From positions 681,704-745,703 of the forward strand of contig CAVVYO010000006.1 in assembly GCA_963752515.1 (NCBI GenBank): a stretch of DNA of 64,000 nt, given 5' to 3'. This document shows, piece by piece, positions 1 to 64,000 of the stretch. The notes below the pieces were generated by a model that saw nothing but the letters and a program-made list of their open reading frames with translations, was not told the origin of the DNA and did no database searches. Origin of the DNA: Candidatus Glassbacteria bacterium. GTDB taxonomy: Bacteria; Gemmatimonadota; Glassbacteria; GWA2-58-10. The translations under genes and the position numbers were made by a program. Positions within the stretch are counted from its first letter, which is position 1; each line of letters opens with the position of its first letter.

Positions 1-516
1 TACCTGCCGGAGATCCTGCGCGGGCTGTGGATCACCAACCGCCATTTCATGGTGAACCTGTACCACCACCTGCTGGGCGCGCTCGGGATCAGGACCGGCC
101 GCAAGGGCGCGGTGACCATCCAGTACCCGGAGCAGCACCGCCGGTGGCACATCCGCAGCCGCACCCGGCACTACCTGCCCCGGCGGGCGGATGGTTCCCC
201 GCGCTGTGTCGGCTGCATGATGTGCGAGACGGTCTGCCCGGCCCGCTGCATCTACATCGTGGCCAAGGAGTACCCGGACCGCGAGGTGGAGAAGCAGGCG
301 TTCAGCTACACGATCGACATGGGCAAGTGCATCTACTGCGCTTTCTGCGTCGAGGTCTGCCCGGAGGATGCGATCCGGATGGACTCCGGCGACCTGGAGA
401 TCAGCCAGTACAGCCGCGGCGAGATGATCTGGGACACCGACCGGCTGATGCTCAGCCCGCACAAGCCGCAGAACTACAAGAATTACGGCGAGTATTTCAA
501 AGAAGAGCTCAAGTGA
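1..516 (+). CDS. nuoI: NADH-quinone oxidoreductase subunit I (5'-truncated by window edge)
   Basis: Frame open from base 1 (YLPEILRGLWITNRHF); TIQYPE motif; two 4Fe-4S motifs CVGCMMCETVCP and CIYCAFCVEVCP. Confidence 0.88.
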   Translation, partial: YLPEILRGLWITNRHFMVNLYHHLLGALGIRTGRKGAVTIQYPEQHRRWHIRSRTRHYLPRRADGSPRCVGCMMCETVCPARCIYIVAKEYPDREVEKQAFSYTIDMGKCIYCAFCVEVCPEDAIRMDSGDLEISQYSRGEMIWDTDRLMLSPHKPQNYKNYGEYFKEELK

Positions 517-517
517 G

Positions 518-844
518 ATGCTGCGCAAATCCGCCGACACCGTGGTCATCGATGTCCAGGCCGGGGTCACCCGCCGGCTGCTGATCCATGCCGGCCGGCT
601 GATGGCGGTCGAGTTCGCTTTCCGTCGGGGCACCGTGCTCCCGCGGCACTCCCATCCCCACGAGCAGGTGGGCCATTTCCTCAGCGGCCGGTTCGAGCTG
701 ACGATCGAGGGCGAGGGGGTGTTCGAGGCCACGGCCGGGGACAGCTACTACATCCCGCCCGGAGTCAGTCACGGAGCCCGCTGCCTGGAGTCCGGCCGGG
801 TGCTGGATGTCTTCACCCCGATCCGCGAGGACTTCCTGCCCTGA
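518..844 (+). CDS. Cupin domain protein
   Basis: PRHSHPHEQ and GDSYYIPPGVSHG cupin motifs; C-terminal DVFTPIREDF. Confidence 0.85.
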   Translation: MLRKSADTVVIDVQAGVTRRLLIHAGRLMAVEFAFRRGTVLPRHSHPHEQVGHFLSGRFELTIEGEGVFEATAGDSYYIPPGVSHGARCLESGRVLDVFTPIREDFLP

Positions 845-896
845 CTGCGCCGACAGCGAAGGCTGTTCTCTCCGGGGGGAGGGCGGAAACCTTAAA

Positions 897-968
897 GATA
901 TCCACGAAGTGCACGAAGCTTCACGAAGGGGTTTTTCCTGGTGTTTCTTCGTGTCCTTCGTGGATATC
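897..968. repeat. Intergenic inverted repeat, (A)TCCACGAA...TTCGTGGAT family
   Basis: GATATCCACGAAG (897-909) / CTTCGTGGATATC (956-968); related element at 56561-56627. Confidence 0.7.
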
Positions 969-1004
969 CTTTTTGATCATGGGATGCAGACGGAAGGGGA
1001 ATGA

Positions 1005-1041
1005 GAAAAGGGGCTGTCCCACCCTTGGGGACAGCCCCTTG
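1005..1041. terminator. Intrinsic terminator hairpin between convergent genes (U-tract on minus strand)
   Basis: AAAAGGGGCTGTCCC-acccttg-GGGACAGCCCCTT. Confidence 0.7.
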
Positions 1042-1065
1042 CATATTTTTCTGCTGCCTGGCAGG

Positions 1066-2277
1066 CTACTTCTTCACCGGCACGTACCTGAACTCCGCCA
1101 ACTCGGGCAGGGGCTCGATCAGCGGGGCCAGGTAATCGAGGAACTCCTCGGTGACCCACATCCCGGACTCATCGATAAACTTGTCCGGCATCGGCTTGGC
1201 ATGCACCGCCACTTCCTTGAGCGGGACCGTGCCGAGCTGGGTCAGGTAGCAGCCATCCTCCTCCTCGCCGCGCTCGATCGAGACCATCACCCCGCTCTGG
1301 CCGGAGGCGGCCAGCTCGGCCGCCCGCATCCCGCAGGCATAGGCCTCGTCCAGGTCCAGCGAGCAGGCCCGGTCGATCCCGCACATCTGCAGCGACTCGA
1401 CCACCTGGAACTCGCCGCGCCAGCCGAACTTGTCGCTGATCAGCTTGTGCAGCATCATCGCCGCGCTGGTGCCGCCCATCGCCCCGAACTCGATGTTGCC
1501 GAAACGGTCCTTGGTGGCCGAGGCCGAGACCGGGGTGCCATCGGCGTAGTGGATGCCCTCGCCGCAGGAGATCGAGCAGAAGCCATACTGCTGGTGGCAC
1601 TGCTCGACCCGGGCCAGGAACTGGTCCTTGTCGAAATTGCGCTCGGGCAGCAGCAGGATGTGCGGCGGGTCTTCCTCGCGGTACTTGGCGGCCACCGCGC
1701 TGGCGGCCAGCCAGCCGGCATCGCGTCCCACCGCCTGGTAGACCACGTACTGGTCGACTTTCTGCATGTCGCGGGCCAGGCGGCCGCCCTGCTGGACCGA
1801 CATCGCCACGAAACGCGCGGCGCTGGAGTAGCCCGGGGTGTGATCGGTGCCGAACAGGTCGTTGTCGACCGTCTTGGGCACCCCCACCCCGATCAGCTCA
1901 TAGCCCTGCTTCCGGCAGTAGGCCTCGACCCGGTTGATCGTGTCCATCGAGTCGTTGCCGCCGATCAGGAAAAAGTAGCGGATGTCGTACTTCTTCAGCA
2001 CGTTCAGGATCACCGGAAAATCCTGCTCCTGCAGCTTGTGGCGCGAGGAGCCCAGGATGCTGGAGGGAGTCTGGCCGAGCAGGGCCACCTGGCGGGGGTC
2101 CTCCTGCTTCAGGTCCACCAGCATTTCCTGCATGAAGCCCTCGATCCCCCAGCGCATCCCGTAGATGCCGGTGATCGCCTCCTGGCGCAGCGCGCCATCG
2201 ATCAGGCCCTGGAGGCTGGAGTTGATGACTGAGGTCGGCCCGCCGGACTGGCCGACAACGGCATTGCCTTTAAGCAT
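1066..2277 (-). CDS. PfkA-family phosphofructokinase, probably PPi-dependent
   Basis: GQSGGPT, GSSR, GGNDSMD and PKTVDND motifs; the Asp/Lys pair is the PPi-type signature. Confidence 0.88.
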   Translation of the reverse strand: MLKGNAVVGQSGGPTSVINSSLQGLIDGALRQEAITGIYGMRWGIEGFMQEMLVDLKQEDPRQVALLGQTPSSILGSSRHKLQEQDFPVILNVLKKYDIRYFFLIGGNDSMDTINRVEAYCRKQGYELIGVGVPKTVDNDLFGTDHTPGYSSAARFVAMSVQQGGRLARDMQKVDQYVVYQAVGRDAGWLAASAVAAKYREEDPPHILLLPERNFDKDQFLARVEQCHQQYGFCSISCGEGIHYADGTPVSASATKDRFGNIEFGAMGGTSAAMMLHKLISDKFGWRGEFQVVESLQMCGIDRACSLDLDEAYACGMRAAELAASGQSGVMVSIERGEEEDGCYLTQLGTVPLKEVAVHAKPMPDKFIDESGMWVTEEFLDYLAPLIEPLPELAEFRYVPVKK

Positions 2278-2334
2278 GACTGATCTCCTTGAGCGTTCGG
2301 TTCTGTCGGTCGGATCGAGCGGTCCCGGCGGTGC

Positions 2335-3549
2335 TCAGCCGGCGATCACTTTCAGCGAGCCATCCTTGCGGAACGAAGGATGGTCGTAGATCTTCACTCC
2401 CTGCACCACCCGGCTGATCACCCCGGCCTCGCTGGGCGAGTCGGGCTTGAGGCCGTAGTCCAGGGACTTGAACACGCCCAGGGTCTGGCCGACAATCACG
2501 TAGGCCGGGCTCTGGTAGTCGTCCGGGATCTCGCAGCCATGCTCGATCACCAGGTCGGCATTGGCGCGGGTGGCCGCATCGGCCTGCTTGCAGACCGCGA
2601 TCTTCTTCAGGCCGATCCCCTTGCGGGTCACCCCGCTCATCAGGTCGGTCTCGTAGACATGGACCAGCGGGTCCTCGCCCATCAGGTAGACCACCAGGGT
2701 GTTCTTGTGGATCACCGCCTCGGGCCCGTGGCGCAGGCCGAGGAAGCTGTCGAACTTGCCCACCACCTTGCCGTCGGTCTCTTCCTGCAGCTTGAGGTGG
2801 CACTCCTTGGCGCAGCCGAGCAGGGTGTTGGAGCCGAGGAACACCGCCCGCTCGAACTTCTCCTTGCAGATCGCCTGCAGCTCGCCCGAGAACTGGGCCA
2901 TGATCTTCTCGCCGGCCTTGGCCAGCTCGGCGAGGATCCCCGCGTACTTCTTGGTATCGCCGATCGAGGCCAGGCACTGGCCGGCCACCACCATGCTGGA
3001 GTACGAGCTGGTCATCGCCAGCGACTTGTCGTTGGTCTCCGGCGGCAGGATGATGTTCAGGCAACGGCCCTGCTCCAGCTTGCGGCCCATCTGGGCCAGC
3101 TTGCCCTCGCTGTTGCAGGTGATCACGATGTGCTTGATGTCGGCCTGGCTCTGCTCGCCCAGCACGAAAGTGCCGACACTTTCCGGGCTGTTGCCGGAGC
3201 GGGCGAAATGCACCAGGAAGTATTTCTTCCCGGGCCGGAAAGTGGCGGCCTCATCGGTGATGATCTCGGTGGTGCCGACCGCGCGGGCCTGGTAGCCGCT
3301 GATCTTGTTGAACAGGTTCTCCAGGCAGATGCCGATGAAAGCGGAGGTGCCGGCGCCGGTGAGCAGGAACACCCGGTCCTTCTCGCCGCCCAGGAAATCG
3401 AGGATCTGCTGCTGCTGACCCTCCATGATCTTCAGGGTCTGGCGCCACATCTCGGGCTGCTGGTGGATCTCGGCGGGGGTGAACTCGGTGCCCCGGGTCT
3501 TTTTCTCCTGCTCGGGGGCCTGGATCAGCTTGAGCAATGCATCAGCCAT
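2335..3549 (-). CDS. Double-SIS protein, AgaS-like (galactosamine-6-P deaminase/isomerase family)
   Basis: TPAEIHQQP, TGAGTS, FARSGNSPES, AMTSS, LRHGP, PDSPS..G.ISRVVQGV motifs. Confidence 0.8.
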   Translation of the reverse strand: MADALLKLIQAPEQEKKTRGTEFTPAEIHQQPEMWRQTLKIMEGQQQQILDFLGGEKDRVFLLTGAGTSAFIGICLENLFNKISGYQARAVGTTEIITDEAATFRPGKKYFLVHFARSGNSPESVGTFVLGEQSQADIKHIVITCNSEGKLAQMGRKLEQGRCLNIILPPETNDKSLAMTSSYSSMVVAGQCLASIGDTKKYAGILAELAKAGEKIMAQFSGELQAICKEKFERAVFLGSNTLLGCAKECHLKLQEETDGKVVGKFDSFLGLRHGPEAVIHKNTLVVYLMGEDPLVHVYETDLMSGVTRKGIGLKKIAVCKQADAATRANADLVIEHGCEIPDDYQSPAYVIVGQTLGVFKSLDYGLKPDSPSEAGVISRVVQGVKIYDHPSFRKDGSLKVIAG

Positions 3550-3582
3550 GTTGCCGGCTCCTTTGATGGAAAACGATCGTGG

Positions 3583-4725
3583 TTACAGTTTGGCGATGCG
3601 GTGCGCCTCGGCCACCGCGATGGCGAAATCCCGCACATCGATCGGGTTGAAATTGGGGATGTTCTCGGAAACCGCGATCTGCTCGGCCTGGGTGCCCTTC
3701 TGGGCGGCCATCACGGTCCTGGTCAGGGTCTTGGGGATGTCGCTGCGCTTGTCGCCGATGATGATGCTCAGGAACTCATCGCTGCCGAACGCATCGCGGC
3801 CGAACGCGCGCAGGCCGGAATCCTTGGAGTAGTTGCCGGCCTCGACCGCCGGGCTGATCAGGTCCATGCCGAAATCCTCGTAGACCAGCGCCTTGCGTCC
3901 GGTGCGCGTCTCGAACTGCGGGACCAGGGCCTTGAGGCTTTCGAAAGTGAAGCCGGGCTTGTCACGCTCGTCGATCCACAGCGCCAGTTGGCCCTCGCCG
4001 GCCCGCTGCACCCGCACGCCGATCAGCGGGTGAGTCTTGACCAGCGCCTTGTAGAGGCCGCGCATGTTCTGCAGCTCGCTGCTGAAATAGAGCTTGCCAT
4101 CCTTCAGCTCCACCTGGCTGTCGGTCCGGCAGGCCTGGGCCAGTTGCTCCATGGTCGGGCGGCGGCCCTTGACCAGCGGATGCTGGAGCACGTTGCCGTT
4201 TTTATCGCCCTCGACATAGGTCGCGCCGGCGCCGGTGGAGTAGTTGCCCTGCAGGGCGACCTTGACCTCGAGGTCGGCGGCGGCGGTGAGCACATCCCGC
4301 ACCAGGTTCAGCGCCTCTTTTTCGCTGTAGGGGTAGAGGTAGTTGAACTTGCCATCCCGCTCGAACACCATCCCGTACTCGCCCACTGTCCCCAACTGGT
4401 CCACTCGCAGGCGATGGTTCTTGAAAAACTCCATCGAGGCCAGGTCCCAGCCGGTGCAGAGGGTGACCGCGATGCCGTCGATCCCGATCAGGTAGGTGAT
4501 CGCCTCGGCGGCGCCGGGATAGGGATTGAGCTCGGAGTCATCGCAATCGACAATCGGGCCATTGACATCCAGCCCGCAGACCACCTGGCCGGCGATGTCG
4601 CGGTCGTGCTCGCGGCAGACCCGCAGGATGTCCCGGATCAGCCCGACCAGCTTGTCCTTGTCCAGCTTGAGATTGTCCGCCATCTGTTCGGCGGGGGCAG
4701 AGAGACGGATTGCAGCCTGAGACAT
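3583..4725 (-). CDS. HAD-superfamily-like protein with atypical motif I
   Basis: CGLDVNGPIVD (motif I, DxN), LCTGW (motif II), SKDSGL (motif III), IGDKRSD (motif IV); start approximate. Confidence 0.55.
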   Translation of the reverse strand: MSQAAIRLSAPAEQMADNLKLDKDKLVGLIRDILRVCREHDRDIAGQVVCGLDVNGPIVDCDDSELNPYPGAAEAITYLIGIDGIAVTLCTGWDLASMEFFKNHRLRVDQLGTVGEYGMVFERDGKFNYLYPYSEKEALNLVRDVLTAAADLEVKVALQGNYSTGAGATYVEGDKNGNVLQHPLVKGRRPTMEQLAQACRTDSQVELKDGKLYFSSELQNMRGLYKALVKTHPLIGVRVQRAGEGQLALWIDERDKPGFTFESLKALVPQFETRTGRKALVYEDFGMDLISPAVEAGNYSKDSGLRAFGRDAFGSDEFLSIIIGDKRSDIPKTLTRTVMAAQKGTQAEQIAVSENIPNFNPIDVRDFAIAVAEAHRIAKL

Positions 4726-4779
4726 CGCTCCTCCTGACATGGATTTAAAGATCGGCGCGCCGCCTGGTCTTCCCGGTCC

Positions 4780-5745
4780 TCAGCCCACGCTGGGGGTGAC
4801 CCTGATCGTGCGCACGTCCCGGCCACGAGGCTCGAGCCGGACAATTCCCACCTTCTGGTCGAACGGCTCCTGGTCCTCGCGGTCGTCCATCCCCTGCCAG
4901 GGCTCGATGCAGATAAACTCATCGCCCGGCTCGCTCCAGAAGCCCAGGTGCGGGAACTCTGGGAAATCGACCCGGATCGAGACCCCGGCGGCGGGGTCGA
5001 CCAGGGTCACCGTGCGCAAGGAGGGATCGTCGATCTCGTACATCAGGGTCGCCTCGAGCTCCTGCTCGGTGCGCGCCAATGGCCCGCCGACCTCGAGCTC
5101 CTCGGTGCGGCCGGTCAGGCGGCAGTGCTCGTTGTTGATGTACTTGCGGATGGTCCCCCGGGGCAGTTCCAGCCGGCAGCCGGCCTTGTCGCCCCGGTCA
5201 TGGAAGAGCGGGGCGGCGAAGCCCGGGTGCCAGCCGAACTGGTACCAGATCGGCTCGTTGCCGGGGTTGGTGAGGTCGAACGTCACCTCCAGCACCCCCG
5301 CCTTGAGCTGGAACAGCAGGTCGAGCTGGAAGTCGAACGGGTAGTACCCGCGGGTATAGTCGTTGGCGCGCAGGCGGTAGTGGACCAGCGCCCGGCCGGA
5401 ATGGTCGGCGCCGACCACCTCGAACGTGCTCTGGCGGGCGACCCCATGGTTGCCGGGGGTGCGCACCACCCGCCCATCGGTGAGCCGGCTTTCCTTGTTC
5501 TTCATCCCGCCGACAATCGGGAACAGCACCGTGGCATGGTTCTTCCAGCCCCGCTCGGGCTTGTTCGCCAGGGAATCGCGGTACATCAGCGGCACTTCCC
5601 GCCCATCGTGGGGGTCCCGGACCCGGTAGCCGATCAGCTCGCAGCCCAGGCGATTGATCATCGCCGTGGCGCCGGCCTGCTCATCGACCAGCAGGTCGAG
5701 CCCGCGGACATCGTCGAGTTTCACGCTGTAGGCACCCATGCGCAC
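4780..5745 (-). CDS. Aldose 1-epimerase / LacX-like family protein
   Basis: LFPIVG, NHGVAR, YPFDFQL, FGWHPGF, FICIEPWQG. Confidence 0.85.
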   Translation of the reverse strand: MRMGAYSVKLDDVRGLDLLVDEQAGATAMINRLGCELIGYRVRDPHDGREVPLMYRDSLANKPERGWKNHATVLFPIVGGMKNKESRLTDGRVVRTPGNHGVARQSTFEVVGADHSGRALVHYRLRANDYTRGYYPFDFQLDLLFQLKAGVLEVTFDLTNPGNEPIWYQFGWHPGFAAPLFHDRGDKAGCRLELPRGTIRKYINNEHCRLTGRTEELEVGGPLARTEQELEATLMYEIDDPSLRTVTLVDPAAGVSIRVDFPEFPHLGFWSEPGDEFICIEPWQGMDDREDQEPFDQKVGIVRLEPRGRDVRTIRVTPSVG

Positions 5746-5854
5746 ATCTCCTCCGCACTGGCCGGGGATCGCGGTTCCCCGGCGGGATTGACATTGGCTG
5801 CCGGAACTTAGCTCGAATGGCTACCAGTCGCGGCTCTGTGGGCTTAGAACAGTC

Positions 5855-5883
5855 AATTTAACAGTTTTCCCGGCGCAAGTCAA
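5855..5883 (-). promoter_or_regulatory. Sigma70-type promoter for the sugar operon
   Basis: TTGACT-17 nt-TAAATT on the minus strand. Confidence 0.55.
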
Positions 5884-5912
5884 AATTTAATCCGGCGGAC
5901 GGGAATGGTCCC

Positions 5913-5942
5913 TTGACAGGGCCGCCCGGGCAAGGCTATCTT
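5913..5942 (+). promoter_or_regulatory. Sigma70-type promoter of the comB-like gene
   Basis: TTGACA-18 nt-TATCTT, 7 nt before ATG 5950. Confidence 0.55.
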
Positions 5943-5949
5943 CCCGCCC

Positions 5950-6660
5950 ATGCTGATCCATCATCGACAGTTGCTCGAGGGCGCCGGCGAGGCCCGCCAC
6001 ACCGCGGTGATCATCGATGTCTTCCGCGCTTTCACCTGCGCCGGAATCCTGCTGGATTACGGGGTCGCGCGCCTGCTGCTGGAGGAGGACCCCGCGCGGG
6101 TGCTGGAGCTGAAAAAGCGCTTCGGCCACCTGGCGCTGGGCGAGATCGGCGGGGTGATGGTGGAGGGCTTCGACCTGGGCAACTCCCCGAGCGAGATTGT
6201 CGCCCGCGGGCCGGAGTTCTTTCGGGGAAGGACCGTGGTGCAACGGACCTCGGCCGGGGTGCGGGGGATCTTCCGGGCGGTGGAGCACTGCGACACGGTC
6301 TACGCCGGGTCGTTCACGACAGCCGGGGCCCTGGCCCGCCGGCTGCTGGCCGACAACCCGCCGGAGGTGCACCTGGTGGCGATGGGCGAGAACGGCGCCA
6401 AGCCGATGCCCGAGGACCAGTGCTGCGCCAATCTGCTGCACAGCCTGCTCGATCCCGGCCGGCCTTACAGCCACCTCGCGGCCCTGCGGGAGATCATCCC
6501 CCACGAGAGCGCGCAGAAATTCCTCCGTGGCGACCGGCCGCACTTTCCCCCGGCCGATGTCACTTTCTGCCTGCAACGGGACCTGTTCGGGTTCGCGATG
6601 CGGGTGAACGTGACCGCGGCGGGCGAGCTGGAGCTGCGGGCGGTCCCCCCGCCGGCCTGA
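5950..6660 (+). CDS. 2-phosphosulfolactate phosphatase (ComB) family protein
   Basis: VIIDVFRAFT, GEIGG....FDLGNSPSE, TSAGV, EDQCCA motifs. Confidence 0.85.
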   Translation: MLIHHRQLLEGAGEARHTAVIIDVFRAFTCAGILLDYGVARLLLEEDPARVLELKKRFGHLALGEIGGVMVEGFDLGNSPSEIVARGPEFFRGRTVVQRTSAGVRGIFRAVEHCDTVYAGSFTTAGALARRLLADNPPEVHLVAMGENGAKPMPEDQCCANLLHSLLDPGRPYSHLAALREIIPHESAQKFLRGDRPHFPPADVTFCLQRDLFGFAMRVNVTAAGELELRAVPPPA

Positions 6661-6715
6661 GGCCGAAAGCGCAAGGGGGCGGGACCGCAGCCCCGCCCCC
6701 CCAAGTCCGGCCGCC

Positions 6716-8263
6716 TCAAGGCTGTTCAGGCTGCTCTTTTTTCTGTTGCCGCTCCTGTTCCATCTGCTCTTCCGTCACGGTCCCCTCCTGCCCCTCCATG
6801 CCGGCCTCTCCCTGCTGTTCCCCGGCTTCGGGCCGCTGCTCTTCCTCCGCCATCCCCTCGGCATCGAAGCTCTGCAGGTCCTGGCTCTGCCAGCGCAGGA
6901 CCATCGCCCGGCGCTGCCGCTCATCGCGGTCCACCCCGGCCAGCCAGACCGGGTACTCGCCGCCGGAGAAGACATAGATCCGCTCGCCGGTCACCCCCTC
7001 GCCGGTCAGGAAGTCACAGACCGCCTGGGCCCGGCGCATCCCCAGCCCCAGGTTGTAGCGCTCGGGGCCGACCTGGTCGGCATACCCGACCACCGCCAGC
7101 TTCAGCTCATCATCATCCTGCAGCGCCTGGACCACCTGCCGTCGCAGCAGCTCCTGGTACTGCGGGCGCAGCACCGCCCGGTTGAACTCGAACAGCGCCT
7201 CGCCCAGGAAGGCATCCCCCGCCTCGATCGGGCAGCCCCGGCTGTCGATCCGGGCCCCTTTCTCGGTATCCGGGCACTGATCGATCCCATCCGGCACCCC
7301 ATCGCCATCGGAGTCGACCGCCCGGCCCTGCCGGTCCACCCGGGCGCCGCTGGGGGTATTGAGCTCCTGGTCCAGGTTGTCCCGCACGCCATCGCCATCG
7401 GCGTCAGGGTACTGCCGCTCGCAGCCGCTGGTATCGACCTCGGTCCCGGAGGGAGTGCCCGGGCAACGGTCCCGGAAGTCCGGCACGCCATCGCCGTCAT
7501 TGTCCTGTGAGCAGCCATTTCGATCGACCGCCACTCCGGCCGGGGTGTCCGGGCACTGGTCGATGTCGTCCGGCACCCCATCCTCGTCGGAGTCGTCCGG
7601 GCCGCCGCCCCAGAGGAAAGTCAGGCCGAGGCCCAGCTCCCAGTTGTTGGTCGCTTCATCATCGGCGATGAAATCCGAGTTCTGGAGGTAGTCGGCGGCG
7701 GAAAACCTCAACCCGAAATTCGGACACAGGAAATATTCGAAGCCCGCGCCGAGGATGGTAACGAAGCGGCTGTCGGAGTCCTCGATCCGGCCCTGGGGAT
7801 CATCACCGGTCATGCTGGTGGTCCCGGCCAACGCCTCGAAGTACGGGACAAAGCGTCCCCACCAGGGGGCGCTGAACTTGCCCCCGATCCCGAACGACCA
7901 GAAATTGGCATCGACCGAAGCACCGCCCGCCGCGGGATTGAAACTGGTCGGTCCCCACAGCCCCAGCCCCTCGATCCCGAACCACTCGTTCAAATCGTAG
8001 CCCAGCCGGGCGCCCCACAGAGTCCCATCATCCAGCTGGTTGGCATCATCGTACCACATCCAGTGGAAGACGGTCGGGCTGATCCAGAACGCCCCGGTGT
8101 TGTGGTAGACCCAGTTGGACTCGAGCATCCCGCGGCCGCCGGGCATGATCTGACCCTCTCCCGGCGGCTGACCCTCTCCCGGCTGCTGAGCGGCCGCCGG
8201 AGCAAAACCCAGTCCCAGCAGCAACGTGAAAACGATCACAGTTGACGAGATTCTCCTACCCAT
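6716..8263 (-). CDS. OmpA-family outer membrane protein (beta-barrel + TSP3-like Ca-binding repeats + OmpA domain)
   Basis: Signal peptide, barrel with alternating aromatics, repeated DxDGDGVPDxxDxCPxTP, GYADQVG...YNLGLGMRRA. Confidence 0.85.
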   Translation of the reverse strand: MGRRISSTVIVFTLLLGLGFAPAAAQQPGEGQPPGEGQIMPGGRGMLESNWVYHNTGAFWISPTVFHWMWYDDANQLDDGTLWGARLGYDLNEWFGIEGLGLWGPTSFNPAAGGASVDANFWSFGIGGKFSAPWWGRFVPYFEALAGTTSMTGDDPQGRIEDSDSRFVTILGAGFEYFLCPNFGLRFSAADYLQNSDFIADDEATNNWELGLGLTFLWGGGPDDSDEDGVPDDIDQCPDTPAGVAVDRNGCSQDNDGDGVPDFRDRCPGTPSGTEVDTSGCERQYPDADGDGVRDNLDQELNTPSGARVDRQGRAVDSDGDGVPDGIDQCPDTEKGARIDSRGCPIEAGDAFLGEALFEFNRAVLRPQYQELLRRQVVQALQDDDELKLAVVGYADQVGPERYNLGLGMRRAQAVCDFLTGEGVTGERIYVFSGGEYPVWLAGVDRDERQRRAMVLRWQSQDLQSFDAEGMAEEEQRPEAGEQQGEAGMEGQEGTVTEEQMEQERQQKKEQPEQP

Positions 8264-8437
8264 ACCGCCTCCCCGAAACAATGGGCGCGCCCGCCCGGCC
8301 GGATGCCGAAACGCAGAAGCGGGTCGGATCGCCCGATGGTCGATCGCTGTCGGGACAAACGGATTGCCGCGGAGGGTTGCCCGGTGGATGGAGCAAGCGT
8401 GGGAACCGTGTTCCCGCCGCTCATGGAGAAGCGCAGG

Positions 8438-9820
8438 TCAGCGCGCGAGGCGGACCACCACGAAACGCTCGGAGCGCGCCGCCTCGCCGGAGGATCCGGG
8501 CTCGGCGATCAGCTCTTCCGAGATCAGCAGCCGCATCCGCTCGGGAGGGACGCCCTCGCCGGCCAGGAAGTCGCGGATGGCCCTGGCCCGGGTTTCGGCG
8601 GCCCGCCGGTTGGCGGAGAGCCTCCCCCGGTGCGAGAGGTGGGCCACGAGCTCCAGGCCCACGCCCCGGGTCGCCTGCAACCGCCGGGCGACCCGTTTCA
8701 GCTGCTCGTAGTGTTCCGGCCTGACCGCGCCGGAGTTGAAGGGGAAATCGAGCACAAGGTAGAACCGGTCTTCATCCGGTTCCGGGCAACCCTCCCGATC
8801 CACCCTTATCCCCGCTTCCGTGCCCGGGCACTGATCCAAGCCGTCCGGCACTCCATCCCTGTCCCCATCCAGCGCCCGGCCGGTCCGGTCGACCAGCGCT
8901 CCCCGCGGCGTGAACGGCTCCAGGTCAAGCTGATCGATGATGCCATCGGAGTCGGAATCCATCCCCTCCACCGCCGAATCCGGCAGCTCGGGCGGCGGGG
9001 GCGGAGTCGGGCAGCCGCTGGAGTCCACCAGCGCCCCGGGCGGGGTCCCCGGGCAGTCATCCCGCTCATCGGGGACACCATCGCCATCCTGATCCACCGG
9101 GCAGCCCTCCGGGCCGACCGCGAGGCCTGGCAAGGTTCCCGGGCACAGGTCGCGCCCATCGGGAATCCCATCCAGGTCGGCGTCCGGCAGGGAGGCGGTC
9201 CGATCCGCGCCGCCCATCCCCCGTCCCAGCACCAGAGTCACACCCGCGCCGAACTCCAGGTTGTGGGTCGGCTTTCCGGTCGGGGAGGCGAACGGCCGCT
9301 CCAGGTAATGGTCATGCACCGCCGCCCGCAGCGCCAGGTGTCCGGTGAAGAAATACTCCACTCCCGCGCCGAGCACCAGCAACCGTCGCCGTTGGCGGGC
9401 CGCCACTTCCCCGGCTCCGTCCGGCAGCACCAGATCGCGGTCCAGCTCCAGCTCCGCCCGGCCGGCGGCGGCGGAGACAAACGGCGCCAGGGACCCCAGC
9501 GGCAAGCCCAACCTCACGCCACCGGAGTACTGCCGGTAACGGCCCTCGTGCTGCCCCAACCGGCCGAGCCGGTCGGGGAGCACCATGCTCCCGCTGCGGG
9601 CCAAGCCGCCCTCGAGGCCGATCAGGCGGTTGAGATACAACCCGCCCCGCGCGCCCCACATCGGACCATCGCCCAGCAGGTTTTCCGGGCGGTAGGTCAT
9701 CCAGTGGCCCAGGCCCGGGCTGAGGTAAAGCCTCCCGAACCATTGGCCGGCCAGCAACTGGGAACAAGCTCCCGATAGCAGGGCCAGCAGGCACGCACAG
9801 CGGAAAGCTCCGCGCATCAT
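8438..9820 (-). CDS. OmpA-family paralogue with TSP3-like repeats and a degenerate OmpA domain
   Basis: Same architecture as the neighbour; DxDGDGVPDxxDxCPGT repeats; GHTD replaced by AHLSH. Confidence 0.8.
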   Translation of the reverse strand: MMRGAFRCACLLALLSGACSQLLAGQWFGRLYLSPGLGHWMTYRPENLLGDGPMWGARGGLYLNRLIGLEGGLARSGSMVLPDRLGRLGQHEGRYRQYSGGVRLGLPLGSLAPFVSAAAGRAELELDRDLVLPDGAGEVAARQRRRLLVLGAGVEYFFTGHLALRAAVHDHYLERPFASPTGKPTHNLEFGAGVTLVLGRGMGGADRTASLPDADLDGIPDGRDLCPGTLPGLAVGPEGCPVDQDGDGVPDERDDCPGTPPGALVDSSGCPTPPPPPELPDSAVEGMDSDSDGIIDQLDLEPFTPRGALVDRTGRALDGDRDGVPDGLDQCPGTEAGIRVDREGCPEPDEDRFYLVLDFPFNSGAVRPEHYEQLKRVARRLQATRGVGLELVAHLSHRGRLSANRRAAETRARAIRDFLAGEGVPPERMRLLISEELIAEPGSSGEAARSERFVVVRLAR

Positions 9821-10065
9821 TCGATCCGCAAATGGTTAAAAAATACTACTTACTCTATTTTATCCTAGAATCAGTGAAAACGCAACTGCGAGACTTAGCG
9901 GGCGCGGATGCGCGCGGCGCACTCCGGGTCATCCACCGCCATCACCGGGGCGCTCCCCGGCCGCGGTCATCGGCTCGGCCACCCGGAGCTCCAGGCGGTT
10001 GATGCTGAAGCAATGGAGGAGCGGGGCTATTGCCGCGGCCCGGTCATGGCGGTGTGGTGATGGTT

Positions 10066-11664
10066 TCAGTCGGTGAGCAGCTGATCCAGGTCCTCCCGGT
10101 CCTCGGGCGCGGTCTCGGCGGCCGGGGGCGCGGCCGCCACCTTGCCCTTGCGGCGGACCAGGTAGCTGGGGATCTTTTCGTGGCCGGCGGGCTTGATCTC
10201 CTCATCGAATCCGTTCTTGGCGGCGATCCCCATCCCGATCAGCATGATCAGCCCGCCGATCATCGCCGCTTCCACCACCCCGCCCAGGGTCAGGAAATAC
10301 AGCACGCCGATCAGGGCGCTCAGCCCCAGCACCAGCGGCAGGGCGAACAGCACCTTGCGGATCGCGTTGGAGACCTGCAGGTCCCCGGTCAACTCCTCCA
10401 GGTAGCGGGCCACCACCCGCTGGACCGCCCGGGACACCGTGCCGTGGCTGCAGAGCTGGCCCAGGCAGTGCTGGAGGAAGCCCTGCTGCTCGTATTTCGA
10501 GGGAAAACGACCGTAGAGGTAGTGCTCATCGCCCTCGGCGCCGAGGATCACCGCCAGCAGGTAGCCGCCGGGGAAAGCGAAACACCGGGCGCCGACAAAC
10601 GGCAACTGGAGGTTGCAGAGCACCTCCGTGCGCAGGAACTGTCGGCCTTTCTTGCTCTTGAGCCCCTGGCTGTAAAAGCTGCCGCTGATCTTGCGGCGGG
10701 CGTACTCCAAGTCGTCGCCGCTCACCGCCGGGCAGACCAACTCGTACTGCAGCGCCACCTCGTGGGCCCCGATCACCGCCTTGGCGCGGATGTAATCCTT
10801 GAGGTGCTCCAGCCCCTCGCGCTCCACCGCGTCGAGCTCCTCCTCGAGGCGGAGCTCGGCCATCACCCGGCGCAAGCGGCGGAAGTCGCAGGGGTACTGC
10901 TCGAACATCTCGCGGAAGAGCTGGAAACGGGCGGCGGCCTCGTTCTTCAGCGCGTTCTCGGCCGCCAGGTTGTCGCGCAGGTCGCCCTTGCGGTCGGCAT
11001 CCCGGAGTTCCACGTAGCGCCGGATGATCCGGTGCTCATCGAACAGCGCGGTCAGTCCCAGCGCGGCGATCACCTCGGTGACCGCCAGTTCCTTGTCCGG
11101 CACGCCCTTGAGCTGCCGGTAACGGAAGTTGAAGAAGCGCTGGAGCCCTTTTTCCCAGACCAGCTCATAGAGGCGCGGCACCTCGAATTCCTCGGCCAGG
11201 GCCGAGAGCTCGCGCCGCGGGGTGAGGTCGAACAGCGCGAAATAGAAGCGCCGGGCCTCGGCCTCATCCAGCTCCCGCGCCCCGTAGAGGCTTACCAGGT
11301 TCTTGCTTTCGGCCCGGGTGGAGAGCATCAGCCGCAGGGTCGCGATCTCGCAGCAGCGCGGCATCCGGCCCTCTTTGAACACCTCCGCCGCCCGGTGCTC
11401 CAGGTAACGGCCCAGCAGGCTCAGGCTCAGACCGTACTCGTAAGAGAGCGTCTTCAGCCCCTGGTAATTGCGGGCGACCAGCTCCCCGGCCAGGGCCTGG
11501 AACCAGTCCAGCTCCTGGCCCTCCTCCTGCAGCGCGGCGAGCCGGCCCAGCTTGAGCTGTTCCTTGATCTGGTGCTTGTTCAAGAGCGGAACTCCGGCAG
11601 GAAGTACCGGGTCGACCGGCGAGGGCCGGGGGGTATCGAAGCCTTCGGACATGGACCGATCCAC
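10066..11664 (-). CDS. Hypothetical protein, large helical domain plus two C-terminal TM helices
   Basis: 532-aa ORF with genome-typical codon use; hydrophobic LFALPLVLGLSALIGVLYF and AAMIGGLIMLIGMGIAA. Confidence 0.7.
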   Translation of the reverse strand: MDRSMSEGFDTPRPSPVDPVLPAGVPLLNKHQIKEQLKLGRLAALQEEGQELDWFQALAGELVARNYQGLKTLSYEYGLSLSLLGRYLEHRAAEVFKEGRMPRCCEIATLRLMLSTRAESKNLVSLYGARELDEAEARRFYFALFDLTPRRELSALAEEFEVPRLYELVWEKGLQRFFNFRYRQLKGVPDKELAVTEVIAALGLTALFDEHRIIRRYVELRDADRKGDLRDNLAAENALKNEAAARFQLFREMFEQYPCDFRRLRRVMAELRLEEELDAVEREGLEHLKDYIRAKAVIGAHEVALQYELVCPAVSGDDLEYARRKISGSFYSQGLKSKKGRQFLRTEVLCNLQLPFVGARCFAFPGGYLLAVILGAEGDEHYLYGRFPSKYEQQGFLQHCLGQLCSHGTVSRAVQRVVARYLEELTGDLQVSNAIRKVLFALPLVLGLSALIGVLYFLTLGGVVEAAMIGGLIMLIGMGIAAKNGFDEEIKPAGHEKIPSYLVRRKGKVAAAPPAAETAPEDREDLDQLLTD

Positions 11665-11764
11665 GGAAACAGGTGTCGTGCCTGCCCTGACGCATTCAGG
11701 GACTGAAATCCAATCCGGCCTTTTCCCGACAAACCCTCATTTCCGCTTCACTATCCTGCAAGAA

Positions 11765-12514
11765 TCACGCCTCCCGGTTAATCAGCGAGGCGGCGAATCC
11801 CGCTCCGAATCCATTGTCGATATTGACCACGGTCACCCCGGCCGAGCAGGAGTTGAGCATGGTCAAGAGCGCCGACAGCCCGCCGAAACTGGCCCCGTAG
11901 CCGATGCTGGTCGGGACCGCGATCACCGGCCGGTCCACCAGCCCGCCCACCACCGAGGCCAGGGCCCCCTCCATCCCCGCCACGACAATCACCACCGCGG
12001 CCGAGGTCAGGTCCTGCCGTCGCGCCAGCAGCCGGTGCAGCCCGGCCACGCCCACATCGAAAATCCGCAGGACCGTGTTCCCCATTACCTCGGCGGTGAC
12101 CGCCGCCTCCTCGGCCACCGGGATGTCGCTGGTGCCGGCGCAGACCACCGCCACCGGTCCGCGCATGCGCGGGGTGCTGCCCGCCTGCACCGCGACAATC
12201 CGCGCCAGGGGGTGATGCACCGCCTCCGGATATTGGGCGACCAGCAGCGCCGCCACCTCCGGCGAAACCCGGGTCGCCAGCAGGCTGCTGCCATGGGCGA
12301 GGATCCGCCCGGCGATCGCCACGGTCTGCTCGGCGGTCTTGCCCTGGCAGAAGATCACCTCCGGGAAGCCGCTGCGCAGGTGGCGGTGGTGATCGATCAC
12401 CGCAAAGCCCAGTTCCTCGAACGGCAGGGACTTGAGGGCCTCCAGCGCCTCCTCGACCGACAGCTCCTCGGCTTTGACCCGGTCGAGCACGTTCCTGATC
12501 TGATCCGGATGCAT
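11765..12514 (-). CDS. larB: Nickel-pincer cofactor biosynthesis protein LarB (AIR carboxylase-like)
   Basis: [65 protein letters not shown]. Confidence 0.9.
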
Positions 12515-12516
12515 CG

Positions 12517-13470
12517 TCACCCCTCTCGGTACCGGTCGAACACTCCGACCACTTCGGCCAGGGTCCGGCAGGCAAACAGTTCCCTTCTCAGGCCGGTCGC
12601 TTCCGGCAGTCCACGGGTATAGGCGGCCAGGTGCTTGCGCATCACCAGCACCCCGCTCAGTTCGCCGCGCTGCTCCACCACCAGCGCGGCATGCTCCAGC
12701 GCCACCGCGATCCGCTCCTCCAGCGAGGGCTCGCCGGGGTCCGGCTTTCCCGCCAGCAGCGCCCGGGCGCGGGCGAAAATCCAGGGATTGCCCATTGCCG
12801 CCCGGGCCACCATCACGGTGTCGCAGCCGGTGACCGCGAACATCTCCAGCGCATCGGCCGGAGTGAGGACATCCCCGCTGCCGATCACCGGCCCCGGGGA
12901 TTGCGCTTTCAGCCGGGCGATCTGGCTCCAGTCGCTGCGGCCGGAGAACAGCTGGGTGCGGGTGCGCGGGTGCAGGGCCACCGCGCTGACCCCGGCCTCC
13001 CACAGCCGTCCGGCCACTTCCAGGTAGTTGAGCGAGCCGCTGTCCCAGCCGCTGCGCAGCTTGGCGGTGACCGGCAATCCCCCGGCGCCCGCGACCGCCG
13101 CCCGGGCGATCCGCCCGACCAGCTCCGGCTCGCGCATCAGCGAGGCCCCGCCTTTGCGCCGGACCACCTTGGGCACCGGGCAGCCGAAATTGAGGTCGAT
13201 GAAATCCGGCCCCAGCCGGGCGGCCAGCCGGGCGGCCCGTTCCATGCTCTCCGGGTCCGCCCCGAACAGTTGCAGCCCGAGCGGGCGCTCCTCGGGCAGG
13301 AAGCGCAGCAGGGTGTGGCTCTTGCCCCCCTGGCCGCGCGCCAGGCCCTCGGCGCTGACCATTTCCGACCAGACCAGGTCCGCCCCCAGTCGACGGCAGA
13401 TCCGCCGGAAGGGGGAGTCCCCCACCCCGGCCATCGGGGCCAGGGCCAGTTTTCCCTTGAAATCGATCAC
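12517..13470 (-). CDS. dusB: tRNA-dihydrouridine synthase DusB
   Basis: [35 protein letters not shown]; GTG start with upstream purine-rich RBS. Confidence 0.88.
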
Positions 13471-13681
13471 GATGCCGCTCCCTCTGCCGCCTGATCCTCC
13501 ATGATCTGCCCGCCCGGCGGTCCGGCCGGGCTCTCTCAAGAATAAGTCCGCCCCGCCCAAAGGCAAGCAAAAAAAAGCGCCCAGTGGTTTAACCCGATTC
13601 GCCCCCTTGAGGCCACCGGGTCGCAGCCACGTTGCGCCGCAGCGGGAGCTCATGGCCCCCGATCCGCCGGCAGCGCCGGCC

Positions 13682-14821
13682 TCATTCCTCCCGGTTGAAC
13701 TCCTCGATCAGCCGGATGGTCTGCTCGATTTTCTCCCGCAGTTTGAGCGGCGGCTCCCGGAGGCTGCCGATCGCCGGACCCAGCACCCCCGCCAGCTCGA
13801 CCCGCACCATCCAGGGCTCGGCCAGCGGATGCGGGTAACCCGCTTTCGCCGCCAGTTCCTCCGCCCAGGAGATCACCGCCGCCCCCAGCGCCGGGAGACG
13901 CCCCGGCTCATCGCCGAAACCATAGCAGCCGCAGTGGTGACGGCCGATCATCTCGGCGGTCTCCGAGGAGAACTGCCACTTGCCGGCCAGCAGTCGTCCG
14001 GCCAGCGGGTGGCCGAAGCCGAAGGCCTCCTCCTCCAGCCGGATCGTGTCCTGGTCCGCCCCCGGCTCCCCGCTCCCCAGGCGCTCGAACAGCAGGGCGG
14101 CCCGCTCGCGGTCATAGCAGGGGAAAACAATCCAGCCCAGGTCGTGCAGCAGCGCGGCGGTGGTGACCGCCCCCAGCGGTCCGGTGCGGCCCAGCACCTC
14201 CCGCAGCAGGAATTCGCTGGCCACCGAGACCGCGTGGGAATGCTTCCAGAAGGCCAGCAGGTCGAAACCGGCCGCCTCCCGGAACCGGCCCCCGATGGTG
14301 CGCTGCAGGGCATGGCCGAACACCATGTTCTTGACCTCGTTGTAGCCCAGGTAGGTGATCGCTCGCGGCAGGGAGTCGATGCGGGTGCTGAGCCCGAACG
14401 CGGCGGAGTTGACCAGCCGGATGATCCGCGCCGCATAGAACGGGTTGGAGGAAATGATCGTGGCGATCTCCCGCGGCTCCATCCCGAAATCGATCCGCAG
14501 CATCCGGGCCTCGCCCGGGTCCGGCAGCTCGCGCAGCACCTGTTCCAGCCGCCAGAGGGTCTCCAGCTCCAGGTCCGCGCGCTCCAGCGGCTGGCGGCCT
14601 CGCGGCCCCGGCGGCCGGAACTGCGCGGCGGCCGGGGCGGCCTGGTCCGCCCGGGCCGGAGCCTCCGCCACGGGCCGGGCCGGAGTCATCCCGGTCCCGC
14701 CGGCCTCCCGGCCGAGCCCGGTGCTGTCGAGGCTTCCACCCCCAGCGGCTTTCCCGCCCCGGCTCCGGTACAGCCACAGGATCGCCAGCAGCACCAGCAT
14801 GCCGATCAGTACCAGCTCCAT
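13682..14821 (-). CDS. Membrane-anchored HDOD domain protein
   Basis: N-terminal TM; RLVNSAAFG, AITYLG, FWKHS, LLHDLG, EEEAFGFGHP..G..LA.KWQF, HH; alternative start 14866. Confidence 0.85.
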   Translation of the reverse strand: MELVLIGMLVLLAILWLYRSRGGKAAGGGSLDSTGLGREAGGTGMTPARPVAEAPARADQAAPAAAQFRPPGPRGRQPLERADLELETLWRLEQVLRELPDPGEARMLRIDFGMEPREIATIISSNPFYAARIIRLVNSAAFGLSTRIDSLPRAITYLGYNEVKNMVFGHALQRTIGGRFREAAGFDLLAFWKHSHAVSVASEFLLREVLGRTGPLGAVTTAALLHDLGWIVFPCYDRERAALLFERLGSGEPGADQDTIRLEEEAFGFGHPLAGRLLAGKWQFSSETAEMIGRHHCGCYGFGDEPGRLPALGAAVISWAEELAAKAGYPHPLAEPWMVRVELAGVLGPAIGSLREPPLKLREKIEQTIRLIEEFNREE

Positions 14822-14870
14822 GCGCTCTCCCCCCAAGCCGGTCAGCCCGCGGCGAAATGGGTTCATGCCG

Positions 14871-14961
14871 ATTCTATCCCTTCGCGGGCCGGGCTGTCAA
14901 GCCTTCCGACCCCGGGCCGGGCGCTTTGCGCTTGACCCCGCCCGGGGTTTTCTGGTAGAAT
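14871..14961. promoter_or_regulatory. Divergent sigma70-type promoter pair
   Basis: Minus: TTGACA(14900-14895)-18-TAGAAT(14876-14871); plus: TTGACC(14932)-18-TAGAAT(14956-14961). Confidence 0.55.
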
Positions 14962-15022
14962 CTTCTCAGCCCGGGGCCGCCAATGGTGGGCCCTCTCCCC
15001 TTCCCGCCGCGAGGGACCAGCC

Positions 15023-18000
15023 GTGAGCCTCACCACTGCATCCCGTATCCCACTGGCCGCGCTTTTCCTCTGCCTGCAGCTCGCTGTCGCGCCGCTGAGC
15101 ATCGCCGCCGTGGAACAGGACTCCCTGGCGGCCGCCCGGCTGAGCGAGGAAAACGCCCTCCTTCGCGAGCGGCTGGAGCAACTGGAGGGCGGCCGGGAGC
15201 AGTTCCGCTGGAGCCGGTTCCGGGAGAGCCCGGTGCTGATGTCCGGCAGCCTGACGGCGATCGACACCACCCTCGATGGCCGGCTGGCTTTCGCCACCGA
15301 CCGCCAGGGGCTGGTGCTGTTCGATGGCGCGCTGCTCGAGGTGGCCGACCGCCGCACCACCGGCCTGCCGGACGATTTTGTCAGCTGCACCGCCCCGCTG
15401 GACCGGGAGCGCCTGTGGGTGGGCACCGGCCGGGGGCTGGCGCTCTATGACCGCGGCCGCCTGCTAGTTCCCGAGGGTCTGCCGCCCGAGCTGCGGGAGG
15501 CCCCGGTGAGCTGCCTGGCGGCGGATGGCGATGGCGGGCTTTGGGTCGGGACCCAGGGCCGAGGGCTCTGGCGTTTGTCCGGCGGGGCCTGGGAGCACCA
15601 CCTGACCGCCGGGGACTCCGCCGCTCCATCCGCCGCCGCCAACATCAACGATCTGCTGCTGATGCCCGGCGGCGAGCTGTGGGCCGCCACCGCCGGCGAT
15701 GGAGTCTATCGGCTCGAAAGCGACGCCCGGCAAGTGTTCCCCGCGCCCCTCGGCCCGGGCAGCGAGGAGGTCTACTGCCTGGCGCTGGACCGGGATGGCC
15801 TGGTCTGGATCGGGACCGCCGCGGCCGGGGCCGGACTCTGGGATGGAATCGGCTGGCGGAAGGCTCCCCTGCCCTTGATGGAGGGCGAGGGGGTGGTGAG
15901 CCTGGCCCTGCTGGAGGATGGCGACCTGCTGTTCGGCAGCACCGCCGGGGTGTTCCTGCTCGACCACCGCCAGGGCGCGTTCGAGCGCTTCCCGCTGCCG
16001 GAGGAGCTGGAGCCCTACCCGGTGACCGCGGCCCTGGAGCACCGGGGAAAGCTGTGGCTGGCTCCTTCCGGCCAGGGCCTGCACCTCTGCGACCGCGCGC
16101 TGATCGAGCGCCACACCGCCGCGCAGGGCCTGCCCTCGGACCAGGTCTACCACCTGGCCCGCGACCCCGGGGGAAAGATCTGGTGCGGCACCTGGAGCGG
16201 GGCGGGAATCCTGGGGGAACAGGGCTGGGGAACGCTCGACAGCCGCGCCGGGCTACCCGCCGACCTGGTGACCGCCCTGCTGTTTCCCGACCCGCAGCAG
16301 ATCGTTTTCGCCACCCATCGCGGAGTGGGGATCCTCGCGGGCGGCCGCTGGCGCTACCTGGACCGGGACTCCGGGCTCGGCGGCAACACGGTCAACCACC
16401 TGGCTCTGGACAGTCTGGGCGGGTTGTGGATCGCCACCGAGGGCGGCGGACTGGCCCGCCTGATGGGGGATTCGCTGCGCAGCTTGACCGTGGCGGATGG
16501 CCTGCCCTCGAACGAGGTCCAGGCCAGCGCGGTGCTGCCGGAGGGCACGCTCTGGGCCGCCACCCGCGAGGGTCTGGCCTTCCTGGATGGATCGCGTTTC
16601 CGACCCGCGGCCGGGGATTCCCCGGGGGACCCGGCTCCCGGGCCCGAGCATTTCACCGCGCTGACTGTCGCCGCCGACAGCTCGCTGTGGGCGGCCACCC
16701 TCGGCCGGGGAGTCTGGCGCAGGCGGCCCGCGGGGTCCTGGGAGCAGTACACGGTGGAGCAGGGCCTGGGCGCCGATGAGGTCTACGCCCTGACGGCCGG
16801 AGCGCGCGGCCGGGTCTGGTTCGGGACCGCGATGGGCCTCAGCCTGTTCGATGGCGAAAACTGGCGCTCCTATGGCCCCGCCGATGGGCTGGAGCCCGCG
16901 GCGGTGCGGGCCCTGGTCCTGGAGCGCGAGGATGTGCTGTGGCTGGCGGCCGAGCGCAAAGGATTGACCCGGCTCGACCTGGCCCGGCTCGATCCGCCCG
17001 AGACTTTCCTGTCGCTGCCGAGCGGCGGGCTGCTGGCGCTGGATCGCGGCAACCTTCCCCGGTTGTTTGTCCCCGGCGGGGATACCCTGCGCCCGTTCCC
17101 GGCCGGAGTCGACACCCTGGCCGCCCGGGCCCTGCTCGGCCACCGTTTCTACCGCCGGCTGGAGTCATCCCGGCTGGACACGGTCCGCCTCGACCGCCTG
17201 GAGCTGCGCTGCTCGGCGGTCACCCCCTGGTGGCCCGGCTCCGATGCCGGCTGCCGTTTCTCCTGGAAGCTCGACCGCCGTCCCTGGACCCCGTTCGGCT
17301 ACCGCGGGGAAATCTCCCTCACGGGCCTGGCGCGCGGGGTGCACGTGCTGAGTGTCCAGGCCAAGGACCAGCACCTGCGGGTCGATCCCACTCCGGTCCA
17401 CTACAGCTTCTTTGTCGATGTCCCCAGCCCCTGGAGCGACTGGCGGCTGTACCTGTTGTCGGCGCTGCTGGTGGCGGGGGCAGTGGCCGCGGTCGGGCGA
17501 CGGCAGCTCGCCTGGCGGCTCGCCCGGTCGCGCCACCGCGCTTTCCGCCCGGTCGAGCCCAATCCCTTCCGGCCCGGCTTGCCGCTGGAGGGCGGTTCCC
17601 TTCCCGGCCGGGAGGAACAGTTGCGCCTGATAGAGGAATCCCTGGCCGAGGGGCGGCTGGCCCTGGTGTTCCATGGCGAACGTCAATGCGGGGTGAGCTC
17701 GCTGCTGCGCCAGGCCGCGGCCAGGCTGGAGCGGCAGGGGGCGCGGGCGCTCTACCTCGACCTGGCGGAGCGGAGTTTCCCCGATGCCGCCGCCCTGGCC
17801 CGGGAGCTGGAGCGGCAGTTGTCCGGCCCCGGAGATACTCCCGACAGCCCGGCCGACCCGTTGGAACGCCTGCGGCTGCGGCTGGCGGCCCATGGCCCCC
17901 GGACCATCCTGCTGTTCGACCGCGCCGAGCGGCTGGGCCGGCTGCTGGAGCGCGATCCCGCCTCCGGCGAGCGGCTGGCGGCGGTGGTCCGCGAGCTGGT

Positions 18001-19864
18001 GCTGGGCGGCTCGCCGGCCGGGTTCGTGTTCGGGACCTCGCGGCTGGAGGAGTTCCGCGCCCGGGCCGCGGTGCTGTTCGGGATGAGCCGGGTGGTGCGT
18101 CTGGGGACACTGGAGCGGCCCGCCGCCCGGGAGGCCCTGGCCGCGCCTTTGGCGGGCAGGGTGCTGTTCCAGGATCGGGCGCTGGAGCTGCTGACCGCGC
18201 TGTCGGATGGCCACCCCGGGCTGCTGCAGCACCTGGGGCGCGCGGTTGTCGAGCAGCTCAACCGTGAGCGCGCCGGCAACCTGGTGACCTTGCCGCTGGT
18301 CGGGCGAGCCCTGGCCGGGCTGGTGGCCGATCCGCCCGCGCTGGTGCTGGACCGGTGGGAGGAGCTGACCCGTCGCGAAAAACTGCTGCTGGCGGCCGCG
18401 GTGGTCCTTTGCCCGCCCGGAGCGGGCCCTCCGCCCGCCCTGGCCCTGGGGGACCTGGCCGGGGTGCTGTCCGGCCACCGCCTGGAGTTCCTCCCGGAGG
18501 AGCTGGCCAAGATCGCCGCCGACCTGGCCCGCCGGGGGCTGCTCGAGCCGGACCGCGACCAGCGGGTACGGGTGCGCGACTCGCTGCTGGAGCGCTGGGT
18601 GCGGGTCAGTCAGACCCTGGAGGGGATCGCCGCGCAGGAGGAGTATGATCCGGCCGAGGCGCTGCACCGCCTGGGCCGGGAGCTGGCCCGCTCCTTCCGG
18701 CTGGCCGAGCTGGCGGAGCGGGTGCTGGACTTGGCCGGAGAGCTGCTGCGCTGCGAGTGGTCGGCCCTGCTGACTGTCCCGGAAGGCGCGGTCCGCTCCG
18801 CGGCCGAGCTGCCATTGACCGTGCTGCGGGCCGAGGGGGCGACTGCGGCGGGAGTGCGGCTGCCGGAGGGGCTCCCGGCCTCCACGGCCGCGGCCCTCGA
18901 GCAGCTCGGCGGCGCGCCGGAGGATGATGCCGCGGCGCTCCCGGGCCTGCCGGCCGCCGCGCTGACAGTGCCGCTGCTGTCCCGGGGCGAGCTCTCCGGG
19001 CTGCTGCTGATCGGCCCGCGCCGGGATGGCGGCCGCTGGTCGCGCCGTGACCGGCTGCTGGTCGAGACCATCGCCGAGCAGGTGGCGGCGGCGCTGGAGA
19101 ATGTCCGGCTCTACGAGCAGGAGACCGAGCGCGCCCGTCTGCGGCAGGAGCTGGAGACCGCGCGACGGATGCAGTTGGCGATCCTGCCCGAGCGCCGGCC
19201 CGCTTTCCCCGGGCTGGAGATCTGCTCTTACTTAAGCCCGGCCACCGAGGTCGGCGGGGACTATTTCGACTACCAGCAGGTGGACCCGGGGCGGGTGCTG
19301 CTGCTCATCGGCGATGTCAGCGGACACGGGATCAGCGCCGGGACCGTGGTCTACATGGCCAAGAGCTGCCTCTACAACCAGGTGCGCGCCGACAGCTCGG
19401 TGCCCCGGGTGATGGAGGCGATGAACGCGATGGTCCACGGGGCGCTGCGGGAGCGGATGCTGATGACCCTCTGCTACGGGATTTTCGACCTGGAGCGCCG
19501 GGTGCTGGATTATTCGATCGCCGGACACCCCTTCCCCTACCATTACTCGGCGGCTCGGGGGACCCTGGAGGAGCTGGAGCTGTCGGCCTACCCGCTGGGG
19601 GTCTCCCCGCGGACCAGCTACCGCTCGGCGGAGGTCGGGTTCGGGCCCGGCGACCTGTTCGTGTTCTACTCGGATGGGATCATCGAGGGGCTGAACCCCG
19701 CCGGCGAGCAGTTCGGTTTCGAGCGTTTCGCGGCGGAGATCAGCACTGGAAAAGAGCTGGATGCCGAAAGCCTGTGCGAGCGCCTGGTCGGCGAGTATCG
19801 CGCGTTCGCCGCGGGCCGGCCCGCGGATGACGACATCACGCTGGTGGTGGCGAGGATTAAGTGA
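15023..19864 (+). CDS. Membrane sensor phosphatase: Reg_prop beta-propellers, Y_Y_Y-like domain, TM, degenerate STAND/AAA NTPase, GAF, SpoIIE/PP2C
   Basis: GLPSD/LWxGT repeats; TM ~17448-17498; NPFRPG..GREEQL, GERQCGVSS, ILLFDRAE, GHP; EVGGDYFD, GDVSGHG, SDGIIE, DDIT. Confidence 0.85.
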   Translation: MSLTTASRIPLAALFLCLQLAVAPLSIAAVEQDSLAAARLSEENALLRERLEQLEGGREQFRWSRFRESPVLMSGSLTAIDTTLDGRLAFATDRQGLVLFDGALLEVADRRTTGLPDDFVSCTAPLDRERLWVGTGRGLALYDRGRLLVPEGLPPELREAPVSCLAADGDGGLWVGTQGRGLWRLSGGAWEHHLTAGDSAAPSAAANINDLLLMPGGELWAATAGDGVYRLESDARQVFPAPLGPGSEEVYCLALDRDGLVWIGTAAAGAGLWDGIGWRKAPLPLMEGEGVVSLALLEDGDLLFGSTAGVFLLDHRQGAFERFPLPEELEPYPVTAALEHRGKLWLAPSGQGLHLCDRALIERHTAAQGLPSDQVYHLARDPGGKIWCGTWSGAGILGEQGWGTLDSRAGLPADLVTALLFPDPQQIVFATHRGVGILAGGRWRYLDRDSGLGGNTVNHLALDSLGGLWIATEGGGLARLMGDSLRSLTVADGLPSNEVQASAVLPEGTLWAATREGLAFLDGSRFRPAAGDSPGDPAPGPEHFTALTVAADSSLWAATLGRGVWRRRPAGSWEQYTVEQGLGADEVYALTAGARGRVWFGTAMGLSLFDGENWRSYGPADGLEPAAVRALVLEREDVLWLAAERKGLTRLDLARLDPPETFLSLPSGGLLALDRGNLPRLFVPGGDTLRPFPAGVDTLAARALLGHRFYRRLESSRLDTVRLDRLELRCSAVTPWWPGSDAGCRFSWKLDRRPWTPFGYRGEISLTGLARGVHVLSVQAKDQHLRVDPTPVHYSFFVDVPSPWSDWRLYLLSALLVAGAVAAVGRRQLAWRLARSRHRAFRPVEPNPFRPGLPLEGGSLPGREEQLRLIEESLAEGRLALVFHGERQCGVSSLLRQAAARLERQGARALYLDLAERSFPDAAALARELERQLSGPGDTPDSPADPLERLRLRLAAHGPRTILLFDRAERLGRLLERDPASGERLAAVVRELVLGGSPAGFVFGTSRLEEFRARAAVLFGMSRVVRLGTLERPAAREALAAPLAGRVLFQDRALELLTALSDGHPGLLQHLGRAVVEQLNRERAGNLVTLPLVGRALAGLVADPPALVLDRWEELTRREKLLLAAAVVLCPPGAGPPPALALGDLAGVLSGHRLEFLPEELAKIAADLARRGLLEPDRDQRVRVRDSLLERWVRVSQTLEGIAAQEEYDPAEALHRLGRELARSFRLAELAERVLDLAGELLRCEWSALLTVPEGAVRSAAELPLTVLRAEGATAAGVRLPEGLPASTAAALEQLGGAPEDDAAALPGLPAAALTVPLLSRGELSGLLLIGPRRDGGRWSRRDRLLVETIAEQVAAALENVRLYEQETERARLRQELETARRMQLAILPERRPAFPGLEICSYLSPATEVGGDYFDYQQVDPGRVLLLIGDVSGHGISAGTVVYMAKSCLYNQVRADSSVPRVMEAMNAMVHGALRERMLMTLCYGIFDLERRVLDYSIAGHPFPYHYSAARGTLEELELSAYPLGVSPRTSYRSAEVGFGPGDLFVFYSDGIIEGLNPAGEQFGFERFAAEISTGKELDAESLCERLVGEYRAFAAGRPADDDITLVVARIK

Positions 19865-21438
19865 GCGCTCCTGCCGACAGCGGAAAGATCCCATCGCCCG
19901 CCGCGCTGGATGGGTTCGCGGCCCGGCTCCAGGCCCTCGAGCTCGAAACCATGCTCGATGCCGGGGTGGCGCTGGCCGGGCGGCTGGAGCCGGCCGAGCT
20001 GACCCGCGAGCTGCTGCTGCGGGCGGTGGCGGTGCTCGATGTCAACCGGGCGCTGGTGCTGCTGGCCGCAACCGCCTCCCCGGAAGAGCCGGGGGAGTTC
20101 CCCCTGCGCCCGGCGGAAAGTTTCGGGCTGGAGGCGCTGGACCCGGCGGCGATCGAGGCCTTCTTTCAGGATCAGCGGCTGCGGGAGGCGCTGCGGGAGG
20201 GCCGGGCGGCAACCCTCAATGCCGAGCCCGAGCGTTGCGCGCTGCTCGGCTGCCGCAAGGCGCTGCTGGCTCCCCTGTGCTTCCGGGGCGAGTTCCTCGG
20301 AGTGCTGCTGGTCGGGGACAAGGAGGGATTGCGGGAACGGGAGCCGGATTTCGGCGAGAAGGACCTGCGCCTGCTGACCGGGATCGCCGCCCTGGCCGGG
20401 ACCGCCCTGGCCAATGCCCGGCTGTTCCAGAGCGTGATGGAGATCAAGAACTACAACGAGCGTATCCTGGCCAGCATCGCCAGCGGAGTGATCACCACCG
20501 ACCGCCGCGGGATGGTGGTGAGCTGCAACCAGGCCGCGCTGCGGATTTTCGGCCTCGATCCGGCGCAGTCCCTGGAGTTGCCGCTGGAGGAGCTGCTGGG
20601 GACAGTCGGCCTGCCGGATGCGGCGCGGCGGATCGAGCTGGCGCTGCGGCAGGGAGACGCTTTCCAGGAAACCAGCCTCCATGCCCGCGGCCCCGGTGGC
20701 GATGAGCTGGTGCTGAACCTGGGCGCCGCGCCATTGGAGGCCGGCGACCGGACCGGCGCGGTGATCTCGGTGGAGAACATCTCGGAAGGAGCGCGGGTCA
20801 AGCAGATGCTGCGCCGCTACCTCAGCGCCAATGTGGTCGACCTGGTGCTGGAGCGCGGCCAGGAGCTGGCCCTGGGCGGCCGGCTCTGCGAGGCGACGAT
20901 CCTGTTCGCCGACATCCGCGGCTTCACCGCCCTCAGCGAGGAGCGCGAGCCCGCCGCGGTGGTGGAACTGCTCAACCGTTATTTCGAGCTGATGATCGAG
21001 GTGGTCTTCCGCTTCAACGGGACAGTGGACAAGCTGGTGGGCGATGAGCTGATGGTGCTGTTCGGGGTGCCGGTGGCGTTCGAGGATGACGAGCGCCGGG
21101 CGGTGGCCTGCGCCGCGGCGATGCATCGCGCCCTGGAGGATTTCAACCGCGAGCGCGCGGCCCTCGGCGAACCGCCGCTGGCGATCGGGATCGGGATCAA
21201 TCGCGGCCCGGTGATCTCGGGCAACATCGGCTCCACCCGCCAGATGGACTACACCGTGATCGGCGATGCGGTCAACCTGGCCAGCCGGCTGGTCGGCCAC
21301 GCCGGCCCCGGAAGGACCCTGATCTCCCGCGGGCTGTACGAGCGCCTGGGGGGAACGGTCCCCTGCCATCGGATGGAAAACCTGCGGGTCAAGGGCAAGC
21401 GCGACCCGGTCGAGGTCTGGGAGATGCTGGATGAGTGA
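19861..21438 (+). CDS. GAF-PAS class III adenylate cyclase
   Basis: ILFADIRGFT, DKLVGDELM, GNIGS, DYTVIGDAVNLASRL; 4-nt overlap with the upstream gene. Confidence 0.9.
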   Translation: MSAPADSGKIPSPAALDGFAARLQALELETMLDAGVALAGRLEPAELTRELLLRAVAVLDVNRALVLLAATASPEEPGEFPLRPAESFGLEALDPAAIEAFFQDQRLREALREGRAATLNAEPERCALLGCRKALLAPLCFRGEFLGVLLVGDKEGLREREPDFGEKDLRLLTGIAALAGTALANARLFQSVMEIKNYNERILASIASGVITTDRRGMVVSCNQAALRIFGLDPAQSLELPLEELLGTVGLPDAARRIELALRQGDAFQETSLHARGPGGDELVLNLGAAPLEAGDRTGAVISVENISEGARVKQMLRRYLSANVVDLVLERGQELALGGRLCEATILFADIRGFTALSEEREPAAVVELLNRYFELMIEVVFRFNGTVDKLVGDELMVLFGVPVAFEDDERRAVACAAAMHRALEDFNRERAALGEPPLAIGIGINRGPVISGNIGSTRQMDYTVIGDAVNLASRLVGHAGPGRTLISRGLYERLGGTVPCHRMENLRVKGKRDPVEVWEMLDE

Positions 21439-21884
21439 GCGCGGGCAACAGTGGCCGGAAGCCGGATTCGAATCTCAGGAAACCCTGACCCTGCCCGCCG
21501 AGTCCGGCCAGGAGTTGGTGGCGGCAAACCGCGCCCTCGAGCTGGCCCTGGCGCTGGGGCTGGGGCCGGACGCCGCGGAGGAGGTCCGGCTGGCGGTGAT
21601 CGAGGGGACAATCAACGCCATCGAGCACGGCCGCGGGAAGGATGGGACTGGTCCGGGTCACTTTCGGGCTCGACCGCCGGCCCCCCCGTCTGACCGTGAT
21701 TGTCGCCGACACCGGCCCCGGCTTCGATCCCGCGCGGGTCGAAATCCCGCGGCTCGAGCGCAAGCTGCGCCCGGGGGCCCGCAAGCGCGGCTGGGGGCTG
21801 GCGATCATGCACAGCCTGATGGATGAGGTGCGGATCGAGAGCTCGCCGGAGGGGACCCGACTGATCCTGACCAGGTATGGTTAA
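21431..21884 (+). CDS. RsbW-like anti-sigma factor / Ser kinase (HATPase_c_2); one frameshift near 21645
   Basis: LAVIEGTINAIEHG in the first frame; ADTGPGFD and RGWGLAIMHSLMDEV in the second. Confidence 0.82.
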
Positions 21885-21891
21885 AACAGAT

Positions 21892-21920
21892 TTGACAATC
21901 GGTTGACGGAATCTTAAATT
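21892..21920 (+). promoter_or_regulatory. Internal sigma70-type promoter
   Basis: TTGACA-17 nt-TAAATT upstream of the STAS gene. Confidence 0.6.
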
Positions 21921-22000
21921 TTGGGGCCGGATTTTCCTGATTTTCCGCGCCCCGGTCCGGGACGCCCCCGGATCAACCAGCCCACCGGGAGCAGCGAATC

Positions 22001-22348
22001 ATGGCAGAGAACTTCCAGGTGACTGTCCGCCGGGGACCCGGCTATGCCGTCCTCTACACCGATGGCTACATCAACAACACCGGCGGGGAAAAAGTGGCCG
22101 GAGCATGCTACAGCCTGCTGGAAGAGGGGGTCAAGCGCTTCATCCTCAACCTGGCCAAATCACCGATCGTCAACTCCGTGGGCATCGCCGCGCTGATCGA
22201 GCTGATCGAGCGGGTGCGCGCCGAGGGCGATCGGATCGTGTTCTGCAACTGTACCCCGGTGATCGCCAAGACCTTCCGGATCATGGGGCTCACCCAGTAC
22301 GCGGAGCTCTACGATGACGAACAGCAGGCTGTCGCCGGGATGCGCTAA
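22001..22348 (+). CDS. STAS domain anti-anti-sigma factor (RsbV/SpoIIAA-like)
   Basis: ILNLAKSPIVNSVGIAALI with conserved Ser; KTFRIMGL. Confidence 0.88.
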   Translation: MAENFQVTVRRGPGYAVLYTDGYINNTGGEKVAGACYSLLEEGVKRFILNLAKSPIVNSVGIAALIELIERVRAEGDRIVFCNCTPVIAKTFRIMGLTQYAELYDDEQQAVAGMR

Positions 22349-22349
22349 G

Positions 22350-23537
22350 TTGCATCCCGCCGGCCCTCGCTTCCTGCGCCTTCCGGCGCTGCTGCTGGCC
22401 GCCCTGGCCCTGTCGCTGGCGGCCCCGCCCGAGCTGCCGGCGGTCTTCAAGAAGGAGCAGCTCAACAAGAAGCGCCACATCAACATCATCTTCATCCTCG
22501 ACTGCTCGGCGAGCATGAACAAGATCATCGGCCCGGTGCGCAAGATCGACATCGCCCGGCGGACAGTGGAGACGATCATCGGCGAGCTGTCCCGGGAAAG
22601 CCACGAGGCCGGCTCGATGAAGACCGCCCTGCGGGTCTTCGGCTCCAAGTACTTCAAGTGGAAGCAGAACTGCGATGACACCAGCCTGGAAGTGGTGCTG
22701 GACGACATCGAGCGCACCCGCCCGGCGATCCTGGAAAAGGTGCGCGCCACCACCGCCAAGGGCCAGAGCTCGCTCAGCCTGTCGGTCGAGGCCCTGAAGG
22801 GCGATTTTCCGGAAGAGGAGTCCCAGAGCAACTTCATCGTGATCGTCTCCGATGGCGATGAGTCCTGCGGCGGCGGCCCCTGCTCCGCGGTGCGCGAGCT
22901 GGTCGGGGTGAACCAGGGGATCTCGGTCAACACCCTCGGGGTCGAGACCGACCCGGCCGGCTATGAGAACCTCAACTGCATGGCCGAGGCCGGCAATGGG
23001 CTCTATTTCGACAGCAAGGACGTGGACAAGTTCGTGCTGTTCCTGAAAGAGGCCAACGGGATCATCCAGCAGAACCGCCGCGAGGCCGCCGAGCTGGCCA
23101 GACAGTCCGCGGTCGCCGACACCACGGTCATCGCCAAGCGCGATGTCACCGAGTCGATGCAGGAGTACAAGCTGGAGGAGCTGTCCGCGCTCTACCCGGA
23201 CCGCGATGAGCGCTTCCCGGCGATCGACACCCTGCGGCCCGATGATAAGCTGTTCCTGATCAGCACCCGCGGCCTGTGGGTGGAAGTCTTCGCCCCGGAA
23301 AAGCGCCTCCAGGGCTGGGTGCTGGCCAAGACCGGAGGGACCGAGTACGCGGTGACTGTCACCGATGACATGACCCCGCTCTACGCCGAGAAAAGCCCCT
23401 CCAGCGAGGTGCTGATGTACCTCAAGGCCGGCCAGCAGCTGACCGTGCTCAAGCGCGAGGGCGCCTGGTTCAATGTCTTCAGCCAGCAGCTCAATGTCCG
23501 GGGCTGGGTGATCGCCTTCAATGTTTCCCGCAACTGA
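22350..23537 (+). CDS. Exported VWA domain protein with two C-terminal SH3b-like domains
   Basis: Signal peptide; MIDAS ILDCSASM, VSDGDESCGGGPC; WVEV...QGWV and WFNV...RGWV; TTG start inferred. Confidence 0.78.
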   Translation: MHPAGPRFLRLPALLLAALALSLAAPPELPAVFKKEQLNKKRHINIIFILDCSASMNKIIGPVRKIDIARRTVETIIGELSRESHEAGSMKTALRVFGSKYFKWKQNCDDTSLEVVLDDIERTRPAILEKVRATTAKGQSSLSLSVEALKGDFPEEESQSNFIVIVSDGDESCGGGPCSAVRELVGVNQGISVNTLGVETDPAGYENLNCMAEAGNGLYFDSKDVDKFVLFLKEANGIIQQNRREAAELARQSAVADTTVIAKRDVTESMQEYKLEELSALYPDRDERFPAIDTLRPDDKLFLISTRGLWVEVFAPEKRLQGWVLAKTGGTEYAVTVTDDMTPLYAEKSPSSEVLMYLKAGQQLTVLKREGAWFNVFSQQLNVRGWVIAFNVSRN

Positions 23538-23561
23538 ACGCCAGCCGAAAGCCGGGAGCAG

Positions 23562-24488
23562 ATGGCCGGAATCCTGAAAAAGTTCAAGCAGGGCGAGGTG
23601 ATCATCGCCGAGGGCACCACTGGCAAGGCGCTCTACATTATCCGCAGCGGCCGGGTGGAAGTGAGCAAGCAGGCCCGCGGCGGCGTGGTGCAGCTTGCCG
23701 TGCTGGGACCCAACGAGGTCTTCGGCGAGATGAGCCTGATCGATGACCGCTACTCGACCCGCACCGCGACTGTCCGGGCGCTGCAGGACAGCGAGCTGAT
23801 CATCCTCGACCGCCAGGGCTTCGAGGCTTACATCGGCCAGGCCTCCCCCGGGATCTTCAACCTGGTCCGCAAGCTCTCCCAGCGGCTGCGCGAAACCTCC
23901 GACCTGCTCTCCCGCGCCGGCCAGGCCCCGCCGCCGGTCCCGGTCGCCACGGCGCAGGCCGAGGGGCTCACCTACGACCAGCTCACCGAGTCGGTCGAGA
24001 ACGCGGTGGAGCTCAACCTGCTGCCGAAAAAATTCAAGCAGGGCCAGGTCCTGATCCGCGAGGGAGCCGAGGCGCAGAGCCTGTTCCTGCTGCGCGAGGG
24101 CCGGGCGCTGGTTTCCCGTCGCCTGGAGGACCGGGAGGTGGAGCTGGAGGAGCTCGGGCCCAACGAGGTGTTCGGCGAGATCAGCCTGCTGGAGGGCGAG
24201 CCGCGCTTCACGACAGTCCGGGCCGCCCAGGATGGCGAGGCGGTGGTGTTCAGCCGCAAGCAACTGGATGAGATGCTGCGACGGGCCCCGCTGGAGCTGT
24301 ACCTGATCCTGGATGGCCTGGCCCGCAAATACAAGCGGATGGTCAAGCGGCTGCTGGAGGCGCTGCGGGATAACGGGCGGCTGGAGCGGGAGCTGGAAGA
24401 GCTGCGTGAGCGCCTCCGCCGGCTGGAAGGACATCCGGCCGGGACGCCGCCGTCTTCGCCGCCCGCTCCGACTCCGCCTGCCGCCTGA
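23562..24488 (+). CDS. Tandem cyclic-nucleotide-binding domain protein with C-terminal coiled coil
   Basis: Two repeats KKFKQG.V.I.EG...GPNEVFGE.SL......R..TVRA. Confidence 0.88.
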   Translation: MAGILKKFKQGEVIIAEGTTGKALYIIRSGRVEVSKQARGGVVQLAVLGPNEVFGEMSLIDDRYSTRTATVRALQDSELIILDRQGFEAYIGQASPGIFNLVRKLSQRLRETSDLLSRAGQAPPPVPVATAQAEGLTYDQLTESVENAVELNLLPKKFKQGQVLIREGAEAQSLFLLREGRALVSRRLEDREVELEELGPNEVFGEISLLEGEPRFTTVRAAQDGEAVVFSRKQLDEMLRRAPLELYLILDGLARKYKRMVKRLLEALRDNGRLERELEELRERLRRLEGHPAGTPPSSPPAPTPPAA

Positions 24489-24557
24489 GGATAAGCTGTC
24501 CACCGCGGCTTTTTCGCCGCTTCGGCTTGAAACGCCCTGGCGGTTGGTGCAGCGACA

Positions 24558-24721
24558 GCCATCACACCCCCCGGCGGCTGAAGCCGCCACCCCTCTTCTT
24601 AGAGGGGACTGTTAAGCCTGCCGACCAACCGGTTGCACCAGGCTTTCCCGGAGCGGGGCGAAATAAATCCCCCCTAGGAGGGGGGTGGCCGGCTGCCAGC
24701 GGGGCCGGGGGGTGTGATGGC
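24558..24721. repeat. Dispersed multi-hairpin repeat element with 18-bp inverted ends
   Basis: GCCATCACACCCCCCGGC / GCCGGGGGGTGTGATGGC; internal CCCCTC..GAGGGG hairpins; related copies near 31280-31415, 35590-35925, 55264-55300, 62655-62790. Confidence 0.75.
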
Positions 24722-24839
24722 GGGGCACCGCACAACGGTCGGGTGTGTACATGTCAGCATGCCGCTACCGTTCTATTTTCCGGATCTTCTCCGGAACGAC
24801 TCTTTTCGCCCGGCATTAAAGAATGCCTTGAGGGAGCCG

Positions 24840-25791
24840 ATGGTCCAGGAACTGAAAATCATCAAGCCCCCGCGCCTGGCGCCCGGGCGACCTGGTGGGG
24901 CTGGCGGCCCCGGCCAGCCCGCTGCTGGACCTGCGCGACATCCCGCGGGCGGTGAAAGCGCTGGAGGGCCTGGGGCTGCGGGTGCGCCCGGGCCTGCACC
25001 TGCGCCGCCGCACCGGGTTCCTGGCCGGTACCGACCAGGAGCGGGCCGGGGACCTCAACGCCCTGTTCGCCGACCCGGAGGTCCGGGCGGTGTTCGCCCT
25101 GCGCGGGGGCTACGGCAGCGGAAGGCTGCTGGAGCTGCTGGACTGGGAGGCGGTGCGGGCCAACCCCAAGGTGGTGGTCGGCCACAGCGACCTGACCGCC
25201 CTGCTCACCGCGCTCCACCAGCGCACCGGCCTGGTGACTTTCTGGGGCCCGTTGGCCGGCTATGACCTGGGTCGCCACCCCCGGCCGTTCAAGCTGCGCT
25301 GGCTGCGCGAGGTGACCTTCCGCGCCCCCGACCAGCTATCGCTGCCGCGCGGGACACACCGCTGGCGGACCCTCGCCGGCGGGACCGCGGAGGGTCGGCT
25401 CACCGGGGGCAACCTCAGCCTGATCTGCAGCCTGATGGGCACGCCCTGGGAGCTGGACACCACCGGCAGGCTGCTCTTTTTCGAGGATGTGGACGAGGAC
25501 CCCTACCGGTTGGACCGGATGCTGGGCCAGCTGGCCCTGGCCGGCAAGCTCGCCGCGGCGGCGGGAATCGTGGTGGGATGGTGTGTCAACTGCGAGTCCA
25601 GCGGAAGGATGCGCCGGTCGTTCACCCTGCGCCAGGTGCTGGAGGACCGGCTGGCCGGGCTGGGGGTGCCGGTGGTCTACGGCGCGCCGATCGGGCACGA
25701 GCCGGACAAGATCACCCTGCCGCTGGGAGTGCGGGCCCGCCTGGAGGCCGATTCCCAGCGCCTGACCCTGCTGGAGTCGCCGGTAAGCTGA
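24840..25791 (+). CDS. LD-carboxypeptidase (peptidase S66); one frameshift near 24885
   Basis: IKPPRLAPG/DLVGLAAPAS, RGGYG, GHSDLT, GGNLS, FEDVDE, GHE. Confidence 0.88.
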
Positions 25792-25843
25792 AGGGGAATG
25801 CTTATCCCACTTTAACAACAACGGCGTGAAGATTACCAGATGA

Positions 25844-25896
25844 TCCGGGGAGAGGGCGGAAACCTTTTGAAAAAGGTTTTCCTCCCTCTCCCCGGA
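25844..25896. repeat. Long hairpin / repeat between convergent genes
   Basis: TCCGGGGAGAGGGCGGAAACCTTTT-g-AAAAAGGTTTTCCTCCCTCTCCCCGGA; left arm recurs at 871-893. Confidence 0.65.
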
Positions 25897-25961
25897 CCCC
25901 TCTTCCACTTTCCAAAACTTTCTCGATAGTTCGCCCTGCATCCGCGGGCAGCAAGTCGGTA

Positions 25962-28706
25962 TCAAGCGTACTGCTGGAGCTTCTCTTTCAGTTGCAGGTA
26001 GGAGCAGGGCTTGAGCAGGTAGTCGTTGGCGCCGGCCCTGGTGGCCTGCTTGAGCAGGATGCTGGAGTTGAGGTCGCTCATCACGATCACCGGGACCTCG
26101 CTGGTCTCGGGCTTCTCCCGCAGGCTTTTCAGCACTTCCAGCCCATTGGCGAGCGGCATCCGCAGGTCCAGGAAGATCACGTCCGGCACGCTCTTTTCAA
26201 CCGCGTTCAGCGCCGCCCGGCCATTGAATACCGCCGCCGCCCGGAAGCCATCCCGCTTCAGCCCCCGGCACAGCTCCTGGCAGAACGCGATGTCGTCATC
26301 GGCCACCAGCACCAGCAGCCCCTGCTCTCGACGGCTGATCTTGGAGCCCGCCCGCCGCAGGTTGTCCTGCACCATCTCGTGCTTGTCGCTCTGGACCGCC
26401 TTGAGCAGGGCCTTGAGCCGGGGCTGGAAGTGGCCGATCTCGCCGATCACCCAGACCGCGCTGGAGCGCATCAGGTGGTCCTGGTCCAGCAGCATCTCCT
26501 GCAGGGCATCGTTCACATCCTTGTGGCCGAACTTCCAGATCGCCTTGATCGTATTGGCCCGCACCCGGTTGTTCTTGTCGAACTTGTACTTCATCAGGAT
26601 CCCGAGCACATTGCGGTTGCCGGCGGCCTCCAGCGATTCGATCACGTTGGCCCGCACCCGGTCGTCCGGGTCGTTGAGCAGCTTCATCAGCAGGCCCATC
26701 TCGTTCTGGTTCAGCATGTCGGCGATGATCCGCACCGCCGTGGCCCGCACCTGCGAGTCCTCATCGGCCAGGATTTCCGCCAGCGCCCGGGCGGTGAACT
26801 CCGAGTCCTCGCGGATCAGGATGTCGTAGATCGTCAGCGTGGTCCGGGGATTGGAGAGCTCCATCTCCCGCAGGTAGGAGTACTTCTTGTCCAGGCCGGC
26901 CACCAGGTCGATCAGCTTCTTTTTCTGCTGGATCCCGAGCACCGCCGTCTCCTCGTTCTGCCGGAGCACCCGCAGCACGATCTTGATGACCGTGTTGCGG
27001 GCCAGGTTGCGCAGGAACGAGCCGGCGTACTGGGAAAGCGGCAGGATGTGGCGCAGGCTCTCCAGGTTGCCGAAATAGGCCAGTTCCTTGAGGTGCTTGA
27101 CCCGGGCCTGGTCGGGCAGGAACTTGAGGCCCTCGGCCAGCAGCACCGCCCGGGCCTCCGGGTCCCGCTCCTCCTCCAGGCGCCGTCGCAGCTCTTTCTG
27201 CTGCTGTTCCAGCGCCTTGCGGTCAGGTTTCGCCTCCGGTCCGGCGGCGGCCTCCCCCGGCGCGCAAGCCACCCCGGGCGCGTCCGGGGCGATGGCGGCG
27301 GGGGCGGCCTCCCCTCGCAGCGCGGCCTCCAGCCCGGCGATCTCCTCCCGAACCAGGGCCGCGATCTCGCGGGCCTTGCGCTCCAGGGGCGGCTGCAGGA
27401 ACGCATAGAGCTCGATGTAGTAGTACAGGCTCTGCACCAGCCGCCCGAAACGCTCATTGTAGGGACGGATCACCCCGCTCTGGTAGAGCACGTTGTTCTG
27501 GCGGTGAAAGCCCTCCAGCCGCTGCTCCATCTGGGTGATCTGCTCCTCGAGCTGGGCGGTGTTGCTCAGGCGGTGGACCAGCAGGTTAAGCTCGCCATCC
27601 TCCAGCGGGTGGGCTGTCACCGCCTTGGCCCGGGCCTCATCGAGCCGGGGCTTGAGCTGGTGGAACAGCTCCAGCTGGGCCCGCTGCTCCTGGGAGAGCC
27701 GCTGATTCGGGGCCTCCCGGATTTCCAGCAGGGCGGTCAGCCGCTCGACTGTCGCCAGGTCCCAGGACTCCAGCCAGGCCTTGCGGTGCTCGCGGCCGAC
27801 CTTGGCCCCGGAGTTCATCAGCATCACCTGCTTGAACACCAGCGAGTCGCGCAGGAGCTCCAGCTCGAACCGGTAATAGCCGCGGAATTTCTCCAGCAGG
27901 CCCTTGACCACGTTCTGGCCGGCCTCGGCGGTGTAGACCTCGTCGATCACCCGCCGGATCTCATCCAGCGGGTGCTGGTCCCGGCTGATCTCGACCAGCC
28001 GGGCCCCCAGGGCGCGCAGCCGATCGCAGAGGAAAATCTGGCGTTCGAGGCCGGCCACCGGCTCCCCGTGGTGGATCTGCTCCTCCAGCCGCTGAGAGAG
28101 CGAGCCCTTCTTGGCCAGGTCGAGCTTGACCCGCTCGGTGTTGCTGAGGTTGAACTCATCGAGGTAGAAAAAGAAGCGCAGCATGGTGTCCCGCTCGTCG
28201 AGGAACACCCGGAAGCGTTCCCGGAACGCCTCCAGCTCCTCGTCGGAGAACTCCCGCTGCTGCTGGGTGTAGCGCAGGAAAATCAGGATGAAGTAGTGCT
28301 GGAAGACCGACAGGTCGCCGGCGAAAAAGCGTTCCAGGGCGGAGAGCCGGGACCGGTAGTGCTCCTCCAGCACCGCCCGGCGCTCCTCGGGACCGGAAGC
28401 GGCGGCCAGGCGCTCGCTGAACCAGGCATCGAGGAAAGTCAGCGCTCCCTGCAGGGTCTCGCCCAGGCCGGTCTGCTCCCCGCGGACATTCTCCCGGGGA
28501 TCGAGAAAGATCTGGACGAACCGGCTGTCTTTCTTGAGCTTGTCGAAGAGCCCGCCCAGGATCAGCCGGGTCTCTTCTTTCAGGCGCTCCAGGTTCTCCG
28601 GCCCGGCTTCTTGCAGGGCCTCGAACTTGCCCTCCAGGAACCGTCGCGCCTCCAGGCCCGGATTGGCCCTCAGCCCGAACTCCTGCTGGCTGCTTTTCTC
28701 GCTCAA
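25962..28706 (-). CDS. Large helical protein with HEAT repeats and a C-terminal receiver domain
   Basis: LNDPDDRVRANVIESL-type HEAT repeats; LVADDD, IFLDLRMP, YLLKP receiver motifs; TTG start. Confidence 0.8.
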   Translation of the reverse strand: MSEKSSQQEFGLRANPGLEARRFLEGKFEALQEAGPENLERLKEETRLILGGLFDKLKKDSRFVQIFLDPRENVRGEQTGLGETLQGALTFLDAWFSERLAAASGPEERRAVLEEHYRSRLSALERFFAGDLSVFQHYFILIFLRYTQQQREFSDEELEAFRERFRVFLDERDTMLRFFFYLDEFNLSNTERVKLDLAKKGSLSQRLEEQIHHGEPVAGLERQIFLCDRLRALGARLVEISRDQHPLDEIRRVIDEVYTAEAGQNVVKGLLEKFRGYYRFELELLRDSLVFKQVMLMNSGAKVGREHRKAWLESWDLATVERLTALLEIREAPNQRLSQEQRAQLELFHQLKPRLDEARAKAVTAHPLEDGELNLLVHRLSNTAQLEEQITQMEQRLEGFHRQNNVLYQSGVIRPYNERFGRLVQSLYYYIELYAFLQPPLERKAREIAALVREEIAGLEAALRGEAAPAAIAPDAPGVACAPGEAAAGPEAKPDRKALEQQQKELRRRLEEERDPEARAVLLAEGLKFLPDQARVKHLKELAYFGNLESLRHILPLSQYAGSFLRNLARNTVIKIVLRVLRQNEETAVLGIQQKKKLIDLVAGLDKKYSYLREMELSNPRTTLTIYDILIREDSEFTARALAEILADEDSQVRATAVRIIADMLNQNEMGLLMKLLNDPDDRVRANVIESLEAAGNRNVLGILMKYKFDKNNRVRANTIKAIWKFGHKDVNDALQEMLLDQDHLMRSSAVWVIGEIGHFQPRLKALLKAVQSDKHEMVQDNLRRAGSKISRREQGLLVLVADDDIAFCQELCRGLKRDGFRAAAVFNGRAALNAVEKSVPDVIFLDLRMPLANGLEVLKSLREKPETSEVPVIVMSDLNSSILLKQATRAGANDYLLKPCSYLQLKEKLQQYA

Positions 28707-28837
28707 GCTTCACCCCCGGCTCGAATCATTACCTGACCGGCCGAAAAATAACTCAAGAGCCATGACAGATCAACCAGGATCTGGCCGCCGGACAGCCCCC
28801 CCATCCGGGCCCGCCATCCCACGCAGCGGCAAAAGTA

Positions 28838-28866
28838 TTGACAGCCCTGGGTTCCGGATATAAAAT
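28838..28866 (+). promoter_or_regulatory. Near-consensus sigma70 promoter of the trp-his region
   Basis: TTGACA(28838)-17 nt-TAAAAT(28861). Confidence 0.8.
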
Positions 28867-28948
28867 ACATTCACCCGCATGATGGCGCACGGCAGTTCCG
28901 CCGCTCCATCGGGCGGGATCAGGTGTTTGCTCAACGGGGAACGGCAAG

Positions 28949-29059
28949 ATGGCGACCAACGGCTTCAGCAGCGCAGTCTGCACCTCCCGGTGCGGCGGAG
29001 AGTTCCTCTGGCGTGGCTGGCATCATCACGCCCGCGGACAGCTACGCCCGCATCCCTGA
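28949..29059 (+). CDS. Attenuator leader peptide (36 aa) with Trp and His control codons
   Basis: MATNGFSSAVCTSRCGGEFLWRGWHHHARGQLRPHP*; GGGGA RBS at 28936-28940; absent from the ORF track because it is short. Confidence 0.8.
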   Translation: MATNGFSSAVCTSRCGGEFLWRGWHHHARGQLRPHP

Positions 29060-29082
29060 ACGGGTTGCCGAACCGAAATTCC

Positions 29083-29130
29083 GAGCCGCGGGCGCTTGAT
29101 GTCAGAAGCCCCCGCGGTTTTTTCATTTTC
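29083..29130 (+). terminator. Attenuator terminator hairpin with U-tract
   Basis: GCCGCGGG-c-GCTT gatgtcag AAGC-c-CCCGCGGT then TTTTTCATTTTC, ~50 nt before the trpE ATG. Confidence 0.85.
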
Positions 29131-29178
29131 GCCGCCCTCCAAGCGGCCGGCTTTCCCCAGCACGAGGGAGCGACAACG

Positions 29179-30665
<1,487 letters not shown>

Positions 30666-30669
<4 letters not shown>

Positions 30670-31235
30670 TCCTGGTCATTGACAACTACGACTCCTTTAC
30701 CTATAATCTCGTCCAATACCTGGGCGAGTTGGGCGCCGAGCTGGTCGTGCATCGCAACGACAAGGTGACGGTGGATGAGGTCGAGCGCCTGGCCCCCCAG
30801 GGGGTGATCATCTCGCCCGGCCCGGGCGACCCCGATGATGCCGGCGTGTCCCTGGAGCTGATCCGCCGCCTGGGGGACCGGCTGCCGGTGCTGGGGGTCT
30901 GCCTGGGGCACCAGTGCATCGGCCAGGTCTACGGCGGCCGGGTGATCGGCGCGCCGACCCTGATGCACGGCAAGACCAGCCTGATCCGCCACGATGGCTC
31001 ATCGCTCTACGAGGGAGTCCCCAACCCTTTCGCGGCCACCCGCTATCATTCCCTGATGGTGGAGGAACAGTCCCTGCCTGACTGCCTGACGATCACCGCC
31101 CGCAGCGAGGATGGGGTGATCATGGGGCTGCGCCACCAGCGTCATCCGGTCGAGGGCGTGCAGTTTCACCCGGAATCGATCCTGACCGCCGATGGCAAGC
31201 GGCTGCTTTCGAATTTCCTGCGGCGGCTGGCCTAG
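30666..31235 (+). CDS. trpG: Anthranilate synthase component II (glutamine amidotransferase)
   Basis: [34 protein letters not shown]; ATGA overlap with trpE. Confidence 0.92.
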
Positions 31236-31471
31236 AGCGTGTGATGAATTCAGAGCGACCGGCTCGGGAAGCAGGAAAATACACAACCCCCTGTGTCCCC
31301 CTTTGGTAAGGGGGATCGTTCCCGCTTCGGCCCGGCAATGGCATAACGTTTGGGCGGCAGGCTGTTAATCCCCTCTAAACAGAGGGGTGGCGGCGACAGC
31401 CGACGGGGTGTGTGGTCTTTTTTAGCGGCCACTGCCCAGGCGTTAGCCTTCGCAGTGAATCACACGCTCTA
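31233..31471. mobile_element. MITE-like element with 13-bp terminal inverted repeat including flanking TA
   Basis: TAGAGCGTGTGAT (31233-31245) / ATCACACGCTCTA (31459-31471); carries the dispersed hairpin repeats; no transposase. Confidence 0.6.
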
Positions 31472-31484
31472 TCCGGGGGGCACG

Positions 31485-32093
31485 ATGGACTATGCCGGGA
31501 TCAGGAGCCGGCTGGGGCCCCCCGGGGCGCCCTGGGTCTGCTTTTTCTGCACCTCCGACCCGGAGGACCGCTCCAGCCTGGAAGAGGCCGAGCGGCTGGG
31601 AGCCTCCCTGGCCCGGGCGGGGTTGGTCGTGGTGACCGGCGGCTACGGCGCGGCGATGGAAGCCGCCAGCCGCGGCGCCAAGGAAGCGGGCGGGTACACG
31701 GTCGGGGTGACCTGCCGCATCTTCACCCGCCCGCCCAATCAACACTTGAGCGCCAAGGTCGAGACCGACTGTCTGCTGGACCGGCTGGAAACCCTGCTGC
31801 GCCTCGGCGATGGCTACATCGCCGGCAAGGGCGGCACCGGCACCCTGGCCGAGATCGCCCTGGCCTGGGAGTATATCAACAAGCGGATCATGCCGAAAAA
31901 GCCGCTGGTGCTGCTCGGGGAGTTCTGGGCCCGGTTGCCGGAGATCATGCGCGGGGCCGGGGCCGCCCCCGGGGTGAGCCTGGGAAGAGCCGGAGAGTCG
32001 ATCCGGGTGGCCCGGGATGTGGAGGAGGCTGTCGCGCTGCTGGCGCGCGAGCTGCCGGATCACCAGTCCACGGAGCGGGAGGCCGGCCGATGA
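31485..32093 (+). CDS. LOG-family nucleotide phosphoribohydrolase-like protein
   Basis: VVTGGYGAAMEAASRGAKEAGG; KGGTGTLAEI (PGGxGTxxE variant). Confidence 0.82.
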   Translation: MDYAGIRSRLGPPGAPWVCFFCTSDPEDRSSLEEAERLGASLARAGLVVVTGGYGAAMEAASRGAKEAGGYTVGVTCRIFTRPPNQHLSAKVETDCLLDRLETLLRLGDGYIAGKGGTGTLAEIALAWEYINKRIMPKKPLVLLGEFWARLPEIMRGAGAAPGVSLGRAGESIRVARDVEEAVALLARELPDHQSTEREAGR

Positions 32094-33110
32094 TTGTCGA
32101 GGCGATCCGCGGCCTGGTCGAGGGCCGCGACCTGAGCCCGGACCAGGCCCGCGCGGCGATGGGCGAGATCATGGATGGGCTGGCCCTGCCCTCCCAGATC
32201 GGCGCGTTCCTCACCGCGCTGCGGATGAAGGGCGAGACGGTCGCGGAGATCAGCAGTTTCGCCGAGGTGATGCGCGCCCGGGTGCGGCGGGTCGAATCCA
32301 AAGCCCACCCGCGCCTGCTGGACACCTGCGGCACCGGCGGCGACAGCACCGGCAGCTTCAACATCTCCACCGCCGCGGCCCTGGTCGCGGCCGGGGCCGG
32401 GATCCCGGTGGCCAAGCATGGCAACCGCTCGGTCTCCAGCGCCTGCGGCAGCGCCGATGTACTGGCCGCCCTCGGGGTGCGGATCGATGCCCCGCCGGAG
32501 CTGGTCGAGCGGGCGCTGGACCTGGCGGGGATCGCTTTCATCTTCGCCCCGTTGTTCCACCCGGCGATGAAAAACGCGATCGGCCCGCGGCGCGAGATCG
32601 CGATCCGGACAGTGTTCAACGTGCTGGGGCCGCTCACCAACCCGGCCGGGGCCCAGTGCCAGCTCCTCGGGGTCTACCACCCCGAGCTCACCGCCAAGCT
32701 GGCCGGGGTGCTTGAGCGGCTGGGGAGCAGCAAGGCCTACGTGGTCCACGGCGCGGGCGGGCTGGATGAGCTGAGCATCTACGGGCCGAGTACGGTGAGT
32801 GCGCTGGAGGATGGAGCGGTGCGCACTTTCGAGCTCACGCCGGAGGAATTCGGACTCCCGCGGCGCGAGCCCGGCGCCCTGCGCGGCGGAGATGTCGCCG
32901 ACAACGCCCGTGATCATGCACGCGGTGCTGGCGGGACAACCCGGCCCATACCGCGAGGCGGTGCTGCTCAATGCCGGGGCCGCGATCAGCGCCTTTTACC
33001 CGGGGCTGACCATCGCGGCCGGGATCGAGCGCGCCGCGGAGGCGATCGACAGCGGGGCGGCGCGGGAGAAGCTGGAGCAGCTGGTGATCATCACTAACGG
33101 GAAAGCCTGA
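32090..33110 (+). CDS. trpD: Anthranilate phosphoribosyltransferase; one frameshift near 32908
   Basis: KGET, DTCGTGGD, FNIST, KHGNRSVSS, RTVFNVLGPLTNP, GLDE; C-terminus (VLLNAGAA) in the next frame. Confidence 0.92.
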
Positions 33111-33124
33111 GCGCGAGGGATCGC

Positions 33125-33922
33125 ATGACCATCCTCGACCAGATCATCGCCCACAAGCGGCAGGAAGTGGCGCAAGACCGGGCGCAGTTGCCCCTAACGG
33201 AGCTGGCCGCCCGGGCGCGCGCGCTGCCGGACCGCCCCGCCGGAAGGTTCTCCCGGGCGCTGCGGCGCGAGGATGGCCGGATGGCGCTGATCGCCGAGCT
33301 CAAGAAAGCCAGCCCCAGCAAGGGCCTGATCCGCGCGGAGTTCGATCCATCCGCCCTGGCTTTGGGCTACCGCGCGGGCGGGGCCGATGCCTTGAGCGTG
33401 CTCACCGACCGCCGCTGGTTCCAGGGCGCGGACCAGTACCTGGTCCAGGCCCGGGAGGCTTCCGGCCTGCCGGTGCTGCGCAAGGATTTCCTCTGCGATC
33501 CCTACCAGCTCTACCAGGCCCGGCTGCTGGAGGCCGACTGCGTGCTGCTGATTGTCGCCGCGCTGGAGCGGCGGACGTTGGAGGAGCTGCTGGCCCTGGC
33601 GGCCGAGCTGGGGCTGGAGACGCTGGTGGAGGTCCACGACGAGGCCGAGCTGGCGGTCGCCGCGGCGGTCGGGGCGCGGCTGATCGGGGTCAACAACCGT
33701 GACCTGCACTCGTTCGAGACCTCGCTGGCGGTGTCGGAGCGGCTGGCTCCGCTGTTTCCCGAGGGCTCGCTGCGGGTCTCGGAGAGCGGGATCTCTTCCC
33801 GCGATGATGTGCTGCGCCTGCGGAACCTGGGTTACCACGCGGTGCTGGTGGGCGAGCACCTGATGCGCCGTCCCGACCTGACGGCCGCGGTGCGCGAGCT
33901 GATGGGCAGCGGGGGGCGCTGA
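33125..33922 (+). CDS. trpC: Indole-3-glycerol phosphate synthase
   Basis: IAELKKASPSKG, SVLTD, LRKDF, EVH, GVNNRDL, SESGI. Confidence 0.94.
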   Translation: MTILDQIIAHKRQEVAQDRAQLPLTELAARARALPDRPAGRFSRALRREDGRMALIAELKKASPSKGLIRAEFDPSALALGYRAGGADALSVLTDRRWFQGADQYLVQAREASGLPVLRKDFLCDPYQLYQARLLEADCVLLIVAALERRTLEELLALAAELGLETLVEVHDEAELAVAAAVGARLIGVNNRDLHSFETSLAVSERLAPLFPEGSLRVSESGISSRDDVLRLRNLGYHAVLVGEHLMRRPDLTAAVRELMGSGGR

Positions 33923-34560
33923 TGCGGGTACGGGTCAAGCTCTGCGGAATCACCCGGCTGGAGGATGCCCTGGTTGCGATCGAGGCCGGAGCCGATGCGC
34001 TGGGGTTCGTGTTCCACCCGCCATCCCCGCGCTACATCCAGCCGGATGATGCGGCGGAGATCATTGCCCGCCTCCCGGCGTTTGTCGCCACGGTGGGGGT
34101 GTTTGTCGACCGGCCGGCGGAGGTGGTGCGCCAGATCGCCCGCACCGCCCGGCTGGGGACGGCCCAGCTCCACGGCGCGGAAAGCCCGGAGTACTGCGAG
34201 AGCCTCGGGCTGAGGTACATCAAGGCGTTCCGCCTGCGCGAGGAAAGCGACCTGGAGCAACTGGCCGCCTATGGCCCGGGAAAAGAGTTCCTGCTGGACA
34301 GCTTCTCGGCCTCCGCGGAGGGCGGCACCGGCCAGGCGTTCGACTGGCGCTGGGCGAAAGCGGCCGCGCGCTATGGCCGGATCGTGCTGGCGGGCGGGCT
34401 CACCCCGGAGAATGTCGCCGCGGCGATCCGGGTCGCCCGCCCCGCGGCGGTGGACCTCTCCAGCGGGGTGGAATCCGCCCCGGGGATCAAGGACCACGCC
34501 CGGGTGAGGGCTTTTCTCCGGGCGGTGCGGGAGACAGAAAGCCCGCCGCCGGACAACTGA
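33922..34560 (+). CDS. trpF: Phosphoribosylanthranilate isomerase
   Basis: VKLCGIT, SPRYI, QLHGAES, GGTGQAFDW, LAGGL, SSGVE. Confidence 0.93.
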   Translation: MRVRVKLCGITRLEDALVAIEAGADALGFVFHPPSPRYIQPDDAAEIIARLPAFVATVGVFVDRPAEVVRQIARTARLGTAQLHGAESPEYCESLGLRYIKAFRLREESDLEQLAAYGPGKEFLLDSFSASAEGGTGQAFDWRWAKAAARYGRIVLAGGLTPENVAAAIRVARPAAVDLSSGVESAPGIKDHARVRAFLRAVRETESPPPDN

Positions 34561-34638
34561 AACAGGCAAACCGGCGACTGTCACATACTGCTCAAAGCTC
34601 CCGGAACGATCCGGGACCAGACTGCGAGAGGTCAGAGG

Positions 34639-35508
34639 ATGAAGATCAGGCTCGGGTTGCCCAAGGGCAGCCTCCAGGACTCCACGTTCGAGCTGTTCCG
34701 CAAGGCGGGCTACAATTTCAGCATCTCCGAGCGCAGCTACTTCCCCTCGATCGATGATCCCGAGCTGGAGGCGATGCTGATCCGCGCCCAGGAAATGGCC
34801 CGCTATGTCCAGGATGGGGTGTTCGATGCCGGACTCACCGGCTATGACTGGGTGATCGAGAACGATGCCGATGTGGTGGAAGTGGCGGACCTGGTCTACG
34901 CCAAGCGCAGCATGCGTCCGGTGCGCTGGGTGCTGGCTGTCCCCAACGACTCGCCGATCCGGAGCGCCAAGGACCTGCAGGGGAAGCGGATCGCCACCGA
35001 GGTGGTGAACATCGCCCGCAAGTACCTGGAGCGCCACGGGGTCAGCGCCGAGGTGGAGTTCTCCTGGGGCGCCACCGAGGCCAAGGTCCCGGAGCTGGTG
35101 GATGCGATCATCGAGGTGACCGAGACCGGCAGCTCGTTGCGCGCCAACAACCTGCGGATTGTCGAGACCGTGCTGGAGTCCACCACCAAGCTGATCGCCA
35201 ACAAGAAAAGCTGGCAGGACCCGGCCAAGCGCGAGAAGATCGAGAACATCGCCCTGATGCTGCACGGGGCGATCGAGGCCGAGGGCAAGGTCGGGATCAA
35301 GCTCAACGTGCGCAAGGCGGACCTGGAGCGGCTGATCGCGATCCTGCCGGCGATGAAAAACCCGACCGTCAGCACGCTCAACGATCCGGAATGGATGGCG
35401 GTCGAGACCATCCTCGATGAGAACACGGTCCGCCGGATCATCCCCGAGCTCAAGAAGCACGGCGGGCGCGACATCATCGAATACCCGCTCAACAAGGTCA
35501 TCCCCTGA
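34639..35508 (+). CDS. hisG: ATP phosphoribosyltransferase, long form
   Basis: [34 protein letters not shown]; C-terminal regulatory domain. Confidence 0.93.
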
Positions 35509-35534
35509 AAAGAAAACAGGGGACCGTTTTTTTG

Positions 35535-35947
35535 AGCGTGTCATGAACTGCTAAGCCTGGCGCCTGGTCGGTGAGCGCTGAAAAGAGGCGACACACCCCC
35601 CGCGGCTGCGCCGCCACCCCTCCGGCATCGAGGGGAGTGACAGCCTGTCGCTCAACCAGTTGCCGCAACTCTACGGGCGAAGCGAGCATAGTCCCCCCTG
35701 GAGGGGGGATGGTCCCGATTCTATCGGGACCAGGGGGGTGTGATGGCTGTCACGGTATCGGTGGCTGGTGCAGCACCGTGGCCTGACACCCCCCGGCCCC
35801 GCCTTCGGCGGGGCCACCCCCCTCCAGGGGGGACTTGACAGCCTGCCGCCCATTCGGTTGCACCAGCGCCAGGGCGTAGCGGTAACAATCCCCCTTAGCA
35901 AAGGGGGAAACAGGGGGTTGTGTTCTTTAAGCACTTTTCAACACGCT
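35535..35947. repeat. Composite hairpin-repeat insert between hisG and hisD, possibly a decayed MITE
   Basis: Short IR AGCGTGT/ACACGCT at the ends; several CCCCCC..GGGGGG hairpins; reverse complement of the 31281-31317 unit at 35890-35922. Confidence 0.6.
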
Positions 35948-35963
35948 GCTGAAGGAGCGACCG

Positions 35964-37253
35964 TTGGAATCCTCCCTCAAGCTGGTGGAACAAGGCCAGG
36001 AACGGTTTCTGGATGAGCTGGCCGCCCGTAAGGCCGAGGACCTGGACCGGGTGCTGGAACAGGTGGTGGCGATTGTCCGCGAGGTACGCGCCGGGGGCGA
36101 CCGGGCGGTGAGCGAGTTCACCCGCCGGTTCGATGGGGTCGAGCTGCCGCCCGAGCGCTTCCGGGTAAGCAGGGAGGAACTGGAAGCCGCCACGGTCGAG
36201 CCCTCGCTGGCCGCGCCGCTGGAAGAGGCTTACCGGCGGATCTGCGACTACCACCGCAAGCAACTCGCCAACTCCTGGTTCACCATCGGGGAGGATGGCG
36301 AAATCCTCGGCCGGCGCTTCCAGCCGGTGGACTCGGCGGCGATCTACGCCCCGGGCGGCAAGGCCGCTTATCCCAGCAGCGTGCTGATGGGAGCGGGCGC
36401 GGCCCGGATGGCCGGGGTGGCGCGGGTGATCCTGCTCTCCCCGCCCGACCGCGAGGGCAAGGTCAACCCGGCGGTGCTGTACGCCGCCCGGCTGGCCGGA
36501 GTGACCGAGGTCTACCGGCTGGGCGGGGCCCAGGCGATCGCCGCCGCGGCGTTCGGCACCGCGACCATCGCCCCGGTCCAGGTGATCGCCGGGCCGGGGA
36601 ACATCTATGTCACCGCGGCCAAAAAGCTGGTCTTCGGGACAGTCGGGATCGACATGCTGGCCGGCCCCAGCGAGGTGCTGGTGGTGGCGGACAGTACCGC
36701 CCGGGCCGACTGGATCGCCGCCGACCTGCTCAGCCAGGCCGAGCACGATCAGCGCGCCGGCTGCCTGCTGGTCACCCCGGAGCGCGGGCTGGCCCTGGCG
36801 GTCCGGGCCGAGTTGGAGCGCCAGTTGGCGCTGCTGCCCCGGCGCGAGATCGCCGCCGCGGCGGTGCGCGATTTCAGCGCGATCCTGCTGGCCCGCGACC
36901 TGGAGCACGCCGCCGCCCTGGCCAACCGTTTCGCCCCGGAGCACCTGGAGCTGATGGTGGCCGACCCCTGGGCCCTGCTCGGGAAAATCCGTCACGCCGG
37001 GGCGATCTTCCTCGGCCCCTGGACCCCCGAGGCGGTGGGCGACTACTGGGCCGGACCCAATCACGTGCTCCCGACCGGGGGCTCGGCCCGGGCGTTCTCC
37101 CCGCTGGGGGTGGACGTGTTTCGCAAAAGCTCGAGCATCATCTGCTACAACCGGGAAGCTTTCCAGCGGGCCGCAGTCCCGGTGGCCAGGCTGGCCCGGG
37201 CCGAGGGGCTGGAGGCCCATGCCCGCTCGGTGGACATCCGGACACAAGGATAA
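35964..37253 (+). CDS. hisD: Histidinol dehydrogenase
   Basis: YAPGGKAAYPSSVLM, GGAQAIAA, GPGNIYV, DMLAGPSE, QAEHD, APEHLE, GPNHVLPT; TTG start with GAAGGAG RBS. Confidence 0.94.
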   Translation: MESSLKLVEQGQERFLDELAARKAEDLDRVLEQVVAIVREVRAGGDRAVSEFTRRFDGVELPPERFRVSREELEAATVEPSLAAPLEEAYRRICDYHRKQLANSWFTIGEDGEILGRRFQPVDSAAIYAPGGKAAYPSSVLMGAGAARMAGVARVILLSPPDREGKVNPAVLYAARLAGVTEVYRLGGAQAIAAAAFGTATIAPVQVIAGPGNIYVTAAKKLVFGTVGIDMLAGPSEVLVVADSTARADWIAADLLSQAEHDQRAGCLLVTPERGLALAVRAELERQLALLPRREIAAAAVRDFSAILLARDLEHAAALANRFAPEHLELMVADPWALLGKIRHAGAIFLGPWTPEAVGDYWAGPNHVLPTGGSARAFSPLGVDVFRKSSSIICYNREAFQRAAVPVARLARAEGLEAHARSVDIRTQG

Positions 37254-37260
37254 AGGACCA

Positions 37261-38351
37261 GTGGCGACAGACCGCGACAGCATGATCGACAGCATCATCC
37301 GCGAGGAGATCCGGGCCCTCAAGCCCTACCGCTCCCCCCGGCACCATTTCCGGATCAAGCTCGACCTGAACGAGAGCCCGTTCGACCTGCCGGTGGAGCT
37401 GAAAAAACGCCTCCAGGCCCGGGTCGAGTCATTGCTCTGGCAACGCTACCACGATGAGTTCGAGGAACCATTGAGGGAGGCGCTGGCCGCCCACCTCGGG
37501 ATGCCGGAGGCGGGCATCCTGATCGGCAACGGCTCCAACGAGCTGATCTTCCACAGCCTGCTGGCCGCGGTGCGCCACGGCGACCCGGTGCTGATTCCCG
37601 AGCCCTCGTTCAGCCTTTACCGCCAGAACGCGCTGGTGCTGGGCGGGGAGCCATTGCCGTTCACGCTCAAAGCCCCGGCCTACCTGCCGGACCCGGAGGA
37701 AGTGCTCGCCCTGGCGGCCAGCACCCATCCCGCGGCGGTGGTGCTCTGCTCGCCCAACAATCCCACCGGCGGGCTGGTCCCTACCGCGGAGATCGCCCGG
37801 ATCGCGGAAGGGATCGCGGGGCTGGTAGTGGTGGACGAAGCCTATGCCCAGTTCGCCGAGGACAACTGCCAGCGGCTGGTGGCCGACCATCCCAACCTGA
37901 TTGTCCTGCGCACCTTCAGCAAGTATTTCGGGCTGGCGGGCTTGCGGTTCGGCTACAGCGTTTCCGGCAAAGAGCTGGCGGAGCAGATCGCCAAGGTGCA
38001 GCTGCCGCACCATGTCAATTTCTTCACCCAGCTCTGCGCCCTGGAGCTCTTGGCCGAGCCGGAGCTGATCGCCCATCGGACCGCGCGAGGTCAAGGCTGG
38101 AAGAGCGTTCCTGGAACGGGAGCTGGCGGCCCTGCCGGGGGTGACAGTCTACCCCAGCCAGGCCAATTTCGTGATGATCGGACTTGACGCGGCACACCCC
38201 CTCCCAGGTGTTCGAGGCCCTGATCGAGCGGGGGATCCTGGTGCGCAACATCAGCGGCTACCCCGGCCTGGGACACTGCCTGCGGATCACGGTCGGGCTG
38301 CCGGAAGAGCACGCGGAGCTGCTGGCCGCCCTGCGGGAGGTGCTGCGATGA
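37261..38351 (+). CDS. hisC: Histidinol-phosphate aminotransferase; frameshifts near 38080 and 38190
   Basis: KLDLNESP, GNGSNE, CSPNNPTG, DEAY, RTFSKYFGLAGLRFGY; PSQANF and LRITVG in later frames. Confidence 0.9.
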
Positions 38352-39391
38352 GCCGTCCCCTGGCGACCCTGCTGGAGGAGGCCGCTCCCGGGCTGCTGCG
38401 CAGGAGGGACCCCGCGCCTCTGCCCCTGGCGCGGATCGAGGCGGTGATTTTCGACATGGATGGGGTGCTGGTGGAGATCAAGGGCAGCTTCCGCGAGGTA
38501 ATCAGCCGCACCGTGCAGTTCTTTTTCAATGAGCTGCTGCAGGTGCCGGGCGAGGAAGTGCTGGTCAGCGGCGATGACACCGCGCTGTTCAAGCTGGCCG
38601 GGCGCTTCAACAACGACTGGGACCTGGCCAACGGCGCTGTCGCCTGGGGGCTGCTCAAGTACCTGGGGCGGGACGGCAACGGGGTAAGCATGCGCGAGCT
38701 GCGCCACGAGGCTCCCTCCCTGGAGGAGTTCACCGCCGAGGTCAAACGCCGCGGCGGCGGGCTGGTCCCGGTGATGGAACTGGTGCGCAAACGGCTGGGA
38801 GTCAAGGCGTTCCACCGTTTCGCCGACCTCTACCGCCCGGAGCTGGTCAAGCAGATTTTCATGGAGCACTACGCCGGCCCGGAGTACTGCCGTCGGTTCT
38901 ACCACTTCGAGCCGCGCTACTATCACGGCCCGGGGCTGATGCGCAACGAGCGCTACGTGATCGAGCTGGAGCTGCTGGAGCGCCTGGCCGCGCACGGGGT
39001 CGGGCTGGGAGTGCTCACCGGCCGGATCCCCGAGGAGGCCGATTTCCTGCTGCGACAGACCGGCCTGGACCGGCTGATCGACCAGGCGCACGTGGTCACC
39101 GATGATGGCGCGCTGCCGCCCAAGCCCAGCCCGGCCGGGCTGGCCGCCTTGGCCGAGCGGATGGGCTTTTCCGGGGCGATCTATGTTGGCGACACCCCGG
39201 ACGACTGGTCGACAGTCGCCGCCTACCGGATGCTCGATGGCGGAAGGCCGCCGTTCGCCGGCTGCCTGGTGCGACAGACCGGGGCCTTGCCGACCGAGCT
39301 GATGGAGCGCTATTTTCAGGAAGCCCGGCCGGACTACCTGGCCGAGGATGTCAACTGCCTGCTGCGGGCCCTGCTGTCAGTCCGCGGTTGA
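38348..39391 (+). CDS. HAD-superfamily hydrolase, candidate histidinol-phosphate phosphatase
   Basis: [29 protein letters not shown]; ATGA-coupled to hisC. Confidence 0.75.
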
Positions 39392-39477
39392 TTTTATCAA
39401 GTTCGCGCGGAGCATCGACCTGGCTTTTCCTGTGTCCGCTCCGGCTTCTGCCTGAACCTCAATCCGGGGGCTTCGCC

Positions 39478-40072
39478 ATGAGCGCACCGAGGACCGCCAC
39501 GGTCGAGCGCAAGACCGCCGAGACCGAGATCCGCCTGACCCTCAACCTGGATGGCACGGGCCGGAGCACGGTCGCCACCGGGGTCGGCTTCTTCGACCAC
39601 ATGCTCGACCGCCCTGGCCCGCCACGGCCGGTTCGACCTGGAGGTGAGCTGCCGGGGCGACCTCCAGATCGATGACCACCACACGGTCGAGGATGTGGGC
39701 CTGGTGCTGGGCGAGGCGATCGGCAAGGCCCTGGGCGACAAGCGCGGGATCGCCCGTTTCGCCGAGGCGCTGGTGCCGATGGATGAGGCCCTGGGCCGGG
39801 CGGTGGTCGATGTCAGCGGCCGGGGGCTGCTGGTCTTCCGCGGCTCTTTCAGCCGGGAGAAAGTGGGCGACCTCAGCACCGAGCTGGTCGAGGAGTTCTG
39901 GCGGGCGCTGGCCTCGCGGGCGGCGATCACCCTGCACCTGGAGCTGCTCTACGGGCAGAACGCCCACCACCAGGCGGAGTGCCTGTTCAAGGCCGCGGCC
40001 CGGGCGCTGGCCGGCGCGTTGGCGGTAATCCCGGGCCGGACCGATGTGCCCTCCACCAAGGGCGTGCTGTGA
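39478..40072 (+). CDS. hisB: Imidazoleglycerol-phosphate dehydratase (monofunctional); frameshift near 39610
   Basis: [49 protein letters not shown]. Confidence 0.92.
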
Positions 40073-40098
40073 AGCCGTGCGACCATGGACAGGATCGG

Positions 40099-40698
40099 AT
40101 GATAAATATCATCGACTTCCAAATGGGCAACCTCCGCAGCGTGGAGAAAGCCTTCCAGTACCTGGGCTTCCAGGCCCGGGTCAGCCAGGACCCCTCGGAC
40201 ATCCCCGGGGCGAGCCACCTGGTGCTCCCCGGCGATGGAGCGTTCGGCAGGAGCATGGAGCATATCCGCGGGATGGGCTTCGAGCAGCCCTTGCGGGAGT
40301 TCCTGGCCACCGGAAAGCCGGTGCTGGGGATCTGTGTCGGCTTCCAGCTGCTGTTCGAGCAGAGCGAGGAGATGGGCCTCCACCAGGGGCTGGCCCTGCT
40401 GCCGGGGACCGTGGTCCGTTTTCCGGCCGGGCGGAAGATTCCGCACATGGGCTGGAACCAGGTGGCCTGGCGCAAGGACTCGCCGCTGTCGCGGGGAATC
40501 CCGGACAACTCGTTCTTCTACTTCGTGCACTCCTACTATGCCCGGGCCGCCGCGCCCGGCGATGTGCTGGGCGCCACCGACTACGGGCTGGAGTTCGCCT
40601 CGGTGGTGGAGCGCGACAACCTGTTCGCCGTACAGTTCCACCCGGAGAAGAGCCAGGAGGCGGGTTTGCGCCTGCTGAAAAATTTCGCCTCGCTCTGA
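40099..40698 (+). CDS. hisH: IGP synthase glutamine amidotransferase subunit
   Basis: GNLRSV, GICVGFQ, IPHMGWN, YFVHSY, QFHPEKS. Confidence 0.93.
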   Translation: MINIIDFQMGNLRSVEKAFQYLGFQARVSQDPSDIPGASHLVLPGDGAFGRSMEHIRGMGFEQPLREFLATGKPVLGICVGFQLLFEQSEEMGLHQGLALLPGTVVRFPAGRKIPHMGWNQVAWRKDSPLSRGIPDNSFFYFVHSYYARAAAPGDVLGATDYGLEFASVVERDNLFAVQFHPEKSQEAGLRLLKNFASL

Positions 40699-40730
40699 GA
40701 CCGGACCACCTGATCGAGGGGTAAACACTC

Positions 40731-41471
40731 ATGGTACAGATCATTCCCGCGATCGATCTGATGGGCGGCCGGGTGGTGCGGCTGCGCCAGGGCCTCAGGA
40801 CCGAGCAGACCGCCTACTTCGAGGACCCCTCCGAGCCGGCCCGGGCTTTCCTGGAGGCCGGGGCCCGGCTGATCCATGTCGTGGACCTGGATGGCGCGTT
40901 CGGCGGCCATCCCGCCAACCTGGAGCTGGTCCGGTGGATTGTCCGGGCCCTGGAGGGCACCGGTTGCCTGATCGAGCTCGGCGGCGGGGTGCGCAACCTG
41001 GAGGCCGCCCGCCAGGTGCTGGAACTGGGAGTGAGCCGGGTGATCCTCGGCACCGCGATGTTCGCCGACCCGGAGCTGCTGCCCCGGGCGCTGGCGGAGT
41101 TCGGGCCGGAGCGGGTGGTGGCCGGGCTCGATGCCCGGGATGGCAAGCTGGCGGTGCGCGGCTGGGAGGAAGTGACCTCGCTGGACACCCTGGAGCTGGC
41201 GCGCCGGGTGGCCGCGCAGGGAGCGCGCCGGGTGATCTACACCGACATCGCCACCGATGGGATGCTGATCGGCCCCAACCTGCCGGCCCTGGAGCGGATC
41301 TGCGCCAGCGGCCTGAAGGTGATCGCCTCCGGCGGGATCTCGAGCCTGGAGGATGTGCGGACCGTGGCCCGGCTGGAGCCGCTGGGGGTCGAGGGGATCA
41401 TCATCGGCAAGGCGCTCTACGAGGGCCGGCTGACTGTCGCCGAGGCGATCGCGGCCGCCGGGGAGATCTAG
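40731..41471 (+). CDS. hisA: ProFAR isomerase
   Basis: [41 protein letters not shown]. Confidence 0.93.
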
Positions 41472-41560
41472 GAAGCTTGAGGAGCACCAGTCGGTCGCTC
41501 CTCAAGCTGTCCCGAAAACCAGGCCCGGCCCGGGCGATAAGAGGAAACCCTTAACTCATT

Positions 41561-41588
41561 GTAGGGGCGAGGCATGCCTCGCCCCTAC
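41561..41588. repeat. GTAG-type REP palindrome
   Basis: Perfect 28-bp palindrome GTAGGGGCGAGGCA|TGCCTCGCCCCTAC. Confidence 0.75.
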
Positions 41589-41640
41589 GGCCGAATCCCA
41601 TCGCATCGGGATAAACCAACTCAATTCTGGCGTGGGTCAC

Positions 41641-42420
41641 ATGCTGGCGAAACGGATCATCCCCTGCCTGGACATCGACAAGGGGCGGGTGGTCAAGGGC
41701 GTGCAGTTCATCAACCTGATCGATGCCGGGGACCCGGTCGAGCAGGCCAAGTACTATGAGGAGCAACAGGCGGACGAGCTGGTGTTCCTGGACATCACCG
41801 CCAGCCACGAGCAACGCGAAACTGTCCTCGAGCTGGCCCGCAAGGTGAGCGACCAGGTGTTCATCCCCTTCACCATCGGCGGGGGGCTGCGAACTGTCGA
41901 GGATGTGCGCCTGATGCTCAAGAGCGGGGCCGACAAGGTCTCGATCAACACCGCGGCGGTCAATGACCCCGCCGTGGTCACCGAAAGCGCCGAGCGGTTC
42001 GGCAGCCAGTGCATCGTGGTGGCGATCGATGCCAAGCGGCGGGCCGACTATGACCCCGCCCGCGGGGCGTTCGGCAACTGGGAGGTCTACACCCACGGCG
42101 GCCGCCGCCCGACCGGGCTGGATGCCGTGGAGTGGGCGATCGAGATCGAGCGGCGCGGCGCGGGCGAAATTCTGCTGACCAGCATGGACCGCGATGGCAG
42201 CAAGGCCGGGTTCGACTGCGAGCTGACCGCGGCGGTAAGCGGCAACCTCCAGATTCCGGTGATCGCCTCGGGCGGGGTGGGCACGCTGGAGCACCTCTAC
42301 GATGGGCTGATCCTGGGCCAGGCCGATGCGGTGCTGGCCGCCAGCATCTTCCACTTCCGGGAGTACTCGGTCACCCAGGCCAAGCAGTACCTGCGGGAGC
42401 GCGGGGTGCCGGTGCGCTGA
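41641..42420 (+). CDS. hisF: IGP synthase cyclase subunit
   Basis: [50 protein letters not shown]. Confidence 0.95.
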
Positions 42421-42527
42421 GCGGTCCGCCGGGGAGACGTTTCGCTCCGCAAGTATCGATTTGATAGACCTCCGGTAAGATTTTTAGTGCGGATTTTTCA
42501 ATTCTGTGATATTATACTGGTGATCTT

Positions 42528-42767
42528 GTGCCGCGAGATAATGACAGACAGGGCAAGTTGGCTAGGAATCTCGGGCAGATGGGGCCATACCTCGGGTTGG
42601 GACTGGAGTTCGCCTTCACCCTGCTGCTGTTGATTTTCCTCGGAAGATATCTCGATCGGCGCTGGGGCACCGAGCCGATCCTGCTGCTGGTCGGCAGCGC
42701 CCTGGGCTTCGTGATCGGGTTCTACTACCTGATCCGGACCCTTTCCGGTCTTTCCAAGCGCAAGTGA
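42528..42767 (+). CDS. AtpZ/AtpI (ATPase gene 1) family membrane protein
   Basis: Two TM helices with G..LD..WGT.P; first gene of the atp operon. Confidence 0.8.
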   Translation: MPRDNDRQGKLARNLGQMGPYLGLGLEFAFTLLLLIFLGRYLDRRWGTEPILLLVGSALGFVIGFYYLIRTLSGLSKRK

Positions 42768-43186
42768 AACGTCGGGGACGGGTGAACGTTCATCGTTCTT
42801 CCTCCAGGGGCAGCGGCGGTTTCCTCCGGCTGCTGCTGGCGATCACCGGGCTGGTGCTGGGAGCGGCCCGGCTGCTGCCGGGCCTGGAGTCCCGCGGCGC
42901 GGTCGCGTGCGGCGCGCTGATCAGCGCCGGAGTGTTCTCGTTCAGCTTCGTCCTCTACCAGCGCGGGGTCCGCTCCGGCGGGCAGGGACGTTTCATCAAG
43001 CTGGTAGTGGGCGCGATCATCGCCCGGATGCTGTCCGCCCTGGGGCTGCTGGCCATCGGAGCCGCGCTGCTGGGGCTGGCGGCCGGACCGCTGGCGGTGA
43101 GTTGCCTGGGGACATACCTGGCTTTTTCTCTTCTCGAGCATTTGTACCTGCTGCCGGTGATCAAGCGCGGCTCGGAGAGCGACTGA
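42764..43186 (+). CDS. ATP synthase protein I-like membrane protein
   Basis: Four hydrophobic segments; lies between gene 1 and subunit a. Confidence 0.65.
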   Translation: MKRRGRVNVHRSSSRGSGGFLRLLLAITGLVLGAARLLPGLESRGAVACGALISAGVFSFSFVLYQRGVRSGGQGRFIKLVVGAIIARMLSALGLLAIGAALLGLAAGPLAVSCLGTYLAFSLLEHLYLLPVIKRGSESD

Positions 43187-43187
43187 C

Positions 43188-44060
43188 ATGGCCAATCTGT
43201 TGTATGCAGCGACGGAAGGCGCGGCGCACGGCGCCACCGAACACGCGGCGGCCGCGGCCGGACACGGCGGCCACGCCAACCCGACCACCCCCGGCGAGAT
43301 CATGCAGGCCCTGATCGCCCACACTTACGACCACACGGTGATCCAGATCCCCTGGCATGCCCTTCGGCGCGAGTCGACATCTCGATCACCAGGCTGACGA
43401 TCATGATGTGGGTGGCCGGGGCGCTGGTGTTCCTGCTCTTCCGCTCTCTGGCCGGGATGCAGAAGAAGCGTGAGCTGGCCACCGGCCGCTACATGAATTT
43501 CTTCGAGCCGTTCGTGATCTACGTCCGGGACGAGATGGTCTACCCGATCATGGGCAGCCAGCGCGGACGCAAGTACCTGCCTTTGTTCCTGACCCAGTTC
43601 TTCTTCATTCTGTTCGCCAACCTGCTGGGGCTGATCCCGTGGATGTCCACCGCCACCGGCAACCTGGCGGTGACCGGCTCGCTGGCGCTCACCACCCTGT
43701 GTGACCATGTTCGTCTGGGGGATGTCCGAGCAGGGCGTGGTGCATTTCTGGAAGAACATGGTGCCGCCGGGGATGCCGGTCTGGTTGTTGCCGCTGCTGT
43801 TTCCGATCGAGTTGCTGGGCCAGTTCATCAAGGCTTCGCCCTGACCATCCGACTTTTTGCCAACATGATGGCCGGGCATATCGTGATCCTGACTTTCATC
43901 GGGCTGATCTTCATCTTCCAGAGCTATTTCGTGGCGGTCCCGCGATAGCTTTCGCGCTGTTCATCTACATGCTGGAGATTCTGGTGGCCTTCCTGCAGGC
44001 CTTCATCTTCACCTTGCTGTCGATAATTTTCGTCGCCAGATGGTGCATCCCGAGCATTGA
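43188..44060 (+). CDS. atpB: F0 subunit a (multiple indels)
   Basis: FFFILFANLLGLIP, TATGN, ALTIRLFANMMAGH, EILVAFLQAFIF across shifted frames. Confidence 0.9.
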
Positions 44061-44345
<285 letters not shown>

Positions 44346-44386
44346 GAGACGGGGGATATCAGAAGCCGAAGGGAAGGTAATCGGAA

Positions 44387-44883
44387 ATGGATCTTCTCGC
44401 GATAAACCCCGGCCTGATTTTCTGGACCCTGGTGACTTTCGTCATCCTGCTGCTCCTGCTCAAGAAGTTCGTCTGGGGCCCGGTGATAGATGCGGTGGAT
44501 CGCCGCGAAACTCAATGCTCAAGGCCATGTTCGAGAGCGGAGAAAGCCCGGCGGAGGCCAAGCGCCTGTGCAGCAGTACGAGGCCCAGCTGGCCCAGGCC
44601 AGCGACGAGGTCAACCAGATCCTGGACGAGGGCAAGGCCCGCGCCGGCCAAGAACGCCGACGAGTTGATCGTCAAGCGCTCCAGCCGAGAGGCGGAAGAG
44701 CATTATCAACGGGCCAGCGCGGAGATCGACCGGGAGACGGGAAAAGGCGGTAGACGAGATCAGGCAGCAGGTGGTCAAGATCAGCCTGAAGGCTGCCGAG
44801 CAGATTATCGAGCAAGACCCTTGATGAGCGCGAGCACCGGGATTACATCGAGCAAGCGATCTCCGAGATCGACGCCAGGATAA
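44387..44883 (+). CDS. atpF: F0 subunit b (multiple indels)
   Basis: [24 protein letters not shown]....D.RE. Confidence 0.88.
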
Positions 44884-45426
44884 ATGAAAAATTCTCGCAG
44901 GTCGGCAAAAGAATACGCCAAGGCATTGTTCATGCTCGCCGGCCGCAACCGACCGGATCGAGGTGATAGCCGAGGAATTCGGACGCTTTCCTCGGCATGT
45001 GGAGAGCGATCCGCCGGCTGAGGCACTTCCTGCTCGCCCGCAGATCAGCGCGGAGGCGGAGTGGAGTCATTCGGCAGGCTTCCAGGGCAGAGTCGGCGGA
45101 GGACTTCCTGAAATTCATGATGGTGGTGATCTCCAAGCGACGCCAGGACAGCCGGCAGAATCGGCGAAGCGTTACCGAGGAACTCGACCAGCTATTACAA
45201 CCGGATGGAGGTCGCGGTCGGCCGCGCGGTGGAGCTGACAGAAAATGAGCGACGAGACCATGTCGAGCGGCTGACCCGCCACCTCGAGCAAGAGGTTTGC
45301 TTAAGCATGATCAATCCGCATCTGCTAGGCGGGCTGGTCTGCCGGATCGGGGACATCGTCTTCGATGGGAGCCTGCGCCGGCGGTTACCGTCTTCGCCAC
45401 CAGATGTTGAAAGCGAAGGAGTCTAA
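44884..45426 (+). CDS. atpH: F1 delta subunit (multiple indels)
   Basis: AKEYAKAL; INPHLLGGLVCRIGDIVFDGSLR. Confidence 0.82.
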
Positions 45427-45439
45427 GGAGCAGACGGTC

Positions 45440-46983
<1,544 letters not shown>

Positions 46984-47055
46984 CCCGCGCTGTCCCCCGC
47001 GTGGGGGACAGCCGGCCCGGCGCGACAGCGGCCGGAGCCGGTCACCCGGAGAGCG

Positions 47056-49444
<2,389 letters not shown>

Positions 49445-49459
49445 TGACAGGGGCGACTG

Positions 49460-49885
49460 ATGCCTGAGCTTCACGTTAAGCTGATCACCCAGGAGCGGGT
49501 GCTGTTCGATGGCGCGGCCGAGAGCGTGATGGTCCCGGCGGCGAACGGCTACCTGGGAGTCCTGCCCAAGCACGCGCCCCTGATGGCGGCGCTGGGGAAC
49601 GGAGTGCTGAAGATCAGCCGCGGGGGGAAGGATGAGGAGGTTTATTACGCAGTGTTCGGCGGCTTCCTGCAGGTCAAGGATGACCTGGTGACTGTCCTGG
49701 CCGACCAGGCGGTCGCCGCCGCGGAGATCGACCCGCTCCAGGCCCGGGAGGAAGTGAGCCGTCTGCAGAAAGCCCTGGCCGAGCAGGCCCCGGGCGAGCA
49801 GCAGCGACAGCTCTCCCATGAGCTGGAAGAGGCCCGGGTGCGCGATCAGGCCGCGCGCCAGGCCGGCGGCAAGCCCGACTTCTGA
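49460..49885 (+). CDS. atpC: F1 epsilon subunit
   Basis: G.LGVLPKHAPL, GGFLQV, VTVLAD. Confidence 0.9.
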   Translation: MPELHVKLITQERVLFDGAAESVMVPAANGYLGVLPKHAPLMAALGNGVLKISRGGKDEEVYYAVFGGFLQVKDDLVTVLADQAVAAAEIDPLQAREEVSRLQKALAEQAPGEQQRQLSHELEEARVRDQAARQAGGKPDF

Positions 49886-49909
49886 TCAGCAATCATACCT
49901 GAAATGCCA

Positions 49910-49945
49910 AGCGCCCCGGTTTCCCGAGAGGGAGGCCGGGGCGCA
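49910..49945. terminator. GC-rich hairpin after atpC
   Basis: GCGCCCCGGTTTCCC-gaga-GGGAGGCCGGGGCGC. Confidence 0.6.
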
Positions 49946-49963
49946 ATCGCCTTCAGGACGGCT

Positions 49964-51010
49964 TCAGGGAATGACTATTCTTGAAGAACTTCTTTTTTCG
50001 AAAGGCAAGAAAGGATAAGAACGGAAATCTAAGCACCTAAACTTTCCTTTATTATCATATATGCATGACCATACTTTATCTGGAGGCTTATAAATATCCT
50101 CAAACGGAAGTCCTGTATAATGCGAAAGATAATAAGCATAATTCCGATCATCCCATTCGTTAAAAAGCGGACGAACTGACCACCCCCCCAGCGGCATTTG
50201 GTAGACTTGGTGTGGCTTCCCTGCCATGGTGATATATTTTGGATATCGTGTGGCAAGAGAAGCCTTATAAGCACAAACAGCGCACAACTCCCTAAATTGC
50301 ATTGGATGTAGTGGGAAATCCTTAAAATCGGCAAAGTCTTCTTCAAATGCCTGCTGTGCTCCTCCATCAAGAAGAACTCCAATCATTCCAACTTCACCGA
50401 TACGACATCCTATGAAGAGGCCGTCAATGTGGTCACAAAAGTCCCATTGTGCTCTTTGATCCTGGGGAACTTGGGTTTTAAAAAGGAATATTGAACCTGG
50501 AAAGAAATCAACCGCCTCTATTTTATTGCGTGCTTCCTGCAGAAAGAATCTAAGCGTTGAGAATCTTTGAAGCATTTCTCTTGGAATTATTCGCTCACCA
50601 TTAGAAAAAGATCTATAAGTGGACAGTAGTGACTCTTTACATAATATCCCATAGAATATCTTACTTAACCATAAATACAATATTTTGCTTCCAAGTGACT
50701 GGACATCATTAAAGCCTGCAAGGGTGGCTTGAGCCAACAATGTCTCGATTGGACCAAGCCTGTATTTGTTGCAATCTTCACAGCATGGTATAGTTAAGAA
50801 TCTATAGGCAATCCAGGTATTATTTGAGAGATAAATGGATTGATTCCATAAATCAAAACGCCTTTGGACCCATTCAGGTATTATGTGTTCCGATGTATGT
50901 TTTGAAGTAAAAAGGGAGCAAGAACACAGGAAGCAGGTGTTGCCGTCAAAGGGCTTTGCGGCAGCAGTACTTAAATCTCTCAAATCTTGCCCAACGCGGT
51001 CGTTCATCAT
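49964..51010 (-). CDS. AT-rich hypothetical protein with an N-terminal HNH-like Zn motif
   Basis: CFLC...TSEHIIPEW...IPCCEDCN; much lower GC than the flanks. Confidence 0.65.
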   Translation of the reverse strand: MMNDRVGQDLRDLSTAAAKPFDGNTCFLCSCSLFTSKHTSEHIIPEWVQRRFDLWNQSIYLSNNTWIAYRFLTIPCCEDCNKYRLGPIETLLAQATLAGFNDVQSLGSKILYLWLSKIFYGILCKESLLSTYRSFSNGERIIPREMLQRFSTLRFFLQEARNKIEAVDFFPGSIFLFKTQVPQDQRAQWDFCDHIDGLFIGCRIGEVGMIGVLLDGGAQQAFEEDFADFKDFPLHPMQFRELCAVCAYKASLATRYPKYITMAGKPHQVYQMPLGGWSVRPLFNEWDDRNYAYYLSHYTGLPFEDIYKPPDKVWSCIYDNKGKFRCLDFRSYPFLPFEKRSSSRIVIP

Positions 51011-51170
51011 GTGGAGTATTCGAGAATGGATTTTAGTCGATCAGACAATTCCCCTCAAGTAAAAAACACCATCAATAGGTTGCACGGTACCTTCTTGGTC
51101 CGAAGAAGGTCTTGATCTTTTCCATCACTCTCTCGGCGTCCTCATGTAGTTTGTCAAATAATCGTCTATC

Positions 51171-51653
51171 TCAGACCGGTTTTCCCTGGAAGGTGATCTC
51201 CTCGTCCGGGCCGGCCTGCGGATTGGGCTGACCCTTGCCCGCTTTCTTCGGCGCGGGCGGCTGGGGCTTGGCCGCATCCCGTTTGGCCAGCTCCTCGGCC
51301 ACACCCGGGGCGGCCGACATGTCGCAGCGCCCGTTGAAAAACACCCCCTCTTCCACCACCAGCTTGCGAGCCTGCACATCGCCCTCGACCCGGGCGCCGG
51401 ACTGCAGCTCCAGCCGTCCCTCGGCCAGCACGCTGCCATCCACCTTGCCGCCGATGATCGAGTTGCTGACCTGCAGGTCGCCCCGGATCTCGCCGGTCTT
51501 GCCGATGATCGCCATCCCGGTGGCGCTCAGGCTGCCGTCGATCACCCCATCGACCCGCACCGTGCCCTTGACCGAGCACGCGCCCTTGATCACGGTACCC
51601 TGGCCGATGATGGTGTTGAGCTTCTCTCCGTCGCTGGAGCTTTTATCGACCAT
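51171..51653 (-). CDS. Bactofilin (polymer-forming cytoskeletal protein)
   Basis: TIIGQGTVIKG, RVDG, IGKTGEIRG, VEEGVFFNG.C.M. Confidence 0.9.
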   Translation of the reverse strand: MVDKSSSDGEKLNTIIGQGTVIKGACSVKGTVRVDGVIDGSLSATGMAIIGKTGEIRGDLQVSNSIIGGKVDGSVLAEGRLELQSGARVEGDVQARKLVVEEGVFFNGRCDMSAAPGVAEELAKRDAAKPQPPAPKKAGKGQPNPQAGPDEEITFQGKPV

Positions 51654-51677
51654 AACCGCCTCTTTCACCGTTAGTAA

Positions 51678-52502
51678 CTACTGTTCCAGGAATGGTAGCG
51701 GGTCCACGGGGTTGCCGTCCCGGTCGAATACCGCGTAATGCAGATGGGGGGCGCTGCTCTGGCCCAGGTTGCCGCTGTAGGCGATCACATCGCCGCGGCG
51801 GACCCGGTCCCCCTTGCTGACCGTCAGCAGGCTGTTGTGCGCGTACAGTGTGCTGAAGCCGCTGGCGTGCTTGAGCATCACATGGAAACCCAGCTCGGGG
51901 TTGCGCGCGGCGATGGTCACCGTACCATCGCCGGTGGAGCGCACCGGGGTGCCCTCCCGCAACGGGACATCGATCCCGAAGTGGTAGATCTTCGGGTTGA
52001 AGCTCCGGGTGATGTAAGTTTTCTCCTGGACCGGCATCCCGCGGGGCACATCGGCCGGGGCGTAGGAGCCGGGAGCTTCCGGGCGGCCGGCCGGCAGTTC
52101 GGTCCCCGCCACGGGCCAGGGAGGCTCCGGAGTGGCGGTCATCGCCGGCGCGGCGATCATCCGCCCGGTCGAGTCCGCCGCTACCGAGTCCGCGGCCGTG
52201 CTGTCCGTCGCCATCCCCCCGGCGTACCGGATCTTCTTCACCAGCGCGTCCAGTTCCTCGAGCTTGCTGGTCAACACCAGCAGCTTCTGGTTCTCCACCG
52301 CCAGCAACTGGTTCTCGGCCATCAGGCTGTCATACTCACCGGCCTGGTGCAGGATCGGCCGCAGGAAGAACAGCAGGACCAGACCCAGCAGGAAAATCAG
52401 GGCCGCCAGGGCGACGCCCAGCCTGAGCCAGCGGTGGCTGATCCGCAGGGAGTGGACTTCCGCTCCGGGATAGGGAATCACCATCAGGGTCAGGTACTTC
52501 AT
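51678..52502 (-). CDS. M23 family metallopeptidase
   Basis: TM + coiled coil; HFGID, TLYAH, SSAPHLHY. Confidence 0.9.
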   Translation of the reverse strand: MKYLTLMVIPYPGAEVHSLRISHRWLRLGVALAALIFLLGLVLLFFLRPILHQAGEYDSLMAENQLLAVENQKLLVLTSKLEELDALVKKIRYAGGMATDSTAADSVAADSTGRMIAAPAMTATPEPPWPVAGTELPAGRPEAPGSYAPADVPRGMPVQEKTYITRSFNPKIYHFGIDVPLREGTPVRSTGDGTVTIAARNPELGFHVMLKHASGFSTLYAHNSLLTVSKGDRVRRGDVIAYSGNLGQSSAPHLHYAVFDRDGNPVDPLPFLEQ

Positions 52503-52550
52503 TGTAACGGCACTCCCGCGGGCTCAGGCGGCCCGCCGGTTCCTGGCCGG

Positions 52551-53446
52551 TCAGGCCAGCGGGATTTCGAGCAGCTCCATCAGCCGCTCGAAATCCTCGA
52601 AGGAGTAGAATTCGATCTCGATCCGGCCCTTGCCCTGGCCCCGGTCCTTGATCCGGACCTGGGTGCCCAGGCGACGGCGCAGCTTCTGCTCCAGGTCGGC
52701 GACATACTCCTGGCCCGCGGGAGCTTCCTTGCCGGCGGCGGGCTGCTCCAGCGATGGCTGCTCCGGCTTTTTCCAGTCGCGGACCATCGCCTCGAGGCGG
52801 CGCACCGAGAGTTCCTGCTCGATCACCCGCCGGGCCAGCTCGAGCTGGTCGGCCTCGGACTCCAGCCCCAACAACTGGCGGGCATGGCCGGCTGTCGAGC
52901 TGGCCGCCGGAGACCGACTGCTGGAGCACTTTCGGCAGGCGCAGCAGGCGCAGGGTATTGGCGACAGTGGTGCGTTCCCGTCCCACCCGCTCGGCCACCT
53001 GGGCCTGGGTCAGCGCGAACCGGTCGATCAGCCGCTGGTAGCCCTCGGCCTCCTCGATCGGATTGAGGTCCTCGCGCTGGAGGTTCTCGACCAGGGTCAT
53101 CTCCAGCAGCTTTTCCTCATCCACCTGGCGGACCACCGCCGGGACCTCTTTCCAGCCCAGCAGGCGCACCGAGCGCAGCCGGCGCTCGCCGCTGATCAGC
53201 TCCCAGCCGCCATCGCCCAGGTCATTGACCACGATCGGCTGGATCAGTCCCTGGGCTTCGATGCTGGCGGCCAGCTCGGCGATCGCCGCCGGATCGAACA
53301 CCCGGCGCGGCTGGTAACGGTTCTCGCGGATCCGGTCCACCGGGAGCAGCACCTCGCCGCTCGGCTGCGGGTTGGGCTCCTCGCCCCCCTCGGTGGTGAA
53401 GGTCAACCGCTCGTTGTCCGCCTCGCCGATCAGCGCGCTGAGGCCC

Positions 53447-53472
<26 letters not shown>
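52551..53472 (-). CDS. parB: Chromosome partition protein ParB; frameshift near 52895
   Basis: LGRGLSALI, QPR..F, GERRLR, ENLQREDLNPIEEA, VANTLRLL; G.IEIEFYS C-terminus. Confidence 0.92.
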
Positions 53473-54226
<754 letters not shown>

Positions 54227-54663
54227 GGAATCGGCGCCGGGCTCCGGCTTTGAGGGCTGAACCGCGGCGGATGAGCAGCCCCGCCGATGGGTGCAGGCAA
54301 GATCAGATTTGTAAACATATTAACATCGGCGGGAAGCTTTGGGAAGAAAAAACTCGCGCCCGGGAGGGCAAAGAATTTGCATCCAGCTTTCAACCGCTTG
54401 TCTGGAAAACAGATGCAGGAACCGAGCCGGCCATCCGCCAGGGGCCGCCAGCGTTCGTTTCGCCTCGACTAATTAATACTATTGCTTTTAATTGTTTTTC
54501 GTGATATATATAAGCATTCATTCCCGAGGAACCGGTTGCGGCAATCGGTCAGGCGACAGTGAGCGAAACAGGTCCGAAGCAGCGGAAACATGCTGTGGAT
54601 CAGGCCGTGGCGGCCCTTCCGCCCCGCGGCGCACCAGTTCAGCCTCCACCTGGGCCGACATCC

Positions 54664-55236
54664 ATGGAAAAAGAGATCCTCACCACGTTCGAGGCCGCGC
54701 GCTACTGCCAGGTCCACCCCGGCACGATCAAGAACTGGATCATGTTCCAGAACCTGAAAGCCTTCCGCACTCCCGGCGGCCACCGCCGGATCTATCGCCG
54801 GGAACTGGAGCGTTTTCTGCGGGAAAGGCAGATGCCGCTGGCCCGGGAAACGCTATCCCCGCGGCACCGGGTGCTGGTGATCGGCGCCGACCGGGAACTG
54901 CGGGAACAGATCGCGACAGCCCTGCACCTGCGGATGCAGGGCTACGAGGTGGCGACCGCCGCCGATGGTTTCGAGGGCGGCGAGCTGCTGGTGGCCTTCC
55001 GCCCCGGCCTGGTGATCGTGGATTGCCCGCTGCCGGGAATGAATCCGGTCGATTTCTGCCACCACCTCAAGGACTCCCCCTACCTGGACCGGGCGCGGGT
55101 GCTCTGCCTGACCGACCACCCGGAGAGCCTGTCCCAGGCCCTGCTGGAGCACTGCACGGATGGGGTGCTGCCCCGGCTGGTAACAATGAAGCGGCTCTGC
55201 CTCGAGGTGGAGCGGATTGTCAGTTATGAGAGTTAG
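54664..55236 (+). CDS. Excisionase-like HTH (HTH_17) + receiver-like domain regulator
   Basis: LTTFEAARYC, RTPGGHRRI; receiver-like region lacks the acidic pair and the Lys. Confidence 0.8.
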   Translation: MEKEILTTFEAARYCQVHPGTIKNWIMFQNLKAFRTPGGHRRIYRRELERFLRERQMPLARETLSPRHRVLVIGADRELREQIATALHLRMQGYEVATAADGFEGGELLVAFRPGLVIVDCPLPGMNPVDFCHHLKDSPYLDRARVLCLTDHPESLSQALLEHCTDGVLPRLVTMKRLCLEVERIVSYES

Positions 55237-55387
55237 CGGCGTGCTGAATTATTGTTGATAAAACACAACCCTTTGTTTCCCTCTTTGCTCAGGGGGATTT
55301 CAACGCCGCAACGGACCGGCAGTTGATCGTGTCAAACAGCCCCGTCGCTGCGCCCCAGGTCTGATGGCGAAATAATTAAACGTACTT

Positions 55388-56542
55388 TCATGCGCTCCGA
55401 CCCGAATCGCGCCAGGCCCGTCCGATCACTCCGCCCCCCAGCAGCACCGGACCATCGTAGAACACCGCCGACTGGCCCGGGGTCACCGCCCGGCGGGGCT
55501 GGTCCAGCTCCAGCAGCGCGCCCTCCCCAGCGGCGGAGGGATGGATGGTCGCCCCCACCGGCGCGCTGCGGTAGCGAACCTTGACCTGGGCTCGGAAGCC
55601 GCCCTCCGGCGGCATCGCCAGGTAATTGACTCCGGAGACCTCCAGCCGGTCGGCCAGCAGGTCCTGGTCCTCCCCCACCACCACCGCATTGTCCGCGCCG
55701 CGCACCGCGACCACATAGACCGGACGGCCCAGCGCCAACCCCAGCCCCTGGCGCTGCCCGACCGTGTAGCACGCGCTCCCGCGGTGGGCGCCGATCACCC
55801 GGCCCTCGCGGTCCAGGATCGGCCCCGGCCGCAGCGTGGGATGCGGCTCCTCTCCGCTTTGCGCCCGCTCGCGGATGAACTCCTCCAGCCGGCGGTCCTC
55901 CAGGAAACAGGCCTCCTGGCTCTCCGGCCGGTGGCGCACCGGCAGCTCGAACCGTTCGGCCAGCACCCGCACCTCGGGCTTGCGATAACTTCCCAGGGGA
56001 AAGCGCAGGAACCGCAGCGCCTCCCGCTGGATGCGCCAGAGAAAGTAGGACTGGTCCTTGGCGGGGTCCCGGCCGGCGGCCAGGCGAGGGGTGGGATCGC
56101 GGTCCGGATCGAGGGGAGGGAGCATTTCGACATAGTGGCCGGTGGCCAGAAAGCGCGCTCCCAGCTCCCGGGCGCGCTCCAGCAGCAGCCCGAACTTGAT
56201 CGCCCGGTTGCAGTCGACACAGGGATTGGGAGTGCGGCCCGCCAGGTAGGAGCCGACAAAGCCATCCACCACCGCCCGGGCGAACCGCTCCCGGCAGTCC
56301 ACCACCTGGTGCGGCAGTCCCAGCCGGTCGCACACCGCCCGGGCATCCTCGATCGCCTGCAGGCTGCGGCAGGGGCTGCCCTCGCGGCCATCGAACAGGT
56401 GCAGGGTGAGGCCCAGCACCGGGTGGCCGGCCTGGGCCAGCAGGGCGGCGGTGACCGAGCTGTCCACTCCGCCGCTCATCGCCACCGCCACCAGCGGCCG
56501 GTCCCCGGCCGCCTGATTGCCGCAAGCCCGCTGCTCAGTCAT
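55388..56542 (-). CDS. mnmA: tRNA 2-thiouridylase
   Basis: AMSGGVDSSV, TPNPCVDCN, ATGHY, KDQSYFL, YTVGQR, TPGQSAVFY. Confidence 0.95.
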   Translation of the reverse strand: MTEQRACGNQAAGDRPLVAVAMSGGVDSSVTAALLAQAGHPVLGLTLHLFDGREGSPCRSLQAIEDARAVCDRLGLPHQVVDCRERFARAVVDGFVGSYLAGRTPNPCVDCNRAIKFGLLLERARELGARFLATGHYVEMLPPLDPDRDPTPRLAAGRDPAKDQSYFLWRIQREALRFLRFPLGSYRKPEVRVLAERFELPVRHRPESQEACFLEDRRLEEFIRERAQSGEEPHPTLRPGPILDREGRVIGAHRGSACYTVGQRQGLGLALGRPVYVVAVRGADNAVVVGEDQDLLADRLEVSGVNYLAMPPEGGFRAQVKVRYRSAPVGATIHPSAAGEGALLELDQPRRAVTPGQSAVFYDGPVLLGGGVIGRAWRDSGRSA

Positions 56543-56662
56543 CTTTTACCAACCAGAAGACATCCACGAATAACCCGCCGGGACACCAGGGGAAAACTTG
56601 CGTGAACCCTCGCGGTCTTCGTGGATGAACATTTTTCACCAGAGGTGGCACCAGGGACAGGC

Positions 56663-57397
56663 TTACAGCACACCCGCCAGCAGCATCAATCCGGGAGCCG
56701 TCGGGTCGATAGCTTCGCAGCCCCGCAGCAGGTCCAGGGTGTGCGCTCGCGACTCGGTAATCGGCTCCCGCAGTCCCTCCCCGCCCAGCCAGTCGGCCAG
56801 TTCCAGCAGCCAGATCCAGCGGGAGAATTCTTCCAGGGCCGGGGAGAGCTCTTTCTTCGCGCCGGCGCCCCGCACCAGGGCCCCCACCGGCTCGACTTCC
56901 GCCAGGCCGCCGGCGGTCGCCGGGGCCCGGTCCAGCTCATCCAGCGCCCCCCGCAAGGCCTCGGCCATCCGCCGCACCGCATCCGCCCCCGCCTGATCCT
57001 CGGCGAGCAGCTCCAGCGGCCAGGTGAACAAGGTATCGACCGTCAACAGCAACTGCGCCTCGGCGAACCGCTGCCCCAGGCGCGCCACCAGGCCGGCGGC
57101 GGGACGCTCCTCCGGCGGCAGGCTGAGCTCGGCCAGCATCAGGTAGCCGCGCAGCAGGCATTCAGCCGCGACCAGCGCTCCCATTTCCGGCGGCTCGGGG
57201 CTGCCCGCGGCAGCTAACAGCAGCGGCACCCCCCGTCGCGGCCGGGCTCCCTCGGCCCCGGCCAGCAGCACCTCCCTTAGGCACTCGCGCAGCACCTGCG
57301 GGTACTCTTCCGGGTCCAGCGCCTGCAACCGGCCGCGCAACTCCTCCTCGAACCGGCCCGGCAGGGCCAGCAGCTCGTTCTGGTCGGAAATGGTCAC
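56663..57397 (-). CDS. Hypothetical protein resembling a degenerate polyprenyl synthetase fold
   Basis: RPRRGVPLLL, AAECL..GYL.LAE, RFAEAQLLLTVDTL line up with R.RP, A.E.IH..SL.HDD, FG.A.AIL.GD.L, but with no DDxxD; overlaps the alaS stop. Confidence 0.55.
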   Translation of the reverse strand: MTISDQNELLALPGRFEEELRGRLQALDPEEYPQVLRECLREVLLAGAEGARPRRGVPLLLAAAGSPEPPEMGALVAAECLLRGYLMLAELSLPPEERPAAGLVARLGQRFAEAQLLLTVDTLFTWPLELLAEDQAGADAVRRMAEALRGALDELDRAPATAGGLAEVEPVGALVRGAGAKKELSPALEEFSRWIWLLELADWLGGEGLREPITESRAHTLDLLRGCEAIDPTAPGLMLLAGVL

Positions 57398-60021
57398 TGT
57401 CCCAGCCTTTCCCGGACGATGGTCCCGAACCCGTTCAACACCTCGGCCAGTTTCTCCGGCTGGCGGCCGCCGGCGGTAGCCAGGTGCGGCTTGCCGCCGC
57501 CCCCGCCGCCCGCGAGCTTGGCCACCTGCCCGACCAGTTCTCCGGCCTTGAGCCGGCCTTCCGCCACCAGGTCATCGGTGACCGCGCAGACAAACAGCAG
57601 CTTGCCATCCAGCTCCGCGGCGAACAGCGCCACCCCGCGCTGGGCTTTCTCGCGGAAGCTGTCGCCCAGGCCCTTGAGCTCCCCGGCATCGGCGACTTCC
57701 ACCTTCCGGCTCACCGCCAGCACCTCGCCCGGCAGCTTTTCCCCGGCGGCGATCAGCTCGTCCATCCGCGAGCGGTGGCTCTCGGCGCGGGCCTGGGCCA
57801 GCTCGCGGGAGAGCGCCTTGCCGCTCTCGGCCAGGGCCAGCATTCGTTCCAGCAGATCCTCCTGCCGCAGCGAAAAGGCCCGCTCCAGGTCGAGCACGAT
57901 CCGGCTGCGCCCGAGCAGGTACTCGGTCGCCCGCTCGCCGGTCAGGGCCTCGATCCGGCGCACCCCGGCGGCGACACTGCTCTCGGAGAGGATCACGAAC
58001 GCCCCGAGCTGGCCGGTGGCCTGGACATGGGTCCCGCCGCAGAGCTCCCGGCTGAAACCCTCGACCTCGACCACCCGCACCCGCGACTCGTATTTCTCGC
58101 CGAACAGGGCCATCGCCCCGGCGGCCACCGCTTCCTCGTAGGAGCGGATCGTGGTGATCACCCGGCGGTCGGCGCGGATCTCGGCGTTGACCGCCAGCTC
58201 GATACGCTCCACCAGCTCCTCGGCCAGCTTCTCGTAGTGGTGGAAGTCGAAACGCAGGGCCTCGGGCGAGACCAGCGACCCGGCCTGGGTGGCATTGTCC
58301 CCGAGCTCTTGCAGCAGCACCCGGTGCAGCAGGTGGGTGGCGGTATGGTTACGGGCTGTGGCTAATCGCCGGCGCTCCTCGACCTCGGCCCGGGCCACAG
58401 CCCCGGCCGGCGCGGCCCCGGGCCCGCCCTCGACCCACTCGCCCTCGTGGACAATCAGCGCCCCGGAGCGCTCCGCGCGCTCGACCCGGAAGGCGAACCC
58501 GGCCCCGCGGACCAGCCCGGTGTCGGAGACCTGGCCGCCGCCCTCGGGATAGAACGGGGTGCGGTCCAGCAGCAGGGAATCCTCATCCGCGCCGAGCACC
58601 CGGGCCTCCCCCTCCGTGCCCTCATAGCCGGTAAACTCGCAGCGAGCGCCCTCCTCCAGCCGGGAACCCCAGCGGGCGGCCGCGCCCTGGCGGCCGAGAC
58701 GCCCCTCGGCGCGCGACAGCTCACGCTGGCGCTGCATCGCGGCCCGGAAGCCCTCCTCATCGACCTCCAGGCCCTGCTCCCGCGCCATCAGCATCGTCAG
58801 GTCGAGCGGGAACCCGTAGGTGTCGAACAGCTTGAACGCATCCTCGCCGGGGATGCGTCCCGTGCCGCGAACCGCCGCGCCGCGGGCGACCTCCCCGAAC
58901 AGCTCGATCCCGCGGTCGAGGGTGGTCCCGAAGCTCTCCTCCTCGGCCTTGAGCACCTGGGCGACATGCTGGGCGCGCTGGACCAGCTCCGGGTAAGCCC
59001 CGCCCATCAGGTCCGCCAATGGCGAGACCAGGCGGTAGAGGAACGGCTGGCGCACTCCCAGCTCCCGGCCGAACCGCGCCGCCCGGCGCAGGATCCGGCG
59101 GGCGACATAGCCCCGGCCCTCATTGGCGGGGATCACCCCATCGGCGATCGCGAAACTGAGCATCCGCAGGTGGTCGGCGATCACCCGGTGCGGGGTGCCG
59201 GCCTCGCCGGGCTGGTAGTCGATCCCGCTCAGCTCGCTGACCGCGGCCAGCAATGGCTGGAACAGGTCGGTCTCGAAATTGGAGGTCTTGCCCTGCAGCA
59301 CCGAGCAGATGCGCTCGAAGCCCATCCCGGTATCGACATGTTGATGGCGCAGCGGAGTGAGGCTGCCATCGGCCTGGCGCTCGAAACGGATGAACACCAG
59401 GTTCCAGAGCTCGATGAACCGGGCCGAGCCGCTGTTGACCCCCACGTTCGGGTCTCCGGCCAGGGAGGGCCCGCCGGGGGTCTCCCCCAGGTCGATGTGG
59501 ATCTCGCTGGAGGGACCGCAGGGGCCGACCTCGCCCATCTCCCAGAAGTTGTCCTTGCCGAAGCGGAAGATGCGGTCGGCGGGCAGGTCGGTCTCGCTCT
59601 TCCAGAGCGCCTCGGCCTCGTCATCCTCGAGGTGAACCGTCGCATAGAGCCGGTCCTTGGGCAGCTTCCAGACCTCGGTCAGCAGTTCCCAGGCCCAGCG
59701 GATCGACTCGATCTTGCCGTAGTCGCCGAAACTCCAGTTGCCGAGCATCTCGAAAAAAGTGTGGTGGTAGGTGTCGCGCCCGACCACCTCCAGGTCGTTG
59801 TGCTTGCCCGAGACCCGGATGCATTTCTGGCTGTTGACCGCCCGGCGGTAGTCCCGGGTCCCATTGCCGAGGAACACGTCCTTGAACTGCACCATCCCGG
59901 CGTTGACAAACAGCAGGGTGGGATCGCCGTGGGGGATCACCGGGGCGCTGGGCACGAAAGTGTGGCCGCGCCGGCGGAAGAAGTCGATGAACTCGGCGCG
60001 AGTTTCCTCTGATCTGCGCAT
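57394..60021 (-). CDS. alaS: Alanyl-tRNA synthetase
   Basis: DPTLLFVNAGM, HHTFFEMLGNWSFGDY, DTGMGFER, NHTATHLL, ELCGGTH, GGGGGKP. Confidence 0.97.
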   Translation of the reverse strand: MRRSEETRAEFIDFFRRRGHTFVPSAPVIPHGDPTLLFVNAGMVQFKDVFLGNGTRDYRRAVNSQKCIRVSGKHNDLEVVGRDTYHHTFFEMLGNWSFGDYGKIESIRWAWELLTEVWKLPKDRLYATVHLEDDEAEALWKSETDLPADRIFRFGKDNFWEMGEVGPCGPSSEIHIDLGETPGGPSLAGDPNVGVNSGSARFIELWNLVFIRFERQADGSLTPLRHQHVDTGMGFERICSVLQGKTSNFETDLFQPLLAAVSELSGIDYQPGEAGTPHRVIADHLRMLSFAIADGVIPANEGRGYVARRILRRAARFGRELGVRQPFLYRLVSPLADLMGGAYPELVQRAQHVAQVLKAEEESFGTTLDRGIELFGEVARGAAVRGTGRIPGEDAFKLFDTYGFPLDLTMLMAREQGLEVDEEGFRAAMQRQRELSRAEGRLGRQGAAARWGSRLEEGARCEFTGYEGTEGEARVLGADEDSLLLDRTPFYPEGGGQVSDTGLVRGAGFAFRVERAERSGALIVHEGEWVEGGPGAAPAGAVARAEVEERRRLATARNHTATHLLHRVLLQELGDNATQAGSLVSPEALRFDFHHYEKLAEELVERIELAVNAEIRADRRVITTIRSYEEAVAAGAMALFGEKYESRVRVVEVEGFSRELCGGTHVQATGQLGAFVILSESSVAAGVRRIEALTGERATEYLLGRSRIVLDLERAFSLRQEDLLERMLALAESGKALSRELAQARAESHRSRMDELIAAGEKLPGEVLAVSRKVEVADAGELKGLGDSFREKAQRGVALFAAELDGKLLFVCAVTDDLVAEGRLKAGELVGQVAKLAGGGGGGKPHLATAGGRQPEKLAEVLNGFGTIVRERLGQ

Positions 60022-60111
60022 ACCCTTCTTTCCGTTCAGGTTGTCGGTCGGTTGCCAGCAAGCACGCGCCGCAGTTGGCTCAGACGGCGGGACCAGGTTC
60101 GATGGAAGCCC

Positions 60112-60632
60112 TCAGCGCTCGGCCAGGGCCCGCTCCGCCGCGGCGAACACCACCGGCCGCGAGAAGCCGCGATAGCAGAGAAAGCGCAGCAGGGCCAGGC
60201 GCAACCGCTCGCCATCGAGCCCCGGCGGAGTGGTCCGCAGCTTCTTGCGGGCCGCCTGGACCGCCAGCGCCAGCTCATCGGCGCCCTCCTCCTCCAGCGC
60301 CTCCTCCACCGCCCGCCGGGCCTGATCGCGGTCGATCCCCCGGCGGCCGAGCTCATCGGCCACCAGCAGGGGCGAGCGCGGGGAGCGTGTCAGCCGGGCC
60401 CGGGCATAGGCCCGGGCGAAAGCGGGGTCATCAAGGTAACCCATTTCCCGCAGCGCGGCAAGCACCCGCCGGACAGTTTCCCGGTCATGATGGCGCAGCA
60501 GCTTGGCCTCCAGCTCCTGCGCCGAGTGGGCCCGCCCGGCCAGGATCCGTTCCGCGCGGAGCGAAGCCCGGGAGTAGTCCTCCCGGGCTTCGCTGGTCAA
60601 TTCCCGCCGATCCCGATTGTGGACGCCATCGC

Positions 60633-60636
<4 letters not shown>
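60112..60636 (-). CDS. recX: Regulatory protein RecX
   Basis: R.HS..EL..KL, GYLDD..FA, L.RRGI, FL..RGF; overlaps the recA stop. Confidence 0.88.
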
Positions 60637-61712
<1,076 letters not shown>

Positions 61713-61774
61713 CTACGTTCTCCCTTGGAAACGCGTGGGTTGACGCTTGTTTTTGTCGTGCTCCCGACCGGATA

Positions 61775-61803
61775 AAGATAGCGATTATTTCCTTATTTGT
61801 CAA
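61775..61803 (-). promoter_or_regulatory. Sigma70-type promoter upstream of recA
   Basis: TTGACA-17 nt-TATCTT on the minus strand. Confidence 0.65.
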
Positions 61804-62476
61804 CATTTTAGATGGACAACGCCTGCCCGCGGAATCCCGCCGCCGAAGGCTTTGAGCTGCTCGGCCAGGAAGCCGGCGTGGCCCTCCAGCGCCGCCTGTT
61901 CCAGCTCGCGGGGCGCGAAGATCACCGCCAGCGCCCGCGTGGTCGCCGCGGTGATGCTGGTGCGCTCGCTGTCCGAGGTGGGCGAGCCGAACGGCCCGGC
62001 GGCATCGAACAGCGCGTAGCGGCCCTCCAGGTTGACCGGTCCCTTGCGGATGCCGGGATAGCTCTCCCCCTCGCGGCCCCGGCGCAGTTGGATAACATCA
62101 CCCACGATCCGCTCCCGGTCGTAGAGCCCGACCGGCAGCAGGAAGCTCAGGCTGCAGTAGTTGACCGTGTCCACCAGCGAGTTGATCCGGTAGAGTTCCT
62201 GGCCTTTGAGCACCCGGCGCAGCAGGGCCTCGGAGGAGGGCGCAGGCTGGTGGGGTCCAGGCCGATCGCCCGGTAGAGCCTGCGCCCGTGCTGCACTCCC
62301 GGCACCCGGCTGATCGTCCCGGCCCGGTAGCTTTGCCGCAGCTCCCGGCACAGCGGCTCGATCCGCTCGCGCCAGAGCGCCTCCCCGGCCTCGACCGCGA
62401 TCTCCTCCGCGCTCACCGCCGCCAGCCGGACCCTGGCCTCCAGCTCCGGCTCGATCCCGATCCTCAGCTCGTCCAT
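61800..62476 (-). CDS. Free-standing B3/B4 (PheRS beta editing-like) domain protein; frameshift near 62240
   Basis: YRAIGLDPT..RPSSEALLRR, INSLVD..N..S, GLYD, FGSPTSDS.RT. Confidence 0.82.
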
Positions 62477-62856
62477 CGTCTGCCGCTCCCGGTTGCGCCG
62501 CGGGTTTCCGCCGCTGTGCCTCGGACCATGACGAAAGATACAAAAAACGACCATGGCAGGCAAGGCAGCCCCCCCGACTGGTCTAAAGAATAGCGAACAA
62601 AAAGCGAAAGAGCAAGCCTGATCCACACCGCATCGGGTGACACGGCGCCCTGGCCACCCCCGGTGCCGCTGGAAGCGGGACCACCCCCGTCCCGGGGGGA
62701 TTCCGTCGGCCCGAGCAATGGCGCCAACGGTCGGGTGCATGCTGTCCCGTCCCCCCTGGAGGGGGGGTGGCATCAGCCGCCGGGGGTGTCATGCTCGCTG
62801 TCCGCTGCTCAGCAGGTGGGCAACTATCATCCGGAGTTCCCGGAGGAACCAAATGC

Positions 62857-62890
62857 AAAAGCCCCGCCGGGGGGTTCCCGGCGGGGCTGG
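62857..62890 (-). terminator. Intrinsic terminator after the DUF6249-like gene
   Basis: Minus strand AGCCCCGCCGGG-aacc-CCCGGCGGGGCTTTTG. Confidence 0.7.
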
Positions 62891-62918
62891 GATCGATCAG
62901 TTGCAGGAGGCCGCAGCC

Positions 62919-63342
62919 TCAGACCTCGACATTTTCCCGCTGCCTGGCCTGCTCGGACGCGGCGGCGCGGTTCTGCTCGGCCATCGCCTCCATGTAGCGC
63001 TCCATCAGCTCCTGGGCCTTTTTGCGCTGAGGCATGGTCAGGCGGTAGTAGGCGAACAGCGCGCCGCCGAGCACCAGCGAGGAGATCGCGAAGAACAGCC
63101 TTTCGGGATCCTCGATCTCGCCCATCACGATGTAGAAGATGAGGCCGGCCAGGCCCAGGGCGGCGAAGATCATCCCCCAGAGCAGGACCCCGGTCCCAGA
63201 CGGAAATCTTCATCTTGCTGGGACCGGGATTGATCCCCTGGCGGATCATTTCCATCCGCTCCTTGTGCCGGCTGCCGACCACGATGTAAACGACCACCGC
63301 GACCATCGCGAACGTGCCGAGCGGAACCAGGATGCCTTCCAT
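62919..63342 (-). CDS. DUF6249-like membrane protein; frameshift near 63195
   Basis: ILVPLGTFAMV....R.KERMEMI.QG pattern followed by two TM helices; GGAGG RBS. Confidence 0.65.
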
Positions 63343-63389
63343 TTTAACCTCCAGTTTGAGTTGAGCGGTGTTTCCGGGTATCTGTCAGC

Positions 63390-63420
63390 TTGGACTCGGG
63401 CTGTCGGAAATTTATTTCAA
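63390..63420 (-). promoter_or_regulatory. ECF-type promoter motif copy 1
   Basis: TTGAAAT-18 nt-GTCCAA. Confidence 0.6.
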
Positions 63421-63803
63421 TTTTTTTCGCTCCGCTGGACCGGCGCAGGAAACCGCCGCTCATAGAGCTGGAGCAGCCAGTTCCGTCGGCCGGCGGTCAG
63501 CAGGTGATAGGCCAGCAGGGCCGCGGCCAGGCAACCCTGGACCAGCAGCAGGAACAGCTCCCAGCGCTCCAGCGTCTCACCCATCAGTACCAGATAAAGG
63601 AAATCGGCCAGGGCCAGGGCGCCCAACACCAGTCCCCACAGCAGGGCCTGCGGGTTGGCCACCGACCAGGGCAGCGGTGAGCCGGGCCAGCCGAACACCA
63701 GCCGGAACGCCTCCCGGCGCTCCCGTGATGCGGTCCAGGTGGCATAGAGCACGATCAGCGCGATCATCGCGAACAGGCCGAGGGGAACCAGCACCGCTTC
63801 CAT
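63417..63803 (-). CDS. Membrane protein, paralogue of the downstream DUF6249-like gene
   Basis: MEAVLVPLGLFAMIA vs MEGILVPLGTFAMVA; three TM helices; GGAGG RBS. Confidence 0.65.
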   Translation of the reverse strand: MEAVLVPLGLFAMIALIVLYATWTASRERREAFRLVFGWPGSPLPWSVANPQALLWGLVLGALALADFLYLVLMGETLERWELFLLLVQGCLAAALLAYHLLTAGRRNWLLQLYERRFPAPVQRSEKN

Positions 63804-63854
63804 CTTTTCCTCCTGGTCAGGGTTCTTGGTTGGGATTGGTCGCTTGCTGGCAGA

Positions 63855-63941
63855 TAAGACTCCCCCTGTCCCGAAATAATTTCAAATGATTTTATTCCCC
63901 AGCGGATTTTTTGAAATTATATTCCAGTGGCCCTCGTCCTA
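63855..63941. promoter_or_regulatory. Divergent ECF-type promoter motif copies 2 (minus) and 3 (plus)
   Basis: Minus TTGAAAT(63885-63879)-18-GTCTTA(63860-63855); plus TTGAAAT(63911-63917)-18-GTCCTA(63936-63941). Confidence 0.62.
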
Positions 63942-64000
63942 CGAGTTGAACACGGGAGCAGTCGGATTCACTCATCCCTGCGCGAGGCTCATGCAGACCA

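Follow-up and report, generated by a model that had tools for sequence, protein, structure and literature searches.

Why would the leader of an operon that begins with trpE carry histidine codons directly after its tryptophan codons? The question is raised by positions 28838-29130 of the stretch of Candidatus Glassbacteria DNA analysed here, 64,000 nucleotides in length and referred to below as the window, in which a reading made without database searches (the sequence-only reading) had proposed an attenuator that responds to both amino acids ahead of fused trp and his genes. An answer requires that the operon be what it appears to be, that the leader and its alternative RNA structures be conserved, and that the histidine codons be set against what is found in other lineages and against explanations in which they have no regulatory role.

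A fused trp-his operon

The operon and its leader lie on the forward strand. Pfam matches identify trpE, trpG, a SLOG-family (SLOG/LOG-like) gene, trpD, trpC and trpF at 29179-34560, and hisG, hisD, hisC, a HAD hydrolase gene, hisB, the hisH region, hisA and hisF at 34639-42420. The operon encodes five tryptophan-pathway enzymes, followed by most of the histidine pathway, from hisG through hisF. HisG is of the long form, with its C-terminal regulatory domain present by Pfam match, and separate trpF and hisA genes are kept in the Glassbacteria. The source assembly is a GC-rich metagenome-assembled genome of 15 contigs that is 76% complete; in it, trpB and trpA are found on the same contig as the operon but 330 kb away, with no leader seen upstream of trpBA, and hisI is on a different contig.

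The fusion is not peculiar to this assembly. In the window and eight relatives, hisG lies 3.7-5.9 kb after trpE, on the same strand and following trpF; the trpF-hisG link is not visible in G003, G008, G009 and G011, where the contigs end, and in G008 an oxidoreductase-like ORF is found after trpF and before the contig end. The gene order is the same in the contigs of seven relatives, as far as hisF in three of them, the others being cut off sooner by a contig end. In the window, trpF and hisG are separated by 78 nt, and no second leader was seen in the trpF-hisG spacers of the window and its relatives, which are unconserved and range from 36 to 562 nt. The hisG-hisD gap of the window, at 456 nt, is a lineage-specific insertion with G/C-rich repeats; judged from match coordinates, the same gap in relatives is roughly 10-30 nt.

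The leader region upstream of trpE

The region upstream of trpE begins with a sigma-70-type promoter (-35, 17-nt spacer and -10; 28838-28866) that has 11 of 12 consensus matches; 2 kb of sequence yielded one promoter-like site, compared with an expectation of 0.1 from shuffled sequence. An SD-like purine run (28936-28941), read from the sequence, is positioned 7 nt 5' of the leader ATG, and the ORF listing gives an ATG-initiated leader of 36 codons plus stop (28949-29059). Within it, the Trp-Arg-Gly-Trp codons (29009-29020, with Trp at 29009-11 and 29018-20) include strand A, or strand 1 (29010-29016). They are followed by three His codons (29021-29029), the proposed second set of regulatory codons, then by strand B (29027-29037), and then by strand C, or strand 2 (29042-29051), which consists of the Leu-Arg-Pro codons and has as its partners either A (through 29042-48) or D (through 29045-51). 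A ribosome at the leader stop codon (29057-29059) covers strand C. The terminator hairpin (29083-29120) has strand D as its 5' arm, containing the antiterminator target 29088-94, and 29111-17 as its core 3' arm, and it runs into a U run (29118-29129) of six U, then C, A and four U. Promoter, SD-like run, 36-codon ORF, Trp and His codons and terminator are thus all present where the sequence-only reading had placed them.

The terminator folds with -25.8 kcal/mol, compared with -16.8 +/- 2.7 kcal/mol for shuffled versions (z -3.3; none of 200 shuffles was as good). Folding was used for this assessment, and the leader terminator is absent from the list of a simple terminator scan because its loop is longer than that scan permits. 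The 263-nt leader as a whole has a stability no greater than that of shuffled sequence (z -0.61). Neither the Trp_leader nor the His_leader family of Rfam was matched in a cmscan search of 28000-30000 at E values up to 10, nor was a T-box leader model; the six weak matches to that interval (E 0.63-9.6) belong to unrelated families and are far below gathering scores. The upstream neighbour of the leader is a HEAT-repeat response regulator gene on the opposite strand.

Conservation of the leader across the Glassbacteria

The close relatives form a single family, which is itself the entire class of 13 species genomes. A short ORF in the same frame, with a terminator, precedes trpE in 10 of 10 relatives that have upstream DNA at the trpE locus, and an eleventh relative leader (G009) was recovered on another contig. 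The covariance model R1, built from 11 leaders, matches exactly once in 12 of the 13 class genomes, each time just upstream of trpE; the one miss is G003, which is 84% complete and in which the orthologous trpE match is absent as well. Among the listed matches of a TrpE scan of genome contigs, two Glassbacteria records were found, and these are duplicates of G011 and G004. In the printed sequences of relatives, a -35/-10 pair is visible upstream of the leader at a similar distance, and a purine run comparable to that of the window can be found by eye in about half of them, being weak in the remainder.

All 12 leaders keep the frame open. The peptides are unconserved in their N-terminal halves; the C-terminal halves align without gaps, and the alignment is gap-free from the Trp-Arg to the Leu-Arg-Pro codons. 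The conserved codon blocks coincide with the RNA strands: Trp-Arg with A, the last His and Ala-Arg with B, and Leu-Arg-Pro with C. Less uniform is the U run, which is weak in three genomes of genus g5. The 12 leaders, all from a single class, are not independent observations. The recurrence of ORF frame, terminator and promoter upstream of trpE is greater than chance would be expected to produce. In this respect the sequence-only reading was well founded: a leader-peptide attenuator ahead of a fused trp-his operon is supported by the recurrence of ORF frame, terminator and promoter before trpE in the relatives. We consider it very probable that the leader is a genuine, classical ribosome-mediated attenuator.

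Alternative pairings in the leader RNA

Which strands would form the alternatives of such an attenuator? The sequence-only reading had proposed 29029-37 as an antiterminator strand directed at the terminator 5' arm, and a protector in which 29010-15 pairs with 29027-32. The complementarity is exact in both cases, as read from the sequence: nine nucleotides between 29029-37 and 29086-94, and 29010-15 with 29027-32. The comparison with relatives places the conserved pairings elsewhere. Unguided, RNAalifold predicted the terminator and a helix between strands A and C (29010-16 with 29042-48). The terminator helix is paired in 97% of cells across the 12 sequences, with two pairs changed on both sides; helix A:C is paired in 77% of cells, with three pairs changed on both sides. 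The joint covariation score of A:C and the terminator exceeds that of all 500 shuffles and of all slid registers. One of the double changes in A:C is seen in two genomes of genus g8, where a G-to-A change in strand A is matched by a C-to-T change in strand C.

Helix C:D (29045-51 with 29088-94) is 94% paired, compared with 30-56% when slid, and its duplex energy is between -13.7 and -18.1 kcal/mol in all 12 leaders. It is nearly invariant, and for that reason shows no compensatory double changes, so that its support consists of conservation and complementarity. On that footing, C:D is the conserved antiterminator predicted for this leader, sharing bases with the 5' arm of the terminator. The antiterminator of the sequence-only reading, helix B:D, did not hold up. 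Its duplex energy varies from -7.1 to -22.2 kcal/mol, the strongest value being that of the window, and in the relatives it is only -7 to -19 kcal/mol, so that complementarity of 29029-37 to the terminator arm is not conserved. Moreover, 29029-37 overlaps the third His codon by that codon's final base and would be covered by a ribosome stalled on the His codons, and for this reason its pairing cannot report a shortage of histidine; since 29029-37 lies inside such a ribosome, His sensing would have to depend on strand C.

The protector fared somewhat better. Pairing of 29010-15 with 29027-32, helix A:B, is possible (68% paired in the best register, with one pair changed on both sides), but RNAalifold and the compensatory changes favour 29010-16 with 29042-48 instead. 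In G002, matching changes occur in A and B that are not followed by C. The alignment suggests that strand A can be sequestered either by C or by B, depending on lineage, and strand B, which served as both protector 3' arm and antiterminator in the sequence-only reading, appears to be an auxiliary, lineage-specific element.

The geometry of the window fits control through strand C. Between the end of the last His codon (29029) and the beginning of strand C (29042) there are 12 nt, and the stop codon at 29057 lies 6 nt beyond C. With a ribosome footprint of 30 nt, a figure assumed from general knowledge, a ribosome with its A site on a Trp or His codon leaves C free, and one at the end of the leader covers it. 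Partition-function folding with the ribosome masked and the transcript cut before the terminator 3' arm gave a divided answer to the check by footprint-constrained folding that the sequence-only reading had put forward. In all 12 leaders no C:D pairing is left when the A site has moved one or two codons beyond the conserved Ala codon, and in the window it is non-zero (12-33%) only when the A site is on the second Trp codon, the three His codons or the Ala codon; but the method is noisy, with C:D predicted even without a ribosome in six of the 12 (the relatives G005, G011, G010, G006, G009 and G004). Occupancy of the terminator 5' arm by any upstream partner was about the same at every ribosome position and did not discriminate between them. 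We give these simulations little weight.

Leader codons and operon content in other lineages

If the His codons of the Glassbacteria leader are related to the his genes downstream, leaders of operons with different gene content should differ in their codons. Within the phylum, 18 trpE loci from five other families yielded a leader only in three members of the sister family, f3, and these leaders are rich in Trp codons and lack a His pair. One f3 member could be read past trpF: its operon is trpEGDCF(B)A with five aro genes, and a search of 14 kb revealed no his genes. Applied to 98 trpE loci from many phyla, a script returned 15 short ORFs with a Trp pair and a terminator; eight Trp leaders from outside the Glassbacteria were judged plausible by position, and each has at most one His codon. 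The converse is seen upstream of hisG. Upstream DNA was sufficient in 71 of 80 HisG metagenome loci, and in at least 11 of these a short ORF with a run of His codons precedes hisG, each a candidate recognised by the ORF alone. A single Trp codon occurs in one of these candidates and two in none, and no trp genes were seen at these loci. This HisG scan of metagenome contigs contained no Glassbacteria, the best identity being 74%.

Both trp and his genes are present at 11 of 178 loci, one of which is a Glassbacteria duplicate. In six loci from Omnitrophota and Planctomycetota, where hisD to hisI are followed by trpE, neither the region before hisD nor the hisI-trpE interval holds a leader; as comparison cases these hisF-hisI-trpE loci are uninformative, since a leader is absent. 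In three further loci with trp and his genes, the upstream region was either not readable or had no leader.

The informative case is a metagenome locus, L129, with the gene row hisG-D-C-B-(H)-A-F-I-trpE. Upstream of its hisG are a promoter with 11 of 12 matches, an RBS and a leader ORF of 26 codons that contains five His and two Trp codons; four of the His fall within a stretch of five codons, and Trp-Cys-Trp-Arg-His comes immediately after it. The strong terminator after this leader folds with -16.7 kcal/mol (z -4.8) and has nine U. Identity to the Glassbacteria proteins is only 50% for the L129 TrpE and 67% for its HisG, and the gene order is reversed; L129 is for these reasons taken as an independent origin. 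In L129, hisI and trpE are separated by a long imperfect hairpin, which makes co-transcription of the his genes and trpE less than certain.

A few weak matches to R1 were obtained outside the class (E 3e-7 to 6e-5, in a small search). They comprise a His-only leader before hisI-hisG on two metagenome contigs, a Trp leader before trpE on a Latescibacterota contig, and, on a Poribacteria contig, a Trp leader that precedes a hisI-like gene and trpE. What they have in common is strand C and the terminator arms, which may reflect either common descent or convergence on a simple G/C-rich design.

The sequence-only reading had suggested checking whether Trp and His codons are conserved together only where trp and his genes are fused. 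This is borne out in so far as Trp-only leaders before trp-only or trp-aro operons lack His pairs, but the contrast is drawn from few independent events. If it is true that leader codon content tracks the gene content of the operon, the leaders of uncultured bacteria could help to predict the limits of transcription units and their regulatory logic.

Are the histidine codons regulatory?

The sequence-only reading had staked its case on conservation of the leader His codons, and they are kept in all 12 leaders of the class. Every leader has two or three His codons within the four codons that precede the conserved Ala codon. Across the 12 genomes, His accounts for 39 of 391 leader residues (10.0%) and Trp for 33 of 391 (8.4%); in the operon proteins (3881 residues) the corresponding values are 2.0% and 0.75%. 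At least one Trp codon and at least two His codons lie upstream of strand C in all 12, and the operon encodes the matching Trp and His enzymes.

The most serious competing explanation is an attenuator that senses tryptophan only. The His codons would then be a by-product of RNA constraints, exerted by strand B and its surroundings, or of drift, and the his genes would ride on Trp control, with feedback inhibition of HisG. Part of the His signal lends itself to this explanation. Strand B, which is able to pair with A, is formed by the last His codon and the Ala codon, and 10 of 12 leaders have CAC for that His, which amounts to fixation of the nucleotides themselves; part of the His conservation, at this codon, may be structural. 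Also in its favour, there are just two or three His codons in each leader. It does not account as readily for the other His codons, which are placed in the loop of helix A:C and free of constraint from any predicted pairing: the positions occupied differ between genera, and both synonymous codons are in use (CAT in five and CAC in four leaders at the best-populated position), yet no leader has fewer than two. Nor would it explain why leaders of trp-only or trp-aro operons are without such His codons, or why L129, a separate lineage in which his genes lead to trpE, has a mixed leader of its own, and an operon that encodes most of the histidine pathway without any His input would be unusual. That regulatory codons may be misassigned is illustrated by Streptomyces ilvB, for which PMC1262725 reports candidate regulatory codons that failed a mutational test. 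We regard Trp-only control as unlikely, at the level of a minority explanation that deserves to be kept in mind.

Less probable still, and in our estimation doubtful, is that the leader's conserved C-terminal half has a function as a peptide, either by nascent-chain arrest in the manner of TnaC or as a small trans-acting protein like peTrpL of Sinorhizobium, the His residues being kept for that role. The peptides do have features that would suit such a function: His-x-His-Ala ... Leu-Arg-Pro is conserved in register with a stop codon 0-2 codons later, so that a conserved Pro lies near the stop, and in genus g5 no sense codon follows this Pro. A Trp leader peptide that acts in trans has been reported (PMC7298713; 10.1101/606483). 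Against this, nearly all of the conserved codons except those for His are accounted for by RNA strands A, B or C, and His positions that shift from genus to genus fit codon counting better than a fixed peptide contact. A non-regulatory origin, with a chance ORF lying beside the ordinary terminator of an upstream transcript, could draw on the unexceptional fold of the whole leader and the lack of a matching Rfam family and is nonetheless extremely improbable, given that the upstream gene is on the opposite strand and that 12 of 13 genomes have kept the promoter, the ORF frame and the terminator, in every case ahead of trpE.

A leader that counts both kinds of codon is the explanation that we prefer. 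It is probable, by a clear but not a wide measure, that the Glassbacteria leader reads His-tRNA as well as Trp-tRNA, a view based on the conservation of the His codons, their position, and the match between leader codons and operon content in two independent lineages.

A proposed two-input attenuator

How would such a leader work? Transcription would start about 75 nt upstream of the 36-codon leader ORF. With charged tRNA-Trp and tRNA-His both plentiful, the ribosome would reach the end of the leader and cover strand C (29042-51); the terminator (29083-29120 plus the U run) would then form, and transcription would stop before trpE. A ribosome stalled at a Trp codon (29009-11 or 29018-20) or a His codon (29021-29) would have a footprint ending short of C. 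Free strand C would pair with 29088-94 in the terminator 5' arm, no terminator would form, and the whole trp-his operon would be transcribed. If no ribosome is present, strand A could pair with C, or in some lineages with B, and termination would be favoured. The leader would in this way constitute an OR gate, with shortage of either amino acid switching on the operon, and control specific to each pathway would presumably come from feedback inhibition acting on TrpE and on the long-form HisG. The elements themselves, their conservation and complementarity, and the association of leader codons with operon genes are observed; that the leader is translated, that ribosomes stall on it and that read-through responds is what we infer. 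With only two or three His codons, sensitivity to histidine could be low.

The evolutionary form of this proposal is a two-input OR gate, sensing Trp-tRNA and His-tRNA, that arose by fusion of two operons and evolved at least twice, in the Glassbacteria with trp first and in L129 with his first. For this larger proposal we see the chances as evenly balanced. The leader would be a natural test case for the minimum number of regulatory codons and for their required position relative to strand 2. Its practical value is modest, as a candidate for a compact and portable two-input amino-acid sensor.

Comparison with known attenuators

In the open-access full text that was searched, neither a Trp/His leader nor anything on gene regulation in the Glassbacteria was found; this agrees with the sequence-only reading, which had known of no described bivalent leader of this kind. 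The present leader extends classical attenuation, a textbook mechanism, to the Gemmatimonadota, specifically to the Glassbacteria.

The enterobacterial trp attenuator, the design of which is described in PMC1183508, is a close counterpart. Like trpL, the Glassbacteria leader is a short promoter-proximal ORF with two Trp codons in strand 1 and a 1:2, 2:3 and 3:4 pairing logic, followed by an intrinsic terminator before trpE and with a stop codon placed so that a terminating ribosome covers strand 2. Unlike the 14-codon enterobacterial trpL, it is 36 codons long and has His codons between strands 1 and 2, and there is no sequence or covariance-model similarity to trpL (Rfam Trp_leader). The operon also differs from the enterobacterial trp operon, continuing into his genes and lacking trpB and trpA. 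With hisL of Salmonella and E. coli, the leader has in common the His codons in its ORF, the hisG-containing genes downstream and the terminator and antiterminator alternatives. The enterobacterial his leader has a run of seven His codons, unlike the two or three that adjoin Trp codons here, and the Rfam His_leader model gave no match. Furthermore, hisG is the seventh gene of the Glassbacteria operon, rather than the first as in Salmonella and E. coli.

Tryptophan and histidine are products of separate pathways that have in common only PRPP and homologous enzymes. Linkage of the two nevertheless has precedents. Mycobacterium and Streptomyces possess a his-then-trp gene row. In Actinomycetota, PriA has both HisA and TrpF activities and links the His and Trp pathways (PMC13055916; PMC5404923), and the PriA literature consulted for comparison describes no mixed leader for this linkage. 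Unlike in the PriA system, trpF and hisA are separate genes in the Glassbacteria. In the aromatic supraoperon of Bacillus subtilis, the trp genes are followed by hisC, tyrA and aroE, and as in the Glassbacteria, the trp operon is part of a larger transcription unit, which in B. subtilis includes an aminotransferase gene with a his name. Control of trp in B. subtilis is by the TRAP protein (PMC3064811; PMC4027176). The Glassbacteria operon is, by contrast, predicted to be controlled by a leader peptide, and the B. subtilis unit is without the His pathway.

Leaders that respond to more than one amino acid are known in the form of thrL (Thr and Ile) and of ilvL and ilvB (Ile, Leu and Val), where shortage of any one of the amino acids relieves termination. 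Runs of Ile, Val and Leu codons are also carried by actinobacterial ilv leaders (PMC1262725). The Glassbacteria leader resembles thrL, ilvL and ilvB in having a single ORF with regulatory codons for more than one amino acid. Unlike the thr and ilv leaders, in which the amino acids belong to branches of one pathway family, its mixed codons mirror the fusion of two operons. As the known multivalent examples concern amino acids of one pathway family, a mixed Trp/His leader would show that an attenuator can be re-programmed by addition of codons when operons merge.

Leaders at other his and trp loci

An independent case of a mixed His and Trp leader is found on the metagenome contig L129, where the region 7270-7485 contains a promoter, an RBS, a 26-codon ORF and a strong terminator. 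The ORF possesses five His codons and two Trp codons, and the genes downstream are arranged as hisG-D-C-B-(H)-A-F-I-trpE. The spacer between hisI and trpE at this locus contains a long imperfect hairpin (14545-14650).

Two further metagenome contigs, L165 (764-892) and L152 (6965-7092), each encode a His-only leader with five His codons within about eight codons, followed by a terminator and then by hisI-hisG-hisD. Both align weakly with the Glassbacteria covariance model, R1, built from 11 leaders, across the His codons, strand C (the Leu-Arg-Pro codon segment that is the conserved antiterminator strand) and the terminator. A Trp-only leader precedes the whole set of tryptophan and aromatic pathway genes in f3, a sister family in the same phylum: at locus L214 (G020:C12:41500-58000) the trpEGDCF(B)A operon is followed by genes encoding DAHP synthase, EPSP synthase, shikimate dehydrogenase, chorismate synthase and a shikimate kinase/DHQ synthase fusion. 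A further his-trp junction, under a Trp leader, is present on the Candidatus Poribacteria contig L048, where the leader (574-746) has four Trp in five codons and a terminator; a hisI-like gene follows the leader and is itself followed by trpE. On the Latescibacterota contig L090, the leader preceding trpE (5887-6058) carries the codons Trp-Tyr-Trp, after which come two Phe codons and a run of three Tyr codons. This leader may sense several aromatic amino acids.

Gene content of the trp-his operon

The SLOG/LOG-like gene (31350-32093; Pfam LDcluster4 and Lysine_decarbox) that lies between trpG and trpD in the window occupies the same position in all eight of the relatives' contigs examined, and has no obvious role in tryptophan synthesis. 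In the Glassbacteria relative G008, the position after trpF, held by hisG in other genomes, is occupied by a 340-amino acid ORF on the minus strand (L216:113-1135, on G008:C14). Visual inspection of the N-terminus of its product suggests an oxidoreductase of the Gfo/Idh/MocA type. Another 112 nt beyond this ORF the contig ends, and hisG was not found in the G008 assembly.

In the window, the Pfam match to trpD ends before the ORF does (32900-33100), the hisC ORF (37219-38190) is shorter than its domain, and the expected hisH region (40044-40724) lacks a Pfam hit in the listed frame. Together with the 76% completeness of the genome, these features suggest either assembly indel errors or real frameshifts.

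Noncoding and promoter-like elements

Folding places a stable hairpin (28874-28917) in the 5' UTR, downstream of the predicted transcription start and upstream of the leader ORF; by-eye comparison found its sequence not to be conserved among relatives. A perfect -35/-10 consensus (12/12, 17-nt spacer) is located within the first trpG codons (30679-30707). The site falls where the amidotransferase has its conserved N-terminal motif, and so may either have arisen as a side effect of the coding sequence or be an internal promoter. The hisG-hisD spacer (35509-35963) is 456 nt long in the window, compared with roughly 10-30 nt in relatives, and resembles a REP- or MITE-like insertion: within it are a repeat unit of ~200 nt, several palindromes rich in G and C, and an inverted repeat that is perfect over 19 nt.
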